NCBI GenBank assembly: GCA_964514375.1
Contig: CAZEQH010000004.1
Coordinates: forward strand, 191 to 64,190
Direction: 5' to 3'
DNA from: an uncultured Candidatus Saccharibacteria bacterium
GTDB lineage: Bacteria > Patescibacteriota > Minisyncoccia > Minisyncoccales > JANBVM01
Length of the DNA stretch: 64,000 bases
Every line of letters starts with the position of its first letter. Position 1 is the stretch's first letter. Shown here in pieces: positions 1 through 64,000 of the stretch. Position numbers and translations under genes: made by a program. Under the pieces are notes generated by a model, which made no database searches, was not told the origin of the DNA, and worked only from the letters and a program-made list of their open reading frames with translations.

Positions 1-1441
1 TATCAAAACTGCATTTTGCTCCTTCAGTCTTGAGGCGCAACTGGCATAGTATCTTGTCTGCGGTTTCAGGCAGGAAGGGCTCCAGCATTTTGGTTATCTC
101 CGCGACAGAATAAAGCAGACACGCCACGCAGGCATTCTTTTCTTCGGGTTTTTCCCATATCCTGTTTTTTTCTATGTATTGGTCGCAAAAGCCTATCAGT
201 TCCCAAACAGCCATTAAGGCCTCATTGAACTTAAAATCCTTAAGGCTCACGTGGTATTTATCCCAGGCATCCATTATTCTGGGATAAAATTCGTTGTTGT
301 GAATTTCTGCAATTTTTATCTCCGGAGCAAGGCCGGGCTTTGAAGCCACGGCTGTCAAACGCGCCAATAGATTGCCTATTCCCTTGGCCAAATCTGAATT
401 ATACCTTTCCTCCAATCTCTCGTAGGTAAAATCACCGTCCTGAGTGGAAACTACTTCTCTCATCAGGAAATATCTGACGGCATCCGCACCGTACTTTTCC
501 ACCACCTTAAAGGGGTCTACCACATTTCCCAGGGATTTGGACATTTTTTCTCCATTGTGGGTGATATAGCCGTGGGCGAATATTTGTTCGGGCAGGGAAA
601 CACCGGCGGAAAGAAGCAGAGCGGGCCAGTAAACGGCGTGGAATCGGAGGATACCTTTGCCAATAACGTGGATTTTGTCATCGTTTTCCTCCCACCAGGC
701 TTGGAATCTATCCCTGTCCTCTGCATAACCTACGGCATTGATATAATTGGACAGAGCGTCAAACCATACCCAGATTATCTGACTAGGGTCGCCAGGAACT
801 TCAATCCCCCAGCCGTGGGCTCTCTCCCGAGAACGAGAAATGCAAATATCCTCCAGCCCCTGGTCTATAAAACTTAAAACCTCGTTTTTTCTTGTTTCCG
901 GTATAATTCTTACCTTACCCAGTCCGATAAGCTCCCTGAGTCGGGCCTGATACTTTGACAAACGGAAAAAATAATTTTCTTCTTCAATCAGCTCCGGCTT
1001 CGTCTTATGTTCCGGACAAAGCCCTTCTGAGAGCTCGCTCTCCTTATAGAACTCCTCGCAATCCACACAGTAAAGACCCTGGTAAGACTTCTTGTAGATA
1101 TCATTCCTGCAGGCAAGCCACAGTTTTTCAGTTCCTTGACGGTGGCGTTCCTGGGTAGTCCTTATAAAATCGTCGTAACTCAAGTTAAGCGCCTGCTTTA
1201 ATTCATAGAACTTGCCGGCATTCTTATCTACCAGTTCTTTGACGGGCAGGCCTTCCTTTTCCGCTGCCTTTACGTTCTTGAGGCTGTTTTCGTCGGTGCC
1301 CGACAAAAAGAAAACATCCTCGCCCTTAAGCCGGTGGTATCTGGATAAAACGTCTGCCTGGATTTTCTCCAACGCGTGACCAATATGGGGACTGCCATTA
1401 ACATAATCTATGGCAGTTGCTATAAAAATTTTCTTACTCAC
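1..1441 (-). CDS. metG: Methionyl-tRNA synthetase, N-terminal ~480 codons (C-terminus lies beyond the window edge)
   Basis: Own translation of the minus strand from GTG at 1441-1439 gives VSKKIFIATAIDYVNGSPHIGHALEKIQADVLSRYHRLKGEDVFFLSGTDE (HIGH motif), then IHVIGKGILRFHAVYWPALL, then GEKMSKSLGNVVDP (KMSKS; its ATG at 544-542 is in frame with 1441). It is absent from the ORF track because it has no in-window stop. It overlaps the rsmI stop by 8 nt. Confidence 0.85.
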   Translation of the reverse strand, partial: MSKKIFIATAIDYVNGSPHIGHALEKIQADVLSRYHRLKGEDVFFLSGTDENSLKNVKAAEKEGLPVKELVDKNAGKFYELKQALNLSYDDFIRTTQERHRQGTEKLWLACRNDIYKKSYQGLYCVDCEEFYKESELSEGLCPEHKTKPELIEEENYFFRLSKYQARLRELIGLGKVRIIPETRKNEVLSFIDQGLEDICISRSRERAHGWGIEVPGDPSQIIWVWFDALSNYINAVGYAEDRDRFQAWWEENDDKIHVIGKGILRFHAVYWPALLLSAGVSLPEQIFAHGYITHNGEKMSKSLGNVVDPFKVVEKYGADAVRYFLMREVVSTQDGDFTYERLEERYNSDLAKGIGNLLARLTAVASKPGLAPEIKIAEIHNNEFYPRIMDAWDKYHVSLKDFKFNEALMAVWELIGFCDQYIEKNRIWEKPEEKNACVACLLYSVAEITKMLEPFLPETADKILCQLRLKTEGAKCSFD

Positions 1442-2117
1442 GATTTTTATCAATTATAACTACAAACTCCCCACGGATTTGGTCTTCCCCAAACTGTGAT
1501 ATTACTTCCGGGATATTTCCGCGGTAGAGAGTTTCAAATTTTTTGGTCAATTCCCGACACACTACTACTCTTAAATTTTTTTTAGATAAATTATCAATTT
1601 CCTGCAAGGTTTTAATAACGCGGTGGGGAGACTCATAAAATACTGCGAGATATTCCGAATCTATGATTTTTTGAAAAAATCTCCTTCTTTTGCGTTTCGC
1701 AGGAGGAAATCCCAAGAATAAAAAATTGTCTGTCGGAAATCCGCAGACACTGAGGGCTGCAGTTACTGCCGAAGGGCCGGGAACCGTCACCACATCTGCT
1801 TTCGCCCCAAATCTCTTTACGGCTTCTTCTATCAATTTATTGCCGGGGTCAGATATGCCGGGAGTGCCTGCGTCGGAAACCAGAGCCAGACTCCTGCCCT
1901 GTTCCAGCAGCTTGATGATATCCTCCACTTTTTTAAGTTTACTGTGCTGATGGTAGCTGATAGTCGGCTTATCGATGCCATAATGATGAAGCAGTTTTGC
2001 CGTAACCCTGGTATCCTCACACAAGATAAAATCCGCCTCTTTCAGGACAGATAAAGCCCTCAAGGTTATATCGTCAAGATTCCCTATGGGGGTTCCTACC
2101 ACGTAGAGAGTTGCCAT
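1434..2117 (-). CDS. rsmI: 16S rRNA (cytidine1402-2'-O)-methyltransferase RsmI
   Basis: The N-terminus MATLYVVGTPIGNLDDITLRALSVLKEADFILCEDTR and the length (227 aa) are typical of the RsmI tetrapyrrole-methylase fold. Confidence 0.8.
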   Translation of the reverse strand: MATLYVVGTPIGNLDDITLRALSVLKEADFILCEDTRVTAKLLHHYGIDKPTISYHQHSKLKKVEDIIKLLEQGRSLALVSDAGTPGISDPGNKLIEEAVKRFGAKADVVTVPGPSAVTAALSVCGFPTDNFLFLGFPPAKRKRRRFFQKIIDSEYLAVFYESPHRVIKTLQEIDNLSKKNLRVVVCRELTKKFETLYRGNIPEVISQFGEDQIRGEFVVIIDKNRE

Positions 2118-2122
2118 AGATT

Positions 2123-3151
2123 TTAAACAGCTTCCTCATTAATCTCTTTTCTTCCTTTAAGAAAATCACTTATGAATTCATAGATAATACTAGTTAAAGG
2201 AATAGCCAATACAGCCCCCAGAATTCCCCATAATCTTCCTCCAATAAGTAAAGCTATAAGCACCAATACCGAAGGCAGTCCGACCATCCTCCTGGTTAAA
2301 AGAGGAGTCACAATATTCCCTTCGATCTGCTGAATGAGCACGAAGGCAATGAGCACGAACAGAGCTTTCCACCATTCCTCCAGGGCAGCCAGCAGGACAA
2401 TGACCAAACCCGCAAATATAGGTCCTAATACAGGAATAATATCCATAATGCCCGCAAATAGACTTAGGATAAAGGCATACTTTAATTTGACTACCTCCAG
2501 AGCCACATAGGAAACCAATCCTACAAAAAGGCTGCTTAAAAGCCTGCTGCCGAACCAGTAAGCGGTTTTACTCTGGCACCTCTTCCAGAGATTGAGGAAA
2601 TAATCCTCGTGGTCTTTGGGCGCTAAAAGCTTAATAGCTTTGTCGATGTCGCTTTCCTCTATGGAAAAGAATATTGCTATGGAAAAAATGGTAATGGTAG
2701 AAAATATTCCTCCGAAGATAGAAATGACGGCTCCGAAAATACTGGAGGAAGCTGTCTTTAACCACTCTTGGAGAACCTGAGTGAATGTTTCGAAACTATT
2801 GAAAGCTTCTATCTGTAATCCTCTTAGGGGAGGAGCCAGCTTTTCGAAATATTGGGGGAAGAGTTTGGTCAACTGCTGTATTTCAGCAATAAATATGGGA
2901 ATTATCCAGTAAAAAATCAGGGTAAGAATGGTAAAGGCCACCGTATAAACCAGTATGGTGGCTATAACCCGGGGGATTCTCTTTTCTTCTAAGAAATCGA
3001 TGGGCTGATTAAAAAGAATGGATATTACCAACCCGAAAATAGTCCACACAAGAATGTCCCTTATTAAAAAGAGGATATATATACCCAGGAATACAACGGC
3101 TATTTTTAAAATAGTGCCCCAAGATATGTCTAAGACTTTTTCTTCATCCAT
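2123..3151 (-). CDS. AI-2E family (PerM/UPF0118) transporter
   Basis: 342-aa polytopic membrane protein. The layout and the conserved C-terminal region (GLPSVLVLIALLIGGRLWGILGAVLAIPL) resemble the AI-2E/UPF0118 family. Confidence 0.6.
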   Translation of the reverse strand: MDEEKVLDISWGTILKIAVVFLGIYILFLIRDILVWTIFGLVISILFNQPIDFLEEKRIPRVIATILVYTVAFTILTLIFYWIIPIFIAEIQQLTKLFPQYFEKLAPPLRGLQIEAFNSFETFTQVLQEWLKTASSSIFGAVISIFGGIFSTITIFSIAIFFSIEESDIDKAIKLLAPKDHEDYFLNLWKRCQSKTAYWFGSRLLSSLFVGLVSYVALEVVKLKYAFILSLFAGIMDIIPVLGPIFAGLVIVLLAALEEWWKALFVLIAFVLIQQIEGNIVTPLLTRRMVGLPSVLVLIALLIGGRLWGILGAVLAIPLTSIIYEFISDFLKGRKEINEEAV

Positions 3152-3164
3152 GGTTTTGTGAAAT

Positions 3165-4430
3165 TTAAATTTTTAATAATTTTTGAAACCTTTCCTGGTT
3201 GGAGAAAGGCCCTATCACAGCCAAGTTAAGGCTTTGAGGTTTAAATATTTCTGATGAGATTTTCAAAATATCTCCCGGGGTCACCTTATCAATATGGGAA
3301 AATATCTGTTGAGGAGTAAGGATTTCCCTTTCAAGTATTTCCTGATTGGCATAAAAAGCGGCTAGAGCGTCTGACGATTCCAGCAGGAGCGCCGTCTTTC
3401 CTTTGACGTAGTCTTTGGCTTTTTTAAGTTCTGCGGGAGGAACTTTTTCCGTAGAAATTTTCTTGAATTCCTCCAGGATGGCCGAGACGACGTCTTCCAC
3501 CCGGCTGACGTCCACACCTACCCTGGCCGCCAGATATCCCGTATCCTGGTCTTCGGAAGATTCTGCGGCGATATAATAGGCAGCTCCCATTTTTTCTCTT
3601 ATCCTGACAAATAGACGGGAACTCATCATCCCCCCCATAATCAAGGATAAAATCCTCTGGGCATATTTTTGGGGATGGAAAACATTATAGGCCCTATTTC
3701 CCAAATAGAGATGGGCCTGGTCGGTTTCTCTATTATGAATGAGGAGATTGGGATTTGACTGCCTTTCAAAGACCTGAGCCCGGACTAAAGGTTTTGTTGT
3801 TTTTATTTTGGAAAAATACTTTTTTATTCTTTTTATCACAGCATCCTCGTCCATCCTGCCCGCCACGCATATGACGGTATTGGAGGCTACGTACTGATTT
3901 TTCATATATTCTGTGAGCTTTTTTCTGGTAATAGAAGCTACGCTTTCTTTGGTGCCCGCTACATCCCAGCCAGCGGGCTGGTCCCCGTACAAAAGCTGAT
4001 TCCAGAGTACCTGGACATAAAGCATGGGATGGTCGTAACGCATGTTTATCTCCTCTGTTATAACGTTTTTCTCTTTGGCCACCTCCTCTTCTGCGAGAAG
4101 GGAGTTTAAGAAAATATCGGCTACCCATTCCAGGGCAGAGTCTAAATATGAAAAAGCGACTTTGGCATAATAGCCCGTATATTCTTCGGAAGTAAAGGCA
4201 TTGTAAATCCCCCCAATCCTATCCAGGGTTTCACTAACCATAACAGGAGAGGGCCTTTTTTTGGTACCTTTAAAATACATGTGTTCCAAAAAATGGGAAA
4301 TACCGTTGATGTCCCTGGTTTCATATTTTGACCCCGTACCCACCAAAACCAAGACTGTGGCAGCCTGAGTGCTTTTCTGAGGAATAGTGATTATCCTCAG
4401 CCCATTATCAAGTGTCGTTTTCTTATACAT
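3165..4430 (-). CDS. M16 family (pitrilysin/insulinase-like) zinc peptidase
   Basis: Inverted zinc motif HxxEH is present (GISHFLEHMYFKGT). 421 aa, with typical M16 N- and C-domain organisation. Confidence 0.75.
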   Translation of the reverse strand: MYKKTTLDNGLRIITIPQKSTQAATVLVLVGTGSKYETRDINGISHFLEHMYFKGTKKRPSPVMVSETLDRIGGIYNAFTSEEYTGYYAKVAFSYLDSALEWVADIFLNSLLAEEEVAKEKNVITEEINMRYDHPMLYVQVLWNQLLYGDQPAGWDVAGTKESVASITRKKLTEYMKNQYVASNTVICVAGRMDEDAVIKRIKKYFSKIKTTKPLVRAQVFERQSNPNLLIHNRETDQAHLYLGNRAYNVFHPQKYAQRILSLIMGGMMSSRLFVRIREKMGAAYYIAAESSEDQDTGYLAARVGVDVSRVEDVVSAILEEFKKISTEKVPPAELKKAKDYVKGKTALLLESSDALAAFYANQEILEREILTPQQIFSHIDKVTPGDILKISSEIFKPQSLNLAVIGPFSNQERFQKLLKI

Positions 4431-4436
4431 AGGAAA

Positions 4437-5849
4437 TTAATTTTGTAATTTTTCTTTTAAAAAATTTGTAAGCTCTTCGATTTTAATCCTTTCCTGTTTC
4501 ATAGAATCCCTATCGCGGACGGTAACATCATCTTGCTCCAGGGTTTCAAAATCAACTGTAACAGCCAGAGGCACTCCTATTTCATCCGCTCTGCGGTATC
4601 TCCTGCCGATGGAGCCTGTTTCGTCATATTGGCAGGCGAAATTACCCTTAACCAGCTCGTAAACCTGGCGGCTCTTTTCCACCAACTGAGGTTTATTCCT
4701 AACCAGAGGAAATACTGCCACTTTTACGGGAGCCAGCTTCCGGCCTATTTTCATTACCACTTCCAGTTCTTTAGCCGCCTTGGTGGTTTCCGTTCTGCCT
4801 CCTGATATTTCCGTATAAGCCCCGCACAGCACTGCTAAAAGTATTCTTTCCACACCGCAAGAAGGCTCAATAACAAAGGGCGTGAAGTACTCCTTGGAAA
4901 CGTCGTCGAAATACCTCAGGTCGGTTCCTGAAAATTCCTGATGTTTTTTTAAGTCAAAATCCGTCCTGTTGGCTATACCCTCAATCTCTCCCCATCCGAA
5001 GGGAAACTTATATTCTATATCAGAACAGGACTTAGCATAATGAGCCAGTTCCTCTTTGGTATGAGGACGAATCCTTAATTTATCTTCGTCCATCCCCAGT
5101 TCCTCTGTATACCACCTTTTCCTTTCCTGCACCCAAAAATTAAAGAGTTTTTCATCTTCCCCTGGTTTGACGAAATATTCCATTTCCATCTGTTGGAACT
5201 CCCTGGACCTAAAGATAAAGTTTCGTGGAGTAATCTCGTTCCTGAAGGCTTTTCCTATCTGAGCTATGCCGAAAGGAACCTTCAGTCTTTGGGTATCTAA
5301 AATATTCTTATAATTGATAAAAATACCCTGCGCCGTTTCCGGCCTTAAAAAGGCCCGGGCTTCCGTATCTTCTACCGGACCGATAAAAGTCTTAAACATC
5401 AGATTGAATTGGCGGGGAGGCATAAGTTCTCCTCCGCACTCGGGGCAATTTATCTTTTCTATAGCCCTGGCTATCTCGTCAATATCGTCTGGGTCATAGG
5501 CTCCGTGTTCATCGAGTTTGCCTTCTTCTGCCTGGTCTTTTACCAGATGGTCTGCCCGAAACCTTTTGTGGCATGCCTTACACTCTGCCAGAGGGTCTGT
5601 AAAATTATCTACATGTCCGGAGGCCTGCCAAACCTTAGGATTGAAGACGACCGCACTATCCAGGCCCACTACCTCTTCCCTATCCCAAACCATGTTTTTC
5701 CACCAAGAATCTTTAATGTTTCTCTCGAGCTCCGTTCCCAGAGGGCCAAAATCATAAAACCCGGCCAATCCTCCGTAGATTTCCGAAGAAGGGTAAATGA
5801 ATCCCCTTCTTTTAGCAAGAGATATTATCTTTTCCAAATTGTCTTCCAT
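4437..5849 (-). CDS. glyQS: Glycyl-tRNA synthetase (class II, dimeric GlyQS type)
   Basis: N-terminus IISLAKRRGFIYPSSEIYGGLAGFYDFGPLGTEL, class II motifs, and a C-terminal anticodon-binding domain (VAVFPLV...). Confidence 0.9.
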   Translation of the reverse strand: MEDNLEKIISLAKRRGFIYPSSEIYGGLAGFYDFGPLGTELERNIKDSWWKNMVWDREEVVGLDSAVVFNPKVWQASGHVDNFTDPLAECKACHKRFRADHLVKDQAEEGKLDEHGAYDPDDIDEIARAIEKINCPECGGELMPPRQFNLMFKTFIGPVEDTEARAFLRPETAQGIFINYKNILDTQRLKVPFGIAQIGKAFRNEITPRNFIFRSREFQQMEMEYFVKPGEDEKLFNFWVQERKRWYTEELGMDEDKLRIRPHTKEELAHYAKSCSDIEYKFPFGWGEIEGIANRTDFDLKKHQEFSGTDLRYFDDVSKEYFTPFVIEPSCGVERILLAVLCGAYTEISGGRTETTKAAKELEVVMKIGRKLAPVKVAVFPLVRNKPQLVEKSRQVYELVKGNFACQYDETGSIGRRYRRADEIGVPLAVTVDFETLEQDDVTVRDRDSMKQERIKIEELTNFLKEKLQN

Positions 5850-5859
5850 ATTTAAAGCA

Positions 5860-7530
5860 TTAACCTCCCACTATTCCCTGTTCGTCGGAAACGCTGGGGT
5901 CATCGGGTAAAGTGGTGTTCACGGCCGGAGAAAAACTATCTATGGTTATTTCCGTCCAGGTGTCCTCACCGCTTATCCTGGCCTGACTAATGATTTCCGC
6001 CACCTGCCCCCTCTGATTCTGGTTGGGAATAAAGGAAACCTGGAAAGCCAATGTGAGGTTGTCTCCGGCAATTCCCACACCTCTCTGCAAGTCTCCGATG
6101 GACCATACTATTTCCCGGGAGTCAGAATCAAAAGTAAATTTGGATACTGATCCTTCAGGAAAAATGTTCCCCGTCAGTTCCACGTTCTCGGGTAAGACGG
6201 CCTTGACCTTGACGTTCTTAACGTCGGAATAATAGTTTTTTACCTGCCACATTATGGTATAAGTGGTGGACTTGCCCGCCTCCGGGGGAATGGGTCCGTT
6301 GTTGCCGAAAACCTCATCCTGAAAATAACCTTTCTGGGAAAGTTCAATCTTGGAACTTATCTTGGTAACAAATTCTTCCTTCACCTGGCCGATAAATACT
6401 TTATTGCGCAGTACTGGATTTTTAACGTTGCCCAAACCGTCTTTTAATTTAATCCAGAATTCTACCCTTCCGTCTTCTAGGGGTGCCAGATATTGGAGCT
6501 GGGGAACCCTTTTCCAATCGAATACGACTGAGTTGTCACCTTCCTGATAACTGCCGTAATCTGTCTTTATGGTCTGGAAATCAAAAGCATCTCCCTCAAG
6601 ACTGCTGACCATAAATAGGTTGGCAAGGTCTTCCTCTCCTATATTCTTGAAATAAATCTCGTAATGCAGCCATTCTCCGGGCAGGGCTACATATTGGGGA
6701 TTTCCGTTTATCTCCTGCCTCAGATAGAGAGAAGGGTTAACTATTTCCACTCCCCTGGTAGTTTCCTTTAAAACTATAAACTCCCCGTCCTTAAGAAGGC
6801 CGAGTTTGGCGCTGAATACTCTGGCATCTCCCGGATTGCCGGAAAGCTTCCCCGTAATTTCTATCCTGCCGCCTTCTGACTTATTCAATACAGGAATTTC
6901 CCAATCCGTCTTTTCTATGGACTTGGGAGAAGAGCTGATAAATTCAAAACCCGATGGATATTCCACCTGACATCTTAAATCGGTAAGCAAAGAATCGATG
7001 TTGGAAAAATAGTTAATCCTAACAACGAATTCCTTGGAATCTGCTACCTTAGAAGGCAGGTCAAATTCAAAGGTCAAAGGGGCAGATTTTATCTGGGTGG
7101 TAAAGCTGGACGAGGATTCATATCGCGCCTTCAAGTCCTTAGGCTGATAGCTTAAAAAAGCCCTGGCTATCTTAATTTCCCCTTCATTACCCAGCAGGGT
7201 CATGGTAAAGGAAAATGTCTTCTCTTCCCCGGGGTAGATGGCCTCTCCTATCTGGTCTGTACCGAGTATCTGGCGCTCATATATTTTTCCGTCTTTAAGG
7301 GAATGCTCCGGAGGCTCAAAAATCAGTTCCGGGTTGTCCAACCGGAAATTGCCGTTATTTTTGTACCGGATAATGTATTCTACCTCCTGTCCCAAGGAAA
7401 CCTCGGTGGGGCCGAAAATCTCAAGCCTTAAGCCCTCTTTGGAATAAAGATTGTCCTGCCAATTCCAAAGAAAACCAGCCACACCGGCTATTAAGGCCAG
7501 AACAATGATAAAAGTAACTAATTTATTCAT
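5860..7530 (-). CDS. Membrane-anchored surface protein with repeated beta-sandwich (DUF11/CARDB-like) modules
   Basis: N-terminal hydrophobic anchor MNKLVTFIIVLALIAGVAGFLW, followed by several ~110-aa beta-rich repeats (e.g. EVSLGQEVEYIIRYKNNGNFRLDNPELIF; WLHYEIYFKNIGEEDLANLF). Function unknown. Confidence 0.45.
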   Translation of the reverse strand: MNKLVTFIIVLALIAGVAGFLWNWQDNLYSKEGLRLEIFGPTEVSLGQEVEYIIRYKNNGNFRLDNPELIFEPPEHSLKDGKIYERQILGTDQIGEAIYPGEEKTFSFTMTLLGNEGEIKIARAFLSYQPKDLKARYESSSSFTTQIKSAPLTFEFDLPSKVADSKEFVVRINYFSNIDSLLTDLRCQVEYPSGFEFISSSPKSIEKTDWEIPVLNKSEGGRIEITGKLSGNPGDARVFSAKLGLLKDGEFIVLKETTRGVEIVNPSLYLRQEINGNPQYVALPGEWLHYEIYFKNIGEEDLANLFMVSSLEGDAFDFQTIKTDYGSYQEGDNSVVFDWKRVPQLQYLAPLEDGRVEFWIKLKDGLGNVKNPVLRNKVFIGQVKEEFVTKISSKIELSQKGYFQDEVFGNNGPIPPEAGKSTTYTIMWQVKNYYSDVKNVKVKAVLPENVELTGNIFPEGSVSKFTFDSDSREIVWSIGDLQRGVGIAGDNLTLAFQVSFIPNQNQRGQVAEIISQARISGEDTWTEITIDSFSPAVNTTLPDDPSVSDEQGIVGG

Positions 7531-7564
7531 AGATTTTTCAAGGGATAAATCTCTATTAAGTATA

Positions 7565-8293
7565 TCATTTTACCGTGTCTCTCCACAATAAATAATCTTT
7601 CGATACTTCATTTAAAAGCTTAATATGTTTATCTCCGACTTTCAAGCCGAGGAGCAGGTCTTTTCGACCGCTAAGGATAATTCTCAATATCTTCACAGTG
7701 TCGGCCTCCACTTTCTTTTGCGCGCTCGATCCTTTCCGATGACAGAGAGGACAGATTATTCCTCCCATCTCGGGGCTGAAATAAATATTAGCGGGGTCAG
7801 GGTTTCTTCCGCACACAGAACACTTCCGGAGTTGAGGAGAATAGCCGAGCACAGCCAGTAGGTTCCATAAAAAATAAAAATAGAGAAGCTTTAATTTTAC
7901 GGGATTCAAGCCCTGTATTTCCAAGACCGTTAAAACAGACAACAAGAGCTCCCAAATATCTTTTTCCCGTTCCTGGTCTACTGCCGTCTTCTCCAGTATC
8001 CGGGATACTTTTAAGGCCAGTGACAACTTTTTGAGGTCGGACCTTATGACGTTAAATTTTTCAACTGCAACGGCATCTATCAGTGTCTTATAGCCCTTGC
8101 CCTGGATGAATTCTATTTCGGAAAGATAAAGAACGTCTATGCCGGCTCTTAGTTTGGAGGTGAGCTTTCTGATGCCGCGGCCCAGAACCGCTATCCTGCC
8201 GAAATCTTCGGTATAAATAATAAAGAGTTGATCGGCTTCTCTGCGATCAACCTTCCTTAAGATAAGACCCCTGGTGCGGTAGTGGGCAAACAT
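7565..8293 (-). CDS. recO: DNA repair protein RecO
   Basis: N-terminal OB-fold sequence RTRGLILRKVDRREADQLFIIYTEDFGRIAVLGRGIRK and a C-terminal Cys4 zinc finger (CSVCGR...CPLC). Confidence 0.8.
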   Translation of the reverse strand: MFAHYRTRGLILRKVDRREADQLFIIYTEDFGRIAVLGRGIRKLTSKLRAGIDVLYLSEIEFIQGKGYKTLIDAVAVEKFNVIRSDLKKLSLALKVSRILEKTAVDQEREKDIWELLLSVLTVLEIQGLNPVKLKLLYFYFLWNLLAVLGYSPQLRKCSVCGRNPDPANIYFSPEMGGIICPLCHRKGSSAQKKVEADTVKILRIILSGRKDLLLGLKVGDKHIKLLNEVSKDYLLWRDTVK

Positions 8294-8890
8294 TTACTTT
8301 TTAGGTTTTCCAAAGATGTGATGGAGCAGTTTATCCTTTTTTTCAAGAATTTCCCTTTCCTTAACAATTTTTGCGCGTTCGGATGCTTTCTTTAATCTCT
8401 GATATTCCCGTCTTGACTTGCTGTGTTCATCCTTTAATCTTTCATACTCTTTTTTTAGAGTCTCTTTCCTGACATAACCGCTGCTTGTCTTTTTGAAAAG
8501 ACTTTCGGCATAGAGTTTTCTCTCTCTTTCTTTCATTCCGGTCTTATTTAACAACCCCCTCTTGCCCTTTTCACCTCTAAACATCTTCACTATATCATCT
8601 CGTCTTGCCTTTTCTTTAACCCAAATTTCTCCTTCTTTTCCTTTTTCTATTTTTTTAGCGGCCGCAGTCTTTTCTTTTTTTTGTTCCCTACTTTCAGCCA
8701 TCCGATCCAGCTGCCTTCTGAGAGAATCTTTAGGGGTAACAGGGCGTCCCTTTAAAAAATCTTCTCCTTTTTCCTTTAAAAATTCCCTAAAAGGCTTTAC
8801 TTGTTCCGAAGATTCCTGATTCTCTTCAGGGCCAATAGGTTTAGGTTCATCTTCCAGGCCGAAGGTTCTACCCCTGTTTGCTTCTGACAT
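8294..8890 (-). CDS. Lys/Glu-rich hypothetical protein
   Basis: 198-aa highly charged ORF, low in complexity and probably coiled-coil or disordered. It is wedged with no gap between ileS (23-nt overlap) and recO. No recognisable motif. Confidence 0.4.
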   Translation of the reverse strand: MSEANRGRTFGLEDEPKPIGPEENQESSEQVKPFREFLKEKGEDFLKGRPVTPKDSLRRQLDRMAESREQKKEKTAAAKKIEKGKEGEIWVKEKARRDDIVKMFRGEKGKRGLLNKTGMKERERKLYAESLFKKTSSGYVRKETLKKEYERLKDEHSKSRREYQRLKKASERAKIVKEREILEKKDKLLHHIFGKPKK

Positions 8891-11800
8891 AATGATTATT
8901 TTTTACTTTTTTTATGGAAATTTTTAATTTTTCCTCTCCCAAAACCAAATCTTTTTTGGCGGTTTTTTTTGCCTTTCCTTCAAGTAAATCTGCGGCTTTG
9001 ATACTCCTGATTATCTTTTTCTTATTTTCTTTTAAGACAGCGGCTAACCTGGGAGAGCTTTCAAAATAAACCAGGATGGTATCTTCTGGAGTAAACCCTG
9101 CCTCTTTCCGCATCTGCTGGATATTCCTGACAACCTCCCGGACCATGCCTTCCTGCGCCAATTCTTCAGTTATTTTTGTATCCAGCTCCATTTTATCACC
9201 AAAGGAAATATTTTTAACATTAATTTCTTCCTTAATTAGATTTAAAAGCTCTTTGTCCTGGGATAGATTTTTTTCTTTTATCTGGATGGAAAGAAGGGGC
9301 TGCCTCACCTTGATGCCGGCCTTTGCTCTCTCAGCTAAGGCTCCGGTAACTATCTGCCTGACCTGCGCCATCCTTTCATTAAGATTTGAGTCCATATCTT
9401 TCTTTGAAGCCTTGGGCCATTTATCCAAATGTACGGATACCTGCGCCTCTTTCTTTTTTTTGTTGATTTTCTGGTATATCTGTTCTGAGAGAAACGGTAT
9501 GAAAGGAGCGGAAAGCCTGCTGAGGTTCAGTAGCACGCATCCCAAAACTTTTGCGGCCCTTTTTAATTCCGCGGCTGTTTGAGGGTTTTGAAATCTCTTC
9601 CGGCTTCTCCTGACATACCAGAGAGAAAGGTCATTAATAACGAAGTCTTCTATCAGACGGGCAGAAGAAGTAATATCATAAGCATTTAAAAACCCTGTTA
9701 CCTCCAGCACCAGGCTGTTCAATTTGGAGACAATCCACTTATCCAGGATATTTCTGCTTTTTATCTTCAAGGATGAGCTCACTGCAAGGTACTGGGGAGC
9801 ATAGGTTGAGAAGAAATAAGAGCAGTTCCAGAAGGTGGAGATAAACTTCTTCAGTCTTTCCTTAACTTCCTTTTCCGAAAAAAGCTTAGGCTCCCCCGGC
9901 TGATTGGCAGTATAAAAATACCACCTTACGGTGTCTATGCCGTATTTTTCCATGATATACCAGGGATCTACTATGTTGCCGCGGGATTTGGACATTTTTT
10001 CTCCCTTATCATCAAGGATATGTCCCAGAGAAACGACGTTCCTAAAAGGGGCGCCCTTTTTAAGGAGTGTGGAAACCGCCAGCAGATTATAGAACCAGCC
10101 CCTGGTCTGGTCTACGGCTTCGCAGATGTAGTCGGCGGGAAACTGTTTCCCCGTGTCAATAATATTTTTGTTTTCGAAAGGATAATGATATTGAGCAAAG
10201 GGCATGGATCCTGCATCAAACCAGCAGTCCATCACGTCGGGTTCTCTTTCCATTTCTCCCTGACACTGAGGGCAGGAAAACTTTATCTTGTCCACGTAGG
10301 GACGGTGAAAATCCAGTTCTGCCTTATCGTTGAAGGGAAAAGGGACGAATTTAACTTCCCTTAACTCTCCGGGTCTGATGGTCTTTTCCTTCAGCTTTTC
10401 TTCCACCAATTCCTCCTGAAGCCTGCCCTTTAATGCTCCTTCCAGCAGCCAAAGAGGATCTCCGTGACTGACGACAAGAATGTTTTTGGATTTATATTTT
10501 TTTTCTGTCTCTTTTATAAATTTGAGCATTCTCTTCCTGCAGTGGAGCCAATCTTCTCCCCTCCGCGGTTTTTTATAAAATCTTTTCCTCATGTCCGGGA
10601 AAGCCCGGTAAAGCTCTTCCTTGGGTTTCCCTCTGAATTCTCCCAAATCTACATCCCTCAGTTTTTTATCAAATTTTATTTTCAGACCCAGGGCCTGAGC
10701 TGTTATTTCTGCCGTTTCCCTAGCCCTAAAATAATCCGAAGAGATAATAACGTCTATCTTATAATTCTTTATTCTGGAAGCGAGAGACTTTACCCTATTT
10801 TTCCCCTGGTCTGTAAGACCAAGAGAGGCGTCTTCTTCCCTGGAATAGATTATTTCTTTTCCTTTGGCGGTGCGGATGGTATCCCCGTGTCTTAGAAAAA
10901 AGTAGGCGTTGGAGCTGTATTCCTTCTTTAAAAAGTCCTCCCTGCTCCCCATCACTTCCGTCCTGTTACAGGATTTACATTTCCATACCGGCAGAGGAGT
11001 TCCCCAGTATCTTTCCCTAGACAGCGCCCAATCTTTAATTTCCCTAAGCCATTCTCCGAACCTTCCTTCTTTAAGGTAGGATGGAATCCAGTTGATTTTA
11101 TTGTTGTTTTCTATGATTTCCTTCTGTAATTTCTTCATTTTAATAAACCAGGTATTCCGGACATAATAAAGCAGGGGAGTTTTGCATCTCCAGCAAAAAG
11201 GATAGTCATGTTCGTAAGGTTCCTGTTTAAAAAGCAGTTCCCTCTGTTCCAGATTTTCAATAATCAGAGGATCTGCTTCCTTGAAAAACATACCGGCCCA
11301 CTTTTTGACATCAAATTTAAATCTGCCTTCTTCGTTAATAGTTATCAGTATAGGGATTTCCGTTTCTCCGGTTTCCTTCAATTTCCTGTTGCGGGATTTG
11401 ACCGCATCCATATCTTCTTCACCGAAGGCAGGGGCGATATGCACCAGCCCGGTGCCCTCTTCCAAAGAAACGAATTTGCCGGGGATAATCCTGTAGGCGG
11501 TACGGGAAATTTCATCGCTGTGCGGATAAAGGGGCTCATATATCAATCCCATCAGATCTTTCCCCTGGAATTCTTCTGCCGCCTCTCCTGAAAGGCCTAG
11601 GTCTTTCATCCTCTTTTTGGCCACTATTAGATAATCCTGGCCCTCTTTTACCTTGATATAGGTAAGATTGGGATTGACGGCTACTGCCACGTTGCCCGGC
11701 AGAGTCCAGGGAGTGGTAGTCCAGACGAGCAGACAGGTATTCTTAAATTCAGGATTTTTAATCTTCAGTTTCACGTAGATAGCGGGTTCCTTTATTTTCT

Positions 11801-12377
11801 TATATCCCTGAGCCACCTCGTGACTGGAAAGAGGAGTTCCGCATCGGGGGCAATAATGGACAACCTTGAAGCCCTGATAAAGCAGTCCGGAATCGTGAAT
11901 CTGTTTGATAATCCACCAGACTGTTTCAATATACTGGGGGGTGTAGGTTATATAAGGATTTTCCAAATCCAGCCAGAAACCTATTCTTTTGGTAAATTTT
12001 TCCCACTCCTGCTCGTATTCCCAAACAGACTGCTTGCACTTCTTATTAAATCTGGCTATACCGTACCTTTCTATCTCTTTCTTAGAATGAAGATTAAGCT
12101 TTTTTTCTATTTCCAGCTCCACGGGTAGTCCGTGCGTATCCCAGCCCGCCTTCCTCTCTACCCTAAAACCCTGCATGGTCTTGTAACGACAGATGATATC
12201 TTTAAAAACCCGGCTCAATACGTGATGGATTCCCGGCTTTCCATTGGCCGTAGGAGGCCCCTCATAAAAGACGAAATTTTTAGCCTTTTTACCTTTCTTT
12301 AAACTTTTCTCGAAAATCCCTTCCTTGTCCCAGAATTTGAGAATCGCTTTTTCCTGTTTGGGAAAGCTTATTTTCAT
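8868..12377 (-). CDS. ileS: Isoleucyl-tRNA synthetase carrying a nested histidine-phosphatase-like insertion
   Basis: PPTANGKPGIHHVLSR (HIGH-type), CP1 editing region (TTPWTLPGN), KGEKMSKSRGNIVDP (KMSKS). At 1169 aa it is about 200 aa longer than expected, because of the insert at about aa 488-685 (nt 10323-10916). Confidence 0.9.
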   Translation of the reverse strand: MKISFPKQEKAILKFWDKEGIFEKSLKKGKKAKNFVFYEGPPTANGKPGIHHVLSRVFKDIICRYKTMQGFRVERKAGWDTHGLPVELEIEKKLNLHSKKEIERYGIARFNKKCKQSVWEYEQEWEKFTKRIGFWLDLENPYITYTPQYIETVWWIIKQIHDSGLLYQGFKVVHYCPRCGTPLSSHEVAQGYKKIKEPAIYVKLKIKNPEFKNTCLLVWTTTPWTLPGNVAVAVNPNLTYIKVKEGQDYLIVAKKRMKDLGLSGEAAEEFQGKDLMGLIYEPLYPHSDEISRTAYRIIPGKFVSLEEGTGLVHIAPAFGEEDMDAVKSRNRKLKETGETEIPILITINEEGRFKFDVKKWAGMFFKEADPLIIENLEQRELLFKQEPYEHDYPFCWRCKTPLLYYVRNTWFIKMKKLQKEIIENNNKINWIPSYLKEGRFGEWLREIKDWALSRERYWGTPLPVWKCKSCNRTEVMGSREDFLKKEYSSNAYFFLRHGDTIRTAKGKEIIYSREEDASLGLTDQGKNRVKSLASRIKNYKIDVIISSDYFRARETAEITAQALGLKIKFDKKLRDVDLGEFRGKPKEELYRAFPDMRKRFYKKPRRGEDWLHCRKRMLKFIKETEKKYKSKNILVVSHGDPLWLLEGALKGRLQEELVEEKLKEKTIRPGELREVKFVPFPFNDKAELDFHRPYVDKIKFSCPQCQGEMEREPDVMDCWFDAGSMPFAQYHYPFENKNIIDTGKQFPADYICEAVDQTRGWFYNLLAVSTLLKKGAPFRNVVSLGHILDDKGEKMSKSRGNIVDPWYIMEKYGIDTVRWYFYTANQPGEPKLFSEKEVKERLKKFISTFWNCSYFFSTYAPQYLAVSSSLKIKSRNILDKWIVSKLNSLVLEVTGFLNAYDITSSARLIEDFVINDLSLWYVRRSRKRFQNPQTAAELKRAAKVLGCVLLNLSRLSAPFIPFLSEQIYQKINKKKKEAQVSVHLDKWPKASKKDMDSNLNERMAQVRQIVTGALAERAKAGIKVRQPLLSIQIKEKNLSQDKELLNLIKEEINVKNISFGDKMELDTKITEELAQEGMVREVVRNIQQMRKEAGFTPEDTILVYFESSPRLAAVLKENKKKIIRSIKAADLLEGKAKKTAKKDLVLGEEKLKISIKKVKNNHYVRSKQG

Positions 12378-12488
12378 AAGGTGAATGCGTTGTTATACAT
12401 TTAAAATATCATTTAAAACGCTTTAAATCAAATTAAGCCGGGGAACATAAAGGCAGGGTATTTCAGCAAAATCCTGACATTTGAGCAA

Positions 12489-14129
12489 TCACATTTTCTC
12501 CGGAGCGGAGATTCCCATAAGGTTGAGGGTATTCTCCAAAACGCTCTTAACTGCCAAAAGTAAAGCGGTTCTAGTTCTCTTCAGCTTTCCTTCTTCTTGC
12601 AAAACCGGGCAGTCCCGGTAAAAAGAGTGGAAGGAGGCAGCCAGGCCTGAGGCATAACGGGGCAGCCGCTGCAACTGATAGTCTCTTGAGGTGTCTGCAA
12701 TGATTTCAGGAAAAGCCATAAGCTGTTTAATAAGGGCTAATTCACTCTTATGTCTCAGCAATTCCAAATCATTGATTGTAATTTTTAAATCTTCACTTTT
12801 TATTTTTAATTTTTTTAAGATGCTGCAGATGCGGGCGTAAGCATATTGGACATAATGCACCGGGTTCTTTTCTGATTTGTCCTTGGCAGCATCAAGGTCA
12901 AAATTAAGGTGTCTGCCGGGACTTTTGCTTAAGAAAAAGAACCGAGCCACGTCCAGCCCCACCTCGTCTATCAACTCATCCAGGGTAATATAGACTCCCT
13001 TTCTTTTAGACATCCTGACTTCTTTCCCTTCCTGAAAAAGCTGAACCAGCTGCATAAGAATAATCTGTATCTGGTCTTTTTTGAAACCCAAAGCTTCCAC
13101 TGCCGCCTTTATCCTATTGATATATCCGTAGTGGTCTGCACCCCAAAGGTAGATTATAAGGTCAAAACCCCTGTTAAATTTATTTTTGAGGTAGGCTGCG
13201 TCAGAGGCCAGATACGTCGTCTCCCCGTCCTTTTTCACCAAAACCCTGTCCTTTTCGTCTCCGAACCGGGAAGACCTGAACCATATAGCCCCTTCTTTTT
13301 CGTAGGTAAGTTTCTTTTCCTTTAAAAAGGAAAGTGTCTCATCCACCTGGCCGCTTTCATAAAGGCTTTTTTCAGAAAACCAGACGTCAAACTTAATACC
13401 CATCCTTTCAACGGTGGGCTTAATCATTTCTTTTAAAATAACGGCGGCGGCCTTCTCCCCCGCCTTGTCGGGATCCTTCTCTTTGATTCTTTTTCGCAGA
13501 GCTTCTATGTATTCTCCCTTATAGGGACGGACCGATTCATCGCTTTCCGTCAAAGAAAGCCCGAGCTTCTTTACCTGGCCTCCAGTATCATTAATATAAT
13601 ATTCCCTTTCCACTTCATAACCGGCTTTTTCCAGGACCTTGGCCAAAGCGTCCCCACAGAACCCTCCTCTGCCGTTTCCCAAGGTAAGGGGACCCGTGGG
13701 GTTGGCAGAGATGAATTCCACCTGGACTTTTTTTCCTTTTCCATCTTTGAGCCGGCCGAAGTTCTCCTTTTGTTTCAGTACTTCCTTCACCTGTTCCTGT
13801 AAATATTTTTCAGCAAGAAAAAAGTTAATAAAGATAGGAAACTTAAACTCTGCCGGCTTGTCAAAATACTTTTTAAATTCCGGCTCTTTATTGAGGGCTG
13901 TAATAATCTTATCGTACTCTCCCTTTAATAAATTTCCGCCAGTCCGCATCTTTCTTCCGCCTTTCATTCTTTTAGCCTCTCCGATATAAGAAATTTCCGC
14001 CGTATAATCGCCGTGCTCCGGATTATTAGGTTCCACAACTTCCAGGCTTAAACCGTCTTTATATCTCTTGGATATTTCTTTATAGATCTGCAAACCCTTA
14101 ATTAAATTTTCTATTTTTTTGCGTACCAT
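12489..14129 (-). CDS. argS: Arginyl-tRNA synthetase
   Basis: FISANPTGPLTLGNGRGG signature, a DALR-type anticodon-binding C-terminus, and the typical terminal Met (…ISAPEKM). Confidence 0.9.
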   Translation of the reverse strand: MVRKKIENLIKGLQIYKEISKRYKDGLSLEVVEPNNPEHGDYTAEISYIGEAKRMKGGRKMRTGGNLLKGEYDKIITALNKEPEFKKYFDKPAEFKFPIFINFFLAEKYLQEQVKEVLKQKENFGRLKDGKGKKVQVEFISANPTGPLTLGNGRGGFCGDALAKVLEKAGYEVEREYYINDTGGQVKKLGLSLTESDESVRPYKGEYIEALRKRIKEKDPDKAGEKAAAVILKEMIKPTVERMGIKFDVWFSEKSLYESGQVDETLSFLKEKKLTYEKEGAIWFRSSRFGDEKDRVLVKKDGETTYLASDAAYLKNKFNRGFDLIIYLWGADHYGYINRIKAAVEALGFKKDQIQIILMQLVQLFQEGKEVRMSKRKGVYITLDELIDEVGLDVARFFFLSKSPGRHLNFDLDAAKDKSEKNPVHYVQYAYARICSILKKLKIKSEDLKITINDLELLRHKSELALIKQLMAFPEIIADTSRDYQLQRLPRYASGLAASFHSFYRDCPVLQEEGKLKRTRTALLLAVKSVLENTLNLMGISAPEKM

Positions 14130-14130
14130 T

Positions 14131-15342
14131 TCAGCTAATATTTTTATGTCCCATAATGATACCTTCCGAAACTAGGGCTCTCAGGGCCGCCAGGTTCTGC
14201 GCCAGCCCCACCGAAGCCATGACCTGGGCAAGTTCTTCAGCGCTACTCACTTTCATAATTTTCAGAGATATAGCAGCCAGCGGGTGGTTCTTGATACTCT
14301 CCCCTACGCTGCCAGCCGCCACAGGGACTGTCATATTTCCTATAAGATTTCCCTTTCTGTCTTTTTCCCACTTTGATAAGGGCTTATAAGCGCCGGAGCG
14401 TACGGCAAAGCCGTGTACAGCGGCCTCAAGGGCCCTCCAATCGTTGCCGGTAGCCAGGGCCACGGCCCCCATGCCGTTCAGGATGCCCTTATTACTGGTT
14501 ACTGCCCGGTAGATATCGCTTTCTGCAATAATAGAGGCCTTGGTTATATTTTCAACGGTAGTTTCAGCGTCAAACCCCTTTTTCTTTAAAGCTTCCTTTT
14601 TTATTACGGCAGTTACCTTTACCAGCCTCTCCTCTGCCAGATTGGATACAATCTTAAGCAAGGCCTTTCCTCCGGTGATTTTTTCCATCAGGGGAGCTGT
14701 ATACTCTGCCATCTTATCTGCAGTATTGGCTCCCATGGCATCCCCGACGTCGATTACCAAATGAATCCTTAAGAAAGTTCCTATCTTTTTATTTTTGAAA
14801 ATTGCCGTTCTAACATCCCTGACGCCGCCTCCGGCTTTGATAAGGGCGGGGTCGCTTAGGTTGGCAAACTTGATTATATTTTCTTTCTCCTGAAGTAATT
14901 TTTTCTCAGCCTCCCCTGGTTTCTTAACTTCCACCAGATATATCTGACCGTACATAAAATTGCCAAGCACCTCAGCCTTTATACCCCCGGACTGTCGGGT
15001 CATCTTAGCTCCGTAAGAAGCGGCTGCTACCACGGAAGGTTCTTCTGTTACCATGGGCACAAGATAATCTTTTTCGTTAATCAAAAAATTAGGAGCTACG
15101 GAATAAGGAAGAGGAAAGGCCCCAATCACATTTTCCGACAACCGGTTTCTCGCTTTCGGGGACAGTATGCCTGCCTTGATGATATTCGTTTCCTCTGAAG
15201 TTAACCCTGCGAATTTTTTTACCCTCTCCAATCTCTCGCCGGCTGAAATATGAAAGAAATCCGGGAATCTGCTGTTTCTTTTTCTGTTCATAAGAAAGCT
15301 TCTTATTAGTTTCAGCTTATCTAATTTTTCTGTTAAAATCAA
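14131..15342 (-). CDS. mvaA: Hydroxymethylglutaryl-CoA reductase, class II
   Basis: Motifs ENVIGAFPLPYSVAPNFLIN, VTEEPSVVAAAS and DAMGANTADKMAE are typical of class II HMGR. The true start may be the internal Met (MNRKRNSRF, nt 15291), which would leave room for the divergent smpB promoter. Confidence 0.8.
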   Translation of the reverse strand: MILTEKLDKLKLIRSFLMNRKRNSRFPDFFHISAGERLERVKKFAGLTSEETNIIKAGILSPKARNRLSENVIGAFPLPYSVAPNFLINEKDYLVPMVTEEPSVVAAASYGAKMTRQSGGIKAEVLGNFMYGQIYLVEVKKPGEAEKKLLQEKENIIKFANLSDPALIKAGGGVRDVRTAIFKNKKIGTFLRIHLVIDVGDAMGANTADKMAEYTAPLMEKITGGKALLKIVSNLAEERLVKVTAVIKKEALKKKGFDAETTVENITKASIIAESDIYRAVTSNKGILNGMGAVALATGNDWRALEAAVHGFAVRSGAYKPLSKWEKDRKGNLIGNMTVPVAAGSVGESIKNHPLAAISLKIMKVSSAEELAQVMASVGLAQNLAALRALVSEGIIMGHKNIS

Positions 15343-15345
15343 AGA

Positions 15346-15795
15346 ATGAAGGAGATATCCAGAAACAAGAAAGCGTATTTCAATTATGAAATACTGGAGA
15401 GATTCGAAGCCGGCATCTCTCTAAACGGCCAGGAGGTTAAATCAATCAAGTCAGGCAGAATCAATCTGGCCGGAGCTTACGTGGTAATAAGGGGAGGAGA
15501 GGCCTATCTGCTGGGAGCCAACGTTCCTCCCTATCAACCCAAAAATGCCCCCGCAGATTATAATCCGGAGCGGTCCCGCAAGCTGCTTTTGAAAAAAGCT
15601 GAAATTAATTATTTAATCGGGAAAACAAAACAAAAAGGTTTGACAACCATACCTTTAAGAGTGTATAATATAAGAGGAAAAATAAAGCTGGAGTTTGGCT
15701 TAGGCAAGGGAAAGAGGGAAATCGACAAAAGGGAGACCATCAGGAAAAGAGAGACGGAACGGGAAATAAGAAGGGTCTTCAGAAAAAGCTCCTAA
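15346..15795 (+). CDS. smpB: SsrA-binding protein SmpB
   Basis: NKKAYFNYEILERFEAGISLNGQEVKSIK... and a basic C-terminal tail. It lies immediately upstream of the tmRNA. Confidence 0.9.
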   Translation: MKEISRNKKAYFNYEILERFEAGISLNGQEVKSIKSGRINLAGAYVVIRGGEAYLLGANVPPYQPKNAPADYNPERSRKLLLKKAEINYLIGKTKQKGLTTIPLRVYNIRGKIKLEFGLGKGKREIDKRETIRKRETEREIRRVFRKSS

Positions 15796-15989
15796 AAATT
15801 ACAAATTGAGGAAAAGAATTCCCATGTCGGAAAGGGGTCGGGAAAACCATTCGGTTTTCCCGTGTAGGAAAACAGGCTTTCGCCGCCTGCTTCGCCGAAG
15901 CGAATGCGAGGCGAGTAGGCGAAAACGTTAGAAACCGTGGGTTTCTAAAGAGCGAGCCTTAGCGAGCGACAGATAAAATATTTCAGTTT

Positions 15990-16332
15990 GGGGGTGTACA
16001 GATTCGACAGAGATGCAATCCAAAACATGCAAGTCGAGCCCAAAACTCGTAAAACTTTGGAAAACAAAACAATTGCCAATCTATTTGAAGGGCAACCCGC
16101 ATTAGCATTTGCTTAGTCTAATGCCATCTTCTCTGCCCATTCTCGATAAGCAGAGCAAGGTGTTATATCATCGAGAAAAAGAGTTCTTTGCGGTTCCGGG
16201 AGTTACTCCCGATAAACCGGACAGAAAGATTTTGCTCGGCTTCATACTTTCTGTCATGTTTCAAACCGAGACAAACTTGTAGACTGTTCTGGTGACCGTC
16301 CCTGGACAAGGGGGCAGTTCCCTTCATCTCCA
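15990..16332 (+). ncRNA. ssrA: tmRNA (SsrA), one-piece
   Basis: The 5' end GGGGGTGTACAGATTCGACAG pairs with the 3' end CATCTCC (acceptor stem, two G-U pairs), followed by discriminator A. The 3' architecture GGAC-AAGGG-GGCAGTT-CCCTT-CATCTCC-A parallels E. coli GGAC-GCGGG-UUCAACU-CCCGC-CAGCUCC-A. The internal tag ORF at 16075-16116, GCC AAT CTA TTT GAA GGG CAA CCC GCA TTA GCA TTT GCT TAG, encodes ANLFEGQPALAFA*. CCA is not encoded. Confidence 0.85.
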
Positions 16333-16339
16333 CAAAAAT

Positions 16340-16846
16340 TTGTTGAAGAAACCATTAATCAATAATCAAATAAGGACGGATAAGGTAAGGCTCATCGATA
16401 ATGACGGGACCCAGGTGGGAATTGTTACCTTAGAAGAAGCGCTCCGGAGGGCTAAGGAGCGCAATTTAGATTTAATCCAGGTAACAGGGAAGGTAAATCC
16501 GCCCGTCTGTAAGATAATGGACTACGGGAAGTATGTTTACAGGATGAAGAAAAGAGAAAAGAAGGCCAAGAAAAGTGTGGACATCAAGGGCATCAGATTG
16601 AGATATAACATATCGTCCCACGACCTGGAAACCCGTCTCCATCAGGCGGAAAAGTTTCTTAATGCAGGACACAAGGTAAAAGTGGAAATGCTTTTGAGAG
16701 GAAGGGAAAAAAGACTCGCTGATTTCGCCAGGGGAAAGACGGAAAAATTCATTCAAGACCTTAATGCAAAAATACCCGTCAAACAAGAAGGGAAATTATT
16801 AAAAAAAGGCAAGGGTTTTGTGGCCGTATTGGTAAAGGAGTCATAA
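16340..16846 (+). CDS. infC: Translation initiation factor IF-3
   Basis: KKPLINNQIRTDKVRLIDNDGTQVGIVTLEEALRRAKERNLDLIQV is a typical IF-3 N-domain. The track start (GTG 16292) would overlap the tmRNA 3' end, so the likelier start is the in-frame TTG at 16340 or 16343 (infC classically uses a non-AUG start). Confidence 0.8.
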   Translation: MLKKPLINNQIRTDKVRLIDNDGTQVGIVTLEEALRRAKERNLDLIQVTGKVNPPVCKIMDYGKYVYRMKKREKKAKKSVDIKGIRLRYNISSHDLETRLHQAEKFLNAGHKVKVEMLLRGREKRLADFARGKTEKFIQDLNAKIPVKQEGKLLKKGKGFVAVLVKES

Positions 16847-16856
16847 CCTGTTCCGA

Positions 16857-16885
16857 TTGACAATTATTAAATACCAAAGTAATAT
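16857..16885 (+). promoter_or_regulatory. Sigma-70-like promoter for rpmI-rplT
   Basis: TTGACA (16857-16862), 17-nt spacer, TAATAT (16880-16885). The small inverted repeat CCAAAgtaatatTTTGG overlaps the -10. Confidence 0.5.
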
Positions 16886-16906
16886 TTTGGTATATTATTG
16901 TATTTT

Positions 16907-17119
16907 ATGAGTAAACAAAGCAAAAAGGGGAAAGCCAAAACAAGGAAAGCCATCCTTAAGCGTTTTAAGATTACTAAAAGCGGTAAGGTGCTAAGAAGAC
17001 AAACCGGTCTTGACCATTACCGACGTAAAAAGTCAGGAGCTTTTAAAAGAAAAAAAAGAAAATTCGTAGAAATGTCAAAGGGAGAAACTAAAAAGATTAA
17101 AAAGTTATTACATTCTTAA
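16907..17119 (+). CDS. rpmI: 50S ribosomal protein L35
   Basis: MSKQSKKGKAKTRKAILKRFKITKSGKVLRRQTG...; basic, ~70 aa, in the infC-rpmI-rplT order. The ATG at 16907 is preferred over the track's TTG at 16898. Confidence 0.85.
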   Translation: MSKQSKKGKAKTRKAILKRFKITKSGKVLRRQTGLDHYRRKKSGAFKRKKRKFVEMSKGETKKIKKLLHS

Positions 17120-17122
17120 AAC

Positions 17123-17473
17123 ATGGTGAGAATAAAGCGCGGCAAAGCCGCCCACAAAAGACGCAAAAAGGTTCTCAAGGCAGCGAAAGGGTATAAATGG
17201 GGTCGGAAATCAAAGTATCGATTAGCCAAAGACGCGCTTTTTCATGCTTGGACGCATGCCTACCGCGACAGAAAAAGGAAAAAAAGAGCTTTCAGGGGCT
17301 TATGGCAGATTCAAATAAATGCGGCCTGCAGACAGCACGGAATTTCTTACAGTAAATTCATCAACGGCTTGAAGGAAAAGCATATAGAAATAGACAGAAA
17401 GGTACTGGCGGAAATTGCGCAAAAACATCCTGAAATTTTTGAAAAAATTGTAGCCGAAGCCAAAATCAAATAG
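17123..17473 (+). CDS. rplT: 50S ribosomal protein L20
   Basis: [39 protein letters not shown]...[23 protein letters not shown] is a canonical L20 sequence. Confidence 0.95.
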
Positions 17474-17488
17474 AGTTTTACCGACATC

Positions 17489-17518
17489 AAAAACCGCTTC
17501 CCGAAAGAAGCGGTTTTT
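17489..17518. terminator. Bidirectional intrinsic terminator between rplT and the NUDIX gene
   Basis: AAAAACCGCTTC-ccgaaa-GAAGCGGTTTTT: a perfect stem flanked by an A-run and a T-run. Confidence 0.8.
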
Positions 17519-17533
17519 ATATTGAGTTCCCGA

Positions 17534-17938
17534 TTAATAGGTATGAGCCGCCCGCAGTATGGCTTTGGCGTTTTCGAAGGTCAGCCGTTCCAGGGCCTGC
17601 CGGTAATCAAGCCATTCAAATCCCTGGTGTTCCCATGAAATTTTAACCTCCCTGTCTGCAGTTTCCACCAGGAAAAAGATTACTTGCTTAAAAATGGTAT
17701 TACCCCGCCTTTTGTAGAAATAAGTAATGGTTTTCCTAAAACCGGGAATGAATTTAAGGCTTGTAATTCCGGTTTCTTCCTGAATTTCCCTGACTGCCGT
17801 TTCTTCCGGTGTTTCTCCTTTCTCTATGTTTCCCTTAGGGAAATCCCAATGACCTCCTTCGTAGTACAGGAGAAGGTAATAAGTTTCCTGTCCTTCTTTT
17901 CGGAAAATTACCGCACCGGCTGAGCGTTCTTTTAACAT
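17534..17938 (-). CDS. NUDIX hydrolase
   Basis: Nudix box GGHWDFPKGNIEKGETPEETAVREIQEETGI (GX5EX7REUXEEXGU). Confidence 0.85.
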   Translation of the reverse strand: MLKERSAGAVIFRKEGQETYYLLLYYEGGHWDFPKGNIEKGETPEETAVREIQEETGITSLKFIPGFRKTITYFYKRRGNTIFKQVIFFLVETADREVKISWEHQGFEWLDYRQALERLTFENAKAILRAAHTY

Positions 17939-17939
17939 A

Positions 17940-19703
17940 TTAACGGAAAAGGGGTATAAGCTTTTTAACGGGCATGGTATTGATAATATTCTGCTTCTCG
18001 GTCCATCCCCTTCTGGCCTGAGCCACTCCCAATTCTAAACATTTCATTTGATTCTTATGGTGGGCATCGGTATTAATCACCATCAATACTCCTTCTTCAT
18101 TACACCTTTTAATGTAGTAATCACTCAGGTCAAGCCTTTGGGGAGAGGAATTGATTTCTAGAAAGACATGGAATTCCTGGGCTGCCCGCAGTATCTTTTC
18201 AAAATTCACTTTATATTCTTCCCTTCTCTTGATAAGACGGCCCGTGGGATGAGAAATTATATTGATGAAAGGGTTCTTCATCGCCTTGATTATTCTTTCC
18301 GTCATTTCGTCTTTAGACATTTTAAAATTGGAATGGATTCCGGCGATGGCATAATCTAATTTTTTTAAAGCTTTGTCGTCAATATCAATAGAGCCGTTAT
18401 TTAAAATATTTGTTTCCGCTCCCTGGAGAATAACGAACGGAGTTCGAGGTTCTGAGTTCGGGGTTCGGGGTTTACCTCGCACCATCTCTGGTGCGGGTTC
18501 GGAGTTAATCTTATCTATCTCCTTTCTCTGCTCTGAGAGCTGTTTTTCATTGAGACCGCTCTCAATTTTAAGGAATTTGGTGTGGTCTGAAATTCCAAGA
18601 TATTCGTATCCCATTTCCCGGGCTTTCTGTGCCATTTCTAAAATGGAATTTTCTCCCCCGTCCCAGGAGCAGTGGCAGTGCAAATCTCCTTTAATATCTT
18701 CCAATTTCACCAAATGCGGCAACTCTCCCTTGATGGCAGCCTCTATCTCCCCTTTATCCTCCCTTATCTCCGGAGGAACCCAGGACATGCCTAAATTTTC
18801 ATATATTTCCTCCTCGGTTTCGCCGGCCATTTTTTTATCTCCTTTGAAAAGTCCGTATTCGTTAAGCTTAAGGCCTTTGGCAATGGCGATTTTACGGGTA
18901 GCGATGTTGTGTTCCTTGGAGCCAGTAAAATACTGAAGGGCGGCGCCGTACGATTCTTGCGGAATAACCCTGACGTCAACGTCAAAACCCTGTTCCATTC
19001 TCACGGAAGCTTTTGTTCCTCCTTTACCCCAGACTTTCACTACCCCTGGCAGGGAAACCACGAATTCCATTACTTCGGCAGACTTGTCCGATATTACCAA
19101 AAAATCCAGGTCTCCGATGGTTTCTTTCATCCTCCTCAGAGAACCCACTATATCTGCTTTCTTAACCACTTTCAGGGAGCGCAACTTCCCTTCTATCTCA
19201 CGGGCTGTGGGAAGGATGTCGCCCAGCAGGAATCTCCCTTTGCTCTTTTTCAAAAATTCTATGCCTTGCAAAATATTTTGCTCGGTCTTTTCCCCGAAAC
19301 CGAACAGGGGGGCTATTTTGTGGGCGAGAGCCGCCTTTTCCAAGTCCTTGATGTTCCTGATGTTGAGATTTTGATAAAGAGTCCTAATTCTCTTGGGGCC
19401 CAACCCTTCCACAGCCGTCAGTTGTTCTATGTCTACGGGTGCCTTTTTACGCAGATGTTCGTAGTATTTAATCTTGCCTGTATCTAGGTATTCTGCAATC
19501 TTAGCTGCTATGCTCTTTCCCACGCCGGGGATATCCTCCAGCCCCTTCAACCCCTGCTTGTCATAGATTTCATCCACGCTTTCCTCCATATTCTCAATCG
19601 CCAAAGCCACTTTCTTATAAGCGGCCGGTTTAAAGGGAACCTCCTGCATTTCCAGGTACTCGGCGATAAGGTTGATGATTTTAGCTATCTCTTGATTGTG
19701 CAT
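17940..19703 (-). CDS. polX: Family X DNA polymerase with C-terminal PHP domain (PolX)
   Basis: N-terminal HhH/Pol-beta-like region (IAEYLEMQEVPFKPAAYKKVALAIENM; GVGKSIAAKIAEYL; GSLRRMKETIGDLDFLV), then PHP motifs (GDLHCHCSWDGG; ISDHTKF; INTDAHH). Confidence 0.85.
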   Translation of the reverse strand: MHNQEIAKIINLIAEYLEMQEVPFKPAAYKKVALAIENMEESVDEIYDKQGLKGLEDIPGVGKSIAAKIAEYLDTGKIKYYEHLRKKAPVDIEQLTAVEGLGPKRIRTLYQNLNIRNIKDLEKAALAHKIAPLFGFGEKTEQNILQGIEFLKKSKGRFLLGDILPTAREIEGKLRSLKVVKKADIVGSLRRMKETIGDLDFLVISDKSAEVMEFVVSLPGVVKVWGKGGTKASVRMEQGFDVDVRVIPQESYGAALQYFTGSKEHNIATRKIAIAKGLKLNEYGLFKGDKKMAGETEEEIYENLGMSWVPPEIREDKGEIEAAIKGELPHLVKLEDIKGDLHCHCSWDGGENSILEMAQKAREMGYEYLGISDHTKFLKIESGLNEKQLSEQRKEIDKINSEPAPEMVRGKPRTPNSEPRTPFVILQGAETNILNNGSIDIDDKALKKLDYAIAGIHSNFKMSKDEMTERIIKAMKNPFINIISHPTGRLIKRREEYKVNFEKILRAAQEFHVFLEINSSPQRLDLSDYYIKRCNEEGVLMVINTDAHHKNQMKCLELGVAQARRGWTEKQNIINTMPVKKLIPLFR

Positions 19704-19731
19704 ATTGATTCTTATAAAACCGTCGCCTGTC

Positions 19732-20355
19732 TCATTTATGAAAAATTTCTTTGAAGCTGAAATGCATACCGTGGTCTGCCGAAGCCATTATGTCCTTCCT
19801 CAAAAAGAGGAGAATAAGTACCCCCACAATCTCAATCAGGCCTACTGCGATAAAGACGGGATTAAAGCCGAAGCGAGCTACCGCCCAGCCACCCACCGCA
19901 CCCGATATGCCCATACCGATACCAACAAAGGTGGCGTCAATTCCCCATTCGGTGGCTTCTTTTTGTTTGTCGATGTGACGGGTGAAGATGGCTGACCAGC
20001 CCGACAGACCCATGGCCATACCGATACCCTGAAGGACCTGGATGAGATAAATGTGCCAAGGATAAGCGGCAAACAGATAACAAAATGGAACAGCAGCCAC
20101 TATGGCAAGCCCAAGCATTAAGAAAATATAATCGTCCATTTCACCCGGACGATTGTCCAAGAAAATTCCTATGGGAATCCTGAGGAAAGACTTTACTATC
20201 CAGTAAACTGCCGAAGCCAACCCGGCTGCCGCCACCGAGCCTCCCTTGATATTGTCTGTGATAAAGATAGCAAAAATGGGGCTGGTTAAGCCCCAACCGC
20301 CCCAAAAAATTAAATCGCTGATGATGAAATATTTGATGACGCGGTTGATTTCCAT
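19732..20355 (-). CDS. Six-TM membrane protein resembling one half of an MFS transporter
   Basis: Six hydrophobic spans and an MFS motif-A-like loop (GIFLDNRPGEMDD) between TM2 and TM3. Only 207 aa, with no room for a second half downstream. Confidence 0.4.
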   Translation of the reverse strand: MEINRVIKYFIISDLIFWGGWGLTSPIFAIFITDNIKGGSVAAAGLASAVYWIVKSFLRIPIGIFLDNRPGEMDDYIFLMLGLAIVAAVPFCYLFAAYPWHIYLIQVLQGIGMAMGLSGWSAIFTRHIDKQKEATEWGIDATFVGIGMGISGAVGGWAVARFGFNPVFIAVGLIEIVGVLILLFLRKDIMASADHGMHFSFKEIFHK

Positions 20356-20367
20356 GTTAATTAAAGA

Positions 20368-20772
20368 TTATCCCTTTATTATTTTCACGTTAATTTCCCG
20401 CTGACGGGGACGATTGTCAAAGTCGATGAATGCTATCTGCTGCCAGGTTCCCAAGACCAGTCTGCCCTCTTCTACGGAAACGGCGAGGAAGGGTTTAAGC
20501 AGCGCCGACCTCACGTGCGCATAACCGTTGCAATCTCCCCATTTCTTGCAATGTTCGTAATCCTTGGAAACCGGAGCTATTCTATCAAGCGTTCTTTTTA
20601 AATCCTCTATCAGGCCGGATTCATATTCCAGAGTAGTAATGCCGCAGGTGGAACCTGCGCAGGAAACGAAACAAACACCTTCTTTTATGTTTGCATCTGC
20701 GACTATTCCCGAAACCTGGTCTGTAATGTCAATTATGTCCGTAAATCCCCTCGTTTCTATGGAAAATTTCAT
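20368..20772 (-). CDS. YjbQ/UPF0047 family protein (secondary thiamine-phosphate synthase-like)
   Basis: TRGFTDIIDITDQV...GVCFVSCAGSTCGITTLEYESGL...GYAHVRSALL...LGTWQQIAFIDFD is a typical UPF0047 pattern. Confidence 0.75.
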   Translation of the reverse strand: MKFSIETRGFTDIIDITDQVSGIVADANIKEGVCFVSCAGSTCGITTLEYESGLIEDLKRTLDRIAPVSKDYEHCKKWGDCNGYAHVRSALLKPFLAVSVEEGRLVLGTWQQIAFIDFDNRPRQREINVKIIKG

Positions 20773-21767
20773 ATTGAAGACTTATCAACCTTATCAAGGA
20801 TGATTTTTTTAAAAAATATCACCCCGTAACGCATAATGACAACCAGACCGGCCAGAGAAAATAAAAGCTCTGCTGCCCTGATAATCATGGTAAAGGCAGT
20901 GGCAGCCGGCACCCCCATGCCTAATGACTTGAAGGCGAAAGCCTGAATGGCCTCATGGGAACCAAGGGAGGTGGGGATGGGGATCATAGCGGCCAAATAA
21001 GTAAAGCTGAGTATGGAAACAGCCGAGATGGGAGAAATTTCCTTCACCAAGAAAGCTATCAGAAGCCAAGTCCGAAGATACATCACTGCTGCCCGCAAAA
21101 AGGAAATTAAGAAGCTTTTAACCATTGGCTTGTTCTCGAAACGAAAGAAATCAAAAATCTCCTTTTCTATCAGCAGAGGTTCTTCGCTGAGACTGCCTCC
21201 AAAAAGGCGTCTGAATGTTTTGGCGATACTTTCTCTTCTGAAGGTTTTGAAGTAAAACCACGAAATGGCAGCCGAAAACAGCAGAAAGACTCCTCCGAAG
21301 GTTATTAAAAGGTTTTTGGGAGGCAAACCCATCCTGCTTAGAAAAAAAGTGAGGCCTGCCAGAATAATAACCAGATTCACGGTCCATTCCAGCACCCTGT
21401 CGATTACGACGGAAGCCAGGGCCTTTGACCAGGAAAGGCTGCTTTTTCTTTTGACGGCATACGCACGAAAAACTTCTCCCCCCCAAACCAGAACCGGAGC
21501 CAAAAACATAACCGCAAAACCTGCCAGATAGGGACTGAAAAGGTCCCAGAAAGAGATATTCACGTCCTGACCTTTTAAAATTTCCCGCCACCTCCAGTTA
21601 GCTGTGAGTATTATCAGCAGGGTTAAGATAAAAATCAATATTCCCTCCCATCCTTTAAATACCATCAAGGCTCCTTTAATTTCATTCCAGCCAACAAAAC
21701 CAATAACCCATTTTAGGAGTATTATTCCCGCAATCAATGATAAAATAAGCAGTAAAATGCGTTTCAT
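20769..21767 (-). CDS. Flippase-like / lysylphosphatidylglycerol-synthase-TM-region (UPF0104) family membrane protein
   Basis: 332-aa polytopic membrane protein. The N-terminus (MKRILLLILSLIAGIILLKWVIGFVGWNEI) and overall layout resemble UPF0104. The assignment is by resemblance only. Confidence 0.45.
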   Translation of the reverse strand: MKRILLLILSLIAGIILLKWVIGFVGWNEIKGALMVFKGWEGILIFILTLLIILTANWRWREILKGQDVNISFWDLFSPYLAGFAVMFLAPVLVWGGEVFRAYAVKRKSSLSWSKALASVVIDRVLEWTVNLVIILAGLTFFLSRMGLPPKNLLITFGGVFLLFSAAISWFYFKTFRRESIAKTFRRLFGGSLSEEPLLIEKEIFDFFRFENKPMVKSFLISFLRAAVMYLRTWLLIAFLVKEISPISAVSILSFTYLAAMIPIPTSLGSHEAIQAFAFKSLGMGVPAATAFTMIIRAAELLFSLAGLVVIMRYGVIFFKKIILDKVDKSSI

Positions 21768-21832
21768 GACGTTAGTTAATTATAGAACTTTTCGAACGGT
21801 GATGTAAAACATTAAGCTCCGCCCGCGGGAAT

Positions 21833-21861
21833 AAAAAACGAGACTTTTAAATGCCTCGTTT
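21833..21861 (-). terminator. Intrinsic terminator after the 65-aa ORF
   Basis: On the minus strand: AAACGAG-12 nt loop-CTCGTTT followed by TTT(A)T, 22 nt downstream of the ORF stop. Confidence 0.6.
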
Positions 21862-21882
21862 AAAGAACAAAACCTACGGGAA

Positions 21883-22080
21883 CTACAAGCATCGCCATAA
21901 TTCGTCTCCATTCAGACGTACTACCGTCCATTGTAACACCTGTCCATCAGCGCAAGGTTCTAATTTCGTTCCAAAATTTATTTCTACTCCGTCTTCCAAC
22001 ACAATGGTAAATTTATCGTCGTGCGTCCGGACATCAACTATTTTCTTGTTTAGAATACTCAAACTTGTGCTTTCTAACAT
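21883..22080 (-). CDS. Small hypothetical protein (65 aa), own transcription unit
   Basis: The ORF is flanked by its own promoter (22119-22146) and terminator (21833-21861). It is one of the few genes here with an SD-like GAGG upstream. No recognisable motif. Confidence 0.5.
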   Translation of the reverse strand: MLESTSLSILNKKIVDVRTHDDKFTIVLEDGVEINFGTKLEPCADGQVLQWTVVRLNGDELWRCL

Positions 22081-22118
22081 TGCTTTCTCACCCTCTTATT
22101 TTTTTAAAGATTATTATA

Positions 22119-22146
22119 ATTTTAATAGATTGCCCCTGAAAATCAA
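22119..22146 (-). promoter_or_regulatory. Sigma-70-like promoter for the 65-aa ORF
   Basis: On the minus strand: TTGATT (22146-22141), 16-nt spacer, TAAAAT (22124-22119), immediately followed by TATAAT. Confidence 0.5.
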
Positions 22147-22174
22147 AAATACTTATCTACTTTTCCCCCAACGG

Positions 22175-23221
22175 CTATCTTCGGAAATTAATAAGCTTGA
22201 CACCTTCTGTTTCCGTGGTAACCGGGAAAGAGGAAAAACCTTTTTCATTAAAAAGTTCAGAGAGAGCTTTTTCTCTTTTGTCATCCTCTGCCAATATTAT
22301 GCAGCAGCCTCCTCCCCATCCTCCGGTAGGTTTTGCCCCAAGGGCTCCGTTCTCGCGAGCCAGGGAAATTATCCTATCTAATTCGGGAGTGGAGATATGC
22401 AGCTTACTCAGTTCCTGATAATATTCCGTCATCAGCCCGCCAACCTTCCTTAGATTGTTTGTGGATAAAGCCGACAAAGCCTTTCGGGAAATTAAATCCA
22501 GGTCTTCCATTATCCGGCTCACCTGAGAGGGATTTTTTTCCCGCAGTTCTCTGACATAGGAAACCGTTTCTGAGGTCATGGCTTTCTGGCCGCTGTCCAC
22601 AATCAAAAGGGGCAGGCTAAAGTCAATTTTCATCCGCCTGATACCGCCGGATTTTCTGTAGGTAAGGTATCCTCCCCAGGTAACGGCGCTGTTATCGATA
22701 CCCGAAGGAGTTCCTCCATGTGCTATAATGTCTCCCCGGTAAGCGAATTCTGAAATCTCTCTCTCGGAGAGACTCTTACCCAAAAGTTTCAGGACTGCCG
22801 CGCTAATGGCAGAAAAAACGGCTGAGCTTGAACCCAGACTGTTGGGAATGTCAGAATCAATCTCAATATGTATACCATGAAAGGTGCGGTATTTTTTAAA
22901 AATCTCAGCTATTACAAAAAAACTCGGCGCAAGGTTATTTTGCGCCAGGTTTTCCTTTATTTTCTGAAAATCTCCGCTCTTCTCCCAAGCCCTTATCTCT
23001 TCTGCTTTCTGGAAAAGACCCTTCTCATCCAGGGAATCTTTAAACCCCAAACCATGGGAATCTATATCAATCCTTTCTTCCGACAGCAGCGACGCCTTAA
23101 CCCGGCATCTCCTGTCTATGCTGCAAACGATGCCTAATTTGTCATAAACAACGGCGTGTTCGCCAAAGAGAATAACCTTTCCGGGAGCTGAGGAAATAAC
23201 CATTTTATTGTGAAGAATCAA
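22175..23221 (-). CDS. mvk: Mevalonate kinase (GHMP kinase family)
   Basis: SAPGKVILFGEHAVVYDKLGIV at the N-terminus; GHMP ATP-binding motif PNSLGSSSAVFSA; C-terminal GAKPTGGWGGGC. Confidence 0.75.
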   Translation of the reverse strand: MILHNKMVISSAPGKVILFGEHAVVYDKLGIVCSIDRRCRVKASLLSEERIDIDSHGLGFKDSLDEKGLFQKAEEIRAWEKSGDFQKIKENLAQNNLAPSFFVIAEIFKKYRTFHGIHIEIDSDIPNSLGSSSAVFSAISAAVLKLLGKSLSEREISEFAYRGDIIAHGGTPSGIDNSAVTWGGYLTYRKSGGIRRMKIDFSLPLLIVDSGQKAMTSETVSYVRELREKNPSQVSRIMEDLDLISRKALSALSTNNLRKVGGLMTEYYQELSKLHISTPELDRIISLARENGALGAKPTGGWGGGCCIILAEDDKREKALSELFNEKGFSSFPVTTETEGVKLINFRR

Positions 23222-23996
23222 AATTTTCCCTTAAAAATTGAGAGATTTGGCGGCCGGTTAATGATTCCCAGGTATATTCGTGCCCCGGCACCTGAATAGA
23301 GCGGGCAAAAGAAATATTTGTTCCGCAAAGCTTGGCCGAAATCACTCTGAAAGGGGCTTTAATAAGAGATATTAACAAATTGGATACCTTCCTGTCGGCC
23401 AAGGAATCCTGCCCGTTGTTATCTAAAAAAAGAACGTTATCTGCCTGTAAAGGTTTTTCCCAAAAAGGCGTGCCTACCTCTACGGCCAATATTTTGCTTC
23501 CTTCCGCCTGCGGTATCTTTTCTATTATTTGATTGCTAAAAGCGGCACCATTGGAAAGACCGGTAATAATTATCCTCTCTTCCGGGTTTTTAACCAGATG
23601 GAGTTCTAATTGTTCCGCCAGTGCGGAAGATTGGGAATAAAAGGAGGAAAGAAGGCTTTTCAGTCCGGTAATCTTGCCAAGGAAACTATTTTCGGTCCTC
23701 TTATAGGGAATCACTATCGGATTGTAATCCATTTTCTCAAAGGTCTCTTGGATACCCGATAAAATAGATTTGAAATCGTTCGCCTCTTGAGGAGGCGTAT
23801 AACCCCATCCTCCTGAATTAAAAACGATTATCACGCGCTTGGGAGTAATCTCGTTCAGCTGAGCTACGAAATCGGCATTGTCGGGAAATTTATTGGGGGC
23901 TAAGATAAAGACGAGAACCGCTGCCGCCGCCAAGATTGTTAGAGTTTTTTTTAACTTTCCCATATTTTGGGTTCTTATGCCGGGGACTTTATTCAA
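23205..23996 (-). CDS. Membrane-anchored alpha/beta-hydrolase-like protein
   Basis: N-terminal anchor (LTILAAAAVLVFIL) and a possible nucleophile elbow, IITGLSNGAAF (GxSxG). The start may be the internal Met at 23963. Function unknown. Confidence 0.4.
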   Translation of the reverse strand: MNKVPGIRTQNMGKLKKTLTILAAAAVLVFILAPNKFPDNADFVAQLNEITPKRVIIVFNSGGWGYTPPQEANDFKSILSGIQETFEKMDYNPIVIPYKRTENSFLGKITGLKSLLSSFYSQSSALAEQLELHLVKNPEERIIITGLSNGAAFSNQIIEKIPQAEGSKILAVEVGTPFWEKPLQADNVLFLDNNGQDSLADRKVSNLLISLIKAPFRVISAKLCGTNISFARSIQVPGHEYTWESLTGRQISQFLRENFDSSQ

Positions 23997-24001
23997 AAAA
24001 C

Positions 24002-25294
24002 CTATTTTCTTCCCCTCCGGGAATAGAATTTTTTCTTGACCTCATCAAAAAAGTCAAAACAAAGCTGATTGTCACATTTTTCAAAAGCCCATTCCCAAAT
24101 GGGAGCCGCGGAAAATTTATTATTCTGACGTTCATACAATAGATTCTGAAGGAGAACCGCCAGAACATTAATCTGAGACAGAAAACTGCCTTCCGGACTG
24201 CTCCTGGTTCTGTATTCTCTCCATAAATCGATAATCTCTTTCTTGAAAGGAGGCTTTAGATTACGGGAAAGATTTTCCAGGGCTTCTTTTTCTTCTTTAA
24301 AGTCTTCTGCAAACTGCTCTGCCTTTTCTGCCTGAGAAAGCCGCACCCACTTTTTAAGGGCTTCCTTTCGAGTTTTTCCTTCCCTGGGTAAATTACTATC
24401 ATAAGGAGTGGTATCTCCGGTATAGACGGCTGATATCTCATGGCAGAGAGCCATTTTGATGAGCTTATCCAGATTGCACTTTATCTGACTTCCGAAAACC
24501 CACGCCATAATAGAGACTGTAAAGATGTGGCCTGCTACTGTTTCCGGCTCCTTAACCTTCCTTATCTTCCAGTACATCCTCGGCAGTCTCTTCAGTTTTC
24601 CCACTTGAAGAAGAAAATCCAGAATATTCTCAAGTTCCCTGTCGCCTTTCTCCATCTTCTTGCTTTTAGGATAAAATCTTGCCTGTATAACCTTTAAAAA
24701 ATCTATCAACATGGGGTCTTCAACCATTTCCTCTGTCCCTTCCCACCAGCTGGTACCGCTGTCCTCTTCCTTGCTCCCCAGATATTCTATTGACTGGAGA
24801 AGGGTTTCTATCCTGTCTACCTGCTTTACAAATTTACCTTCCTGCGACATTCTCCTTTCGTATCCCAGCCATGAAGAAAACAATTCTCTCTTGAGCTGGG
24901 GAGAGAGACTTTGAATTAATTTCTCCAAGCTCTCCTTTTCTTTTTGAAACTTTATTCTTCCTCTTTTCTCCTTTTCCTTTTTAGTCAGCCGCACCCACCT
25001 CATCAAGGCCTTCTCCTTATCCATTTTCCCTTTTCCCTGCGGAAGGTCCACATAGTAAAAAAACGGGGTCATATCCCCCGCATACACTTCACATAGGTCA
25101 TGGGCCAAAGCCATCTTGACTGCTTTGGCGGCGTTGAGCCCTCTCTTTTCGGCCAGAAGCCAGCAGGCCAGAGCAAGCCGAAAGGTATGGTCTGCGATGG
25201 TCTCCGGATTTTTTACTCCCATCAACACCCATCCTGTTCTCTGCATTGTTTTTAATTTACTGACTTCCAGGAGGAAGTCCAATGCTTTATCCAT
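24002..25294 (-). CDS. Tandem HD-domain phosphohydrolase (two YfbR-like 5'-deoxynucleotidase modules fused)
   Basis: Two copies of the pattern R(T/M)GW...PET(I/V)A(D/G)H...A(L)(A/C)H(D/E)...GD(M/T)TP (aa ~15-80 and ~235-300). The duplication is visible at nucleotide level too (gccgcacccac in both halves). Confidence 0.65.
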   Translation of the reverse strand: MDKALDFLLEVSKLKTMQRTGWVLMGVKNPETIADHTFRLALACWLLAEKRGLNAAKAVKMALAHDLCEVYAGDMTPFFYYVDLPQGKGKMDKEKALMRWVRLTKKEKEKRGRIKFQKEKESLEKLIQSLSPQLKRELFSSWLGYERRMSQEGKFVKQVDRIETLLQSIEYLGSKEEDSGTSWWEGTEEMVEDPMLIDFLKVIQARFYPKSKKMEKGDRELENILDFLLQVGKLKRLPRMYWKIRKVKEPETVAGHIFTVSIMAWVFGSQIKCNLDKLIKMALCHEISAVYTGDTTPYDSNLPREGKTRKEALKKWVRLSQAEKAEQFAEDFKEEKEALENLSRNLKPPFKKEIIDLWREYRTRSSPEGSFLSQINVLAVLLQNLLYERQNNKFSAAPIWEWAFEKCDNQLCFDFFDEVKKKFYSRRGRK

Positions 25295-25401
25295 AAAATT
25301 TCAACTTCCAATTTAATAACCCTTATCTAATACAAAAATATGCTCAGAGCTCCCCTGAGTATATTATCGTAATTTATGAGAGATAGTCAAACCTACTCCT
25401 A

Positions 25402-25875
25402 TTATATGAAGCGGTATTTGACGTCTTTAATTTTATAGACAACCTTGATAGGAGAGGTAATAATCACTTCTTCCCCCTTTATGTGTCCGAGCAGGGTTCT
25501 ACCTATGGGGGAGGCAGAAGAAATCTTGCCTTCTCCCGGATTGGCCTCGAGGCTTCCTACAATCATAAATTCGTTAATCTGACCGTCTGCCTCCTGGAGG
25601 GTTACTGTCGCTCCAAGTGATACTATATCCCGCTTGCTCTTGGCGGGCTTCTTGATAGTCTCTGCATTTTTGAGAACATTGGTGAGCTCAACAATCCTGG
25701 TCTCCAAAAAACTGAGGTCTTCCCTAAAAGAAAGGTATTCCGGATTTAAATCTTCTGAGTGTAAAGCGGTGGGGGTTTCTCCCGTGGTTTTGGCAAACTT
25801 AATCTTCTTCAAATCCTGATATTCTTTTTGAAGTTTTTTTAATCCTTCTTTAGTGAGGTAAAACTTGTTTTCCAT
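25402..25875 (-). CDS. greA: Transcription elongation factor GreA
   Basis: N-terminal coiled-coil (LTKEGLKKLQKEYQDL) and C-terminal FKBP-like domain (ISSASPIGRTLLGHIKGEEV). Confidence 0.85.
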   Translation of the reverse strand: MENKFYLTKEGLKKLQKEYQDLKKIKFAKTTGETPTALHSEDLNPEYLSFREDLSFLETRIVELTNVLKNAETIKKPAKSKRDIVSLGATVTLQEADGQINEFMIVGSLEANPGEGKISSASPIGRTLLGHIKGEEVIITSPIKVVYKIKDVKYRFI

Positions 25876-25881
25876 GGTTTT

Positions 25882-25913
25882 AAAGAGAAAAGGCCTCTCT
25901 TGGTGAGAGGCCT
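25882..25913 (-). terminator. Intrinsic terminator/attenuator 15 nt upstream of the greA start codon
   Basis: On the minus strand: AGGCCTCTC-accaa-GAGAGGCCT followed by TTTCTCTTT, then aaaacc-ATG(greA). Confidence 0.65.
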
Positions 25914-26085
25914 AGTAGTGAGTTCCTGATGATAGTGTTAGCGGCTTTTTCTACTAAACCTCTCGTGTTTTTCTCCGTAAGTGGTGGAGACACAAATTTT
26001 CCAGGTTTTAATCCCGGTTAGTGTAAAAAATGTATTTTGCCTTCTTTTATTCATAATCTAATCTGGGTTTACTAGAACTTTTTTC

Positions 26086-26113
26086 ATTATAGCCGCAAGG
26101 TTAATGTTGTCAA
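26086..26113 (-). promoter_or_regulatory. Consensus sigma-70 promoter pointing toward greA
   Basis: On the minus strand: TTGACA (26113-26108), 16-nt spacer, TATAAT (26091-26086). Both hexamers match the consensus perfectly. Confidence 0.65.
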
Positions 26114-26151
26114 GATTAGAATATTAAAGCGACCGGTGAGCCGGTAAGCCT

Positions 26152-26179
26152 TTGAAAATTTATTTCTTTCTTTTAGAAT
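26152..26179 (+). promoter_or_regulatory. Sigma-70-like promoter for rtcA
   Basis: TTGAAA (26152-26157), 16-nt spacer, TAGAAT (26174-26179), about 30 nt upstream of the rtcA ATG. Confidence 0.5.
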
Positions 26180-26208
26180 AAAGGAATCACGGCTAATATC
26201 CCTGATAT

Positions 26209-27243
26209 ATGATTACAATCGACGGTTCCAAAATGGAAGGAGGAGGACAGATTTTGAGAACCTCCCTCGCCCTGGCCTCAAGTTTAAGACAGTCCTGCGA
26301 AGTTTCTCATATAAGGGAAGGAAGGGAAAAACCCGGCCTCATGCCTCAGCACTTGTCGGCCTTAAAGGCGGCGGCTGAATTGTGCGGAGGGGAGGTAAAG
26401 GGGGATTTCCTGGGAAGCAGGACGATACAGTTTTTTCCCGGCGCCTCTACAGAAAAATCTCTGACCATTAAGCTGGAAACGGCGGCCAGCATTCCTTTAA
26501 TAATGCAGGCCCTAATACTCCCCAGTCTTGTGTCTTCTTCTCCTGTTTCTATAAGTGTCAGAGGGGGGGCTACCGACACCTTCTTTGCCCCGTCATGGGA
26601 TTTCTTCCAGCATGTATTTCTAAAAATATTGGAAAGGATGGGAGCTGAGATAGAAGTGGAAACTAAAAAAAGGGGTTATTTTCCGGAAGGCGGTGCGGAA
26701 ATCATTTTGAAAATCCATCCCTCTTCTTTGAAAATTCGTTCCCTTACTAAAAGAGGGGAATTGACGAAAATATCGGTTTTTTCGGGAGCATCTTCTTCTC
26801 TACGGGAAAGAAAGGTAGCCGAACGCCAGATTACGGGAGCCAGAAGTGTGCTAGACAAGCTGAAAGGTTTTCCCGTACATACAGACATTAGGTATTACCA
26901 AACAGAATCCCCCGGCAGTCATATTTGCCTGGCGGCAGAATTCACCGGCACGGTTCTGGGGACAGATGTTCTGGGAACCCTGGGTAAAAGAGCTGAGGAC
27001 GTGGGACGGGAAGCTGCATCCAACTTACTGGAAGAAGAAAAAAATGGCGCCTGCCTGGATAAACATCTGACAGACCAGGCCCTTCCCTTTCTTGCCCTGC
27101 ATCCAAAAAAAATCGAGGTCAAGACCTCGCAAATTACCAGCCACGCCAGGACTAATATGTGGGTGATTGAAAAATTTATAAAAGGAAAATTCGAAACGCG
27201 GGAAAATAACATTACCTGGCTGCCGCTACAATCTAATCAGTGA
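26209..27243 (+). CDS. rtcA: RNA 3'-terminal phosphate cyclase RtcA
   Basis: IDGSKMEGGGQILRTSLALASSL at the N-terminus and the length (344 aa) are typical of RtcA. Confidence 0.8.
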   Translation: MITIDGSKMEGGGQILRTSLALASSLRQSCEVSHIREGREKPGLMPQHLSALKAAAELCGGEVKGDFLGSRTIQFFPGASTEKSLTIKLETAASIPLIMQALILPSLVSSSPVSISVRGGATDTFFAPSWDFFQHVFLKILERMGAEIEVETKKRGYFPEGGAEIILKIHPSSLKIRSLTKRGELTKISVFSGASSSLRERKVAERQITGARSVLDKLKGFPVHTDIRYYQTESPGSHICLAAEFTGTVLGTDVLGTLGKRAEDVGREAASNLLEEEKNGACLDKHLTDQALPFLALHPKKIEVKTSQITSHARTNMWVIEKFIKGKFETRENNITWLPLQSNQ

Positions 27244-27245
27244 AT

Positions 27246-28220
27246 TCAGATAGACTTATGCAAAGAAATGTTAGACCATTTCCCGCATCGGTCCCCCCAG
27301 CGCGCCATGGTTTTTCCTTCCATCTTTGCTTCTATAACTTCGCAGTGATTCGGACACCCGTCGCACTGGAAAGAAGTGCACTGGACGTCTTTATCTGAAA
27401 CCTCAAAGCCTAAAAATTTTGTTTTATCGGGAGCGGCTTCTTCAACCAGAAGAGCTGCTCCAAATGCCCCCATAACAGTATTATAAGAAGGGACAATAAT
27501 TTCCTGCTGCAAGGCATCTTCAAAGGCCTTCCTCATTCCTATGTTTTGAGAAACTCCTCCCAGGAAAACTATAGGAGCACTGACGTTCTTGCCTTTAGCT
27601 ACATTAGCTAAAAAATTCCTCGCCAGACCCTGGCATAAACCAGCGACAATATCCTCCACCCTGTGCCCTATCTGCTGTTTATGAATCATGTCGGACTCAC
27701 AAAAGACCGTACACCTAGAGCCGATGTTGGTCGGCTTTTTAGATTTTAAAGACAGACCTCCAAATTGTTCTATGGGTATTTTCAGCCGGAAGGCCTGAGC
27801 GTCGAGGAAAGACCCCGTGCCGGCTGCACAAATCAGGTTCATGGCAAAATCCACCGCTACACCATTGTCCAGAATAATAATCTTGGAATCCTGACCTCCT
27901 ATCTCTATGATAGTCCTGACGTCCGGCACCACGAAAGACGTGCCTTTGGCATGGGCTGTAATTTCGTTCTTAACCAAGTCCGCTCCTGTAATGACTCCGG
28001 CTAGATAGCGTGCAGAACCCGTAGTCCCCACGCCCACTATATCAACGTCCATGTCATTACTTTTAAGATAATCGTGCAGGTGTTTAAGCCCCTTCTGGAC
28101 AGCGCCGATGGGGTTGCCTTCCGTTCTCCTGTACAGATGATATAGTATCTTCCCGTCCGGGTCTATTAAGACCAGCTTAGTAGAAATGGAACCTACGTCT
28201 ATACCTAAATAAGTCTTCAT
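27246..28220 (-). CDS. BcrA/BadF/HgdC-type ATPase (CoA-substrate-specific enzyme activase-like) with a Cys-rich C-terminal extension
   Basis: ASKHA-fold N-terminus YLGIDVGSISTKLVLID, then GVGTTGSARY, ICAAGTGSFLD, SRCTVFCESDM and FLGGVSQN. The C-terminus is CTSFQCDGCPNHCEV...WGDRCGKW. Confidence 0.7.
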   Translation of the reverse strand: MKTYLGIDVGSISTKLVLIDPDGKILYHLYRRTEGNPIGAVQKGLKHLHDYLKSNDMDVDIVGVGTTGSARYLAGVITGADLVKNEITAHAKGTSFVVPDVRTIIEIGGQDSKIIILDNGVAVDFAMNLICAAGTGSFLDAQAFRLKIPIEQFGGLSLKSKKPTNIGSRCTVFCESDMIHKQQIGHRVEDIVAGLCQGLARNFLANVAKGKNVSAPIVFLGGVSQNIGMRKAFEDALQQEIIVPSYNTVMGAFGAALLVEEAAPDKTKFLGFEVSDKDVQCTSFQCDGCPNHCEVIEAKMEGKTMARWGDRCGKWSNISLHKSI

Positions 28221-29308
28221 GATAAACTTTGGCGATTATACTTCTTATGATGGTTTTTGACAACATCCACGAAGGCCTCCAGCCTGGTATCAATACCCGC
28301 TTCAGCCACCTGTTCGTCCAGAGAAAGAGATAAAAAAGGAATGTTTTTTTCCTTATGGATGTTCTCCAAGATAGGCCTTACCGTTACTTCAGGCATGCAG
28401 CCGAACGGCAGCAGGTGAACGACCCCGTCAAACTTTTTCTCTGCATAATCCAGCATCTCATAAATAGCGTCCCTGCCGTGGCCTCCAACGGTGGATTTCA
28501 AATAGGGATTTATCTTCCGCTGGATAACCCAATCCTTCCAGGGAAAAATTATCTTCTGAATATGATAAGTAACGTCCATTTCACGATGAACCTCAATGCC
28601 TTCTTTCCCCAGCTTTCTCTCCACTCCAAAATTGATATGAGGATCGCTCACGGTATATATCTCTCCTATAATGCCCACCCTAGGTACGGATTTATTCTTA
28701 TCAACCTTGATCTTAAGCAGTTTTTTCCCTATTTCAGTTTCAAGGCTCGACAATTCTTCCGGCCGATCCGCTCTTTCCATCCTGGCTAAAAAATAATCTA
28801 CTAATTTATCCGTTTCTCCGGCCTGAATTTCCCGCGGCCGATAATACTGGGCCTTTCTATCCACCTTTTCTACAAGCCATAGTTTTTTGAAAAAGATTCT
28901 GGCAGCCCTGAAAATCTGTGAAAAGGAAGCTCCGGAAACGCTTTTTACTTTCTTATAAATATTCTTGGGCGTTATCTTAAGGTCAATGAAATCAATATCC
29001 CAACCGTTTTCCTTGAGAATCTTATTCTGTATGGCTCCATAATACCTTTGTCGGCAGGATCCTCCTACGTTTTGTACCATAAAAATGGTGTTGGCTCCTT
29101 TTCTTAAGGCAGGTAAGTAGTTTCCGATAGTGGCTTTCATGGGAAAACAAAACATGTCTGGAACCAACTTAGCTCCCTCAGAAACGGTCCTGGGGTTAGT
29201 TTTTTCGGGGGGGATAACTTCCAAGCCCAATTGTTCAAAAAGGGTTTTGAAGGCTACGGTATAATTGCCCCAGCCGGCAAAAGTAACTATGGTTTTTTCT
29301 CTGGGCAT
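28217..29308 (-). CDS. 2-hydroxyacyl-CoA dehydratase/activase-associated subunit-like protein (second component)
   Basis: Resembles the C-terminal module of the large fused CoA-enzyme-activase proteins. It ends in DEQVAEAGIDTRLEAFVDVV, paralogous to the upstream gene's terminus. The start is set at ATG 29308 (MPREKTIVTFAGWGNY), 4 nt after the upstream stop, rather than the track start at 29380, which would overlap by 68 nt. Confidence 0.5.
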   Translation of the reverse strand: MPREKTIVTFAGWGNYTVAFKTLFEQLGLEVIPPEKTNPRTVSEGAKLVPDMFCFPMKATIGNYLPALRKGANTIFMVQNVGGSCRQRYYGAIQNKILKENGWDIDFIDLKITPKNIYKKVKSVSGASFSQIFRAARIFFKKLWLVEKVDRKAQYYRPREIQAGETDKLVDYFLARMERADRPEELSSLETEIGKKLLKIKVDKNKSVPRVGIIGEIYTVSDPHINFGVERKLGKEGIEVHREMDVTYHIQKIIFPWKDWVIQRKINPYLKSTVGGHGRDAIYEMLDYAEKKFDGVVHLLPFGCMPEVTVRPILENIHKEKNIPFLSLSLDEQVAEAGIDTRLEAFVDVVKNHHKKYNRQSLS

Positions 29309-29312
29309 AATA

Positions 29313-30230
29313 TTAATGGAGGGTATCCACGAAAGCCTCCAGCCTGGTTTGAAGGCCCGCTTCTCCCGTATGTTCGTCAATAATCAAATAAAGAAAAGGG
29401 GTTTTTCTTTTTTTAAATTCTCCTTCCACCATCTCTTTAATGACGCCGTCGCATCCGCATTGAAAAGAGGATATTTCCACTCCTCCCGTAATATTATATT
29501 TAAAGATTTCCCTGATTTTTTCAACTATTTCCTCGGCAAATTCCCAATGGAAATCCACTTCGGACAAGTCGCCGGCAGCACCCTTTCTTTTGGGTAAAAA
29601 TTTACGATGTCTGACCGGCACTTCTTCCAGCATAAGCGGCTGAACTCCCAACCGGAGAAGTTTCTCTTCGGTTCTCAGATTTACATAGGTATCATACAGA
29701 TTGTAGGGATGGGAAATTAAAATAATCTTAGGCTTTTTAGACGCCAGTTTTTTAAAAAATTTTTCCTCTTTTTTCAGCTCTTCTCTTTTTTCCTTTAAAA
29801 GTGAGTCCCTCAGCGCCGCCTTGACGTCTTGGACATTTTTATCAAGTTGAGCGCCCAGCTGCTCCAGGCTTTTCTGAAAAGACCTTTTCTTTTGGTCTAA
29901 GGTGCAGGTCAGTATGGGCGTAGTCACAAGAATTTGAGCCAGGTCCGGCAAACCGAAAAATTTCGGACAGTATTCCAGTTTTATTTCGTTGGTTTTAAGC
30001 CGTGGAACAAAGATTAAATCACATTTCTTGTCCAACCACATAAGGTGGCCCCAATACACCTTATTGGAGAAACATGTTTCCGGGTCTGCCTTCTTCACCC
30101 CCATCTCCACTATCTCTCTGTTGGTGGCGGGAGAAAGCAAGACCTCAAAACCCAGATTCTTGAAAAAACCCTCCCAGAAAAGTGGTCTCTTCCAATAAAC
30201 TAAAGCTTTAGGAATGCCTATAGTAACCAT
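29313..30230 (-). CDS. DUF2229-like CoA-enzyme-activase-associated protein (first component)
   Basis: N-terminus IGIPKALVYWKRPLFWEGFFKNLGFEVLLSPATN...ETCFSNKVYWGH is typical of the uncharacterised domain fused to BcrA/HgdC-type activases. The C-terminus is DEHTGEAGLQTRLEAFVDTL. Confidence 0.5.
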   Translation of the reverse strand: MVTIGIPKALVYWKRPLFWEGFFKNLGFEVLLSPATNREIVEMGVKKADPETCFSNKVYWGHLMWLDKKCDLIFVPRLKTNEIKLEYCPKFFGLPDLAQILVTTPILTCTLDQKKRSFQKSLEQLGAQLDKNVQDVKAALRDSLLKEKREELKKEEKFFKKLASKKPKIILISHPYNLYDTYVNLRTEEKLLRLGVQPLMLEEVPVRHRKFLPKRKGAAGDLSEVDFHWEFAEEIVEKIREIFKYNITGGVEISSFQCGCDGVIKEMVEGEFKKRKTPFLYLIIDEHTGEAGLQTRLEAFVDTLH

Positions 30231-30235
30231 AAATA

Positions 30236-31489
30236 TTAAAGCAGAATCCCCTGCTTGGATAGACTTCTGTTTTCTTCGCTGGAAAATATTTTTACCTTCC
30301 CATAAACTCCGTCGTAACCGGGCTCTATAATTACTCTTCCTTCCCGAACTCTTATAATGCCTTCTGCAATCTCAGCTGCTGCCGTCCGCTCCAAGTCTTC
30401 TCTGGGTACGTCAAGCAGAATTTTTATCTCACTCCCCAGATTTTCGGTCAAAGAATTATATTCTTCCCTTACCTTTTTAGTTTTAACCCCAACTCCCAGG
30501 GCTTCTGAAATTATTTCCTTCAGCGGAACCAGTCTTTTAAAGGGAATGGCATGTTCCGGATGGAAACCGGGAGGATTTTGGGCCAGCTGTTCTATCCGGT
30601 TTAATACTCCTATAGTCAGCTGACGCCCACAGTTTGGGCAGATATTATTACATTTCCTTGATTCTGCTGGAGAAAAGCAAACACCGCAGATTCTGTGACC
30701 GTCGTAGTGATATTTACCCTCTTGGGGAAAAAACTCAATAGTATAAAGAAATTTTCCGTTGTCTCTATTTTTAAGCGCCGAAATAAGTGATGGATAACTC
30801 ATTTCTGTGTCAAAAACATTCACCTCTCTCCCTATGTTTTCCGGCGAATGGGCGTCGGAATTGGACACAAGGGTTAATGTTCCCCCCTCCCCCAGCCTCC
30901 ATATCATTTCAGGGTCTGCGGAAAGCCCTGTTTCCATGGCAAAAATATAGTCGGAATAATCCTCAAAACATTCTTTTAGAGAATTGAATCCCGATTTGGA
31001 GCCGAAGAGAGCGAACCAGGGAGTCATCACGTGGGCCGGAATCACCATACACTGCTCCGACGCATCAAGAATTATGCCGGTCAATTCCTTAGCGTCCAAA
31101 CCCAGTATCGGCCTGCCGTCGGCGGACAAATTGCCTATTTCAGAAAGCCTCCCGTTAATTTTTTCTACTGCCTCAATAGAGGGGGCTAAGACCAGAATAT
31201 GGATTTTGCGCACCCTGTCGTTCTTGGAATAAATACAGCTTATCTCCGCCGTTAAAATGAAACGGGTAAATTCTCCTGTCTGTTTTTTTATTTTAAAAAG
31301 ACCTTCCTCTGCAGATTCTAATTTCTTTTTAATATTCTCCATCCAATAGGGATGGGTGAAGTCGCCGGTCCCCAAGACATGAATCCCCTTGATTTTTGCC
31401 CATCGGTCAAGGGTTTCCAGTTCCATTTGGGGAGAAGTGGCTCTAGAATATTTAGAATGCAGATGAAGGTCCGCTATGAGCCTCATCAC
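30236..31489 (-). CDS. PHP-domain endonuclease, endonuclease Q (EndoQ)-like
   Basis: N-terminus ADLHLHSKYSRATSPQM...HVLGTGDFTHPYW, and a zinc-finger segment CGVCF...CPNCGRQLTIGVLNRIEQL. From memory it resembles Pyrococcus EndoQ (DLHIHS.YS.A...GTGD). Confidence 0.55.
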   Translation of the reverse strand: MMRLIADLHLHSKYSRATSPQMELETLDRWAKIKGIHVLGTGDFTHPYWMENIKKKLESAEEGLFKIKKQTGEFTRFILTAEISCIYSKNDRVRKIHILVLAPSIEAVEKINGRLSEIGNLSADGRPILGLDAKELTGIILDASEQCMVIPAHVMTPWFALFGSKSGFNSLKECFEDYSDYIFAMETGLSADPEMIWRLGEGGTLTLVSNSDAHSPENIGREVNVFDTEMSYPSLISALKNRDNGKFLYTIEFFPQEGKYHYDGHRICGVCFSPAESRKCNNICPNCGRQLTIGVLNRIEQLAQNPPGFHPEHAIPFKRLVPLKEIISEALGVGVKTKKVREEYNSLTENLGSEIKILLDVPREDLERTAAAEIAEGIIRVREGRVIIEPGYDGVYGKVKIFSSEENRSLSKQGILL

Positions 31490-31920
31490 TCCTTATTAAA
31501 AACTTTCTTTTCCAACGATCCCATCCCTGACAGCACCAATAGTACTAAGAAGGTGGTAAAAGCTGAAAGGGAAAAGAATTTCATTCCCACAGCCGTACCT
31601 ATGGCGGACACTGTCCAAAGGCCGGCAGCCGTAGTCAAACCTACTACTCCGGAAGACTGCTGGAAAATCACGCCAGCCCCGATAAAACCTATTCCTATCA
31701 CTATGGCTTGAATAACTCTGATGGGGTCGAAAACCATTTTAGAGTAATCCTTATAAACAGACACTATACTGAATGCAATAATAGTAAAGAGACAGGAACC
31801 CAGACAGACCAAACTGTAGGTTTGCAGACCGGCTCCCTTCTTCTTGTATTCTCTTTCCAGGCCGATGAGGGCACCTAAGAAAGTAGCTAAAACCAGTTGA
31901 TAGATTATTTGAAAATCCAT
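31486..31920 (-). CDS. MgtC/SapB family membrane protein
   Basis: LGALIGLEREYKKKGAGLQTYSLVCLGSCLFTII is the typical MgtC N-terminal membrane-domain signature. Confidence 0.7.
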   Translation of the reverse strand: MDFQIIYQLVLATFLGALIGLEREYKKKGAGLQTYSLVCLGSCLFTIIAFSIVSVYKDYSKMVFDPIRVIQAIVIGIGFIGAGVIFQQSSGVVGLTTAAGLWTVSAIGTAVGMKFFSLSAFTTFLVLLVLSGMGSLEKKVFNKE

Positions 31921-31941
31921 TATTAATGAAATGGAATTAAG

Positions 31942-32211
31942 TTATATTTTATAAACCTTGTATCCTTCCCTAACCTTCTGGTCAAACTTCAAACCCACAG
32001 AATCACCTTTCTTGGCCTTTTTCATTTTTTTGTGGTCAACCTCCATGGATTCCACCTGCTGTTCAAAATCAGTTTCTCCACCCACAACCCTGATATTTTC
32101 TCCTTCCTCCAAGCCGCCAGAAAGCTCTACGACTCCTACTCGTATATGCCCGAAATAATGACTAATAATGCCGATAAGTTTCCCCTCAGGATTTAATTTT
32201 TTTTCCGGCAT
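31942..32211 (-). CDS. Small beta-barrel protein resembling elongation-factor domain 2 (translation elongation factor-like)
   Basis: 89 aa. IGIISHYFGHIRVGVVELSGGLEEGENIRVVG...KGDSVGLKF resembles the EF-Tu domain-2 barrel. Weak assignment. Confidence 0.35.
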   Translation of the reverse strand: MPEKKLNPEGKLIGIISHYFGHIRVGVVELSGGLEEGENIRVVGGETDFEQQVESMEVDHKKMKKAKKGDSVGLKFDQKVREGYKVYKI

Positions 32212-32225
32212 ACTATTTTATTGGT

Positions 32226-32780
32226 TTATTTTGCGACCTTTACCTTATCTTGTTTGATAAGTTTGATAAGCTTCCTAACGATTTTCTTAGGGTCTGTGTC
32301 GTAGGCAATCTTTTTAGTACCTCTAAAGGGAACGTTGGCAATGAATTTTATTTTATCTGCCGTCCCTCCCGTACCTTCCAATACGCCTATGGGTTTCTGT
32401 ATTTCGAAGGCGGTGACAAATTCGTGCAGGGTGCCCATTCTGCCGCAAATGACGATGACTCCGTCAGCCGCCTTGGTCATAATAATATTTCTGCCCGTGT
32501 AGTCCGCCCCCGTATATACTATCGCATCAAAAGGATCCATGGGAAGCTTATAAGTCTTGACATGAGCCGCTTCTGAAGTGGCCGGAGAAAAACCGATGGA
32601 AAGCCCTCCCACCTCCTTAAATCCCAAGGCTGAAAAATAGGGAACCCCAGTGGTTGCTCCCGTCACTAAAACACATTTTTGCCGGGCCAGCTCCTTTCCC
32701 ACCTCCCTGGAGATTTCCTCAATCCCTTCACAGCAGTGGTTTATCTGAGCAGCTCCGGATACTGCAATTTTGTAAGGCAT
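32226..32780 (-). CDS. TIGR00725/LOG-like Rossmann-fold protein
   Basis: IAVSGAA...VLVTGATTGVPY...GVIVICGRMGTLHEFVTAF resembles the LOG/TIGR00725 family (GGxGTxxE-like motif). Confidence 0.5.
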   Translation of the reverse strand: MPYKIAVSGAAQINHCCEGIEEISREVGKELARQKCVLVTGATTGVPYFSALGFKEVGGLSIGFSPATSEAAHVKTYKLPMDPFDAIVYTGADYTGRNIIMTKAADGVIVICGRMGTLHEFVTAFEIQKPIGVLEGTGGTADKIKFIANVPFRGTKKIAYDTDPKKIVRKLIKLIKQDKVKVAK

Positions 32781-32848
32781 AATAAATACATTTTACCCTC
32801 TCCTTTTCTAAAAGGCAACATAGGAAAATTAGCCTTTAGAGACAACTA

Positions 32849-32875
32849 AAAACGGGAGGTCAAACGTCCCGTTTT
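32849..32875 (-). terminator. Intrinsic terminator (minus-strand orientation)
   Basis: On the minus strand: AAAACGGGA-cgtttgacc-TCCCGTTTTT. There is no annotated gene between it and the tRNA terminator at 33099-33122. Confidence 0.6.
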
Positions 32876-33098
32876 CAGTAAGGAGAGAACAATTCTTTAC
32901 AAAATTGGCGTTCAAGTTTAACTTCAACTGGACAGGGTTGAGGAATTCCTTCTGCCTCCTCCGTTAAAAAATTGCTTGTCCTACGGAAACAATTCCGTAT
33001 CCCCTTTCGCTTCCACTTTAAGGCCAAAAACCTTCTCTGTCAAGCTAACTTTTCTGGCAACATTCCTTCTTATTACTCATTACTAAAGACTAATTACT

Positions 33099-33122
33099 AA
33101 AATCGCCCCGTAGGGCGATTTT
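33099..33122 (-). terminator. Intrinsic terminator directly after tRNA-Arg
   Basis: On the minus strand: AAAATCGCCC-tacg-GGGCGATTTT, starting 3 nt after the tRNA CCA end. Confidence 0.75.
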
Positions 33123-33124
33123 GG

Positions 33125-33200
33125 TGGTGCTCTCGGTAGGACTCGAACCTACAGTCTCTTCCTCCGGAGGGAAGCATTTTATCCATTAAACTACGAGAGC
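33125..33200 (-). tRNA. tRNA-Arg (anticodon CCG), CCA encoded
   Basis: Hand-folded cloverleaf: acceptor GCTCTCG/CGAGAGC, D arm GTTT-AATGGATA-AAAT, anticodon arm CTTCC-CTCCGGA-GGAAG (anticodon CCG), variable AGACT, T arm GTAGG-TTCGAGT-CCTAC, discriminator A, CCA. 76 nt. Confidence 0.9.
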
Positions 33201-33203
33201 CGA

Positions 33204-33908
33204 TTATTTCAGCGCCAGCTTTCTGGCTACGATATAGGTATTCTGGCGGGTTTCCCGCTGGTTCTCCGCTATCCCTAATTTTACCACTCTGAAGCCTGCT
33301 TTTTCCAGAGCGTCTCTTAGTTCCTTCCCGTAAAAATAATGATAATATCTCTCCGTCCTATCTCCCCAGGGCACCAGTATGTCTCCCCAATCCAGCTCTG
33401 ATTTCCTAATTACTTTTAGCCAGGTATACTTAAGTAACAGCATAAGCTCGCGGAAACGGTTAAATCTCCATACCGTCAGCACTAAAAGACCCTTATTTTT
33501 CAACACCCTCTGCGCCTCCTTTAGGAATTTTAATCTAAGCTGACGGGAAGGAATCTGATGGAATACGGCAACACTGAAAATCTTGTCAAAAAATTCATTA
33601 GGAAAAGAAAGTTCCAAGGCATCCTCTACAAAAAAATTGGCTTCGGGAAATTTTTTCCTGGCAATCTCAATCAGTGCTTCCGAATTATCCCCTCCAAAGT
33701 AAACCACCCCTTCTCTCTGAAAGAATGGATAATATCGTCCATTACCGCATCCCAAATCCAAAACCTTATCTCCGGGTTCGAGATACTCTTCAAATAAAAA
33801 TTTTGTTTCCGGCCAGGGGCTTTTCCGAGTTCTTGAAAAATCCTTGGCTATCAAGGTATAATCCTGTTTAGTCTTCCCGAGAAGATACCTTGCATATTCT
33901 TCTTGCAT
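33204..33908 (-). CDS. Class I SAM-dependent methyltransferase, Trm9-like (candidate tRNA mcm5U34 methyltransferase)
   Basis: SAM motif VLDLGCGNGRY, plus three stretches that match my recollection of yeast Trm9: IAKDFSRTRKSPWPE (Trm9 IAPHFSQTRYKPWP), DILVPW (DVFVPW) and ERYYHYFYGKELRDALEKAGF (YRYYHLYREGELAEDCRQAG). Confidence 0.6.
   Translation of the reverse strand: MQEEYARYLLGKTKQDYTLIAKDFSRTRKSPWPETKFLFEEYLEPGDKVLDLGCGNGRYYPFFQREGVVYFGGDNSEALIEIARKKFPEANFFVEDALELSFPNEFFDKIFSVAVFHQIPSRQLRLKFLKEAQRVLKNKGLLVLTVWRFNRFRELMLLLKYTWLKVIRKSELDWGDILVPWGDRTERYYHYFYGKELRDALEKAGFRVVKLGIAENQRETRQNTYIVARKLALK
33833..33862 (+). promoter_or_regulatory. Sigma-70-like promoter for elp3, embedded in the methyltransferase coding region
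   Basis: TTGAAA (33833-33838), 18-nt spacer, TATAAT (33857-33862), about 45 nt upstream of the elp3 ATG. Confidence 0.45.
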
Positions 33909-35540
33909 ATGAAATCAGAATATTTAATTCTAAAGGATTTATCCAACCACCAAAAAGAGGCTCGCAGCAACCTCCATGCCTTTAAGAGAAAAATGGCTAA
34001 AAAGTACCAGATTCCTTTTCCCAGCAACTTCCAGCTGTTAAGAGCTTATCATAATATTAGGAAAGAGAAAAGAATCAAGAAAATAGAAGGCATAAACCGC
34101 CTGCTTAGAACGCGGCCTGTACGCTCGCTTTCCGGTATTGTTAATGTCTCTGTACTGACCAAACCCTATCCTTGTCCCGGCAAATGCATCTTCTGTCCCC
34201 AAGAAGAGGGAATACCTAAGAGCTATCTCTCCGGAGAGCCCGCAGTAGAAAGGGCGAAAGAATTGGACTATCAGCCCTATAAACAGACCAGGAAAAGGCT
34301 GGAAACGCTGAAGGACCAGGGGCATCCGGGTGATAAAATAGGACTCAGAATAATCGGAGGGACGTGGTCTTTCTATCCTAAACGATATCAAAGCTGGTTT
34401 ATGAAGCAGTGTTTTGACGGCTGTAACGGCAAGATAAGCAAAACCTTGAGGGCGGCGCAAAGATTTAATGAAAGTTCCCGCCGCCGAATCGTTGAATTGT
34501 CTGTTGAAACCAGACCGGATTTCATCGATGAGAAGGAAGCGAAAAGAATGAGAAAACTCGGCGTTACCAAAGTAGAAATGGGGGCTCAAAGCCTTTCCGA
34601 CCGCGTTTTAACACTAAACCAAAGGGGGCATAATGTCAAAGCCCTTATAGACGCCACCAGGCTGCTGAAGGACGCGGGTTTTAAGGTCTCCTATCAGATG
34701 ATGCTGAACCTGCCCGGCTCGACCCCCGCGGAAGACATTAAAACTTTTGAAAGGTTATTTGACAATGCTTCTTTCAGGCCGGACTCCTTAAAGATTTATC
34801 CCTGCGCCCTGCTCAAGGAATCCCGTCTTTTTCAATGGTATTTGAAGGGAAGATATAAACCCTATACGGAAAAAACTCTGATTAACGTTATAAAATCAAT
34901 AAAAACTAAGATTCCTTATTACGTCAGGATAGAAAGGGTAATCCGGGATATACCCGCTCCCAGGATAGCGGCAGGTCCGGCTAAAGTATCGAATTTAAGA
35001 CAACTAGTTGAAGAAGAAATGAAGAAGGAAAAAAAAGACTGCAGATGCATCAGGTGCCGTGAGATAAAGAACAGGTACTGCCTCTCAGAAAAAGCTGAGT
35101 TGCATCGGCATGATTACCAGGCCTCATTGGGCAGGGAAATATTTTTGAGTTTTGAAGACAGGAAAAGAAGAAAACTTTACAGCCTCTTAAGGATGAGAAT
35201 CCCTTCATGGGTTTCCTCTAATCTGGAAAGTGAATCCCGACAAGCCCGCGGCCACAAGGGAAAATTATTCCTTCCTGTTTTAAAAAACTCGGCCCTCATA
35301 AGAGAAATCCATACTTATGGCCAAATGGTTCCCATAGATAAAAAAAGAACTGCTCCCCAGCACAAAGGATTAGGTCAGAAGCTGCTGAAAGCTGCTGAAA
35401 GAGTAGCAAGGGAAGAATTCGGTCTGCCCAGGATAGCTGTCATCTCGGGTGTCGGAGCCCGCAACTATTATCGAAAGAACGGATACCGCTTAAGTTCCAC
35501 CTATATGGTAAAAAACCTCTGTGAAAGAGGTTCTCTATAA
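33909..35540 (+). CDS. elp3: Elp3-type radical SAM / GNAT acetyltransferase (tRNA U34 carboxymethylation enzyme homologue)
   Basis: RTRPVRSLSGIVNVSVLTKPYPCPGKCIFCP (Elp3 radical-SAM cluster site), EMGAQSLSD, and a C-terminal GNAT segment QHKGLGQKLLKAAERVAREEFG. The ATG at 33909 is preferred over the track's TTG at 33903. Confidence 0.8.
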   Translation: MKSEYLILKDLSNHQKEARSNLHAFKRKMAKKYQIPFPSNFQLLRAYHNIRKEKRIKKIEGINRLLRTRPVRSLSGIVNVSVLTKPYPCPGKCIFCPQEEGIPKSYLSGEPAVERAKELDYQPYKQTRKRLETLKDQGHPGDKIGLRIIGGTWSFYPKRYQSWFMKQCFDGCNGKISKTLRAAQRFNESSRRRIVELSVETRPDFIDEKEAKRMRKLGVTKVEMGAQSLSDRVLTLNQRGHNVKALIDATRLLKDAGFKVSYQMMLNLPGSTPAEDIKTFERLFDNASFRPDSLKIYPCALLKESRLFQWYLKGRYKPYTEKTLINVIKSIKTKIPYYVRIERVIRDIPAPRIAAGPAKVSNLRQLVEEEMKKEKKDCRCIRCREIKNRYCLSEKAELHRHDYQASLGREIFLSFEDRKRRKLYSLLRMRIPSWVSSNLESESRQARGHKGKLFLPVLKNSALIREIHTYGQMVPIDKKRTAPQHKGLGQKLLKAAERVAREEFGLPRIAVISGVGARNYYRKNGYRLSSTYMVKNLCERGSL

Positions 35541-35563
35541 GTTTCTCCTTGGAAAGAGGATAT

Positions 35564-36457
35564 TTAAATAACGAATTTGACCGCCAGGTACCCCAGAATG
35601 GAGAAAAAAGCAATGGGCGGCAGGGCAGGAATAGGATTCCTTCTTTTCTGGAAAGCAAAAAAATAAAAGCTGGCCAAAAGCCCCATCACCGAAAACAGGG
35701 CCACGATAAGGGTTTTAGTAATGCCGAATGAAGGAACCAGAGAACAGCACAGGAATAACGGAAAAACTATGTCACCACCTCCTAAAATAAGGAATTTTCC
35801 CCCGGGCTTTAATTCTTCCAGGCGCTCCTGGAAACCCAAGATACTTCGGGGTATTATCAACCCTAGAATCGCCCTGCTTTCTATCATTTGTTTGGCCATT
35901 TCCACCATGTGTTTGGTTTTATAGACCGCCACAACATCGTATACAGAGAAAACTATCAAGAGGGCTACTACTATTTCCGGCTTAAATGCCAGTCCTAAAA
36001 AACTCCCGGCTCCGGAAATCCCCAGTACGATACAGAGATCCTGGATAAAAACAGAGGGCCACAGCCACCACCAGGCTAAAAAAATTGTCATCAGGAAAAG
36101 TGCCGGCAGATAAGGAAACCAAACGCTCATCATAGAAATGCCCCCTAAAAAAACAGCTGCCACAAAAATCAGCTTAAAAATCAATCCCTTCTGTTTTCTA
36201 AACTTCACTAGTTGAATAATCAGAAGAACAAAAAGCGTAGTCAAAAGAAACTGGAGAATGAAATGCCAAAATGATATTTCAGGAATAGCCATATTTTGCT
36301 CCTTGAGAGTGGCGCTGATTTCAAGAGCGGTAAAAATACCCAGCAGTAAAGTGAGAGAAAAGAGGAATACTTCAATAATGAGAATTTTCCAAAAAGGTTT
36401 TAGAAAAGAAAGCTCTTCATCAACCTCCAGCTGGCGATTATTTGTCTCTTCTGCCAT
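35564..36457 (-). CDS. Presenilin/signal-peptide-peptidase-like GxGD intramembrane aspartyl protease (peptidase A22 family-like)
   Basis: Polytopic membrane protein with the three family signatures in canonical order: FSVYDVVAVY (YD), FLILGGGDIVFP (GxGD) and NPIPALPPIAF (PAL). Confidence 0.65.
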   Translation of the reverse strand: MAEETNNRQLEVDEELSFLKPFWKILIIEVFLFSLTLLLGIFTALEISATLKEQNMAIPEISFWHFILQFLLTTLFVLLIIQLVKFRKQKGLIFKLIFVAAVFLGGISMMSVWFPYLPALFLMTIFLAWWWLWPSVFIQDLCIVLGISGAGSFLGLAFKPEIVVALLIVFSVYDVVAVYKTKHMVEMAKQMIESRAILGLIIPRSILGFQERLEELKPGGKFLILGGGDIVFPLFLCCSLVPSFGITKTLIVALFSVMGLLASFYFFAFQKRRNPIPALPPIAFFSILGYLAVKFVI

Positions 36458-36566
36458 AATCTATCGTCCATTCCATTTTTAGGAAGGAAGACTGATAATC
36501 TTATATCTTCTGCGATTACTTCTGTAAAATGGGTAATTATCTACCGCTTTCCTGTGAAAAATATCT

Positions 36567-37547
36567 CTATTTTCTTGACACCCTTATCAGTCCGGAACAC
36601 GGAACAATCGCAATATTCCTTTTTTCCAATTCATCCAGGAAAAGATTTACCCCTAGGGAGTCTGAACTCATATGGCCGGCTATCACCACGTTGATATTGG
36701 CCGTTTCTGCCTCCTTCTTGTGCTCTTCCGAGATATGCATTCCTACAACGGTGCCGATGCCGGCGATGGCCATTTTTTCGTATAATTTCGGAGAACCCTC
36801 CGTGCCTCCTGTTATTTCAGTGATGGCTATTTTACCGCATCTGTTGTCTTTTTTTCCTACAAAAATCTTGGGTCCTGCTCCAAGCTCAGCAGCTCTTTGG
36901 TATTCCGGAATTTCTTCTAAAAGGCGGATGAGGTCGCTGAGTCTCATTAAGCCGTCTTTTTTGTCAATTTTCCTCTTCAGAAAATTAGCGGCCAGATTAT
37001 CACAGACTGTATGGAGGCACATTAGATTGAATCCGAGAAGCCTGGCTGCATCAACGGCCCTCTGATGGTTAAGTTTGTTCACCCCGCGAGCTACTTCTGA
37101 TATCCTTTCCCGCATCAATCCCTCAGCCACGTTGATAGGCACGCCGTACTGGTGAAGCACGTCGCACTGCAGTTCCATTACCTCGTGAAGACTGGCTAAA
37201 GCCTTCCCTAAAGGGTGGTGGGAGATAATAAGGTCTATCCCGCCAAGCTCCTTAGCTAAAATGATTTCAGCTGTATCTATGTCTATACCCGTCAAAACCT
37301 TCTTGATTTCCTTATTCTCGGTAATATTCAAAATCCTGGAATCCAGGTAAGGATTTTCAAGCGCTTCTTTATCGAAGTGCCTTTTCTGATATTCAGACAT
37401 TTTTTCAAAAGCTTCTTTCTTCCTATCTAAAATTATCTTTACGCTCTCGCGCCCCCTGAAATCGTTATCTATGGCCTTATCAATTGCCAGCCTGTATATC
37501 TCTTTTACTCTCATATGTCTTAAGGAGTTTCTTATATAATCCCTCAA
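36567..37547 (-). CDS. NIF3 (DUF34)-family dinuclear-metal-centre-like protein
   Basis: GIDLIISHHPLGKAL and a C-terminal VVIAGHMSSDSLG resemble NIF3-family metal-ligand motifs. The N-terminal region is atypical. Confidence 0.45.
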   Translation of the reverse strand: MRDYIRNSLRHMRVKEIYRLAIDKAIDNDFRGRESVKIILDRKKEAFEKMSEYQKRHFDKEALENPYLDSRILNITENKEIKKVLTGIDIDTAEIILAKELGGIDLIISHHPLGKALASLHEVMELQCDVLHQYGVPINVAEGLMRERISEVARGVNKLNHQRAVDAARLLGFNLMCLHTVCDNLAANFLKRKIDKKDGLMRLSDLIRLLEEIPEYQRAAELGAGPKIFVGKKDNRCGKIAITEITGGTEGSPKLYEKMAIAGIGTVVGMHISEEHKKEAETANINVVIAGHMSSDSLGVNLFLDELEKRNIAIVPCSGLIRVSRK

Positions 37548-37714
37548 TTATTTTATTTTGTTCTTCTTTATTAAAAACCTCCCGCCTGATGCGCGCTTTC
37601 TCCAGGCGGATGTGTTTTCTTAAACTTCTGTTAAAGTTTTTTCCCTTCATAAAATAAAAAATAGGGGTTTGGCGTCGGAGCGTCAGTGTCTTCCATGCTA
37701 AGGTTCATCTTAAA

Positions 37715-39181
37715 TCACTCTCCCTTAATCACCGCTAAGGGTTTTAAAATTGCGACTTTTTTAGAAAGACCGGCTTTACTCACCACCTCTATCACTTCGT
37801 CTATGTCTTTATAAGCAAGAGGAGCTTCCTCGGATATACCTCTCAAGCTGTGACATTTTATAATTACCCCCTTTTGTTCTAACCTTTTTATTACTTCTTG
37901 TCCAGAAATCCGTCTCTGGGCTTCTCTCCGCGACATGGTCCTGCCGGCGCCATGGCAGGTTGACCAAAAGCTTTCTGCCCCCTCCTTGATACCGGCCATC
38001 ACATAAGATGCAGTGCCCATGGAACCCGGAATCAGAACCGGCTGGCCTACCGCGCGATATTGTTCAGGAATCTCTGGGCGGCCGGGAGGAAAAGACCTGG
38101 TAGCTCCTTTTCTATGAACACATAACTCCTCCTTCACCCCGCTTATCTCGTGCCCCTCTATCTTGGCAATATTGTGAGAAACATCATAAAGCATTCTGAG
38201 ATGTGCTTTCTCTCCCAGGACAGATGCCCAGGCCTTCCTGATATAATAAGCTATCATCTGTCTGTTGGCCCAGGCATAGTTTGCCCCGCAGGCCATAGCA
38301 GAAAAATATCTCTTCCCCTCCAGAGAATCTAAAGGACAGCAAGCCAGCTCCCGATCTGGTAAAATGATGCGGTATTTAGCCATAACATCCATCATTGTCT
38401 TAATATAGTCTGTGGCAATTTGGTGTCCTAAACCCCGGGAACCGGTATGTATCATTACTACTACTTGACCTTCGAAAATACCGAAGGCGGATGCTGTTAC
38501 CTCATCAAAAATCTTTTCCACCTTTTGAATCTCGCAAAAATGATTTCCGGACCCCAGAGTACCCACCTGGTCCCTTCCCCTGTTCTTAGCCCTGGCGGAA
38601 ACGGCGGACGAATCCGCCGCGTGCCCAAATTCCCCCTCTTCTTCACAGTTGCTGATATCTTCATCGTTCCCAAAACCCTGTTTCACTAAATAAGCAGATC
38701 CCCCTTCCAATACTCTGTCTATGAAGTTTATGTCAAGCTTCTTCCGTCTTCCCTTCCCCAGACCCGAGGGTACTTCCGTCTGAATCATGGAGGCTAAAGC
38801 ATCCAAATATTTTCCCAATTCCCCTGCAGTATATTCTGACTTCAGCAGCCGCATCCCGCAATTTATATCATATCCCACACCTCCCGGAGATATCACCCCT
38901 TCGCTTACCCTCACTGCAGCCACGCCCCCTATGGGAAAGCCATAGCCTTCATGCATGTCCGGCATAGCTAAACTGTATCTTGCGATACCCGGCAGAGAAG
39001 CAACATTCACTAATTGATTCAGTGACCTGTCACGGAAAATCTCACCCATCATTCTGCCTCCAGTGTATATTCTCGCCGGCACTCTCATATCAGCCCTAAA
39101 ACTCTTTGGAATTTCCCAAACCCAGTCGGATATTTTATGCAGGGTTTCCCTTGAAATCATTTTTTTTGTTTTATATTGCAT
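37715..39181 (-). CDS. rtcB: RNA-splicing ligase RtcB (3'-phosphate/5'-hydroxyl RNA ligase)
   Basis: PDMHEGYGFPIGGVAA, GVGYDINCGMR, HTGSRGLGHQIATDY, SHNIAKIE, CHGAGR: the full set of RtcB metal- and GMP-binding motifs. Confidence 0.9.
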   Translation of the reverse strand: MQYKTKKMISRETLHKISDWVWEIPKSFRADMRVPARIYTGGRMMGEIFRDRSLNQLVNVASLPGIARYSLAMPDMHEGYGFPIGGVAAVRVSEGVISPGGVGYDINCGMRLLKSEYTAGELGKYLDALASMIQTEVPSGLGKGRRKKLDINFIDRVLEGGSAYLVKQGFGNDEDISNCEEEGEFGHAADSSAVSARAKNRGRDQVGTLGSGNHFCEIQKVEKIFDEVTASAFGIFEGQVVVMIHTGSRGLGHQIATDYIKTMMDVMAKYRIILPDRELACCPLDSLEGKRYFSAMACGANYAWANRQMIAYYIRKAWASVLGEKAHLRMLYDVSHNIAKIEGHEISGVKEELCVHRKGATRSFPPGRPEIPEQYRAVGQPVLIPGSMGTASYVMAGIKEGAESFWSTCHGAGRTMSRREAQRRISGQEVIKRLEQKGVIIKCHSLRGISEEAPLAYKDIDEVIEVVSKAGLSKKVAILKPLAVIKGE

Positions 39182-39591
39182 CAGATATCAAACAATACAA
39201 CAGCTTCCCAGAGCCCCTCTCCTTTTTTCCTTACGTTCAAACCGTGGTAAGTGGCAGCTTTAATGTCCCTGCCAAACCGCGCCGCTTTCCTGCCCTTCAG
39301 CTCTCCCTCGATTAATTCAGCGGAAAACTTTCTGAAATCAATACCATTATAAACTTCTTTTTTGACGGAACTAAGATAGAGGCACTCGTTGAGAAAATCT
39401 ACTAATAAGGCCTTTGAGTCTGGTCCCTTCACCTTTATTTTTCTCTTTACTCTCTGTTTGTCGGCGCTGATTTCGGCTTGCTGGGAATCCTCCATTCCAC
39501 GCATCATATTTAGAAAAAGCTCTTTTCTGGTTCTGCCGAAAGATTTTATTTTTAAATCTGCTTTGTGATCCAAAATAACGTATTTATCCAT
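39181..39591 (-). CDS. Archease (RtcB activator)
   Basis: ILDHKADLKIKSFGRTRKELFLNMMRGM (HTAD-like N-terminus) and C-terminal IKAATYHGLNV...WEAVVLFDI. Its stop overlaps the rtcB ATG (TGATG). Confidence 0.75.
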   Translation of the reverse strand: MDKYVILDHKADLKIKSFGRTRKELFLNMMRGMEDSQQAEISADKQRVKRKIKVKGPDSKALLVDFLNECLYLSSVKKEVYNGIDFRKFSAELIEGELKGRKAARFGRDIKAATYHGLNVRKKGEGLWEAVVLFDI

Positions 39592-40864
39592 AGGATTGGC
39601 CGTGATTCCTCTTCGAGAATTCCTCCCTTACTACTTCTCTGTCATCCCATGGCACCTTTCTGCCCTTTTCCATAATACAGGGCTCAGAACCCTTGCCTGT
39701 AATTATTACTGCGTCTCCGGGAACGGCCTTTATGAGGGCTTCCCTGATGGCCTTCCTTCTATCTAATATTTTTTCGGCTTTGGCGCCTGTCCCTTCCATA
39801 ACCTGGTCAATAATCTTTTCCGGGTTTTCGTCATAAGGGTCTTCATTAGTAACTATAATCAAGTCACAATGTTGGCGTGCTATCTTACCCAGCACCGGCC
39901 TTTTCCATTTATCTCTGCCTCCGCCGGCAGCTCCGATTACACATATCATCTTGCCGGGACGGAAATTGCTTCTTACTTCCCCGTACACTTTTTCCAGCGC
40001 ATTAGGGGTAAAAGCGTAATCCACCACCACCTTAAAGGGCTCTTTAATTACCAGTTCCATTCTTCCCGGAACCTCCGATAATTCCACCAAGGCCGTCCGG
40101 CATTTTTCCAGGCTGACACCCTGAGAAAGGCCGACACAAATGGCCGCCAGGGCGTTAGATATATTAAATCTGCCCAATACGGGAACATTAAACAAGGTAT
40201 CGCTTATCTCGAAAGTTATTCCCTCCGCTGAGGATGCGGGATTTTCTGCTTTTATTATGGTCAGATTTTTCTGGCCAAAAACTTCTTTTTCAAAACCGTA
40301 CCCGTATTTCTTTTCCGCAGGAAAGCTCAGGAAATAATCCGTGTTTTTATCATCGAGGTTAAGGACGTGAATGCCCTTTGTCGCTTCGAAAAGTTTACCC
40401 TTGGCCCTTTTGTAATTTTCGAAAGAACCGTGGGATTCTATGTGTTCTGGAGAAAGATTTGTAAAGACCGCGATCTTAAAGTCTATGAATTTATGGCGGT
40501 ACTGTTTTATGCCCTCGGAGGTAACCTCCAAAATAGCATACCGGCATCCCTTGTCCGCAGCCCGCTTTAAAAAACCCTGAAGAGCAAAACGTCCCGGCAT
40601 AGTCATCCTGAGAACATTAGGCTTATCCTCCTTGCCTACTTTAATATTTATGGAAGAAAAGGAAGCTGCGGAAAGTTCTTCCTCCTCCAATATCCGGGAT
40701 ATCATTTTCACAACGGTCGACTTTCCATTGGTGCCGGTAACGCCTATCACCTCTAAACGCCTTGAGGGAAATCCATAAACCGCAGCGCCTAAAAAAGCTA
40801 ATACAAAATGATACCATCCGACTACAAAGGAAGGGATTATTTTTTTAATTATTTTTTTAAGCAT
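39584..40864 (-). CDS. Mur ligase family protein (MurE-like) with an N-terminal hydrophobic helix
   Basis: VIGVTGTNGKSTVV (P-loop), AILEVTSEG, AVFTNLSPEHIESHGSFENYKRAKGKLF, VVDYAFTPNALEKV, GAAGGGRDKWKRP. The MurE DNPR specificity motif is replaced by NEDPYDE. The gene is not in a dcw-like context. Confidence 0.55.
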   Translation of the reverse strand: MLKKIIKKIIPSFVVGWYHFVLAFLGAAVYGFPSRRLEVIGVTGTNGKSTVVKMISRILEEEELSAASFSSINIKVGKEDKPNVLRMTMPGRFALQGFLKRAADKGCRYAILEVTSEGIKQYRHKFIDFKIAVFTNLSPEHIESHGSFENYKRAKGKLFEATKGIHVLNLDDKNTDYFLSFPAEKKYGYGFEKEVFGQKNLTIIKAENPASSAEGITFEISDTLFNVPVLGRFNISNALAAICVGLSQGVSLEKCRTALVELSEVPGRMELVIKEPFKVVVDYAFTPNALEKVYGEVRSNFRPGKMICVIGAAGGGRDKWKRPVLGKIARQHCDLIIVTNEDPYDENPEKIIDQVMEGTGAKAEKILDRRKAIREALIKAVPGDAVIITGKGSEPCIMEKGRKVPWDDREVVREEFSKRNHGQSYG

Positions 40865-40962
40865 AAGCCCTAAAGGAATTTCTTTTTCCTTTTTTTAATT
40901 ATATCACACAATCTCCAACATTCTTGAAAAAAGCATACTATTAAGATAAACATAAAGCAGAT

Positions 40963-42939
40963 ATGAATTTTAAGATTCAGACAAGATTCCAGCCGACGGG
41001 AGACCAGCCCAAAGCTGTAGCCAAACTGACTGCCAACCTGGAAAACGGCGCCAAACATCAGGTACTTTTAGGCGTGACGGGCTCCGGGAAAACGGCAACC
41101 ATGAGCTGGATAATAGAAAAGATGCAGAAGCCTGTTTTAGTAATCAGTCCTAACAAGACCCTCTGCGCTCAGCTGTTCCAGGAATTTAATGATTTCTTTC
41201 CTAAAAACGGAGTCCATTATTTTGTCTCTTATTACGATTATTACCAGCCGGAGGCCTATATTCCCCAAACAGATACTTATATAGAAAAGGACGCCGACAT
41301 CAACGAAGAGATAGACAGGCTGAGGCATGCCGCCGTCCAGGACGTCCTCAGCAGAAGGGACGTTATTATAGTTGCCTCTGTGTCCTGTATATACAATATC
41401 GGCTCTCCTGAAGGGTACCAAAAAGTTTCTCTGCAGATAAAAGAGGGGCAGCAGATTGGAAGAAGGGAACTACTGAACCGGCTTACTGCTCTCCAATATC
41501 AGAGAAATGAAATCGACTTCAAACCCGGGACTTTTCGAGTGAGGGGAGAGGTTTTGGAAATTTTCCTTGTCACCGGCGACCGGATACTGAGGTTGGAGAT
41601 GTTCGGGGATACGATAGAGAAACTGCTAGAGGCAGACGCAAGCATCAGCCCCAGCTTTAACCGTTTGGAAACGGGCAGTTTCCAGCTATTTCCGGCCCAT
41701 TTTTGGGCAACCCCCCAGGAAAAAATAAAAATTGCCCTGCAGAACATCAGATTAGAGCTGCAGGAACAGTTAAAAAAACTGCGGCAGGATAATAAGCTCC
41801 TGGAAGCCCAGAGGCTGGAGAGCCGCACTAATTATGATTTGGACATGCTGAAAGAAGCAGGATTCTGCAGCGGTATAGAAAACTATTCCAGACATTTGGA
41901 ATTCAGAAAACCCGGGGAAGCTCCCTATACCCTTGTTGATTATTTTCCCGAAGATTTTCTTATTTTCGTCGACGAATCTCATCAAACCCTTCCCCAGGTG
42001 CGGGCTATGTCTGCGCAGGACAGGGTAAGAAAGGATGCTTTAATCAAATATGGCTTCCGGTTGCCTTCCGCCTTAGATAATAGACCCTTGGACTTTAAGG
42101 AATTTGAGGAGCGGATTAATCAGGCCGTCTACGTCTCCGCCACTCCGGGCAGGGAAGAAATAGAGAAAACCCTGGAACAGGGAAGAAATAGGGTTGAAGG
42201 AAAAAAATATATTGTAGAGCAGTTGATAAGGCCTACCGGTCTCCTAGAACCAACTATCGAAATCCGCCCCACGGAAAATCAAATTAAAGATTTGGTTTCC
42301 GAAGCTCAAAAGAAAAAATCTGCCGGACAGAGAGTGCTGGCCCTTACCCTTACCAAAAGGCTGGCCGAAGCCCTTTCTGATTATATGAGCGAACAGGGAT
42401 TATCCTGCCAGTGGCTTCATTCTGAGGTGAAAACCCTGGAAAGACCGGGCATTTTAAAGGAACTCAGAAAAGGCAAATACGATGTGCTGGTAGGCATCAA
42501 CCTTCTGCGGGAAGGCCTGGACCTGCCGGAGGTAGCGCTGGTAGCAATACTCGATGCTGATAAAGAAGGATTTTTAAGATCCAAAACTACCTTAATCCAG
42601 ATTATGGGGAGAGCCAGCCGACATCCTGAAGGACACATTATTCTTTACGCAGACGCCATTACCGGCTCCATGAAGGGAGCTATAGATGAAATCGAAAGGA
42701 GAAGGGAAATTCAAGAAGCCTTCAATCGCGAGCACCAAATTATTCCAAAACCAATAATAGCCAGCATTAAAGATTGGCCCTTTGCCAGGGAAAAGAAGAA
42801 TATTTCCACGGAATTCTGGATGGTCCGGGATAAAAATCTACTAAGAAAAGAAATGAAAAAGGCCGCTAGGGATTTGAATTTTGAAAGGGCTGCGGAAATA
42901 AGGGATTTAATAAAGAAACTGGGAGAACAAGAAAAATAG
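40963..42939 (+). CDS. uvrB: Excinuclease ABC subunit B
   Basis: FQPTGDQPKAVAKL...LLGVTGSGKT, YYDYYQPEAY, helicase motifs, and the C-terminal UVR domain (AARDLNFERAAEIRDLI). Confidence 0.95.
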   Translation: MNFKIQTRFQPTGDQPKAVAKLTANLENGAKHQVLLGVTGSGKTATMSWIIEKMQKPVLVISPNKTLCAQLFQEFNDFFPKNGVHYFVSYYDYYQPEAYIPQTDTYIEKDADINEEIDRLRHAAVQDVLSRRDVIIVASVSCIYNIGSPEGYQKVSLQIKEGQQIGRRELLNRLTALQYQRNEIDFKPGTFRVRGEVLEIFLVTGDRILRLEMFGDTIEKLLEADASISPSFNRLETGSFQLFPAHFWATPQEKIKIALQNIRLELQEQLKKLRQDNKLLEAQRLESRTNYDLDMLKEAGFCSGIENYSRHLEFRKPGEAPYTLVDYFPEDFLIFVDESHQTLPQVRAMSAQDRVRKDALIKYGFRLPSALDNRPLDFKEFEERINQAVYVSATPGREEIEKTLEQGRNRVEGKKYIVEQLIRPTGLLEPTIEIRPTENQIKDLVSEAQKKKSAGQRVLALTLTKRLAEALSDYMSEQGLSCQWLHSEVKTLERPGILKELRKGKYDVLVGINLLREGLDLPEVALVAILDADKEGFLRSKTTLIQIMGRASRHPEGHIILYADAITGSMKGAIDEIERRREIQEAFNREHQIIPKPIIASIKDWPFAREKKNISTEFWMVRDKNLLRKEMKKAARDLNFERAAEIRDLIKKLGEQEK

Positions 42940-42957
42940 CACAGCTGCACCCCGTCC

Positions 42958-42986
42958 TTGAAATAGAAAGATTTATCTGTTATATT
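42958..42986 (+). promoter_or_regulatory. Sigma-70-like promoter for rpsT
   Basis: TTGAAA (42958-42963), 17-nt spacer, TATATT (42981-42986). Confidence 0.5.
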
Positions 42987-43012
42987 GATTAGGGAAGATT
43001 ACTGCTTTAAAT

Positions 43013-43273
43013 ATGCCTATCACAAAATCAGCTAAAAAAGCCGTGCGACAAAGTAAAAGGAAAGGGAGAAGAAACACAAAAAAGAAAGTGCAACTGCACG
43101 ATCTCTTAAAAGAGTTTGAAGGGCTGGTTTCTCAGGGAAAAAAGAACGAAGCTAAGAAAATGGTGCCGCGGGTTTATAAATCTTTGGATAAACTGGCCAA
43201 AGCAGGTATTATTAAGAAGAACTCAGCCGCCAGAAAAAAATCACGAGTCGCCCGCCTTGCAGAGAAAAAATAA
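43013..43273 (+). CDS. rpsT: 30S ribosomal protein S20
   Basis: MPITKSAKKAVRQSKRKGRRNTKKK...; basic, 86 aa, typical of S20. Confidence 0.85.
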   Translation: MPITKSAKKAVRQSKRKGRRNTKKKVQLHDLLKEFEGLVSQGKKNEAKKMVPRVYKSLDKLAKAGIIKKNSAARKKSRVARLAEKK

Positions 43274-43276
43274 ACC

Positions 43277-44233
43277 CTAAACCCTGGCTATTAGAAGGTC
43301 CAGGGCAGTTTCCGGATCTATCTTTCCTGTTTTAACATCAAGGTCTACCTGAAAAATTTTTCGGTAGACCTTTTTAAGTTCCGCCATTTCAAACTTACGA
43401 CAGAGGGCTAAACTTTTCTTTACCACGAAAGGGTGAAGCCCGCTGGCAGAAAACGGGGAAAGTCCTTTCAGGACGATATCTGACACTATGATAAGGTTGC
43501 GGAATTGATAATTAATCATAGCTAAAAGATATAATGGTTCATCACCCCTATTCAGATGATTTTTTAAAAGCCGCAAGGCCTTTTTTTTATCACGTGAAGC
43601 GATAGCATCTATTGTTTTAAAAATATCAGGTTCTATCTTAGGCTTTACTAGAAGCTCCACATCCCTCTCCTTAATTGCCTTGCCCTTCTCTTTGAAATTA
43701 GAAAGCTTGGCAACCTCATTGGCCATCTGCCAAAGGTCGTCCTGTACATAATCGCTTAAGAGAGCCAGCGCTTCGTCTTCTATTCTACTTCCCAATCCTT
43801 CTGCCTCCCCTCTAGCCCATTTTTTCAGGCTGATACCCTGGAGGGGATTAAATTCCTGGGCCTGGGCATGTTTTTTCAAAAATATAAAAAGGGAATCCTT
43901 TTTGAGAATCTTGTTTTTTTCATAAATCACCATTATATCCTGTGATTTTTCATAAGATTCTGCTTTCTTTAAAAATTTTTCCTTAAAAGCCTTGGCGGAA
44001 AAGAGATTATATAATATCAAAAGCTTCTTCTCTTCGAACATAGACGCCTGGTTCGTCCCCTTGTTTAATTCGTCAAAATTACTCTCCTGGCAGTCAAAGT
44101 GCATCAGATTTAATCCGCTCTTATGAATCTTCCGATAGCGCTCTATTATGCTTCTAAGTTTTCTGCCGGACCTATAACTGTCCGGGCCATAAAGGAGAAT
44201 AATCATTTTTTCACGGCTTTTTGTTTTTGGCAT
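43277..44233 (-). CDS. holA: DNA polymerase III delta subunit
   Basis: N-terminus IILLYGPDSYRSGRKLRSII, with a length and helical C-terminal domain typical of HolA. Confidence 0.6.
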   Translation of the reverse strand: MPKTKSREKMIILLYGPDSYRSGRKLRSIIERYRKIHKSGLNLMHFDCQESNFDELNKGTNQASMFEEKKLLILYNLFSAKAFKEKFLKKAESYEKSQDIMVIYEKNKILKKDSLFIFLKKHAQAQEFNPLQGISLKKWARGEAEGLGSRIEDEALALLSDYVQDDLWQMANEVAKLSNFKEKGKAIKERDVELLVKPKIEPDIFKTIDAIASRDKKKALRLLKNHLNRGDEPLYLLAMINYQFRNLIIVSDIVLKGLSPFSASGLHPFVVKKSLALCRKFEMAELKKVYRKIFQVDLDVKTGKIDPETALDLLIARV

Positions 44234-45099
44234 TTAGGGCAAAAATAGGTTGACCTGCTGCCCTGCTTTTCCCTCACGACAATGGAACCGCATTGCGGAC
44301 AGATTTTGCCTTCCCTGTCATACACCTCGCCGTATTCCTGAAAACCGCCTTTCTTTCCGCTGGTTCTCCTGAAGTCAGAATAACTGGCCCCCTTTAACTC
44401 AATACCCTTTTTTAAAGTCTCTTTCACGGCTGAAAAAATACCTTTTAATTCCTTCTCATTTAAGTTTTTAATGCGTTCGAACGGATATATCCCAGCACGC
44501 CACAGTATTTCGCTGGCGTATATATTGCCTACGCCGGCTATTATATTCTGATCCATTAACACCTGTTTTATTTCTCCGCCGCTTTTTCTATTCACTGCTT
44601 TCTTAAATTCGGAGAAGGTGAATTTTTTATCGAGGGGTTCCGGTCCCAGCTTTTTAAACCCCGGAGAGGACTCCAATTTCTCCCTGTCCCAAAACTCTAC
44701 CTTGGAAAATTTACGCATATCAGAAAGCGCCAATTGAGAACCATCACCGAAAAAAATAATCAGGTGCAGGAATTTGTTTCTGGAATCTTCTTTTATTGGA
44801 CCCTGTGTTTGGGCTGTCCATTCTCCCGCCTTCATCTTCCAGCGTCCTATCAGAAGATGACCCGTCATCTTCTGATGTATTAAAAGCACCTTGTTCTCAG
44901 TCAGATCAATAAGTATATTTTTAGCCCTTCTCCTAACCCCTTTTATTTCTTTCCCTCTAATCTGCTTTTTGAAATCATCCCATGCCGCAGGGTGCTTGAT
45001 GGGTTTGTTAAAATCCGTCCAAACCTCAATTATCTTTTTCCCTATCACCCTTCTCCTTAATTCCCTGACTGCTGTTTCTACTTCGGGTAACTCGGGCAT
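44203..45099 (-). CDS. mutM: Formamidopyrimidine-DNA glycosylase (Fpg/MutM)
   Basis: MPELPEVETAVREL (catalytic Pro2/Glu3), H2TH region, and a C-terminal zinc finger CPQCG...YFCPKCQ. Confidence 0.9.
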   Translation of the reverse strand: MPELPEVETAVRELRRRVIGKKIIEVWTDFNKPIKHPAAWDDFKKQIRGKEIKGVRRRAKNILIDLTENKVLLIHQKMTGHLLIGRWKMKAGEWTAQTQGPIKEDSRNKFLHLIIFFGDGSQLALSDMRKFSKVEFWDREKLESSPGFKKLGPEPLDKKFTFSEFKKAVNRKSGGEIKQVLMDQNIIAGVGNIYASEILWRAGIYPFERIKNLNEKELKGIFSAVKETLKKGIELKGASYSDFRRTSGKKGGFQEYGEVYDREGKICPQCGSIVVREKQGSRSTYFCPKCQKQKAVKK

Positions 45100-45136
45100 G
45101 TTAAGCTGATTGGAGTCTTATTAAGCTTAATAAATA

Positions 45137-45188
45137 AGCCCCACCCCTTAAGCTTGTTTTCCGTCAGCAAAGCACAAGGGGCGGGGCT
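45137..45188 (-). terminator. Long GC-rich hairpin downstream of the two-component operon
   Basis: AGCCCCACCCCTT - 26 nt - AAGGGGCGGGGCT (13-bp stem, one mismatch). On the minus strand it is followed by TATTTATT. Confidence 0.45.
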
Positions 45189-45226
45189 CTATTCTCTTGA
45201 TAATCGCCTATATATTGGAGTTTATC

Positions 45227-45595
45227 CTATCCCAAAACGTTCTTTATTTTTTCGATAATCTCCCCGGGAGTGAAGTGAGCCTTAATGAGATAGTCTGCGG
45301 CTCCCAGATTCAAACCCTTCTCAACTTCTTCCTTCTGGCCGAGATTGGAGAGAATAATAACGGGGATTGCGGAAACACTGTCGTCACTTTTAATAGTAGA
45401 CAGAACTTCGAAACCATCCATACTAGGAAGGATAAGGTCAAGCAGAATAAGGTCGGGCTGGGACTCTTTGACCTTATTAATGCCGTCTTCTCCGTCAACG
45501 GCCTGGGTAATGTCGTACCCTTCGTCGGTCAATTTCCTGGAAATAAGCTCTCTCAGGAATTTATCGTCCTCTATTATTAATATTTTTTTTGCCAT
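45227..45595 (-). CDS. Single-domain response regulator (receiver only)
   Basis: KILIIEDD...DLILLDLILPSMDGFEV...PVIILSN...K: a CheY-like receiver with no output domain (122 aa). Confidence 0.85.
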   Translation of the reverse strand: MAKKILIIEDDKFLRELISRKLTDEGYDITQAVDGEDGINKVKESQPDLILLDLILPSMDGFEVLSTIKSDDSVSAIPVIILSNLGQKEEVEKGLNLGAADYLIKAHFTPGEIIEKIKNVLG

Positions 45596-45610
45596 ATACC
45601 TTTTATGCGA

Positions 45611-45982
45611 TTATTTACCGATTTGTTTAACCACTTTTTCTATTACCTCTTGGGGATCAAACTCTGTTTTAATCAACCAGTCGCTGGCGCCCAGCTCCTT
45701 GGCCTTACCGAGTTCCACCGGCTGTCCAGAATTGGAAATAATTATAACCGGTATTCTCTTCAACTGGGCGTCCTTCTCCATTTCTTCCATCACTTCAAAT
45801 CCCCCCATTTTCGGCATAATGATGTCCAGTAAAATAATATCAGGCTTCAGTTCTTTCATTTTTTTCAATCCCTCCTCGCCATTGACCGATACCGTCACTT
45901 CATAACCCTCCTGTTCAAGCTTCTTTTCAAGCAGGTTAATCATAATCTTCTCGTCTTCAATTAGTAAAATTTTTTTAGCCAT
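45611..45982 (-). CDS. Single-domain response regulator (receiver only)
   Basis: KILLIEDE...DIILLDIIMPKMGGFEV...PVIIISN...K; 123 aa, a paralogue of the downstream receiver. Confidence 0.85.
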   Translation of the reverse strand: MAKKILLIEDEKIMINLLEKKLEQEGYEVTVSVNGEEGLKKMKELKPDIILLDIIMPKMGGFEVMEEMEKDAQLKRIPVIIISNSGQPVELGKAKELGASDWLIKTEFDPQEVIEKVVKQIGK

Positions 45983-46032
45983 AATTCTTCTTTTATTATT
46001 TTATATTATTAAGAAATCTTTTCAACTGAAAA

Positions 46033-47556
46033 TTACTTTGCCGGAATAGAAAAGAAAAACGTAGTTCCCTTTCCTAGTTCGGACTCAAACCACACCTTCC
46101 CTTCATGAGCCTCTATAACATTCCTAGTAATAAACAACCCCAGTCCTGACCCCTCCGTTTCTCTTTTCAGGACATTAGAACCTCGGTAGAATTTGGAAAA
46201 TATCCTTTCCTGCTGGGATTCAGGAATACCTATACCCGTGTCTTTAACATAAACCACTATTTCTTTTTTATCATAATCTATGCCGACTGTCACCTTTCCT
46301 TTCTCCGGAGTGTACTTGATGGCGTTATCTATCAGGTTCTGCAGAGCCAAACCCATCTTTTCTACGTCTATCATGGCTTGGGGCAGAGATTCCTTAGGCT
46401 TAATAAATTCAATTTCGATTTTCCTCTTCTTAGCCTCATCTTCGTAAGAATCTATCAGGGATTGCGTCAGCTCCGTCATGTCATAGGGAACCTTTTTGTA
46501 AAGGTATCTGCCCTCCTCTATACGGCTGACATTCAACAGATCGTTAATAAGCCTTATCATCCTTTCATTGGATTCGTAAGTCTTTTCAATAAATTCTCTC
46601 TGCTCCGAAGAGATTTTACCCAAGTCTCCATCTAACAGCATCTTTAATGTCCACTTTATAGCCGAAAGGGGCGTCCTTAACTGATGGGCCGCAACGGAAA
46701 CAAACTCCGTCTTCATCCTTTCCACGGTTTTTTCCCGACTGACGTCGTGCATCACCACCACATTCCCCATGCTTCTGCCGCGAGCAATCAAGGGTATAGT
46801 TGAAATTTCCAGGATAAAACTGTCTCCCACCTTTAGCTCTTCACGGAAAAGCCTCTTAATATCCCTACCCAAAAGATAAGCTAATGGCCTCAATTCCGAG
46901 GTATGAAAGAAGTCAGAAACCGCCTTGCCTATTATTTTCTCCTTTTCCACCCCGAAAAGTTTCTCGGACTGAAGATTCATCAGAGAAAGCTTATTGTCTT
47001 TGTCGAAAACCATGAGCCCATCGTTGAGACTGGCGATAATCTCCTCTGTTCTTTTCCTTTCTTCCTCCGCTTTCCTTCTGGCCTCTTCGGTATCCTCAAG
47101 GATATTCATAAGAGCGACCTGGCTCTTTTTGAGCTCTTTTTCCACGTCTTTGATTTTAGTTAAATCAAAGAGCCCAAGGAAATAGCCCACCACGTCTTCT
47201 TTTTCGTCTTTCCGCACCCTGGTGAAAACCTGGGTGATGATGTTGCCTTCCTGCTGGGTAAAGAACTCCATTTCTTTCCCTTTGACAGATCCTTTTTCCA
47301 AAGTCTCCTTGGCTAAATCCTCGATTTTTTCTTTGTTAAAGAGCTTTTCTATAGGCTCTCCTATTAATTCGTAGGATTTCATCTTGGAAATAGACTCAAA
47401 GGCAGGATTCACTTCAAGCAGTACGCCTATCGGGCTTACAAAACAGATGGGAAGAGGAGAAAAATTAAAAAGATCATGGATATAGTTCTCCAGAGAAGCC
47501 AAGTCATCCGCTAAAAGAGAGCTTTTAACGCGGTCTTCTTCGTTTTCTTCCGGCAT
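46033..47556 (-). CDS. Cytoplasmic PAS-PAS sensor histidine kinase
   Basis: Two PAS-like segments, H-box FVSVAAHQLRTPLSAIKW, and the N/G boxes NLIDNAIKYT, DTGIGIP, GSGLGLFI. No TM segment. Confidence 0.85.
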   Translation of the reverse strand: MPEENEEDRVKSSLLADDLASLENYIHDLFNFSPLPICFVSPIGVLLEVNPAFESISKMKSYELIGEPIEKLFNKEKIEDLAKETLEKGSVKGKEMEFFTQQEGNIITQVFTRVRKDEKEDVVGYFLGLFDLTKIKDVEKELKKSQVALMNILEDTEEARRKAEEERKRTEEIIASLNDGLMVFDKDNKLSLMNLQSEKLFGVEKEKIIGKAVSDFFHTSELRPLAYLLGRDIKRLFREELKVGDSFILEISTIPLIARGRSMGNVVVMHDVSREKTVERMKTEFVSVAAHQLRTPLSAIKWTLKMLLDGDLGKISSEQREFIEKTYESNERMIRLINDLLNVSRIEEGRYLYKKVPYDMTELTQSLIDSYEDEAKKRKIEIEFIKPKESLPQAMIDVEKMGLALQNLIDNAIKYTPEKGKVTVGIDYDKKEIVVYVKDTGIGIPESQQERIFSKFYRGSNVLKRETEGSGLGLFITRNVIEAHEGKVWFESELGKGTTFFFSIPAK

Positions 47557-47635
47557 TTTATAGATTGGTTTTTATTATTAGCAAAGAATATCTTATTCTA
47601 TCAAATCGGCTGCTTTTAACAACCGGAAAAGCTGC

Positions 47636-48367
47636 CTATTCACCCTTCTCTTTAATTCTGTCTAATTCTTTTTTCAACTCCACCATCTTCATTTCTCTGC
47701 CCACAGCTATCTCTCTAAACCTTTCCAGTTCGCTTATCTTGTTTTCCAGCTCTTCAGTCCTTTGTTTTATTTCTACGTCCAAATTTTTATTAAGGTCTGC
47801 CAACTCTTTAGTTCTAGCCTGCACCTTGATTTCCAGCGTGGTCTTAGCTTCTTCCAGGGCCGTCATGGTTTCTTCCAGTTCGGCCGTCCTCTCCCTTACT
47901 TTCCTCTCCAGGCTTTTCTTTGCTTCTTCAAGGGCTTTCTGGGTCGTTTTTAATTCCTGAGTCATATTATTGAAATGGGAAGCCAGCTCCCCCCATTCGT
48001 CCTGGGAGCCCGTTTGTACCTTAAAGTCCAGATTTCCCTTGGAAATTTCCTGAATTCCTTTAATAAGCCTCTGCAGGGGTCTGGTAAATCCCCGCGAGAT
48101 TAACACGTTTCCAAAAAGAGTGAGAATGATGACTATGAATACCGTCAGGACAGCCTGAATGCGGGCGTTGTTCAGGGTCATTGACAGTCCCTCCATCACT
48201 TCCTTACTTGCCTGAACCCCTCCTCCGGTCAATAAAGCTTTGACTAAGTCCTGATAGGTATAAATAATCAAGGCGGCTGTAATGAGAAGCGGGATAATGG
48301 TAAAAAATAAGGTAAACAAAAGAAGCTTGGTGCTTATTTTTATATTTGTCTTTTTTTGAGAAACCAT
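47636..48367 (-). CDS. Membrane-anchored HAMP-domain protein with a long signalling coiled-coil and no kinase domain
   Basis: Two TM segments, HAMP (FTRPLQRLIKGIQEISKGNLDFKV), then repeated LE(R/I)KV(R/Q)(E/A)RT(A/K)EL heptad modules ending in ERFREIAVGREMKMVELKKE. Confidence 0.7.
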   Translation of the reverse strand: MVSQKKTNIKISTKLLLFTLFFTIIPLLITAALIIYTYQDLVKALLTGGGVQASKEVMEGLSMTLNNARIQAVLTVFIVIILTLFGNVLISRGFTRPLQRLIKGIQEISKGNLDFKVQTGSQDEWGELASHFNNMTQELKTTQKALEEAKKSLERKVRERTAELEETMTALEEAKTTLEIKVQARTKELADLNKNLDVEIKQRTEELENKISELERFREIAVGREMKMVELKKELDRIKEKGE

Positions 48368-48510
48368 TATGGAAAATCAAAATTTAGTTTATCCATTATT
48401 ATAATATAACATTTTTATCGCCCGCCTTTTAGTGTTAAGCCTTCTCCCTCCGATACCGGGAGAGGGGTTTGGTGGTATCTCCTTTTGGCGAGGCGTCGCT
48501 TTAGAATTAA

Positions 48511-49458
48511 TTAGAGTAATTTCATTGTCTTTTCTCTTCCTGCTTGGCCGTTTTCCTTCTGCTGAAAAAGTCTTTTGATAAGAGTTTTAAATCCTAAATC
48601 CTGAAAAGCTTCCATTACGGCTTGACGGTCATATTCTCTCCATTCGTATTCCTTAATGGGAATATTAATAGGTACATCTTTTTTAATCTGGGATAATTCT
48701 CGGCTCATAAAGGCCTTATCCCTGCCATCTAAAAGCAAGTCCTTAATCCGGGGAGTAATCAGCGGATGGTTTTTTCCTTTTTTCAAATTATCGTAGATAG
48801 CCGCAAGTGAGCCGAACTCTCCCAGAAGTTTCAGGGCGGTTTTTTGGCCGATGCCTGGTACGCCGGGAATATTGTCGGAAGCGTCTCCCGTCAAAGCCCT
48901 CAAATCGACCAACTGTTGTGGTTTTAGGCCCGGGTACTTTTCTCTTATCAAGTCTTCATCATAAAGGTCGGCATTCTTCACTCCTTTAGCCAGAAGATAA
49001 ACACGAGTTTTAGCATTGATAAGCTGAAGAACGTCCCTATCACCGCTGACAATAATCGTTCTAATATCGAAAGAACGCTTTATTCCAGGGAAGATGCGGC
49101 TGACGGTTCCTATCAGGTCATCTGCTTCAAAACCTTTCTTTTCTAAAACCGGTACGGAAAAAAGGCCTAACATCCTTTTTATTTGGGGAATTTGTGCCGC
49201 CAGTTCCTTGGGGGTGGGAGGTCTTTGAGCTTTATACTCCTTGAATTTTTCATGCCGAAAGGTAAGAGCCGGATAATCGAAGCAAACGGCTAAGAATTCG
49301 GGGCGGAACTCTCCAATCACTTTTAAAAATACCAGCAGAAAACCGTAGACCGCGCCAACTTGCTGCCCGTCCCTGGCGGTCAGAGGCGGGAGAGCATGGA
49401 AGGCTCTATGCAGAACGGAATTGCCGTCAATGACAACTATTTTTTTTTGTTCGGCCAT
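48511..49458 (-). CDS. 5'-3' exonuclease / flap endonuclease (stand-alone Pol I N-terminal domain)
   Basis: IVVIDGNSVLHRAFHALPPL...GAVYGF, SGDRDVLQL, GDASDNIPGVPGIGQKTA (H3TH). Confidence 0.85.
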   Translation of the reverse strand: MAEQKKIVVIDGNSVLHRAFHALPPLTARDGQQVGAVYGFLLVFLKVIGEFRPEFLAVCFDYPALTFRHEKFKEYKAQRPPTPKELAAQIPQIKRMLGLFSVPVLEKKGFEADDLIGTVSRIFPGIKRSFDIRTIIVSGDRDVLQLINAKTRVYLLAKGVKNADLYDEDLIREKYPGLKPQQLVDLRALTGDASDNIPGVPGIGQKTALKLLGEFGSLAAIYDNLKKGKNHPLITPRIKDLLLDGRDKAFMSRELSQIKKDVPINIPIKEYEWREYDRQAVMEAFQDLGFKTLIKRLFQQKENGQAGREKTMKLL

Positions 49459-49919
49459 TTTATTCTAATTATTCTTTCCTCTTTTCCCTTTATTTCAAAG
49501 TGAACCCCGACCGTATCTTCGGGCAGAATATTCTTAATTCTGTAAGCCCATTCTACCGCTGCAATATTGCCGGGATTTGAAATTATCTTTTTAAATCCCA
49601 GATCCAGAATTTCTTTAGCCTCATGGATGCGATAGCAATCCAGATGGTAAAAAAAAGAAGGTCTAGGATTAGGAACTTCAAATCTTTTAAGTATCACGAA
49701 TGTTGGACTCAGTATTTTTTCTGCCACCCCCAAGCCGCGGGCAAAACCCTGAATAAAAGTGGTTTTTCCTCCTCCCAGTTCTCCTGTCAGTGCCACCACT
49801 AAAGCTTTCTTCCTCCTTCCCTGTTCCAAAATTCTGTGAGCCATTTTTTCTCCCAGCCGTTTAGTTTGAGAAGCGCTGCGGGAGCGATATTTTTCACCAA
49901 CCTTTATGTTTTTCATCAC
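49437..49919 (-). CDS. tsaE: tRNA t6A37 biosynthesis ATPase TsaE
   Basis: VVALTGELGGGKTTFIQGFARGLG...SPTFV...HLDCYR is the typical TsaE/YjeE pattern. Confidence 0.8.
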   Translation of the reverse strand: MMKNIKVGEKYRSRSASQTKRLGEKMAHRILEQGRRKKALVVALTGELGGGKTTFIQGFARGLGVAEKILSPTFVILKRFEVPNPRPSFFYHLDCYRIHEAKEILDLGFKKIISNPGNIAAVEWAYRIKNILPEDTVGVHFEIKGKEERIIRIKWPNKKK

Positions 49920-50015
49920 TCGCTGCTGTAAGATGTTTTGTCAAGATTGACTTTTAAATTAGAATAATATAAATTCAACTAATCAAGTTTTTACTGCTTT
50001 CCATTTTAAATCTTT

Positions 50016-51353
50016 ATGGATGGAATTTCAAAAAAAATAACGGGTGAGGTTAAAATACCTGTTGAGATTCTAAAGGATTCTCAGAAAAAGGTTAAGAATG
50101 TACCCGCCCTAAAGGAACACCTGGAAAAGTCTTTCCAGCAGAGGCTTACGGAAGTTGTGGAAATTCTTTTGGCGGGCGCCATTAACCTGAATGCCTCCGA
50201 TATTCACCTGGAACCCAAGGAGGAGAAATCAAAAATCAGGGTGAGGGTGGACGGACTTTTGCAGGAAGTAACCTCGTTGGAACGGGACCTTTACGAAAAA
50301 ATCGTTTCAAGAATAAAACTTCTTTCGGGTCTTAAATTGAATGTAAGTGATCGGCCTCAAGACGGCCGATTTTCTATTGGCGTCCCCGAAAATACGGAAA
50401 AAGCGATAACTAAATTTTTTACAGTGGAAGTAAGGACCTCGACCCTTCCCACTGAATATGGAGAAACCATAGTGCTTAGAATATTAAATCCCAAAAGCCT
50501 GATTAACCTGGAGGCCTTGGGTCTAAGAGAAGATTTATTCGCTCTGTTCAATAAGGAAATCAAAAGGCCGAATGGAATGATTATCGTAACGGGTCCTACA
50601 GGTTCGGGTAAAACAACCACCCTATACGCTTTCCTGAAGAGTATACAGAGCCCCGAGAACAAAGTGATAACTATTGAAGACCCTATAGAATATCATCTTA
50701 AAGGCATTTCCCAGACGCAGGTAAGTCCGGGAAAGGGGTATGATTTTGCTAATGGTTTGCGCTCTATTATGAGGCAGGACCCCGACGTGGTACTGGTGGG
50801 AGAAATAAGAGACTTGGAAACCGCCAGTATTGCTCTCCAGGCCGCCCTTACCGGGCATCTGGTCTTCTCAACCCTCCACACCAATGATGCTGCCGGGACA
50901 ATCGCCCGCCTGCAAGCTTTGGGAGAAAAATCGGCCAATATAGCGCCCGCTATCAATCTGGTTATAGCCCAGAGACTGGTAAGAAAAGTTTGCAAAGAGT
51001 GTTCTAAAAAAGAAAAGGTTTCTCCCGCCCATCTGAAGAAAATAAAAAAGGCCGTCAAGGGCCTGATTGGGAAAACGGATATTCCGAAGATAGATGCTTC
51101 CCTTGAAGTTCCCAAGGCTGTAGGATGCAAGGAGTGTAATTTTACCGGCTATCGGGGAAGAATGGGTGTCTATGAAGCTCTTACCATAGACGACCAGATG
51201 GAAAAATTCATATTGAATGTAGCTTCCATAGCCGCCTTGAGAGAAAAAGCTGCTGCTTTAGGCATGACTACTATGTATCAGGACGGAATCGTTAAAGTCT
51301 TGCATGGAATCACCACCCTGGAAGAAGTGGAGAGGGTGGTCGGAGAACAATAA
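50016..51353 (+). CDS. pilB: GspE/PilB-family type II/IV secretion (type IV pilus assembly) ATPase
   Basis: ASDIHLEP, Walker A GPTGSGKTTTLYA, Asp box, Walker B VLVGEIRD, His box TGHLVFSTLHTN, and a tetracysteine CKEC...CKEC. Confidence 0.85.
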   Translation: MDGISKKITGEVKIPVEILKDSQKKVKNVPALKEHLEKSFQQRLTEVVEILLAGAINLNASDIHLEPKEEKSKIRVRVDGLLQEVTSLERDLYEKIVSRIKLLSGLKLNVSDRPQDGRFSIGVPENTEKAITKFFTVEVRTSTLPTEYGETIVLRILNPKSLINLEALGLREDLFALFNKEIKRPNGMIIVTGPTGSGKTTTLYAFLKSIQSPENKVITIEDPIEYHLKGISQTQVSPGKGYDFANGLRSIMRQDPDVVLVGEIRDLETASIALQAALTGHLVFSTLHTNDAAGTIARLQALGEKSANIAPAINLVIAQRLVRKVCKECSKKEKVSPAHLKKIKKAVKGLIGKTDIPKIDASLEVPKAVGCKECNFTGYRGRMGVYEALTIDDQMEKFILNVASIAALREKAAALGMTTMYQDGIVKVLHGITTLEEVERVVGEQ

Positions 51354-51355
51354 AA

Positions 51356-51475
51356 CCCCAAGGCTGGGGGTCGACTTAGGTATTGGGAACGCAAAGTTTA
51401 GAACTTTTCCGAGGAACAGCTTCGCCTAAACCAAGCTGTCCAACTGAGAAAAACTCCTAACCCCCAGCCTTAGGG
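51356..51475. other. About 120-nt element bounded by 16-nt inverted repeats, with two internal hairpins (candidate structured RNA or MITE-like element)
   Basis: CCCCAAGGCTGGGGGT (51356-51371) versus ACCCCCAGCCTTAGGG (51460-75): 15 of 16 complementary. Extension TTAGG/CCTAA. Internal hairpins AAAGTT-tag-AACTTT (51393-51407) and ACAGCTT-cgcctaaacc-AAGCTGT (51417-51440). Confidence 0.5.
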
Positions 51476-51505
51476 CTCTATTGTATGCCTTTATTCTAAT
51501 ATATT

Positions 51506-52708
51506 ATGAAAAATTTGTCAAGAGATAGGTCTCCTATTTTCGGCTTTACGGCAGGATTAATCCTGCTTTTTATTTTTCTTCCCTTCAAAGCTAATGCTTT
51601 TTCTTTCCTAGACGTAGTTATTAATGAAATAGCCTGGATGGGGACATCTGTGTCGACTGCCGATGAATGGTTGGAACTGCATAATAACACAGATTTTTTC
51701 ATAGACGTCACCGGCTGGAAAATAGAAACCAGCGACGGCAGCCCGAATGTGGAGCTGTCAGGAAAAATTGGCCCTTCCGGTTTCTTTGTTATTGAAAGAA
51801 CAGACGATAATACTCTCCCTAATATTTCCGCCAATCAGATATATGCGGGTTCCCTGAACAATAAAGGGGAATATATAAAACTTTTGGACAAGGAAAACAA
51901 TCTGATAGACATGGTTGACTGCGATGACGGTTGGTTCGGCGGCGACAATGTTTCCAAGAAAACGATGGAAAGAAAAGTAAGTAATGGAAAAGGAATACCC
52001 GAAAACTGGCAGACTTCTCTTTTTGAAGCCGGGACCCCGGGCGAAGAGAACAGTACGCTGCCATACGACGAAGACGTTTCTGGGGCCAATGCTTTTTCTA
52101 TCGGAAATTTTATCATAACAGAAGTTCTCCCCTCCCCATCAGGCCAAGATGAAGAGGAAGAATGGATTGAACTTTTAAACCAGGATACTCGCCAGATAAA
52201 TCTCACAGGATGGAAGCTTACAGACCAAGCAGGTAGGACAAAAACATATTCTTTCGAAGAAAAAGTTTCGATAGAATCCGGCACATTTATCGTCTTGAGC
52301 CGCCGGCAAACGGGCATCACCTTGAATAATGAAGGAGACGGTCTTTATCTGATGGCGCCTAACGGTAAAATAGCTGACCGTATGGATTATGGAAAAGCAC
52401 CTATGGGAAAATCTTATGCCTTAATCGACGGGGATTGGATGTGGAACTCTTCGCCGACGCCGGGAGGAAAAAATGTAAACATACCTACGGAAGAGGGTGG
52501 GGTTGAAACAAATACCTTTATGGAAGAAGAAAAAGTGCCGCATCAGCCTGTCAGGAAAGAGGAAGTCAGTCCAGGACAGACGGGCGATAAATCCAATAAT
52601 TCTGTATTTATTAAAACGCTCCTGGCCGCCTCCCTTACTTCTGTGATTTCCGGCGCAGTTTTTTTTGTCTGGAAAAATTTCCTGAAGAAAGCCATTTTAG
52701 AAACTTAA
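51506..52708 (+). CDS. Secreted, C-terminally anchored protein with two lamin-tail domains (LTD)
   Basis: Signal peptide ending FKANA. Two LTD-like modules (VVINEIAWMGT...DEWLELHNNTDFFIDVTGWKI; FIITEVLPSPSG...EEWIELLNQDTRQINLTGWKL). C-terminal TM helix. Confidence 0.65.
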   Translation: MKNLSRDRSPIFGFTAGLILLFIFLPFKANAFSFLDVVINEIAWMGTSVSTADEWLELHNNTDFFIDVTGWKIETSDGSPNVELSGKIGPSGFFVIERTDDNTLPNISANQIYAGSLNNKGEYIKLLDKENNLIDMVDCDDGWFGGDNVSKKTMERKVSNGKGIPENWQTSLFEAGTPGEENSTLPYDEDVSGANAFSIGNFIITEVLPSPSGQDEEEEWIELLNQDTRQINLTGWKLTDQAGRTKTYSFEEKVSIESGTFIVLSRRQTGITLNNEGDGLYLMAPNGKIADRMDYGKAPMGKSYALIDGDWMWNSSPTPGGKNVNIPTEEGGVETNTFMEEEKVPHQPVRKEEVSPGQTGDKSNNSVFIKTLLAASLTSVISGAVFFVWKNFLKKAILET

Positions 52709-52800
52709 CGCTGGTTTGATTTTTAATGAAAAATAGTTTAAAGTTGAAAGAGCAAGTTTGCTTTAATAAGCTTTTATTAGTTAATAACCAAAAAACAAAT

Positions 52801-53535
52801 ATGTCAGGACACTCTCATGCCAGAACTGTTAAGCATCAAAAGGACCTGGATGCTCAGAAAAGGAGTAAGGCATTTTCCAAGGTTTCCAGACTGATTTTAG
52901 TAGCGGTAAGAGAAGGCGGAGCTAACCCGGAAACTAACGCCTCTTTAAGAATGGCTATAGATAAAGCCCACTATTACAATATGCCCAATGATAATATTGA
53001 ACGGGCCATCAAACGCGCCACGGGAGAGCTTCCTAGCGGAAAACTGGAAGAATTTACTTTTGACGCCTATGGACCCGAAGGCATCGCTTTGATTATCGAG
53101 GGCATTACGGATAACCGTAAAAGGGCTTTGGCTGACATTAAAAAAATCCTCAGCCAGTATAACGGCAAGCTGGTAGCCGAAGGAGCGGTAAGATGGATGT
53201 TTGAAAGGAAGGGCTGTATCTCGGTTAATATCGAGGAGCAGAAAGAATCTTTAAGAAATAAGGAGCATCTGGAGCTGATAGCTATTGAGGCGGGAGCCGA
53301 GGATACTGTCTGGAGAGAAAATTATTTGGACATTTATACGAACCCGGAAAAGATGGAAGACATCAAGAACGCATTGGAAAAGAAAGAGATTAAGATAGAT
53401 TCAAGCTCCCTGGAATGGAAACCCAATAAGGAAGTGGAGCTAGAAGAAAAGAAAAAAGCCTCCAGCTTGAAGCTTTTCGAGGCCCTTGACGACAATGAAG
53501 ACGTTCAGGATGTATACTTTGACTTAAAACTATGA
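52801..53535 (+). CDS. yebC: YebC/PmpR family transcriptional regulator
   Basis: MSGHSHARTVKHQKDLDAQKRSKAFSKVSRLILVAVREGGANPETN is a canonical YebC N-terminus. The ATG at 52801 is preferred over the track start at 52726. Confidence 0.85.
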   Translation: MSGHSHARTVKHQKDLDAQKRSKAFSKVSRLILVAVREGGANPETNASLRMAIDKAHYYNMPNDNIERAIKRATGELPSGKLEEFTFDAYGPEGIALIIEGITDNRKRALADIKKILSQYNGKLVAEGAVRWMFERKGCISVNIEEQKESLRNKEHLELIAIEAGAEDTVWRENYLDIYTNPEKMEDIKNALEKKEIKIDSSSLEWKPNKEVELEEKKKASSLKLFEALDDNEDVQDVYFDLKL

Positions 53536-54005
53536 CTATATTAGGCGTTGACCCGGGCACTGCCAGTACCGGGTATGGGGTAGTTAAGAAAACGAAATCC
53601 CTGCAGTGTTTAGATTATAATGTCATCCATACTTTCCCGGGAGTCCGCACGGAAGAACGCCTGAGAATAATCAACAACGAACTCTCCAAGGTCATAAAAA
53701 AACATCAGCCAGACGTTTTAGCTATAGAAAACGTCTATTTTTTTAAGAACCTCAAAACCGCCATCCCCGTTTCCCAGGCCAAGGGTTCCATAATGCTGAC
53801 GGCGGCAAAGAAAAGGCTGCCCGTATGCGAATTTACCCCTCTGCAGGTTAAATTAGCCATTACGGGAAACGGCCGGGCTGACAAAAAAGATGTTCAAAAA
53901 AGCATTAAAAAAATATTGAAGCTGAAAGAAATACCAAAGCCCGACCATGCCTCAGACGCCTTAGCTATCGCGATCACTTATCTGATGCAAAGCGGCTCCC
54001 TGTAG
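53532..54005 (+). CDS. ruvC: Holliday junction resolvase RuvC
   Basis: ILGVDPGTASTGYGVV, AIENVYF, and a C-terminal DHASDALAIA. Classical yebC-ruvC linkage. Confidence 0.9.
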   Translation: MTILGVDPGTASTGYGVVKKTKSLQCLDYNVIHTFPGVRTEERLRIINNELSKVIKKHQPDVLAIENVYFFKNLKTAIPVSQAKGSIMLTAAKKRLPVCEFTPLQVKLAITGNGRADKKDVQKSIKKILKLKEIPKPDHASDALAIAITYLMQSGSL

Positions 54006-54026
54006 ACCTTATCCTCTTCTCTGTCC

Positions 54027-54054
54027 TTGACAGAGTTTTTCGGGAAATTATAAT
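54027..54054 (+). promoter_or_regulatory. Consensus sigma-70 promoter for the acidic mini-protein
   Basis: TTGACA (54027-54032), 16-nt spacer, TATAAT (54049-54054). Both hexamers are perfect. Confidence 0.65.
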
Positions 54055-54119
54055 ATCTTGTAAGGTTCCTTAATAAAGGGAAAAAGGTCGGGAAAGGATA
54101 GGACCTTAAAGAAACCGAT

Positions 54120-54305
54120 ATGACTTACCAAGGTAATTTCCCCTTTTCTTTTATTAATGACGATGAAGAAGATTTCATGGACGAGGAAACGGAAGATGAA
54201 TCAGAGGAATTAGACGATGAAGATGATGTCTTAAAAGACGATAAAGGCGTGGAAGATGATGATGAAGGGCTGGAAGATGTAGACGACGAATTCGACGAAG
54301 ATTAA
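54120..54305 (+). CDS. Hyper-acidic 61-aa protein
   Basis: MTYQGNFPFSFINDDEEDFMDEETEDESEELDDEDDVLKDDKGVEDDDEGLEDVDDEFDED: 33 of 61 residues are D/E by my count. It has its own consensus promoter and a downstream hairpin with a T-run. Confidence 0.5.
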   Translation: MTYQGNFPFSFINDDEEDFMDEETEDESEELDDEDDVLKDDKGVEDDDEGLEDVDDEFDED

Positions 54306-54329
54306 AGCCCCTTAAAGGGGGTTTTAATT
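54304..54329 (+). terminator. Weak intrinsic terminator after the acidic ORF
   Basis: AAAGCCCC-ttaaa-GGGGGTTTTAATTTTT: a short GC stem plus a T-rich tail. Confidence 0.45.
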
Positions 54330-54350
54330 TTTCCGCCGCTCATTTCTCTT

Positions 54351-54378
54351 TTGAAAAAAAGAAGAAAATTATTATAAT
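54351..54378 (+). promoter_or_regulatory. Sigma-70-like promoter for the PBP gene (very short leader)
   Basis: TTGAAA (54351-54356), 16-nt spacer, TATAAT (54373-54378). The ATG is only 11 nt downstream of the -10. Confidence 0.55.
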
Positions 54379-54389
54379 AGGTAGATACT

Positions 54390-56384
54390 ATGCCGAAAAG
54401 AAAATATAAAAGGGCAACCTATAAAAAGGAGGGGGGGCGTTTCTGGCTCGGAATACGGTTGTTTTTTGCAGCTTTACTTTTGGGTGTTTTCGCATTTTTC
54501 TTTCTGTTTTTCTATTACGCCAAGGACTTTCCCCGCCCCGAGCTTTTTTCAGAAAGACAGCTTTCCCAGTCCACTAAAATATACGACCGCTCAGGCCAAG
54601 TCCTGCTTTACGAAGTATACGGCGAAGAAAAAAGGACATGGATTCCTTTATCCCAGATACCTCAGCAGCTCCAGCAGGCAGTCATCGCAACGGAAGACGC
54701 TCATTTTTACACCCATTTCGGCATAGACGTTGGACGTATTATCCGGTCCCTGTTGACGGACTTTAAAATAGGTAAACCCACCTACGGCGGTTCTACTATC
54801 AATCAGCAGCTAATCCGTTCTACCTTCTTAACTCTGGATAAAACCATAGAAAGAAAATTCCGGGAAATTATCCTGTCCTTGGAATTAGACAGGAGGTATT
54901 CCAAAGACCAGATTTTAGAGTGGTATCTTAACCAGGTACCCTTCGGCCAGAATGCTTACGGAGTAGAAGCCGCCAGCCAAACCTACTTTAATAAATCCGT
55001 AGAAAATATTTCCCTCTCTGAATCCGCCATCCTCGCCTCCTTAATAAATGGCCCTTCACGCCTTTCTCCTTATGGACAGAATAAAGACGAACTGTTGGCG
55101 AGAAAAGATTACGTTATTGATAGGATGGCAGAAGAAAGATATTTGACCGCAGAGCAGGCCGAGGAGGCAAAACAGGAAAACGTGGAATTCTCAGATAAGC
55201 CCCTGCAGATAAAGGCCCCCTACTTTACTTTATGGGTAAAGCAGCAGCTGGAAGAAAAATACGGGGAAGAATTCCTGCGCGCCAAGGGATTAAAGATTTA
55301 TACCTCCTTGGACTGGGGAATTCAGCAAACCGCGGAAGAGGCCTTAAAGAACGGCATAGAAAGGAATAAATCATACAATGCCCACAATGCAGGCTTGGTT
55401 TCTATAGACCCGAAAACGGGCCAGATTTTAGCCATGGCGGTAGGCACCGGAGATTATTATGACGACCCCTTTCCCAAAGATTGTATTTCCGGAAAGAATT
55501 GTCTCTTCGACCCAAAATTTAACGTAGTGGTGGGGACGGAGAACAACCCGGGGAGACAGCCGGGTTCAGCCTTCAAACCATTCGTTTATGCCACTGCTTT
55601 CAAAAACGGATATACGGATAGAACTACCGTTATTGATGAGCCCACCAACTTCGGGGTTTGGGGAGGAAAAGAATATACTCCGCAGAATTATGACGGACTT
55701 TTTAGAGGGGAAGTTACCCTTAGACAGGCGTTAGCCCAATCTTTAAATATCCCCTCCGTTAAGGTTCTTCTTAATTTAGCGGGGCTGGATGCAAGCATTA
55801 AAACCGCCAAGGATTTAGGTATCACCACTTTAACCCCTCCCTACGGCCCTTCCATCGTCTTGGGGGGATGGGAGGTTAAATTATTAGATATTACTTCGGC
55901 TTACGGGGTTTTTGCCAATGATGGCAGGAGAGTGCCCCCTGTTTCTATTTTAAAAGTAGAGGACGCAAGCGGACGAGTCTTGGAGGAAAATAAAAAAGAA
56001 CCAATAGTGGTGCTGGATAAAGAAGTTGCCAGAATGGTCAGCGATATACTTTCCGACAATCAAGCCAGAACCCCCATGTTTGGTCCTCGCTCCAATCTTT
56101 ATTTCACGGATTACCAAGTGGCAGCCAAAACAGGTACCACCCAAAATTACAGAGATGCCTGGTCTATAGGTTTTACTCCTTCGCTAGTGACCGGGGTGTG
56201 GGCAGGCAATAATAACAACGCCGCCATGTCTTCGAAACCGGCCGTTACTCTGGCTGGCTCCATCTTTCATGATTTCATGGAAAAGACGCTTCCCAAATTC
56301 CCGAAAGAAAATTTTATAAAACCGGCCCTGCTTCTGAACCATCTCTTGGAAAATAATTCTACATCGACAAACCCCACACCGTAA
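54390..56384 (+). CDS. Class A penicillin-binding protein (glycosyltransferase GT51 + transpeptidase)
   Basis: N-terminal TM. GT51 motifs ATEDAHFYTHFGID, GGSTINQQL and RKFRE. Transpeptidase motifs GSAFKP (SxxK), SLN and KTGTT. Confidence 0.9.
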   Translation: MPKRKYKRATYKKEGGRFWLGIRLFFAALLLGVFAFFFLFFYYAKDFPRPELFSERQLSQSTKIYDRSGQVLLYEVYGEEKRTWIPLSQIPQQLQQAVIATEDAHFYTHFGIDVGRIIRSLLTDFKIGKPTYGGSTINQQLIRSTFLTLDKTIERKFREIILSLELDRRYSKDQILEWYLNQVPFGQNAYGVEAASQTYFNKSVENISLSESAILASLINGPSRLSPYGQNKDELLARKDYVIDRMAEERYLTAEQAEEAKQENVEFSDKPLQIKAPYFTLWVKQQLEEKYGEEFLRAKGLKIYTSLDWGIQQTAEEALKNGIERNKSYNAHNAGLVSIDPKTGQILAMAVGTGDYYDDPFPKDCISGKNCLFDPKFNVVVGTENNPGRQPGSAFKPFVYATAFKNGYTDRTTVIDEPTNFGVWGGKEYTPQNYDGLFRGEVTLRQALAQSLNIPSVKVLLNLAGLDASIKTAKDLGITTLTPPYGPSIVLGGWEVKLLDITSAYGVFANDGRRVPPVSILKVEDASGRVLEENKKEPIVVLDKEVARMVSDILSDNQARTPMFGPRSNLYFTDYQVAAKTGTTQNYRDAWSIGFTPSLVTGVWAGNNNNAAMSSKPAVTLAGSIFHDFMEKTLPKFPKENFIKPALLLNHLLENNSTSTNPTP

Positions 56385-56401
56385 CCTGATGTGGGGTTTT
56401 A
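56370..56401. terminator. Intrinsic terminator between the PBP gene and dnaN (convergent)
   Basis: AAACCCCACA-10 nt loop-TGTGGGGTTTT; overlaps the PBP stop codon. Confidence 0.65.
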
Positions 56402-56423
56402 AATTATAAATCAGCGTTCTTTA

Positions 56424-57548
56424 TTAAGACGGTTTTATGGGCATTATAATATAAAGATAATCACTCTTGCCCGTCGGTTTTAATGCAGCCGGTCCGTCTT
56501 CGTTGGTGAGGTTAAAAATCACATCTTCGGTATTTATCTCACCGATCCCGTCTATAAGAAAACGGTGATTGAAAGAAATAGAAATATCTTGCCCTTTAAT
56601 TTTGCCCTTGAAAAAGCTGTTGTATTCTCCTAGGTCAGGGCTTTGACTGGCGACATTTATCTTTCCCTCTTTTGCTTCAAGGTTTATCTTAACTTCATTT
56701 ATTTTACCGCTGAAAAGACTGGCGGCCTTTACCTGGTTAAGGAAATCCTTTTTCTTAACTTGTGTTTCGGTGTTGTATTCCTTGGGAATAATTTCCTGAT
56801 AATCAGGATACTCCCCCTCTACTAATCGGGAGGTAAATTCTATCTGAGGCTGGGCAACCCTGTCCGAGGCAAATTCAAATAATATTTGGTTTGGAGAAAG
56901 ATAAATGTTTAAGTCTCCTTCCTTGTCTCCGAAGACCCCTATAATTTCTTTGGCGGCTGACTGCGGTAATATTAAAGAGTGTTCTTTAGCAACCCCTGTT
57001 TTTATAAATATTTTTCTCTCAGCCAGCCTGAAGCTGTCCGTGGCCACCATTTTAATAGAATCTGGCTGAAAAGAGAGATAGATCCCGGAAATCTCAGGCC
57101 TGGTGGTGGAGGGAGAGGGAATATTGATAATTTGGGCTAACGCTTTACAAAATTCAGAGTTATTAACCACCACAGCCTTACCTTCTTTAGGCTGGGGAAT
57201 AATGGGGAAATCTTCTGGACTTAATCCTTTGATTTTAGTATTAAAATTATCGCACCTTAACCCTAAAGAGAGATTTTTAACCTCCAGCTCTATGGGTTTT
57301 TCAGGAAGAGAATTTATTAAGCTGGACAAGAATTTAGTGGGTATACAAATTTGTCCGTCTTTTTCTATTTTAGCTAACCCCTGCCATTTTATGCTTGATT
57401 CTAGATTGGTGCTAGAGAGCTTTAAAAAGTTTTTCTCCGCTGTGAAAAGGGTATTTTGAAGTATGGGCAGGGTTAAGGATTTTTGGGAAATCCTTTCCAC
57501 AATTTTAATTCCCTCGTTAAGTTTTTCTTTTAATATAATTAATTTCAT
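56424..57548 (-). CDS. dnaN: DNA polymerase III beta sliding clamp
   Basis: 374 aa with a three-domain clamp pattern (LKEKLNEGIKIVERISQKS...LPILQNTLF). It lies directly downstream of dnaA. Confidence 0.9.
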   Translation of the reverse strand: MKLIILKEKLNEGIKIVERISQKSLTLPILQNTLFTAEKNFLKLSSTNLESSIKWQGLAKIEKDGQICIPTKFLSSLINSLPEKPIELEVKNLSLGLRCDNFNTKIKGLSPEDFPIIPQPKEGKAVVVNNSEFCKALAQIINIPSPSTTRPEISGIYLSFQPDSIKMVATDSFRLAERKIFIKTGVAKEHSLILPQSAAKEIIGVFGDKEGDLNIYLSPNQILFEFASDRVAQPQIEFTSRLVEGEYPDYQEIIPKEYNTETQVKKKDFLNQVKAASLFSGKINEVKINLEAKEGKINVASQSPDLGEYNSFFKGKIKGQDISISFNHRFLIDGIGEINTEDVIFNLTNEDGPAALKPTGKSDYLYIIMPIKPS

Positions 57549-57688
57549 TGTTGTTATTGTTGTGGTTGTTAATAATTTATTTTTTAAATATAAATAAGGT
57601 GGGGAAAAAGCGATGATTAACAGCGGGTTTTCCGCCGCATAAAGGGTATTTAATTTTTATTATAAGAAATCTCCACAGCTTACCCACA
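57549..57688. other. Candidate oriC part II: AT-only tract (possible DNA-unwinding element) plus two DnaA-box-like 9-mers in or at the dnaA-dnaN spacer
   Basis: A 29-nt run of only A/T (57569-57597). ATCTCCACA (57669-57677, 2 mismatches to TTATCCACA) and TTACCCACA (57680-57688, 1 mismatch) lie in tandem at the dnaA stop codon. Confidence 0.45.
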
Positions 57689-59032
57689 CAAAACCCTTTG
57701 TTTTATTAACTCTATTTCTTCGCTTAAACTTTCATCCTTTTTCACCGCTTTGGAAATTTTTTCATAAGCATGGATGGCGGTAGTGTGGTCCTTTCCTCCT
57801 AGTTTTCTCCCGATAAAAGGAAAAGAGGCTTTTAGTTCCTTTCTTAATAGATACATGGCTATCTGCCTTGGTTTGACGATTTCTTTTTTCCTGGATTTTG
57901 ATATCAGTTCTTTTATCTTAATATCATAAAAATCAGCCACAGAGCCTATAATTTTTTTAGCGTTAAGAATTTTAGTTTGAGAAGATGTCAGGTTTTTTAG
58001 CAGGGACTTTACGGTCGTAAGATCAGGAGAGGAATTATTCAATTTCTGATAAGCTGCGAGAATATTAAGAGCCCCTTCTAATTCCCTTATATTTCTCTTA
58101 ATATGGGAGGCGATAAAATTAATCACCTCCTCCGATGGTTCACTTTTCCTTTCCTGGCACTTGGTTTTTAAGATGGCTATTCTGGTTTCGAAATCGGGGA
58201 GGGAAATATCTGCTATCATTCCTCCTTCGAACCGCGACCTTAAGCGCTCTGTCAGGGCGGGAATTGCTTTCGGAGGCCTGTCAGAAGACAGGATGATTTG
58301 TTTGTTCTTTTCGTAAAGGCCGTTGAAGGTATAAAAGAACTCTTCCTGGGTTTTTTCCTTGCCTGCCAGAAACTGGATATCATCGATAATTAAAGTGTCA
58401 ACCCGCTGGTATTTAAGTTTCAATTCTTCAGTATTTCGGTTTCTTATAGCGGCTATCACTTCGGAAACAAATTTTTCAGAGGGAATATATTTTACTTTAT
58501 TGTCTTGGAAGTTTTTGCCAATCTCATTGCCGACGGCCTGAAGAAGATGAGTTTTCCCCAACCCCACTCCTCCATAGATGAAAAGAGGATTGTAAACCTG
58601 GCCCGGATTCTGGGCGGTAGCCCAACCGGCCGCTTGGGCTAATTCATTAAAGGGACCGACTACGAAATTTTCAAAAGTGTATTTTTTATTAAGATTAGTA
58701 TCTTTTTCTACCGCGAAGTTATCAAATTCTAGCTGTTCACTTTCCTCAGGCATTACGGCCGGCATTTGTTGAGAAGCTTTCATAGTTCTTTTCCCCACTT
58801 CATATTGAATGGACTTAATGCCGGTGTCTAGGCTGTGCAGGACCCTGAAGATGGTTTTGTTGTATTTTTGCTCCAGCCACTCTTTGGCAAAAGAGTTAGG
58901 TACGGACACGAAAACGGTGCCTTCTCTCTGAGAGGCTATCTCTGTATTTTTAAACCAAGTAGCAAAATTAGCAGAAGAAATTTGAAGTTGAATTTGTGCT
59001 AGAACCGTTTGCCAGAGTTCTTCGTGGTTCAT
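57680..59032 (-). CDS. dnaA: Chromosomal replication initiator DnaA
   Basis: EELWQTVLAQIQLQIS...FATWF, AAA+ Walker A GGVGLGKTHLL, Walker B LIIDDIQF, and the domain IV DNA-binding helix (GKDHTTAIHAYEKI). Confidence 0.95.
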   Translation of the reverse strand: MNHEELWQTVLAQIQLQISSANFATWFKNTEIASQREGTVFVSVPNSFAKEWLEQKYNKTIFRVLHSLDTGIKSIQYEVGKRTMKASQQMPAVMPEESEQLEFDNFAVEKDTNLNKKYTFENFVVGPFNELAQAAGWATAQNPGQVYNPLFIYGGVGLGKTHLLQAVGNEIGKNFQDNKVKYIPSEKFVSEVIAAIRNRNTEELKLKYQRVDTLIIDDIQFLAGKEKTQEEFFYTFNGLYEKNKQIILSSDRPPKAIPALTERLRSRFEGGMIADISLPDFETRIAILKTKCQERKSEPSEEVINFIASHIKRNIRELEGALNILAAYQKLNNSSPDLTTVKSLLKNLTSSQTKILNAKKIIGSVADFYDIKIKELISKSRKKEIVKPRQIAMYLLRKELKASFPFIGRKLGGKDHTTAIHAYEKISKAVKKDESLSEEIELIKQRVLCG

Positions 59033-59249
59033 AAAAATATAATAAATAGGTTGTTAAACTTTTTCACAGCCTGTTAATATTTTGTTAAAAAGAGATTCGG
59101 CTTGCCGAATACTTTTTAATTATACTACATGTCAAAAGAATGTAAAACAAAAAGGAAAGAGGCTCTTTTGTTAATAATATGGGTAAAAACTGTGGATTAA
59201 ATTTTCCCTCCGCCTTTCCGCTTTCCGAGGAATAAAGCAACCTCCAGAA
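59033..59249. other. Candidate oriC part I: AT-rich dnaA-rpmH intergenic region with DnaA-box-like sequences
   Basis: TTTTTCACA (59060-59068) and TGTGGATTA (59191-59199), each one mismatch from TTATCCACA or its complement. Classic position between divergent dnaA and rpmH. Confidence 0.5.
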
Positions 59250-59278
59250 TTGACTCTTATTATTTTTATGTCTAAAAT
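59250..59278 (+). promoter_or_regulatory. Sigma-70-like promoter for rpmH-rnpA-yidC-jag, implying a leaderless or near-leaderless mRNA
   Basis: TTGACT (59250-59255), 17-nt spacer, TAAAAT (59273-59278). The rpmH ATG begins 7 nt after the -10. Confidence 0.55.
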
Positions 59279-59285
59279 AAACCAT

Positions 59286-59420
59286 ATGTCAATAACCTAT
59301 CAGCCGCGCAAAGGCAAAAGGAAAAAGACTCACGGGTTTTTGAAAAGGAAGAGTACGAAGTCCGGGAGAGAAGTCCTTAAAAGAAGAAGAAAAAAGGGCC
59401 GCAAGAGGCTGACCCCATAG
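59286..59420 (+). CDS. rpmH: 50S ribosomal protein L34
   Basis: Own translation (the ORF is below the track's size cut-off): [44 protein letters not shown], a canonical L34 sequence and position. Confidence 0.95.
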
Positions 59421-59424
59421 CTTG

Positions 59425-59799
59425 ATGTTGGCGAAAGAATTCAGGCTGTGTAAGAAGAAGGACTTTGAACAGGTTTTAAAAAGAGGGCGGGGCGTTAAAG
59501 AAGCATTTTTTGTTTTAAAAGTTAAAAAAACAAAGGAGGGAAGAATGAGATTCGGTTTCATAGTTTCTCAGAAGGTCTCCAAAAAAGCCGTGGTTAGAAA
59601 TAAAATTAAAAGAAGATTCAGGAGTGCTGTTCAGGAAGAATTAGGATGCAGGAGGGGTTCCGAGACCGCAAACAGATGCTTAGAAAAGAGTTTGGACGTT
59701 GTCTTAATAGCGCTACCGGGCGCAGAGGAAAGGAGTTTTAAAGAAACACACGAGAGAATTAAAAGAGCTTTCGGCAAGACAGGCGTATTAAACCCATGA
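59425..59799 (+). CDS. rnpA: Ribonuclease P protein component
   Basis: MLAKEFRLCKKKDFEQVLKRG...SKKAVVRNKIKRRFR (RNR-like motif); follows rpmH. Confidence 0.85.
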   Translation: MLAKEFRLCKKKDFEQVLKRGRGVKEAFFVLKVKKTKEGRMRFGFIVSQKVSKKAVVRNKIKRRFRSAVQEELGCRRGSETANRCLEKSLDVVLIALPGAEERSFKETHERIKRAFGKTGVLNP

Positions 59800-60533
59800 A
59801 TATCTTCACAGAAACCTTTAATACAGTATTATATCAGCCGCTATTTAATATTCTTATTCTACTGTATGAATATTTCCCCGGACACGATTTTGGAGTGGCT
59901 ATTATAGTGCTTACTTTTATTATAAGGCTGCTTCTTTATCCCCTAATGGCTCAGAATATCAGGAACCAGAGGGCTCTTACCGCCATGCAGCCCAAATTAA
60001 AAGATATCCAGGAGCGTTTTAAGGATGACCAGGAGAGACAGGCTAAAGAAATAATCAATCTATATAAGGAGCACGACATCAGTCCTTTCAGCGCTTTCGT
60101 ACCCCTTTTGATACAGCTGCCGCTTTTGATTGCCCTTTTCCAGGTTTTTCAGAAAGGTCTTGTCCCGGACAATCTGACCGGCTTATACAGCTTTGTATCC
60201 CATCCCGGAGAAATCAATTACACCTTTTTGGGAATTATAAGCTTAGGCAGCGCCAGTGCTTTCCTGGCCGTTATGGCTGCCGTCCTCCAGCTTATCCAGT
60301 TCAAAACCTTAGACGTTAAACCTGCGGCGCGGGAGGGAAAAAAGAAATCCGATAAGGCGGATTATATCAGCAACTTAACCCAAAGGCAGATGCCCTACTT
60401 TCTTTCCGGCTTCACCTTCATTTTTCTCCTGAGACTTCCGGCGGCTCTGGCTCTTTACTGGATTACCACTTCTTTATTTTCTATAATTCAGCAGTATATA
60501 CTGCAAAACCATGATAAGTCCAAATCAAATTGA
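59796..60533 (+). CDS. yidC: Membrane protein insertase YidC (short form)
   Basis: YPLMAQNIRNQRALTAMQPKLKDIQERFKDD...LYKEHDISPFS...LIQLPLLIALF; conserved position. Confidence 0.9.
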   Translation: MNIFTETFNTVLYQPLFNILILLYEYFPGHDFGVAIIVLTFIIRLLLYPLMAQNIRNQRALTAMQPKLKDIQERFKDDQERQAKEIINLYKEHDISPFSAFVPLLIQLPLLIALFQVFQKGLVPDNLTGLYSFVSHPGEINYTFLGIISLGSASAFLAVMAAVLQLIQFKTLDVKPAAREGKKKSDKADYISNLTQRQMPYFLSGFTFIFLLRLPAALALYWITTSLFSIIQQYILQNHDKSKSN

Positions 60534-60972
60534 AAAAATAAAAGAGATTACTAGGGAATTTTTTAACAAAACAAGCTTTGGAGTGGAAGTGGAAGTTTTA
60601 CCTCAGAGCGGCCTGACAATCCCTATTAATCTTGAAACCGACAATCCCCAGGTTCTTATCGGAGAGGGAGGGCAGACCCTGACAGATTTCCAGCATATCC
60701 TAAAAGCCATCTTAAGGCGGGAAATACAGGAAGATTTTTATATAGACCTTGATATCAACGGTTACAAAGAACAGAAAAAAAGATATCTCAGGGAACTGGC
60801 CGGCTCCTTAGCCGACGAAGTGTCCCTGATGAAAAAAGACAAAATACTTCCTCCCATGCCCGCTTACGAGAGAAGGATTATTCATATAGAACTAGCCGAT
60901 AGGACGGACGTGACCACGGAAAGTATCGGTCGGGAACCCGAAAGGAGGATTATAATAAAACCCTACCCTTAA
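60511..60972 (+). CDS. jag: Jag/KhpB-like KH + R3H RNA-binding protein
   Basis: C-terminal R3H motif (PMPAYERRIIHIELADRTDVTTESIGREPERRIIIKP); follows yidC. Confidence 0.8.
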   Translation: MISPNQIEKIKEITREFFNKTSFGVEVEVLPQSGLTIPINLETDNPQVLIGEGGQTLTDFQHILKAILRREIQEDFYIDLDINGYKEQKKRYLRELAGSLADEVSLMKKDKILPPMPAYERRIIHIELADRTDVTTESIGREPERRIIIKPYP

Positions 60973-60992
60973 AGTTTAAAAAAGAGAATTCG

Positions 60993-61018
60993 AAACCCCC
61001 TCCAATGAGGGGCTTTTT
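60993..61018. terminator. Bidirectional intrinsic terminator between jag and the VirB4-like gene
   Basis: AAACCCCCTC-caat-GAGGGGCTTTTT. Confidence 0.65.
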
Positions 61019-62822
61019 ATAATCTGGACTCTTTAGCCTTTTTTATTTTTAGTACCTCTTCCGGGCTGGTGGTAATAATCTGGTCTTCCGTATAAGAAGC
61101 TATAGACCTTGTGGCTACATGTTTTTGCCCCGCAAAGAATATTCCTTCTCCAACTTCGGCTTCCAATAGGAGATATTTTTCCTGGTCGGTCAGGTTAAAA
61201 GTCTTTTTAACGATATCAATAGTGGCTGGAGACTGCTTCATTAATATTTGGAGAGCAGAGTTAGTAATAATCGGCTGTCCGTAGGAAGATTTCATAAAGT
61301 CGTTGACGTCCTGGGAAATAGTGGTTACTCCCAACCAGTACTTCCTCCCTCTTTTGCAAATCCCATAAAGGAAGGACGCCCCGTCTTCGTTCTTCATTAT
61401 CCACCAGGCTTCATCCACCACCAAAATTCTTTTTTTCAGTTCCGTCCTGACTTTATTCCAGATATATCTCATAATAATGAACATGGCGATGGGTCTGAGC
61501 TCGTCTTCCATATCCCTGATACCGAAAACCACGAAGGGTTTTTCCATAGTGATATTAGTGGGCTCGTTAAAGAACTGGGCAAAGGTTCCCTTGGTGAATT
61601 TTCTCACTCTCCTTACCAAAGACTCCGCCCCCTCCATACCCTCCAGGATGGCTTCAAAGTCCTCCATTAAGGGTATCCTTTCCTGCCAGGTGCCGGGATC
61701 GCTGTCGGGGGTAATATCCTTGGCTGCATAAGTTTCCGTTAAGGCCCTGTCTATAATGGCGTCCTCTTCAGGGCTTAGTCCGCCGAGCATTATCCTTAGA
61801 AGCCCGACCAGATTAATAATATTAGACCTTAAGACATCCTCCGGTTTTTCGTCTTCTCTGGGAGTGGGCAGGTCAAAGGGGTTGATGTGATTAGGAGAAG
61901 CCAGGGAGATGCTGAAATAAGAACCTCCTACCCCCTCGGCCAGATGATTGTATTCGTTTTCAGGGTCTATCACTATAACCTCCACGCCGGTCATTAAATA
62001 TCTTAGTATTTCCAGCTTAACAGTGTAGCTCTTACCGGAGCCCGACTTTCCGAAAAGTACTTCATTGGCGTTTTCCAGGCTGAACCTGTCAAAAAGGATT
62101 AGGGAATTATTGTGCTGGTTTACGCCGTAGAGAACTCCTTCATTGGAGCTTAAATCAAAAGAAGTGAAGGGAAAAGAAGAAGAAAGGGGTCCCGTGTTCA
62201 TGGAGGTATGGACCATCAGCTGGTCCATACCATAGGGGGCGGTGGAATTAAACCCTTCCCTCTGCTGGTAGAGAGCAGGCTTTACATATATCAGCCTTGA
62301 TTCCAGGATAGAACGCAGATTAGTGGTTACATCGGTCAGCTCCTGCCTTTTTTCCCCGTAAATGGTGATATAGACTCCCAATCTAAACATCCTCTCCTGA
62401 GCGGTCTGTAATTTATCTCTGAGGGTTTCCAAATCCTGATAGGCCACTTCTAAAGCAGGGTCGCGAATAAGCCCCTTTTCTTCTCTTTCAGCTATCTCCG
62501 CCATTACTTCGGTTACCTTTTTCCTTAATTTTTTAAGTATGTCCCCCGTTTCAATGGGAAAGATATGGAAACCTACATTCATAGGAGTGTCCATATTAAT
62601 AACGGGTGAAAACCATCCGGTGGTTATGTACCTGGGATAGGAAAAAATGAAAAAAGACCTGGCTAATCTCTTCCCCAGTTTCAAATGGTCTGGCTTAAGA
62701 GATGTTAAAGCAGAGGGAGCGATGATGTCCTTGATGTCTATCTTAGAGGTTTCAAAAATCTGTTCCGGTATTTCCCTTTTTTTAAAAAAGGGCAGTTTTC
62801 TTAAGAATGGAGGTAGTTTCAT
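61017..62822 (-). CDS. virB4: VirB4/TraE-like type IV secretion ATPase, C-terminal 601-aa part (ATPase domain)
   Basis: IAPSAL...LGKRLARSFFIFSYPRYITTGW (typical of Gram-positive-type VirB4), Walker A VLFGKSGSGKSY, Walker B ILVVDEAW. Confidence 0.75.
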   Translation of the reverse strand: MKLPPFLRKLPFFKKREIPEQIFETSKIDIKDIIAPSALTSLKPDHLKLGKRLARSFFIFSYPRYITTGWFSPVINMDTPMNVGFHIFPIETGDILKKLRKKVTEVMAEIAEREEKGLIRDPALEVAYQDLETLRDKLQTAQERMFRLGVYITIYGEKRQELTDVTTNLRSILESRLIYVKPALYQQREGFNSTAPYGMDQLMVHTSMNTGPLSSSFPFTSFDLSSNEGVLYGVNQHNNSLILFDRFSLENANEVLFGKSGSGKSYTVKLEILRYLMTGVEVIVIDPENEYNHLAEGVGGSYFSISLASPNHINPFDLPTPREDEKPEDVLRSNIINLVGLLRIMLGGLSPEEDAIIDRALTETYAAKDITPDSDPGTWQERIPLMEDFEAILEGMEGAESLVRRVRKFTKGTFAQFFNEPTNITMEKPFVVFGIRDMEDELRPIAMFIIMRYIWNKVRTELKKRILVVDEAWWIMKNEDGASFLYGICKRGRKYWLGVTTISQDVNDFMKSSYGQPIITNSALQILMKQSPATIDIVKKTFNLTDQEKYLLLEAEVGEGIFFAGQKHVATRSIASYTEDQIITTSPEEVLKIKKAKESRL

Positions 62823-62823
62823 A

Positions 62824-63465
62824 TTACTGAGATAACTCAGGAGGTATTTCGGGGTAATAACCTACTTCAGCTTCTTCCGGGTGGTAAAGGCTCCAGAAAA
62901 GCTCCACCAGCTCTGAAGTATTCAAGGGAACGCACTGCAGTCCGCACCTTCGCAATCCCAGGGCCACAAATTCCATCCTCTGCCACAGCTGGGACTTGGC
63001 TCTTTGGAATCGGTCTTCCGTGAGGGAAAGGGATTTAACCTTTTTATCCCCGCCGTCTTCCGCTATGGGTCTGGGGAGTTCTCCCAGGGTAAAAGGCACC
63101 ACCACGAAAAAATTTTTAGACATAATGGCTCCTCCGGCAATCATTTCCTTAATAAAATCGTGGTATTCTCCTATTTGAATTTTCAGCAGTTCATTTTCCT
63201 CTTTTTCTTCCAATTCCTTCAGTTTATCCAGGTAGCCGGTAATATTCAGCTGTCTTGACTGTATTACCACCTCCAGCGGAAAATCCAGGGAATTGAGGAA
63301 ATTTTGGAACTGGTAAATTATAGCCTTTTGTTCTTCTTCGGACTTTAAGGCAAAGTTAATCGAGGAAACCATAAGGACTCCTCTTAAGGCCTTATTCCTT
63401 AGAACAATAACGCCTTCCCTTATCTGGTCTAATTCCAAAAATTGCTGTGTGCTTGCCTTAGGCAT
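62824..63465 (-). CDS. VirB4-like N-terminal domain encoded as a separate 213-aa ORF
   Basis: QQFLELDQIREGVIVLRNKALRGVLMVSSINFALKSEEEQKAIIYQFQNFLNSL matches the N-terminal pattern of Firmicutes-type VirB4 proteins (as I recall Tn916 ORF16). The stop TAA is separated by 1 nt from the next ATG (TAA-T-ATG). Confidence 0.6.
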   Translation of the reverse strand: MPKASTQQFLELDQIREGVIVLRNKALRGVLMVSSINFALKSEEEQKAIIYQFQNFLNSLDFPLEVVIQSRQLNITGYLDKLKELEEKEENELLKIQIGEYHDFIKEMIAGGAIMSKNFFVVVPFTLGELPRPIAEDGGDKKVKSLSLTEDRFQRAKSQLWQRMEFVALGLRRCGLQCVPLNTSELVELFWSLYHPEEAEVGYYPEIPPELSQ

Positions 63466-63467
63466 GA

Positions 63468-63884
63468 TTATTGGTTAATCTTTTTTGTTTCTATCTCTGT
63501 TTTTTTATTTTTCAGTTTGCTGCGGGCAGCGATTTTCAATGGGGTCTGGTCTTCGGGTATTTCCTCCTTCTCTACAGTTTTCTCCACAAACCCCGCATTA
63601 CTTCCTTTCTGCATCTTCCATAAATACATCTTGGGGGAAAGGGTAAATTTTAAGAAGTTCCCAATACGTATGAGCAAAGGAACGCCGTCTACCTTAAAAA
63701 AGGCAATGGAGAGGGCGGCTCCACCTATTAGAAAACAGGCCAACAGGAACAGGGGGAAAGGCAGGCTGAAATAAAGAAAAAAGCAGATAGCTGCCGCTAT
63801 TCCCAGATAAATAAATTGATTGAATGTTAGAGGGCCCACTATCTTAGGCTCTCTCTCAATGAATTGGGGTATGGTGAACCTCAT
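63468..63884 (-). CDS. PrgI-family (VirB3-analogue) small membrane protein
   Basis: MRFTIPQFIEREPKIVGPLTFNQFIYLGIAAAICFFLYF followed by a second TM. Typical PrgI-family layout, directly upstream of VirB4. Confidence 0.6.
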   Translation of the reverse strand: MRFTIPQFIEREPKIVGPLTFNQFIYLGIAAAICFFLYFSLPFPLFLLACFLIGGAALSIAFFKVDGVPLLIRIGNFLKFTLSPKMYLWKMQKGSNAGFVEKTVEKEEIPEDQTPLKIAARSKLKNKKTEIETKKINQ

Positions 63885-63896
63885 TACATTATTTTA

Positions 63897-64000
63897 TCAC
63901 ACTTCCTCGCGGTAAAGGTCTTCGGCGCTGGAAGGTCTTTCTTTAAGCGGTTCCCTTTCCTCTATCACAGGTTTTTCGGCGGCAGGCTCTGAATTATCTA
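63897..64000 (-). CDS. 3' end of an unidentified ORF running in from beyond the window
   Basis: Open minus-strand frame ...DNSEPAAEKPVIEEREPLKERPSSAEDLYREEV* ending at TGA 63899-63897. Too short to identify. Confidence 0.3.
   Translation of the reverse strand, partial: DNSEPAAEKPVIEEREPLKERPSSAEDLYREEV

Follow-up and report, generated by a model that had tools for sequence, protein, structure and literature searches.

A predicted stand-alone presenilin-family intramembrane protease conserved among Patescibacteria (CPR bacteria)

Accounts of the presenilin family, which takes its name from the membrane-embedded protease familiar from Alzheimer's research, usually treat its members as enzymes of eukaryotes and archaea, and the gene described here raises the question of what such a protein is doing in a bacterium: whether it is a working member of the family, how it lies in the membrane and what it might cleave, and how it came to be there. 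The window, by which we mean the whole 64-kb stretch of DNA that was analyzed, comes from a member of the Patescibacteria (CPR) that stands close to the Nealsonbacteria. A tmRNA gene is present in the same stretch. At 35564..36457 on the minus strand, an ORF with an ATG start encodes 297 aa, as the original prediction described. We conclude, with a probability of roughly 0.8, that the product acts on its own as a catalytically competent intramembrane protease of the di-aspartyl type, in family A22/PF06550, and belongs to a large CPR-specific subfamily.

The earlier interpretation of the protein as a member of the presenilin/PSH family (MEROPS A22, Pfam PF06550) is supported by profile, alignment and structural comparisons. 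The Pfam search returned PF06550 and no other family (70.2 bits, E=2.7e-19, against a gathering score of 23.9), with the match spanning residues 36-292 of the protein and positions 9-276 of the 283 in the profile. In that search the window protein had no match to PF04258 at E<=0.01 and none to the Pfam presenilin profile PF01080; a precomputed PF04258 match is present for some close homologues. Archaeal PSH (4hyc_A) was the sole match in a sequence search of the PDB (E=1e-14), at a level that, like that of the Pfam match, lies well outside chance, and HHalign against the archaeal PSH profile gave 98.7%. When the sequence is aligned to the PDB entries for PSH (4HYC/4HYG), D174 and D229 fall on D162 and D220, which are the catalytic residues of that enzyme (PMC9282858). 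The NCBIfam model NF041679 (IMP_arch_presen), the equivalog for archaeal PSH, scores the window protein at 84.4 bits, below its cut-off of 125, and by that curated standard the protein is therefore a family member and not a PSH orthologue. Names for the gene already exist in databases ('presenilin family intramembrane aspartyl protease' at NCBI and 'presenilin-like A22 family membrane protease' at JGI), and since annotation pipelines name it correctly the finding is solid, not surprising.

The three motif strings on which the assignment had been based were all located, FSVYDVVAVY at aa 170-179, LILGGGDIVFP at aa 223-233 and PIPALPP at aa 275-281. The first had been described as a VYD motif, and that string does exist, but the minimal conserved motif is YD, V172 being replaced by I in most homologues. 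Conservation and the PSH alignment identify Y173-D174 (35936..35941, minus strand), which lies in TM6 (helix 160-180) and supplies the first catalytic Asp, and P277-A-L-P-P281 (35615..35629, minus strand), the PAL/PALP motif before TM9; the same two lines of evidence together with the AF2 model identify the GxGD motif G226-G-G-D229 (35771..35782, minus strand), whose D229 is the second catalytic Asp and stands where TM7 begins. The functional PAL is the one at 277-279; another, at aa 118-120 (YLPALFLM), occurs by chance within TM4. Between the two aspartates lies the predicted cytoplasmic TM6-TM7 loop (aa 180-220; 35795..35918, minus strand), delimited by conservation and AF2 secondary structure. 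It contains about eight K+R residues and an invariant K-T-K-H-M at 180-184 among the homologues, and AF2 assigns it a TM6a-like helix at 182-193 and a beta-strand at 199-202.

Nine TM helices had been expected for a protein of this family, and both hydropathy and AlphaFold return nine, with YD on TM6 and GxGD at the start of TM7. In the AF2 model (pLDDT 88.4, pTM 0.86, nine TM helices) the GxGD region consists of a strand at 223-226 followed by a helix at 227-239, and PALPP precedes the helix 279-296 that constitutes TM9. The model places D174 of TM6 and D229 of TM7 on adjacent antiparallel helices, each approximately six residues from the cytoplasmic face. In active members of A22 the two aspartates face each other across a hydrophilic cavity, with a Cgamma-Cgamma distance of roughly 7 Angstrom or less; the helix positions, and the superposition of the entire chain on PSH, are indirect evidence for such an arrangement here. 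In the intervening loop the model has a helix like TM6a and a beta element of two strands, as PS1 and PSH do when binding substrate; TMD6a and beta2 are functional elements of both enzymes (PMC9282858). Comparison with the PSH structure, proposed as a check on the assignment, gave Foldseek TM-scores of 0.71-0.75 normalized on the target; significant matches were limited to PSH, human PS1 and SPPL2a, and no other fold appeared below E=0.1.

These comparisons also bear on whether the gene could instead encode a type IV prepilin peptidase or FlaK-like enzyme (A24), a group that is common in prokaryotes and shares with the window protein a di-aspartyl mechanism, a GxGD motif and a polytopic membrane architecture. 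CPR bacteria possess type IV pili, and a T2SSE/PilB ATPase is encoded within the window at 50016-51353. However, PAL, YD and the nine-TM architecture are features of A22, and neither an A24 Pfam match at E<=0.01 nor an A24 structure among the Foldseek matches was obtained. The A24 enzymes are without PAL and cleave outside the bilayer using aspartates that are not in adjacent TM6 and TM7, those of the TFPPs lying in soluble loops several TMDs apart (PMC2947513). We consider the chance that the protein belongs to A24 to be negligible.

Among characterized systems the best structural match is PSH (MCMJR1) of Methanoculleus marisnigri (PDB 4HYC, 4HYG, 4Y6K), which is likewise a stand-alone PF06550 protein of ~300 aa with nine TM helices. 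The YD motif, the GxGD motif (G217-M-G-D220 in PSH) and the KHM box that follows align residue for residue, and the two proteins share the TM6a helix, the beta element and a predicted N-in topology. They differ in that identity is only 21-31%, the host here is bacterial, the genomic context is unrelated, the window protein has P-A-L-P-P where PSH has A-G-L-P-P, and HHalign cannot align the N-terminal half (TM1-3). Human presenilin-1, the catalytic subunit of gamma-secretase (PDB 6IDF, 6IYC, 8OQZ), has the same fold (TM-score 0.60-0.67, identity 16-17%) and lies in the membrane in the same orientation, and PALP is among the three motifs that it shares with the window protein. The window protein is without the long cytosolic loop that bears the endoproteolysis site, its loop being 43 aa. 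Partners equivalent to nicastrin, APH-1 and PEN-2 are not expected, because PSH works alone (PMC2947513).

The retention of the active site was assessed across the relatives of the window protein, which are encoded by at least 354 GTDB species genomes, including 3 complete Nealsonbacteria chromosomes (640-690 kb; CP179887-CP179889), and fall into 956 clusters of proteins at the 50% identity level. The statement in the original prediction that the family is uncommon in bacteria needs a qualification, as the gene is conserved lineage-wide in Paceibacteria-type CPR bacteria. Y173-D174, G226/G228/D229 and PAL are invariant in 40/40 close homologues. Among 145 divergent representatives sharing less than 50% mutual identity, the Asp of YD is kept in 143 and GxGD also in 143, so that ~99% retain the catalytic motifs, and [P/A]-A-L-P is found in ~140. 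Across hundreds of lineages, strong purifying selection has acted on the TM architecture, the catalytic Asps, PALPP and the loop elements. Presenilins have been proposed to act as Ca2+ leak channels independently of proteolysis, and the CPR proteins could likewise be non-proteolytic membrane proteins with a presenilin fold, such as ion-leak channels or scaffolds; the searchable literature yielded no activity, substrate or expression data for any CPR member, which leaves such a function some room. Pseudoenzymes normally lose catalytic residues, however, and here both Asps, the glycines of GxGD and PAL have stayed almost invariant throughout a very deep radiation, which is the mark of an active site that has been kept. 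A non-proteolytic function is accordingly very improbable, and the window protein is predicted, with high confidence, to be an active A22-family protease, the activity of that family being Asp-dependent cleavage within the membrane that transition-state gamma-secretase inhibitors block.

The orientation of the protein in the membrane bears directly on its likely substrates. Under the positive-inside rule, the K+R counts inside and outside (18.0 vs 2.2) give the presenilin orientation in 40/40 sequences, and in a broader set the corresponding values of 15.6 vs 1.9 give N-in in 151/151 family sequences, PSH itself included. From this charge distribution we infer that both the N-terminus and the TM6-7 loop face the cytoplasm, as in presenilin and unlike in SPP. 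SPPL2a (A22B, PF04258; PDB 9K92) shares the GxGD, YD and PAL motifs and the nine-TM core (TM-score 0.65-0.69, identity 16%), but the topology predicted for the window protein is the opposite one. According to a rule that derives from eukaryotic enzymes, in which orientation decides the type of substrate, an N-in, presenilin-1-like arrangement predicts a preference for type I substrates and not signal peptides. By analogy with presenilin and PSH, single-span type I (N-out/C-in) TM helices would be admitted laterally and hydrolyzed within the bilayer, close to its cytoplasmic leaflet, presumably with no need for cofactor subunits. The protease may serve a housekeeping role, clearing membrane-anchor stubs or short-ectodomain type I proteins left by the Sec-dependent surface proteome, and a dedicated signaling switch would be less likely. 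This suggestion is made because these tiny genomes conserve the gene, in a single copy, and because in one clade it is flanked by secY and adk within the spc operon; we hold the combination of type I stub substrates and a housekeeping role only tentatively, as a possibility somewhat short of even odds. Proteins of the type I class do occur in this genome, one being the Lamin-tail-domain (LTD) surface protein at 51506-52708, in which a signal peptide is combined with a TM helix at the C-terminus and a KNFLKK tail. For archaeal PSH no native substrate is known (PMC2947513, PMC10679502).

The association with secY admits a second account, in which the CPR proteins act as signal-peptide peptidases that clear type II (N-in) Sec signal peptides in the manner of SppA, RseP or SPP. 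The position of the gene in one clade, with secY and adk of the spc operon as its immediate neighbors, is in favor of such a function, and archaeal members of the family have been predicted in the literature to be candidates for it (PMC8305020, PMC9263693). SppA (S49) and RseP (M50 site-2 protease) are possible functional analogues that rid bacterial membranes of signal peptides and TM remnants, with unrelated folds and serine and metallo catalysis, respectively. Genes for SppA, RseP and rhomboid were not found in the 64-kb window, which is weak evidence because the window covers only ~10% of the genome. Eukaryotic SPP has the opposite (N-out) orientation, which lets it accept type II signal peptides, whereas the charge bias puts both the N-terminus and the TM6-7 loop of every one of the 151 sequences inside; the clade to which the window protein itself belongs is, moreover, without linkage to secY. 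A signal-peptide peptidase thus appears doubtful, and the clearing of type I stubs is the reading that we prefer.

The genes around the window protein offer a different kind of evidence on function. The gene had been described as convergent with elp3, and the neighbor is a genuine Elp3, a radical SAM/GNAT tRNA-modification enzyme (33903..35540, plus strand; TIGR01211 520.9 bits, cut-off 350), whose stop codon is separated from that of the PSH gene by 23 nt. Immediately upstream of the PSH gene, across a spacer of 109 nt, is a NIF3/DUF34-like gene (36567..37547, minus strand; PF01784), and further upstream in the same co-directional string is the gene for the RNA ligase RtcB (37715..39181, minus strand; PF01139, 566 bits). 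A scan for promoters and terminators around the gene gave counts no better than those in shuffled sequence, so that it carries no information on operon structure, and found no convincing terminator between NIF3 and PSH. The arrangement recurs in related loci, with NIF3 upstream on the same strand in 55/87, RtcB upstream on the same strand in 42/87 and Elp3 downstream on the opposite strand in 50/87. It extends to members with low identity to the query, one locus reading PSH-archease-RtcB (L085, ~31% identical) and another DUF763-PSH with a convergent Elp3 (L086, 29% identical).

Elsewhere in the family the surroundings are of another kind. Three loci (L083, L084, L089) have the order L15-secY-PSH-adk-map, inside the ribosomal spc operon, and the secY-PSH-adk context is found in ~18 further metagenome loci, adk in every case following at a distance of less than 60 nt. 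The PSH genes adjacent to secY form a different clade from that of the window gene, and the latter clade has no link to secY. Further contexts include epimerase/L21/RecR/DnaB, RNase J-like/Lon and glycosyltransferases. The family thus occupies several conserved bacterial contexts, among them RtcB-NIF3-PSH facing Elp3 and secY-PSH-adk; these contexts, and the presenilin orientation throughout the 151 sequences, are what the present analysis adds to the original prediction.

Conservation of this kind could reflect a regulatory (RIP) protease tied to its neighbors, for example one that frees a membrane-tethered factor controlling the RtcB/archease genes of RNA repair and the Elp3 gene of tRNA modification. 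The co-directional string Archease-RtcB-NIF3-(DUF763)-PSH with convergent Elp3 in 42-55 of 87 loci, its persistence at 29-31% identity and the lack of a convincing terminator between NIF3 and PSH in the window are consistent with such a link. However, other clades of the family lie in wholly different contexts, so that the RtcB/Elp3 linkage is not family-wide; no membrane-tethered regulator is encoded beside the PSH gene, and the archaeal PSH neighborhood is unrelated. RtcB, NIF3 and Elp3 are RNA enzymes and are uninformative on secretion. The simplest account of their linkage to PSH is that synteny is conserved in small genomes that rearrange slowly, and we judge a regulatory protease of this type improbable.

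The remaining question concerns the origin of the gene, which the original prediction had associated with an archaeal-like region. A 2021 survey by Raut, Glass and Lieberman is said to be the key phylogenetic account of prokaryotic intramembrane aspartyl proteases. In the searchable literature no paper linked presenilin to CPR or Patescibacteria, the matches being mouse gut-microbiome studies of Alzheimer's disease. Archaeal sampling consisted of Methanomicrobiales, which were all that the PSH search returned, and a mixed CPR and archaeal profile search gave the same two groups only. Within this sampling, each of the best 150 representatives listed is nearer to the query than PSH is, and an unrooted NJ tree has a long branch between the CPR radiation and the Methanomicrobiales PSH. 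Transfer en bloc of an 'archaeal island' comprising PSH with RtcB, archease and Elp3 is weakened by the neighborhood of the Methanoculleus PSH, the one archaeal locus examined and hence a single comparison, which is unrelated to the window context and has none of these genes nearby. A broader proposal, which we regard as speculative and rather unlikely, is that the CPR bacteria have kept vertically an ancient presenilin branch that serves as a general Sec-associated clean-up protease in place of RseP and SppA or alongside them, and that in one clade has been incorporated into the ribosomal spc operon. If true, proteolysis of the presenilin type would count among the housekeeping functions of a major bacterial radiation, and either the presenilin family would predate the split of archaea and bacteria or a gene passed long ago from archaea to CPR bacteria would have become fixed in minimal genomes.

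To our knowledge the methanogen PSH is the only tractable stand-alone model for the presenilin family. The CPR subfamily offers hundreds of small, cofactor-free relatives with the canonical PALP for structural and mechanistic work, and the very small proteomes of these bacteria might allow natural presenilin-type substrates to be enumerated. The secY-PSH-adk arrangement is a genomic hint that ties the family to protein export, and understanding of the family's mechanism is unchanged by the finding. The taxon labels among the representatives are Uhrbacteria, Parcubacteria group and 'bacterium HR34' only.

The gene at 35564..36457 on the minus strand begins with ATG and encodes a 297-aa protein that sequence and predicted structure mark as a stand-alone, putatively active intramembrane aspartyl protease of presenilin type, within a CPR-specific PF06550 subfamily. 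PF06550, which Pfam titles 'Signal-peptide peptidase, presenilin aspartyl protease', is the sole Pfam family of the protein (70.2 bits versus a gathering score of 23.9, residues 36-292). The three motif strings quoted in the original prediction are all present on the minus strand of this ORF: YD within FSVYDVVAVY (aa 170-179; motif at nt 35936-35941), GGGD within LILGGGDIVFP (aa 223-233; nt 35771-35782) and PALPP within PIPALPP (aa 275-281; nt 35615-35629). A further PAL at aa 118-120, within TM4, is a chance occurrence. The only match among all PDB sequences is the archaeal presenilin homologue (PSH) of Methanoculleus marisnigri (4HYC/4HYD/4HYG/4Y6K), with E-values of 1e-14 for the single sequence and 3e-19 for the family profile; the alignment pairs D174 with PSH D162 and D229 with PSH D220, the PSH catalytic pair (PMC9282858). 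When a profile of 40 CPR sequences was aligned with one of 11 archaeal PSHs, the match had 98.7% probability (E=2e-16) over TM4-TM9. NCBIfam yields one match only, to the archaeal PSH equivalog NF041679, and its score of 84.4 bits falls short of the 125-bit cut-off; by that curated standard the protein is a family member and not a PSH orthologue.

Structural modeling leads to the same family. Kyte-Doolittle hydropathy reveals nine hydrophobic segments, and an AlphaFold2 model based on the 40-sequence alignment (mean pLDDT 88.4, pTM 0.86) contains helices at residues 19-53, 63-83, 87-113, 116-132, 136-157, 160-180, 227-239/241-268 and 279-296, with YD (TM6) and GxGD (TM7) on adjacent helices. 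In TM6, D174 is about 6 residues short of the cytoplasmic end, and in TM7, D229 follows the cytoplasmic start by about 6, so the two aspartates, on neighboring antiparallel helices, are predicted to lie equally deep. An additional short helix (182-193) and β-strands 199-202 and 223-226 in the model appear to correspond to TMD6a and to the β element of PS1 and PSH, respectively, the latter of which holds substrate in both enzymes (PMC9282858). Foldseek comparison with the PDB returned PSH as the best match (TM-score 0.71-0.75, normalised on the target), followed by human presenilin-1 in γ-secretase (0.60-0.67) and human SPPL2a (0.65-0.69), and no unrelated structure with E below about 0.1. The original identification as presenilin-type is thus borne out by the Pfam assignment, the PSH sequence match, the fold matches and the retained motifs.

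The predicted catalytic residues are strongly conserved. In 40 homologues that are 52-82% identical to the query, Y173, D174, G226, G228, D229 and P277-A-L-P-P281 are invariant, as are K180/T181/K182/H183/M184. Across 145 representatives of 50%-identity clusters, with identity to the query down to about 28%, the first aspartate and the G-x-G-D motif are each kept in 143/145, and [P/A]-A-L-P in about 140/145. Such retention marks an active site that has been maintained and argues against a pseudoenzyme.

The family was originally described as uncommon in bacteria, which is accurate for bacteria overall and inaccurate within the CPR radiation, where it behaves as a conserved, core-like gene. When one genome was scanned for each GTDB species, 354 genomes proved to encode a relative, and an exhaustive HMMER search of 1.84 billion cluster representatives gave 956 clusters at E<=1e-3, 395 at E<=1e-10 and 124 at E<=1e-30. 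All 789 proteins from a word-indexed search belong to PF06550, and several already bear the names 'presenilin family intramembrane aspartyl protease' (NCBI) or 'presenilin-like A22 family membrane protease' (JGI). The named proteins closest to the target come from Candidatus Nealsonbacteria, Paceibacterales and 'Patescibacteria group', and the named deep branches are Uhrbacteria, Parcubacteria group and 'bacterium HR34'. The nearest genome locus (L001), from a Patescibacteria MAG, is 82% identical and fully syntenic. These relatives place the host among CPR/Patescibacteria, as a bacterium of Paceibacteria (Parcubacteria) type. The best 80 of the 354 genomes, which include three complete Nealsonbacteria chromosomes of 640-690 kb, bear the label of a CPR lineage or of an unclassified bacterium with a single exception, contig L012 (QLUR01000047.1), which is filed under 'Bacillota bacterium' and whose protein is 56% identical to the target; since every other close match is CPR, this contig is probably mis-binned or mislabelled.

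The protease gene is, as originally proposed, convergent to a genuine Elp3 gene (33903-35540, plus; TIGR01211 520.9 bits versus a cut-off of 350), and 23 nt separate their stop codons. A class I methyltransferase (33204-33908) and a tRNA-Arg lie past Elp3, and upstream of the protease the minus strand carries RtcB (37715-39181) and then a NIF3-like gene (36567-37547). Among 87 related loci, genes upstream on the same strand include NIF3 (55/87) and RtcB (42/87), as well as a DUF763 gene immediately adjoining the protease (36/87, e.g., L086:5875-6996), and Elp3 is convergent downstream in 50/87. In the window DUF763 is missing there, and NIF3 itself directly precedes the protease, with a 109-nt spacer. 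The association is kept in members merely 29-31% identical to the query, with PSH-archease-RtcB packed head to tail in L085 and DUF763-PSH convergent with Elp3-MTase in L086; the order RtcB-NIF3-(DUF763)-PSH|Elp3 is conserved across many Paceibacteria. RtcA cyclase (26209-27243, plus) joins RtcB and Elp3 within 13 kb around the protease gene, and an archease lies upstream of RtcB in another related locus (L082:1-277). RtcA cyclase, RtcB ligase with archease, and Elp3 serve RNA repair and tRNA modification and are genes of a kind typically seen in archaea and eukaryotes. A functional tie of the protease to RtcB, NIF3 and Elp3 is possible, but conserved synteny is the more economical explanation because other clades of the family do not have this linkage.

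In one separate clade (P0309, P0381, P0373 and relatives) the gene lies inside the bacterial spc ribosomal-protein operon, in the order S5-L15-SecY-PSH-Adk-(Adk)-Map-RuvX-RecO (protease genes at L083:10001-10840, L084:5163-6041 and L089:6001-6906). The secY-PSH-adk order recurs in L093, L094, L100, L103-L105, L113, L116 and L170; a metagenome scan contributed about 18 loci with this arrangement, and in every one adk starts <60 nt past PSH, with secY usually 80-500 nt upstream. These operons contain no L30 gene between S5 and L15, an omission typical of CPR bacteria. A third recurrent context is epimerase-PSH-small ORFs near L21/RecR/DnaB, and in a fourth PSH is followed by a β-CASP RNase and LonA and preceded by a Mur ligase.

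Because secY-PSH-adk order occurs in a sister clade and the gene is retained in genomes of about 0.65 Mb, we suggest a constitutive, export-related housekeeping role in place of a specialised signalling switch, a reading to which we assign roughly one chance in three. Its main rival is that the protein is a classical signal peptide peptidase, which the link to secY would favor but the predicted membrane orientation opposes. Counting K+R in loops set by the model helices gave means of 18.0 for the N-terminus plus loops 2-3, 4-5, 6-7 and 8-9 and 2.2 for the opposite side, with the same direction of bias in 40/40 sequences; a wider set including archaeal PSHs gave 15.6 versus 1.9 (151/151), and short loops only gave 6.0 versus 1.8. 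Under the positive-inside rule this bias predicts a cytoplasmic TM6-7 loop and an N-in/C-out topology, as in presenilin and inverted relative to eukaryotic SPP. Type I (N-out/C-in) helices are the substrates of presenilin-oriented enzymes, and type II helices, signal peptides among them, are those of SPP-oriented ones. The analogy therefore predicts type I substrates and bears directly on which substrates are possible. A surface protein encoded beside a PilB-type ATPase (50016-51353) exemplifies this class, and nothing ties it to the protease: the product of 51506-52708 (plus) has a Sec signal peptide (…FKANA|FS), two Lamin-tail domains and a C-terminal TM helix followed by a KNFLKK tail, a classic type I anchored arrangement.

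The protease would operate by a mechanism that is overall like that of PSH. A single-span helix would come in from the side, between TM2, TM6 and TM9; the part of it nearest the cytoplasm would pair with the β element in the TM6-7 loop, and water, activated between D174 and D229, would hydrolyse the peptide bond.

In a neighbor-joining tree the 145 representatives form one star-like radiation, joined by a long branch (0.26) to Methanomicrobiales PSH. The genes of the recurrent neighborhoods are all bacterial, and the PSH neighborhood in one archaeal genome, Methanoculleus chikugoensis, has nothing in common with the CPR contexts. The deep star-like CPR radiation and several lineage-specific, purely bacterial contexts argue against recent acquisition; the gene may derive from an old archaeal transfer or from ancient vertical descent, in a comparison whose archaeal sample is Methanomicrobiales and whose tree is unrooted. 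Family, fold, motifs and mechanism are already known, and the gene is correctly labelled by the NCBI and JGI pipelines, so a presenilin homologue here will not surprise a specialist. We found no paper on presenilin homologues in CPR bacteria in the searchable literature, where the subfamily size, canonical PALP motif, presenilin-like orientation and secY-adk clade appear undescribed. The annotation is sound, and the subfamily could prove useful in supplying simple presenilin models for which the search space of substrates is small.

The window itself is bacterial, since it carries a tmRNA gene (15990-16335, plus) together with dnaA/dnaN, RecO, RuvC, PBP1, Mur ligase, UvrB, DNA polymerase III delta subunit and YidC. 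For the IF3 ORF (16292-16846, plus), the GTG start called mechanically at 16292 falls within the tmRNA gene; the IF3_N domain begins at residue 23 of this ORF, and the true start is therefore probably past the tmRNA, perhaps at a codon that is non-canonical. An 1169-aa isoleucyl-tRNA synthetase (8868-12377, minus) contains a complete His_Phos_1 histidine-phosphatase domain (PF00300, aa 493-654) inside its class I catalytic domain, an unusual insertion. This CPR bacterium may carry genes of the mevalonate pathway, to judge from an HMG-CoA reductase (14131-15342, minus) and a GHMP-family kinase (22175-23221, minus) that is a candidate for the mevalonate or phosphomevalonate kinase. At 27246-30230 (minus), a BcrAD/BadFG-type ATPase and, after it, two DUF2229/HGD-D proteins make up a 2-hydroxyacyl-CoA-dehydratase-activase-like cluster, which one would not expect in a CPR genome of minimal metabolism. 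Pfam gives no match at E<=0.01 for four ORFs of 186-263 aa (23205-23996, 8294-8890 and 62824-63465, minus; 45345-45905, plus), the 263-aa member having one N-terminal TM or signal-like segment. A chromosomal origin-type region comprises dnaN (56424-57548, minus), dnaA (57680-59032, minus), yidC (59796-60533, plus) and a Jag/KhpB-like R3H protein (60511-60972, plus), and a TraG/VirB4-like P-loop ATPase (61017-62822, minus) lies directly beside it.
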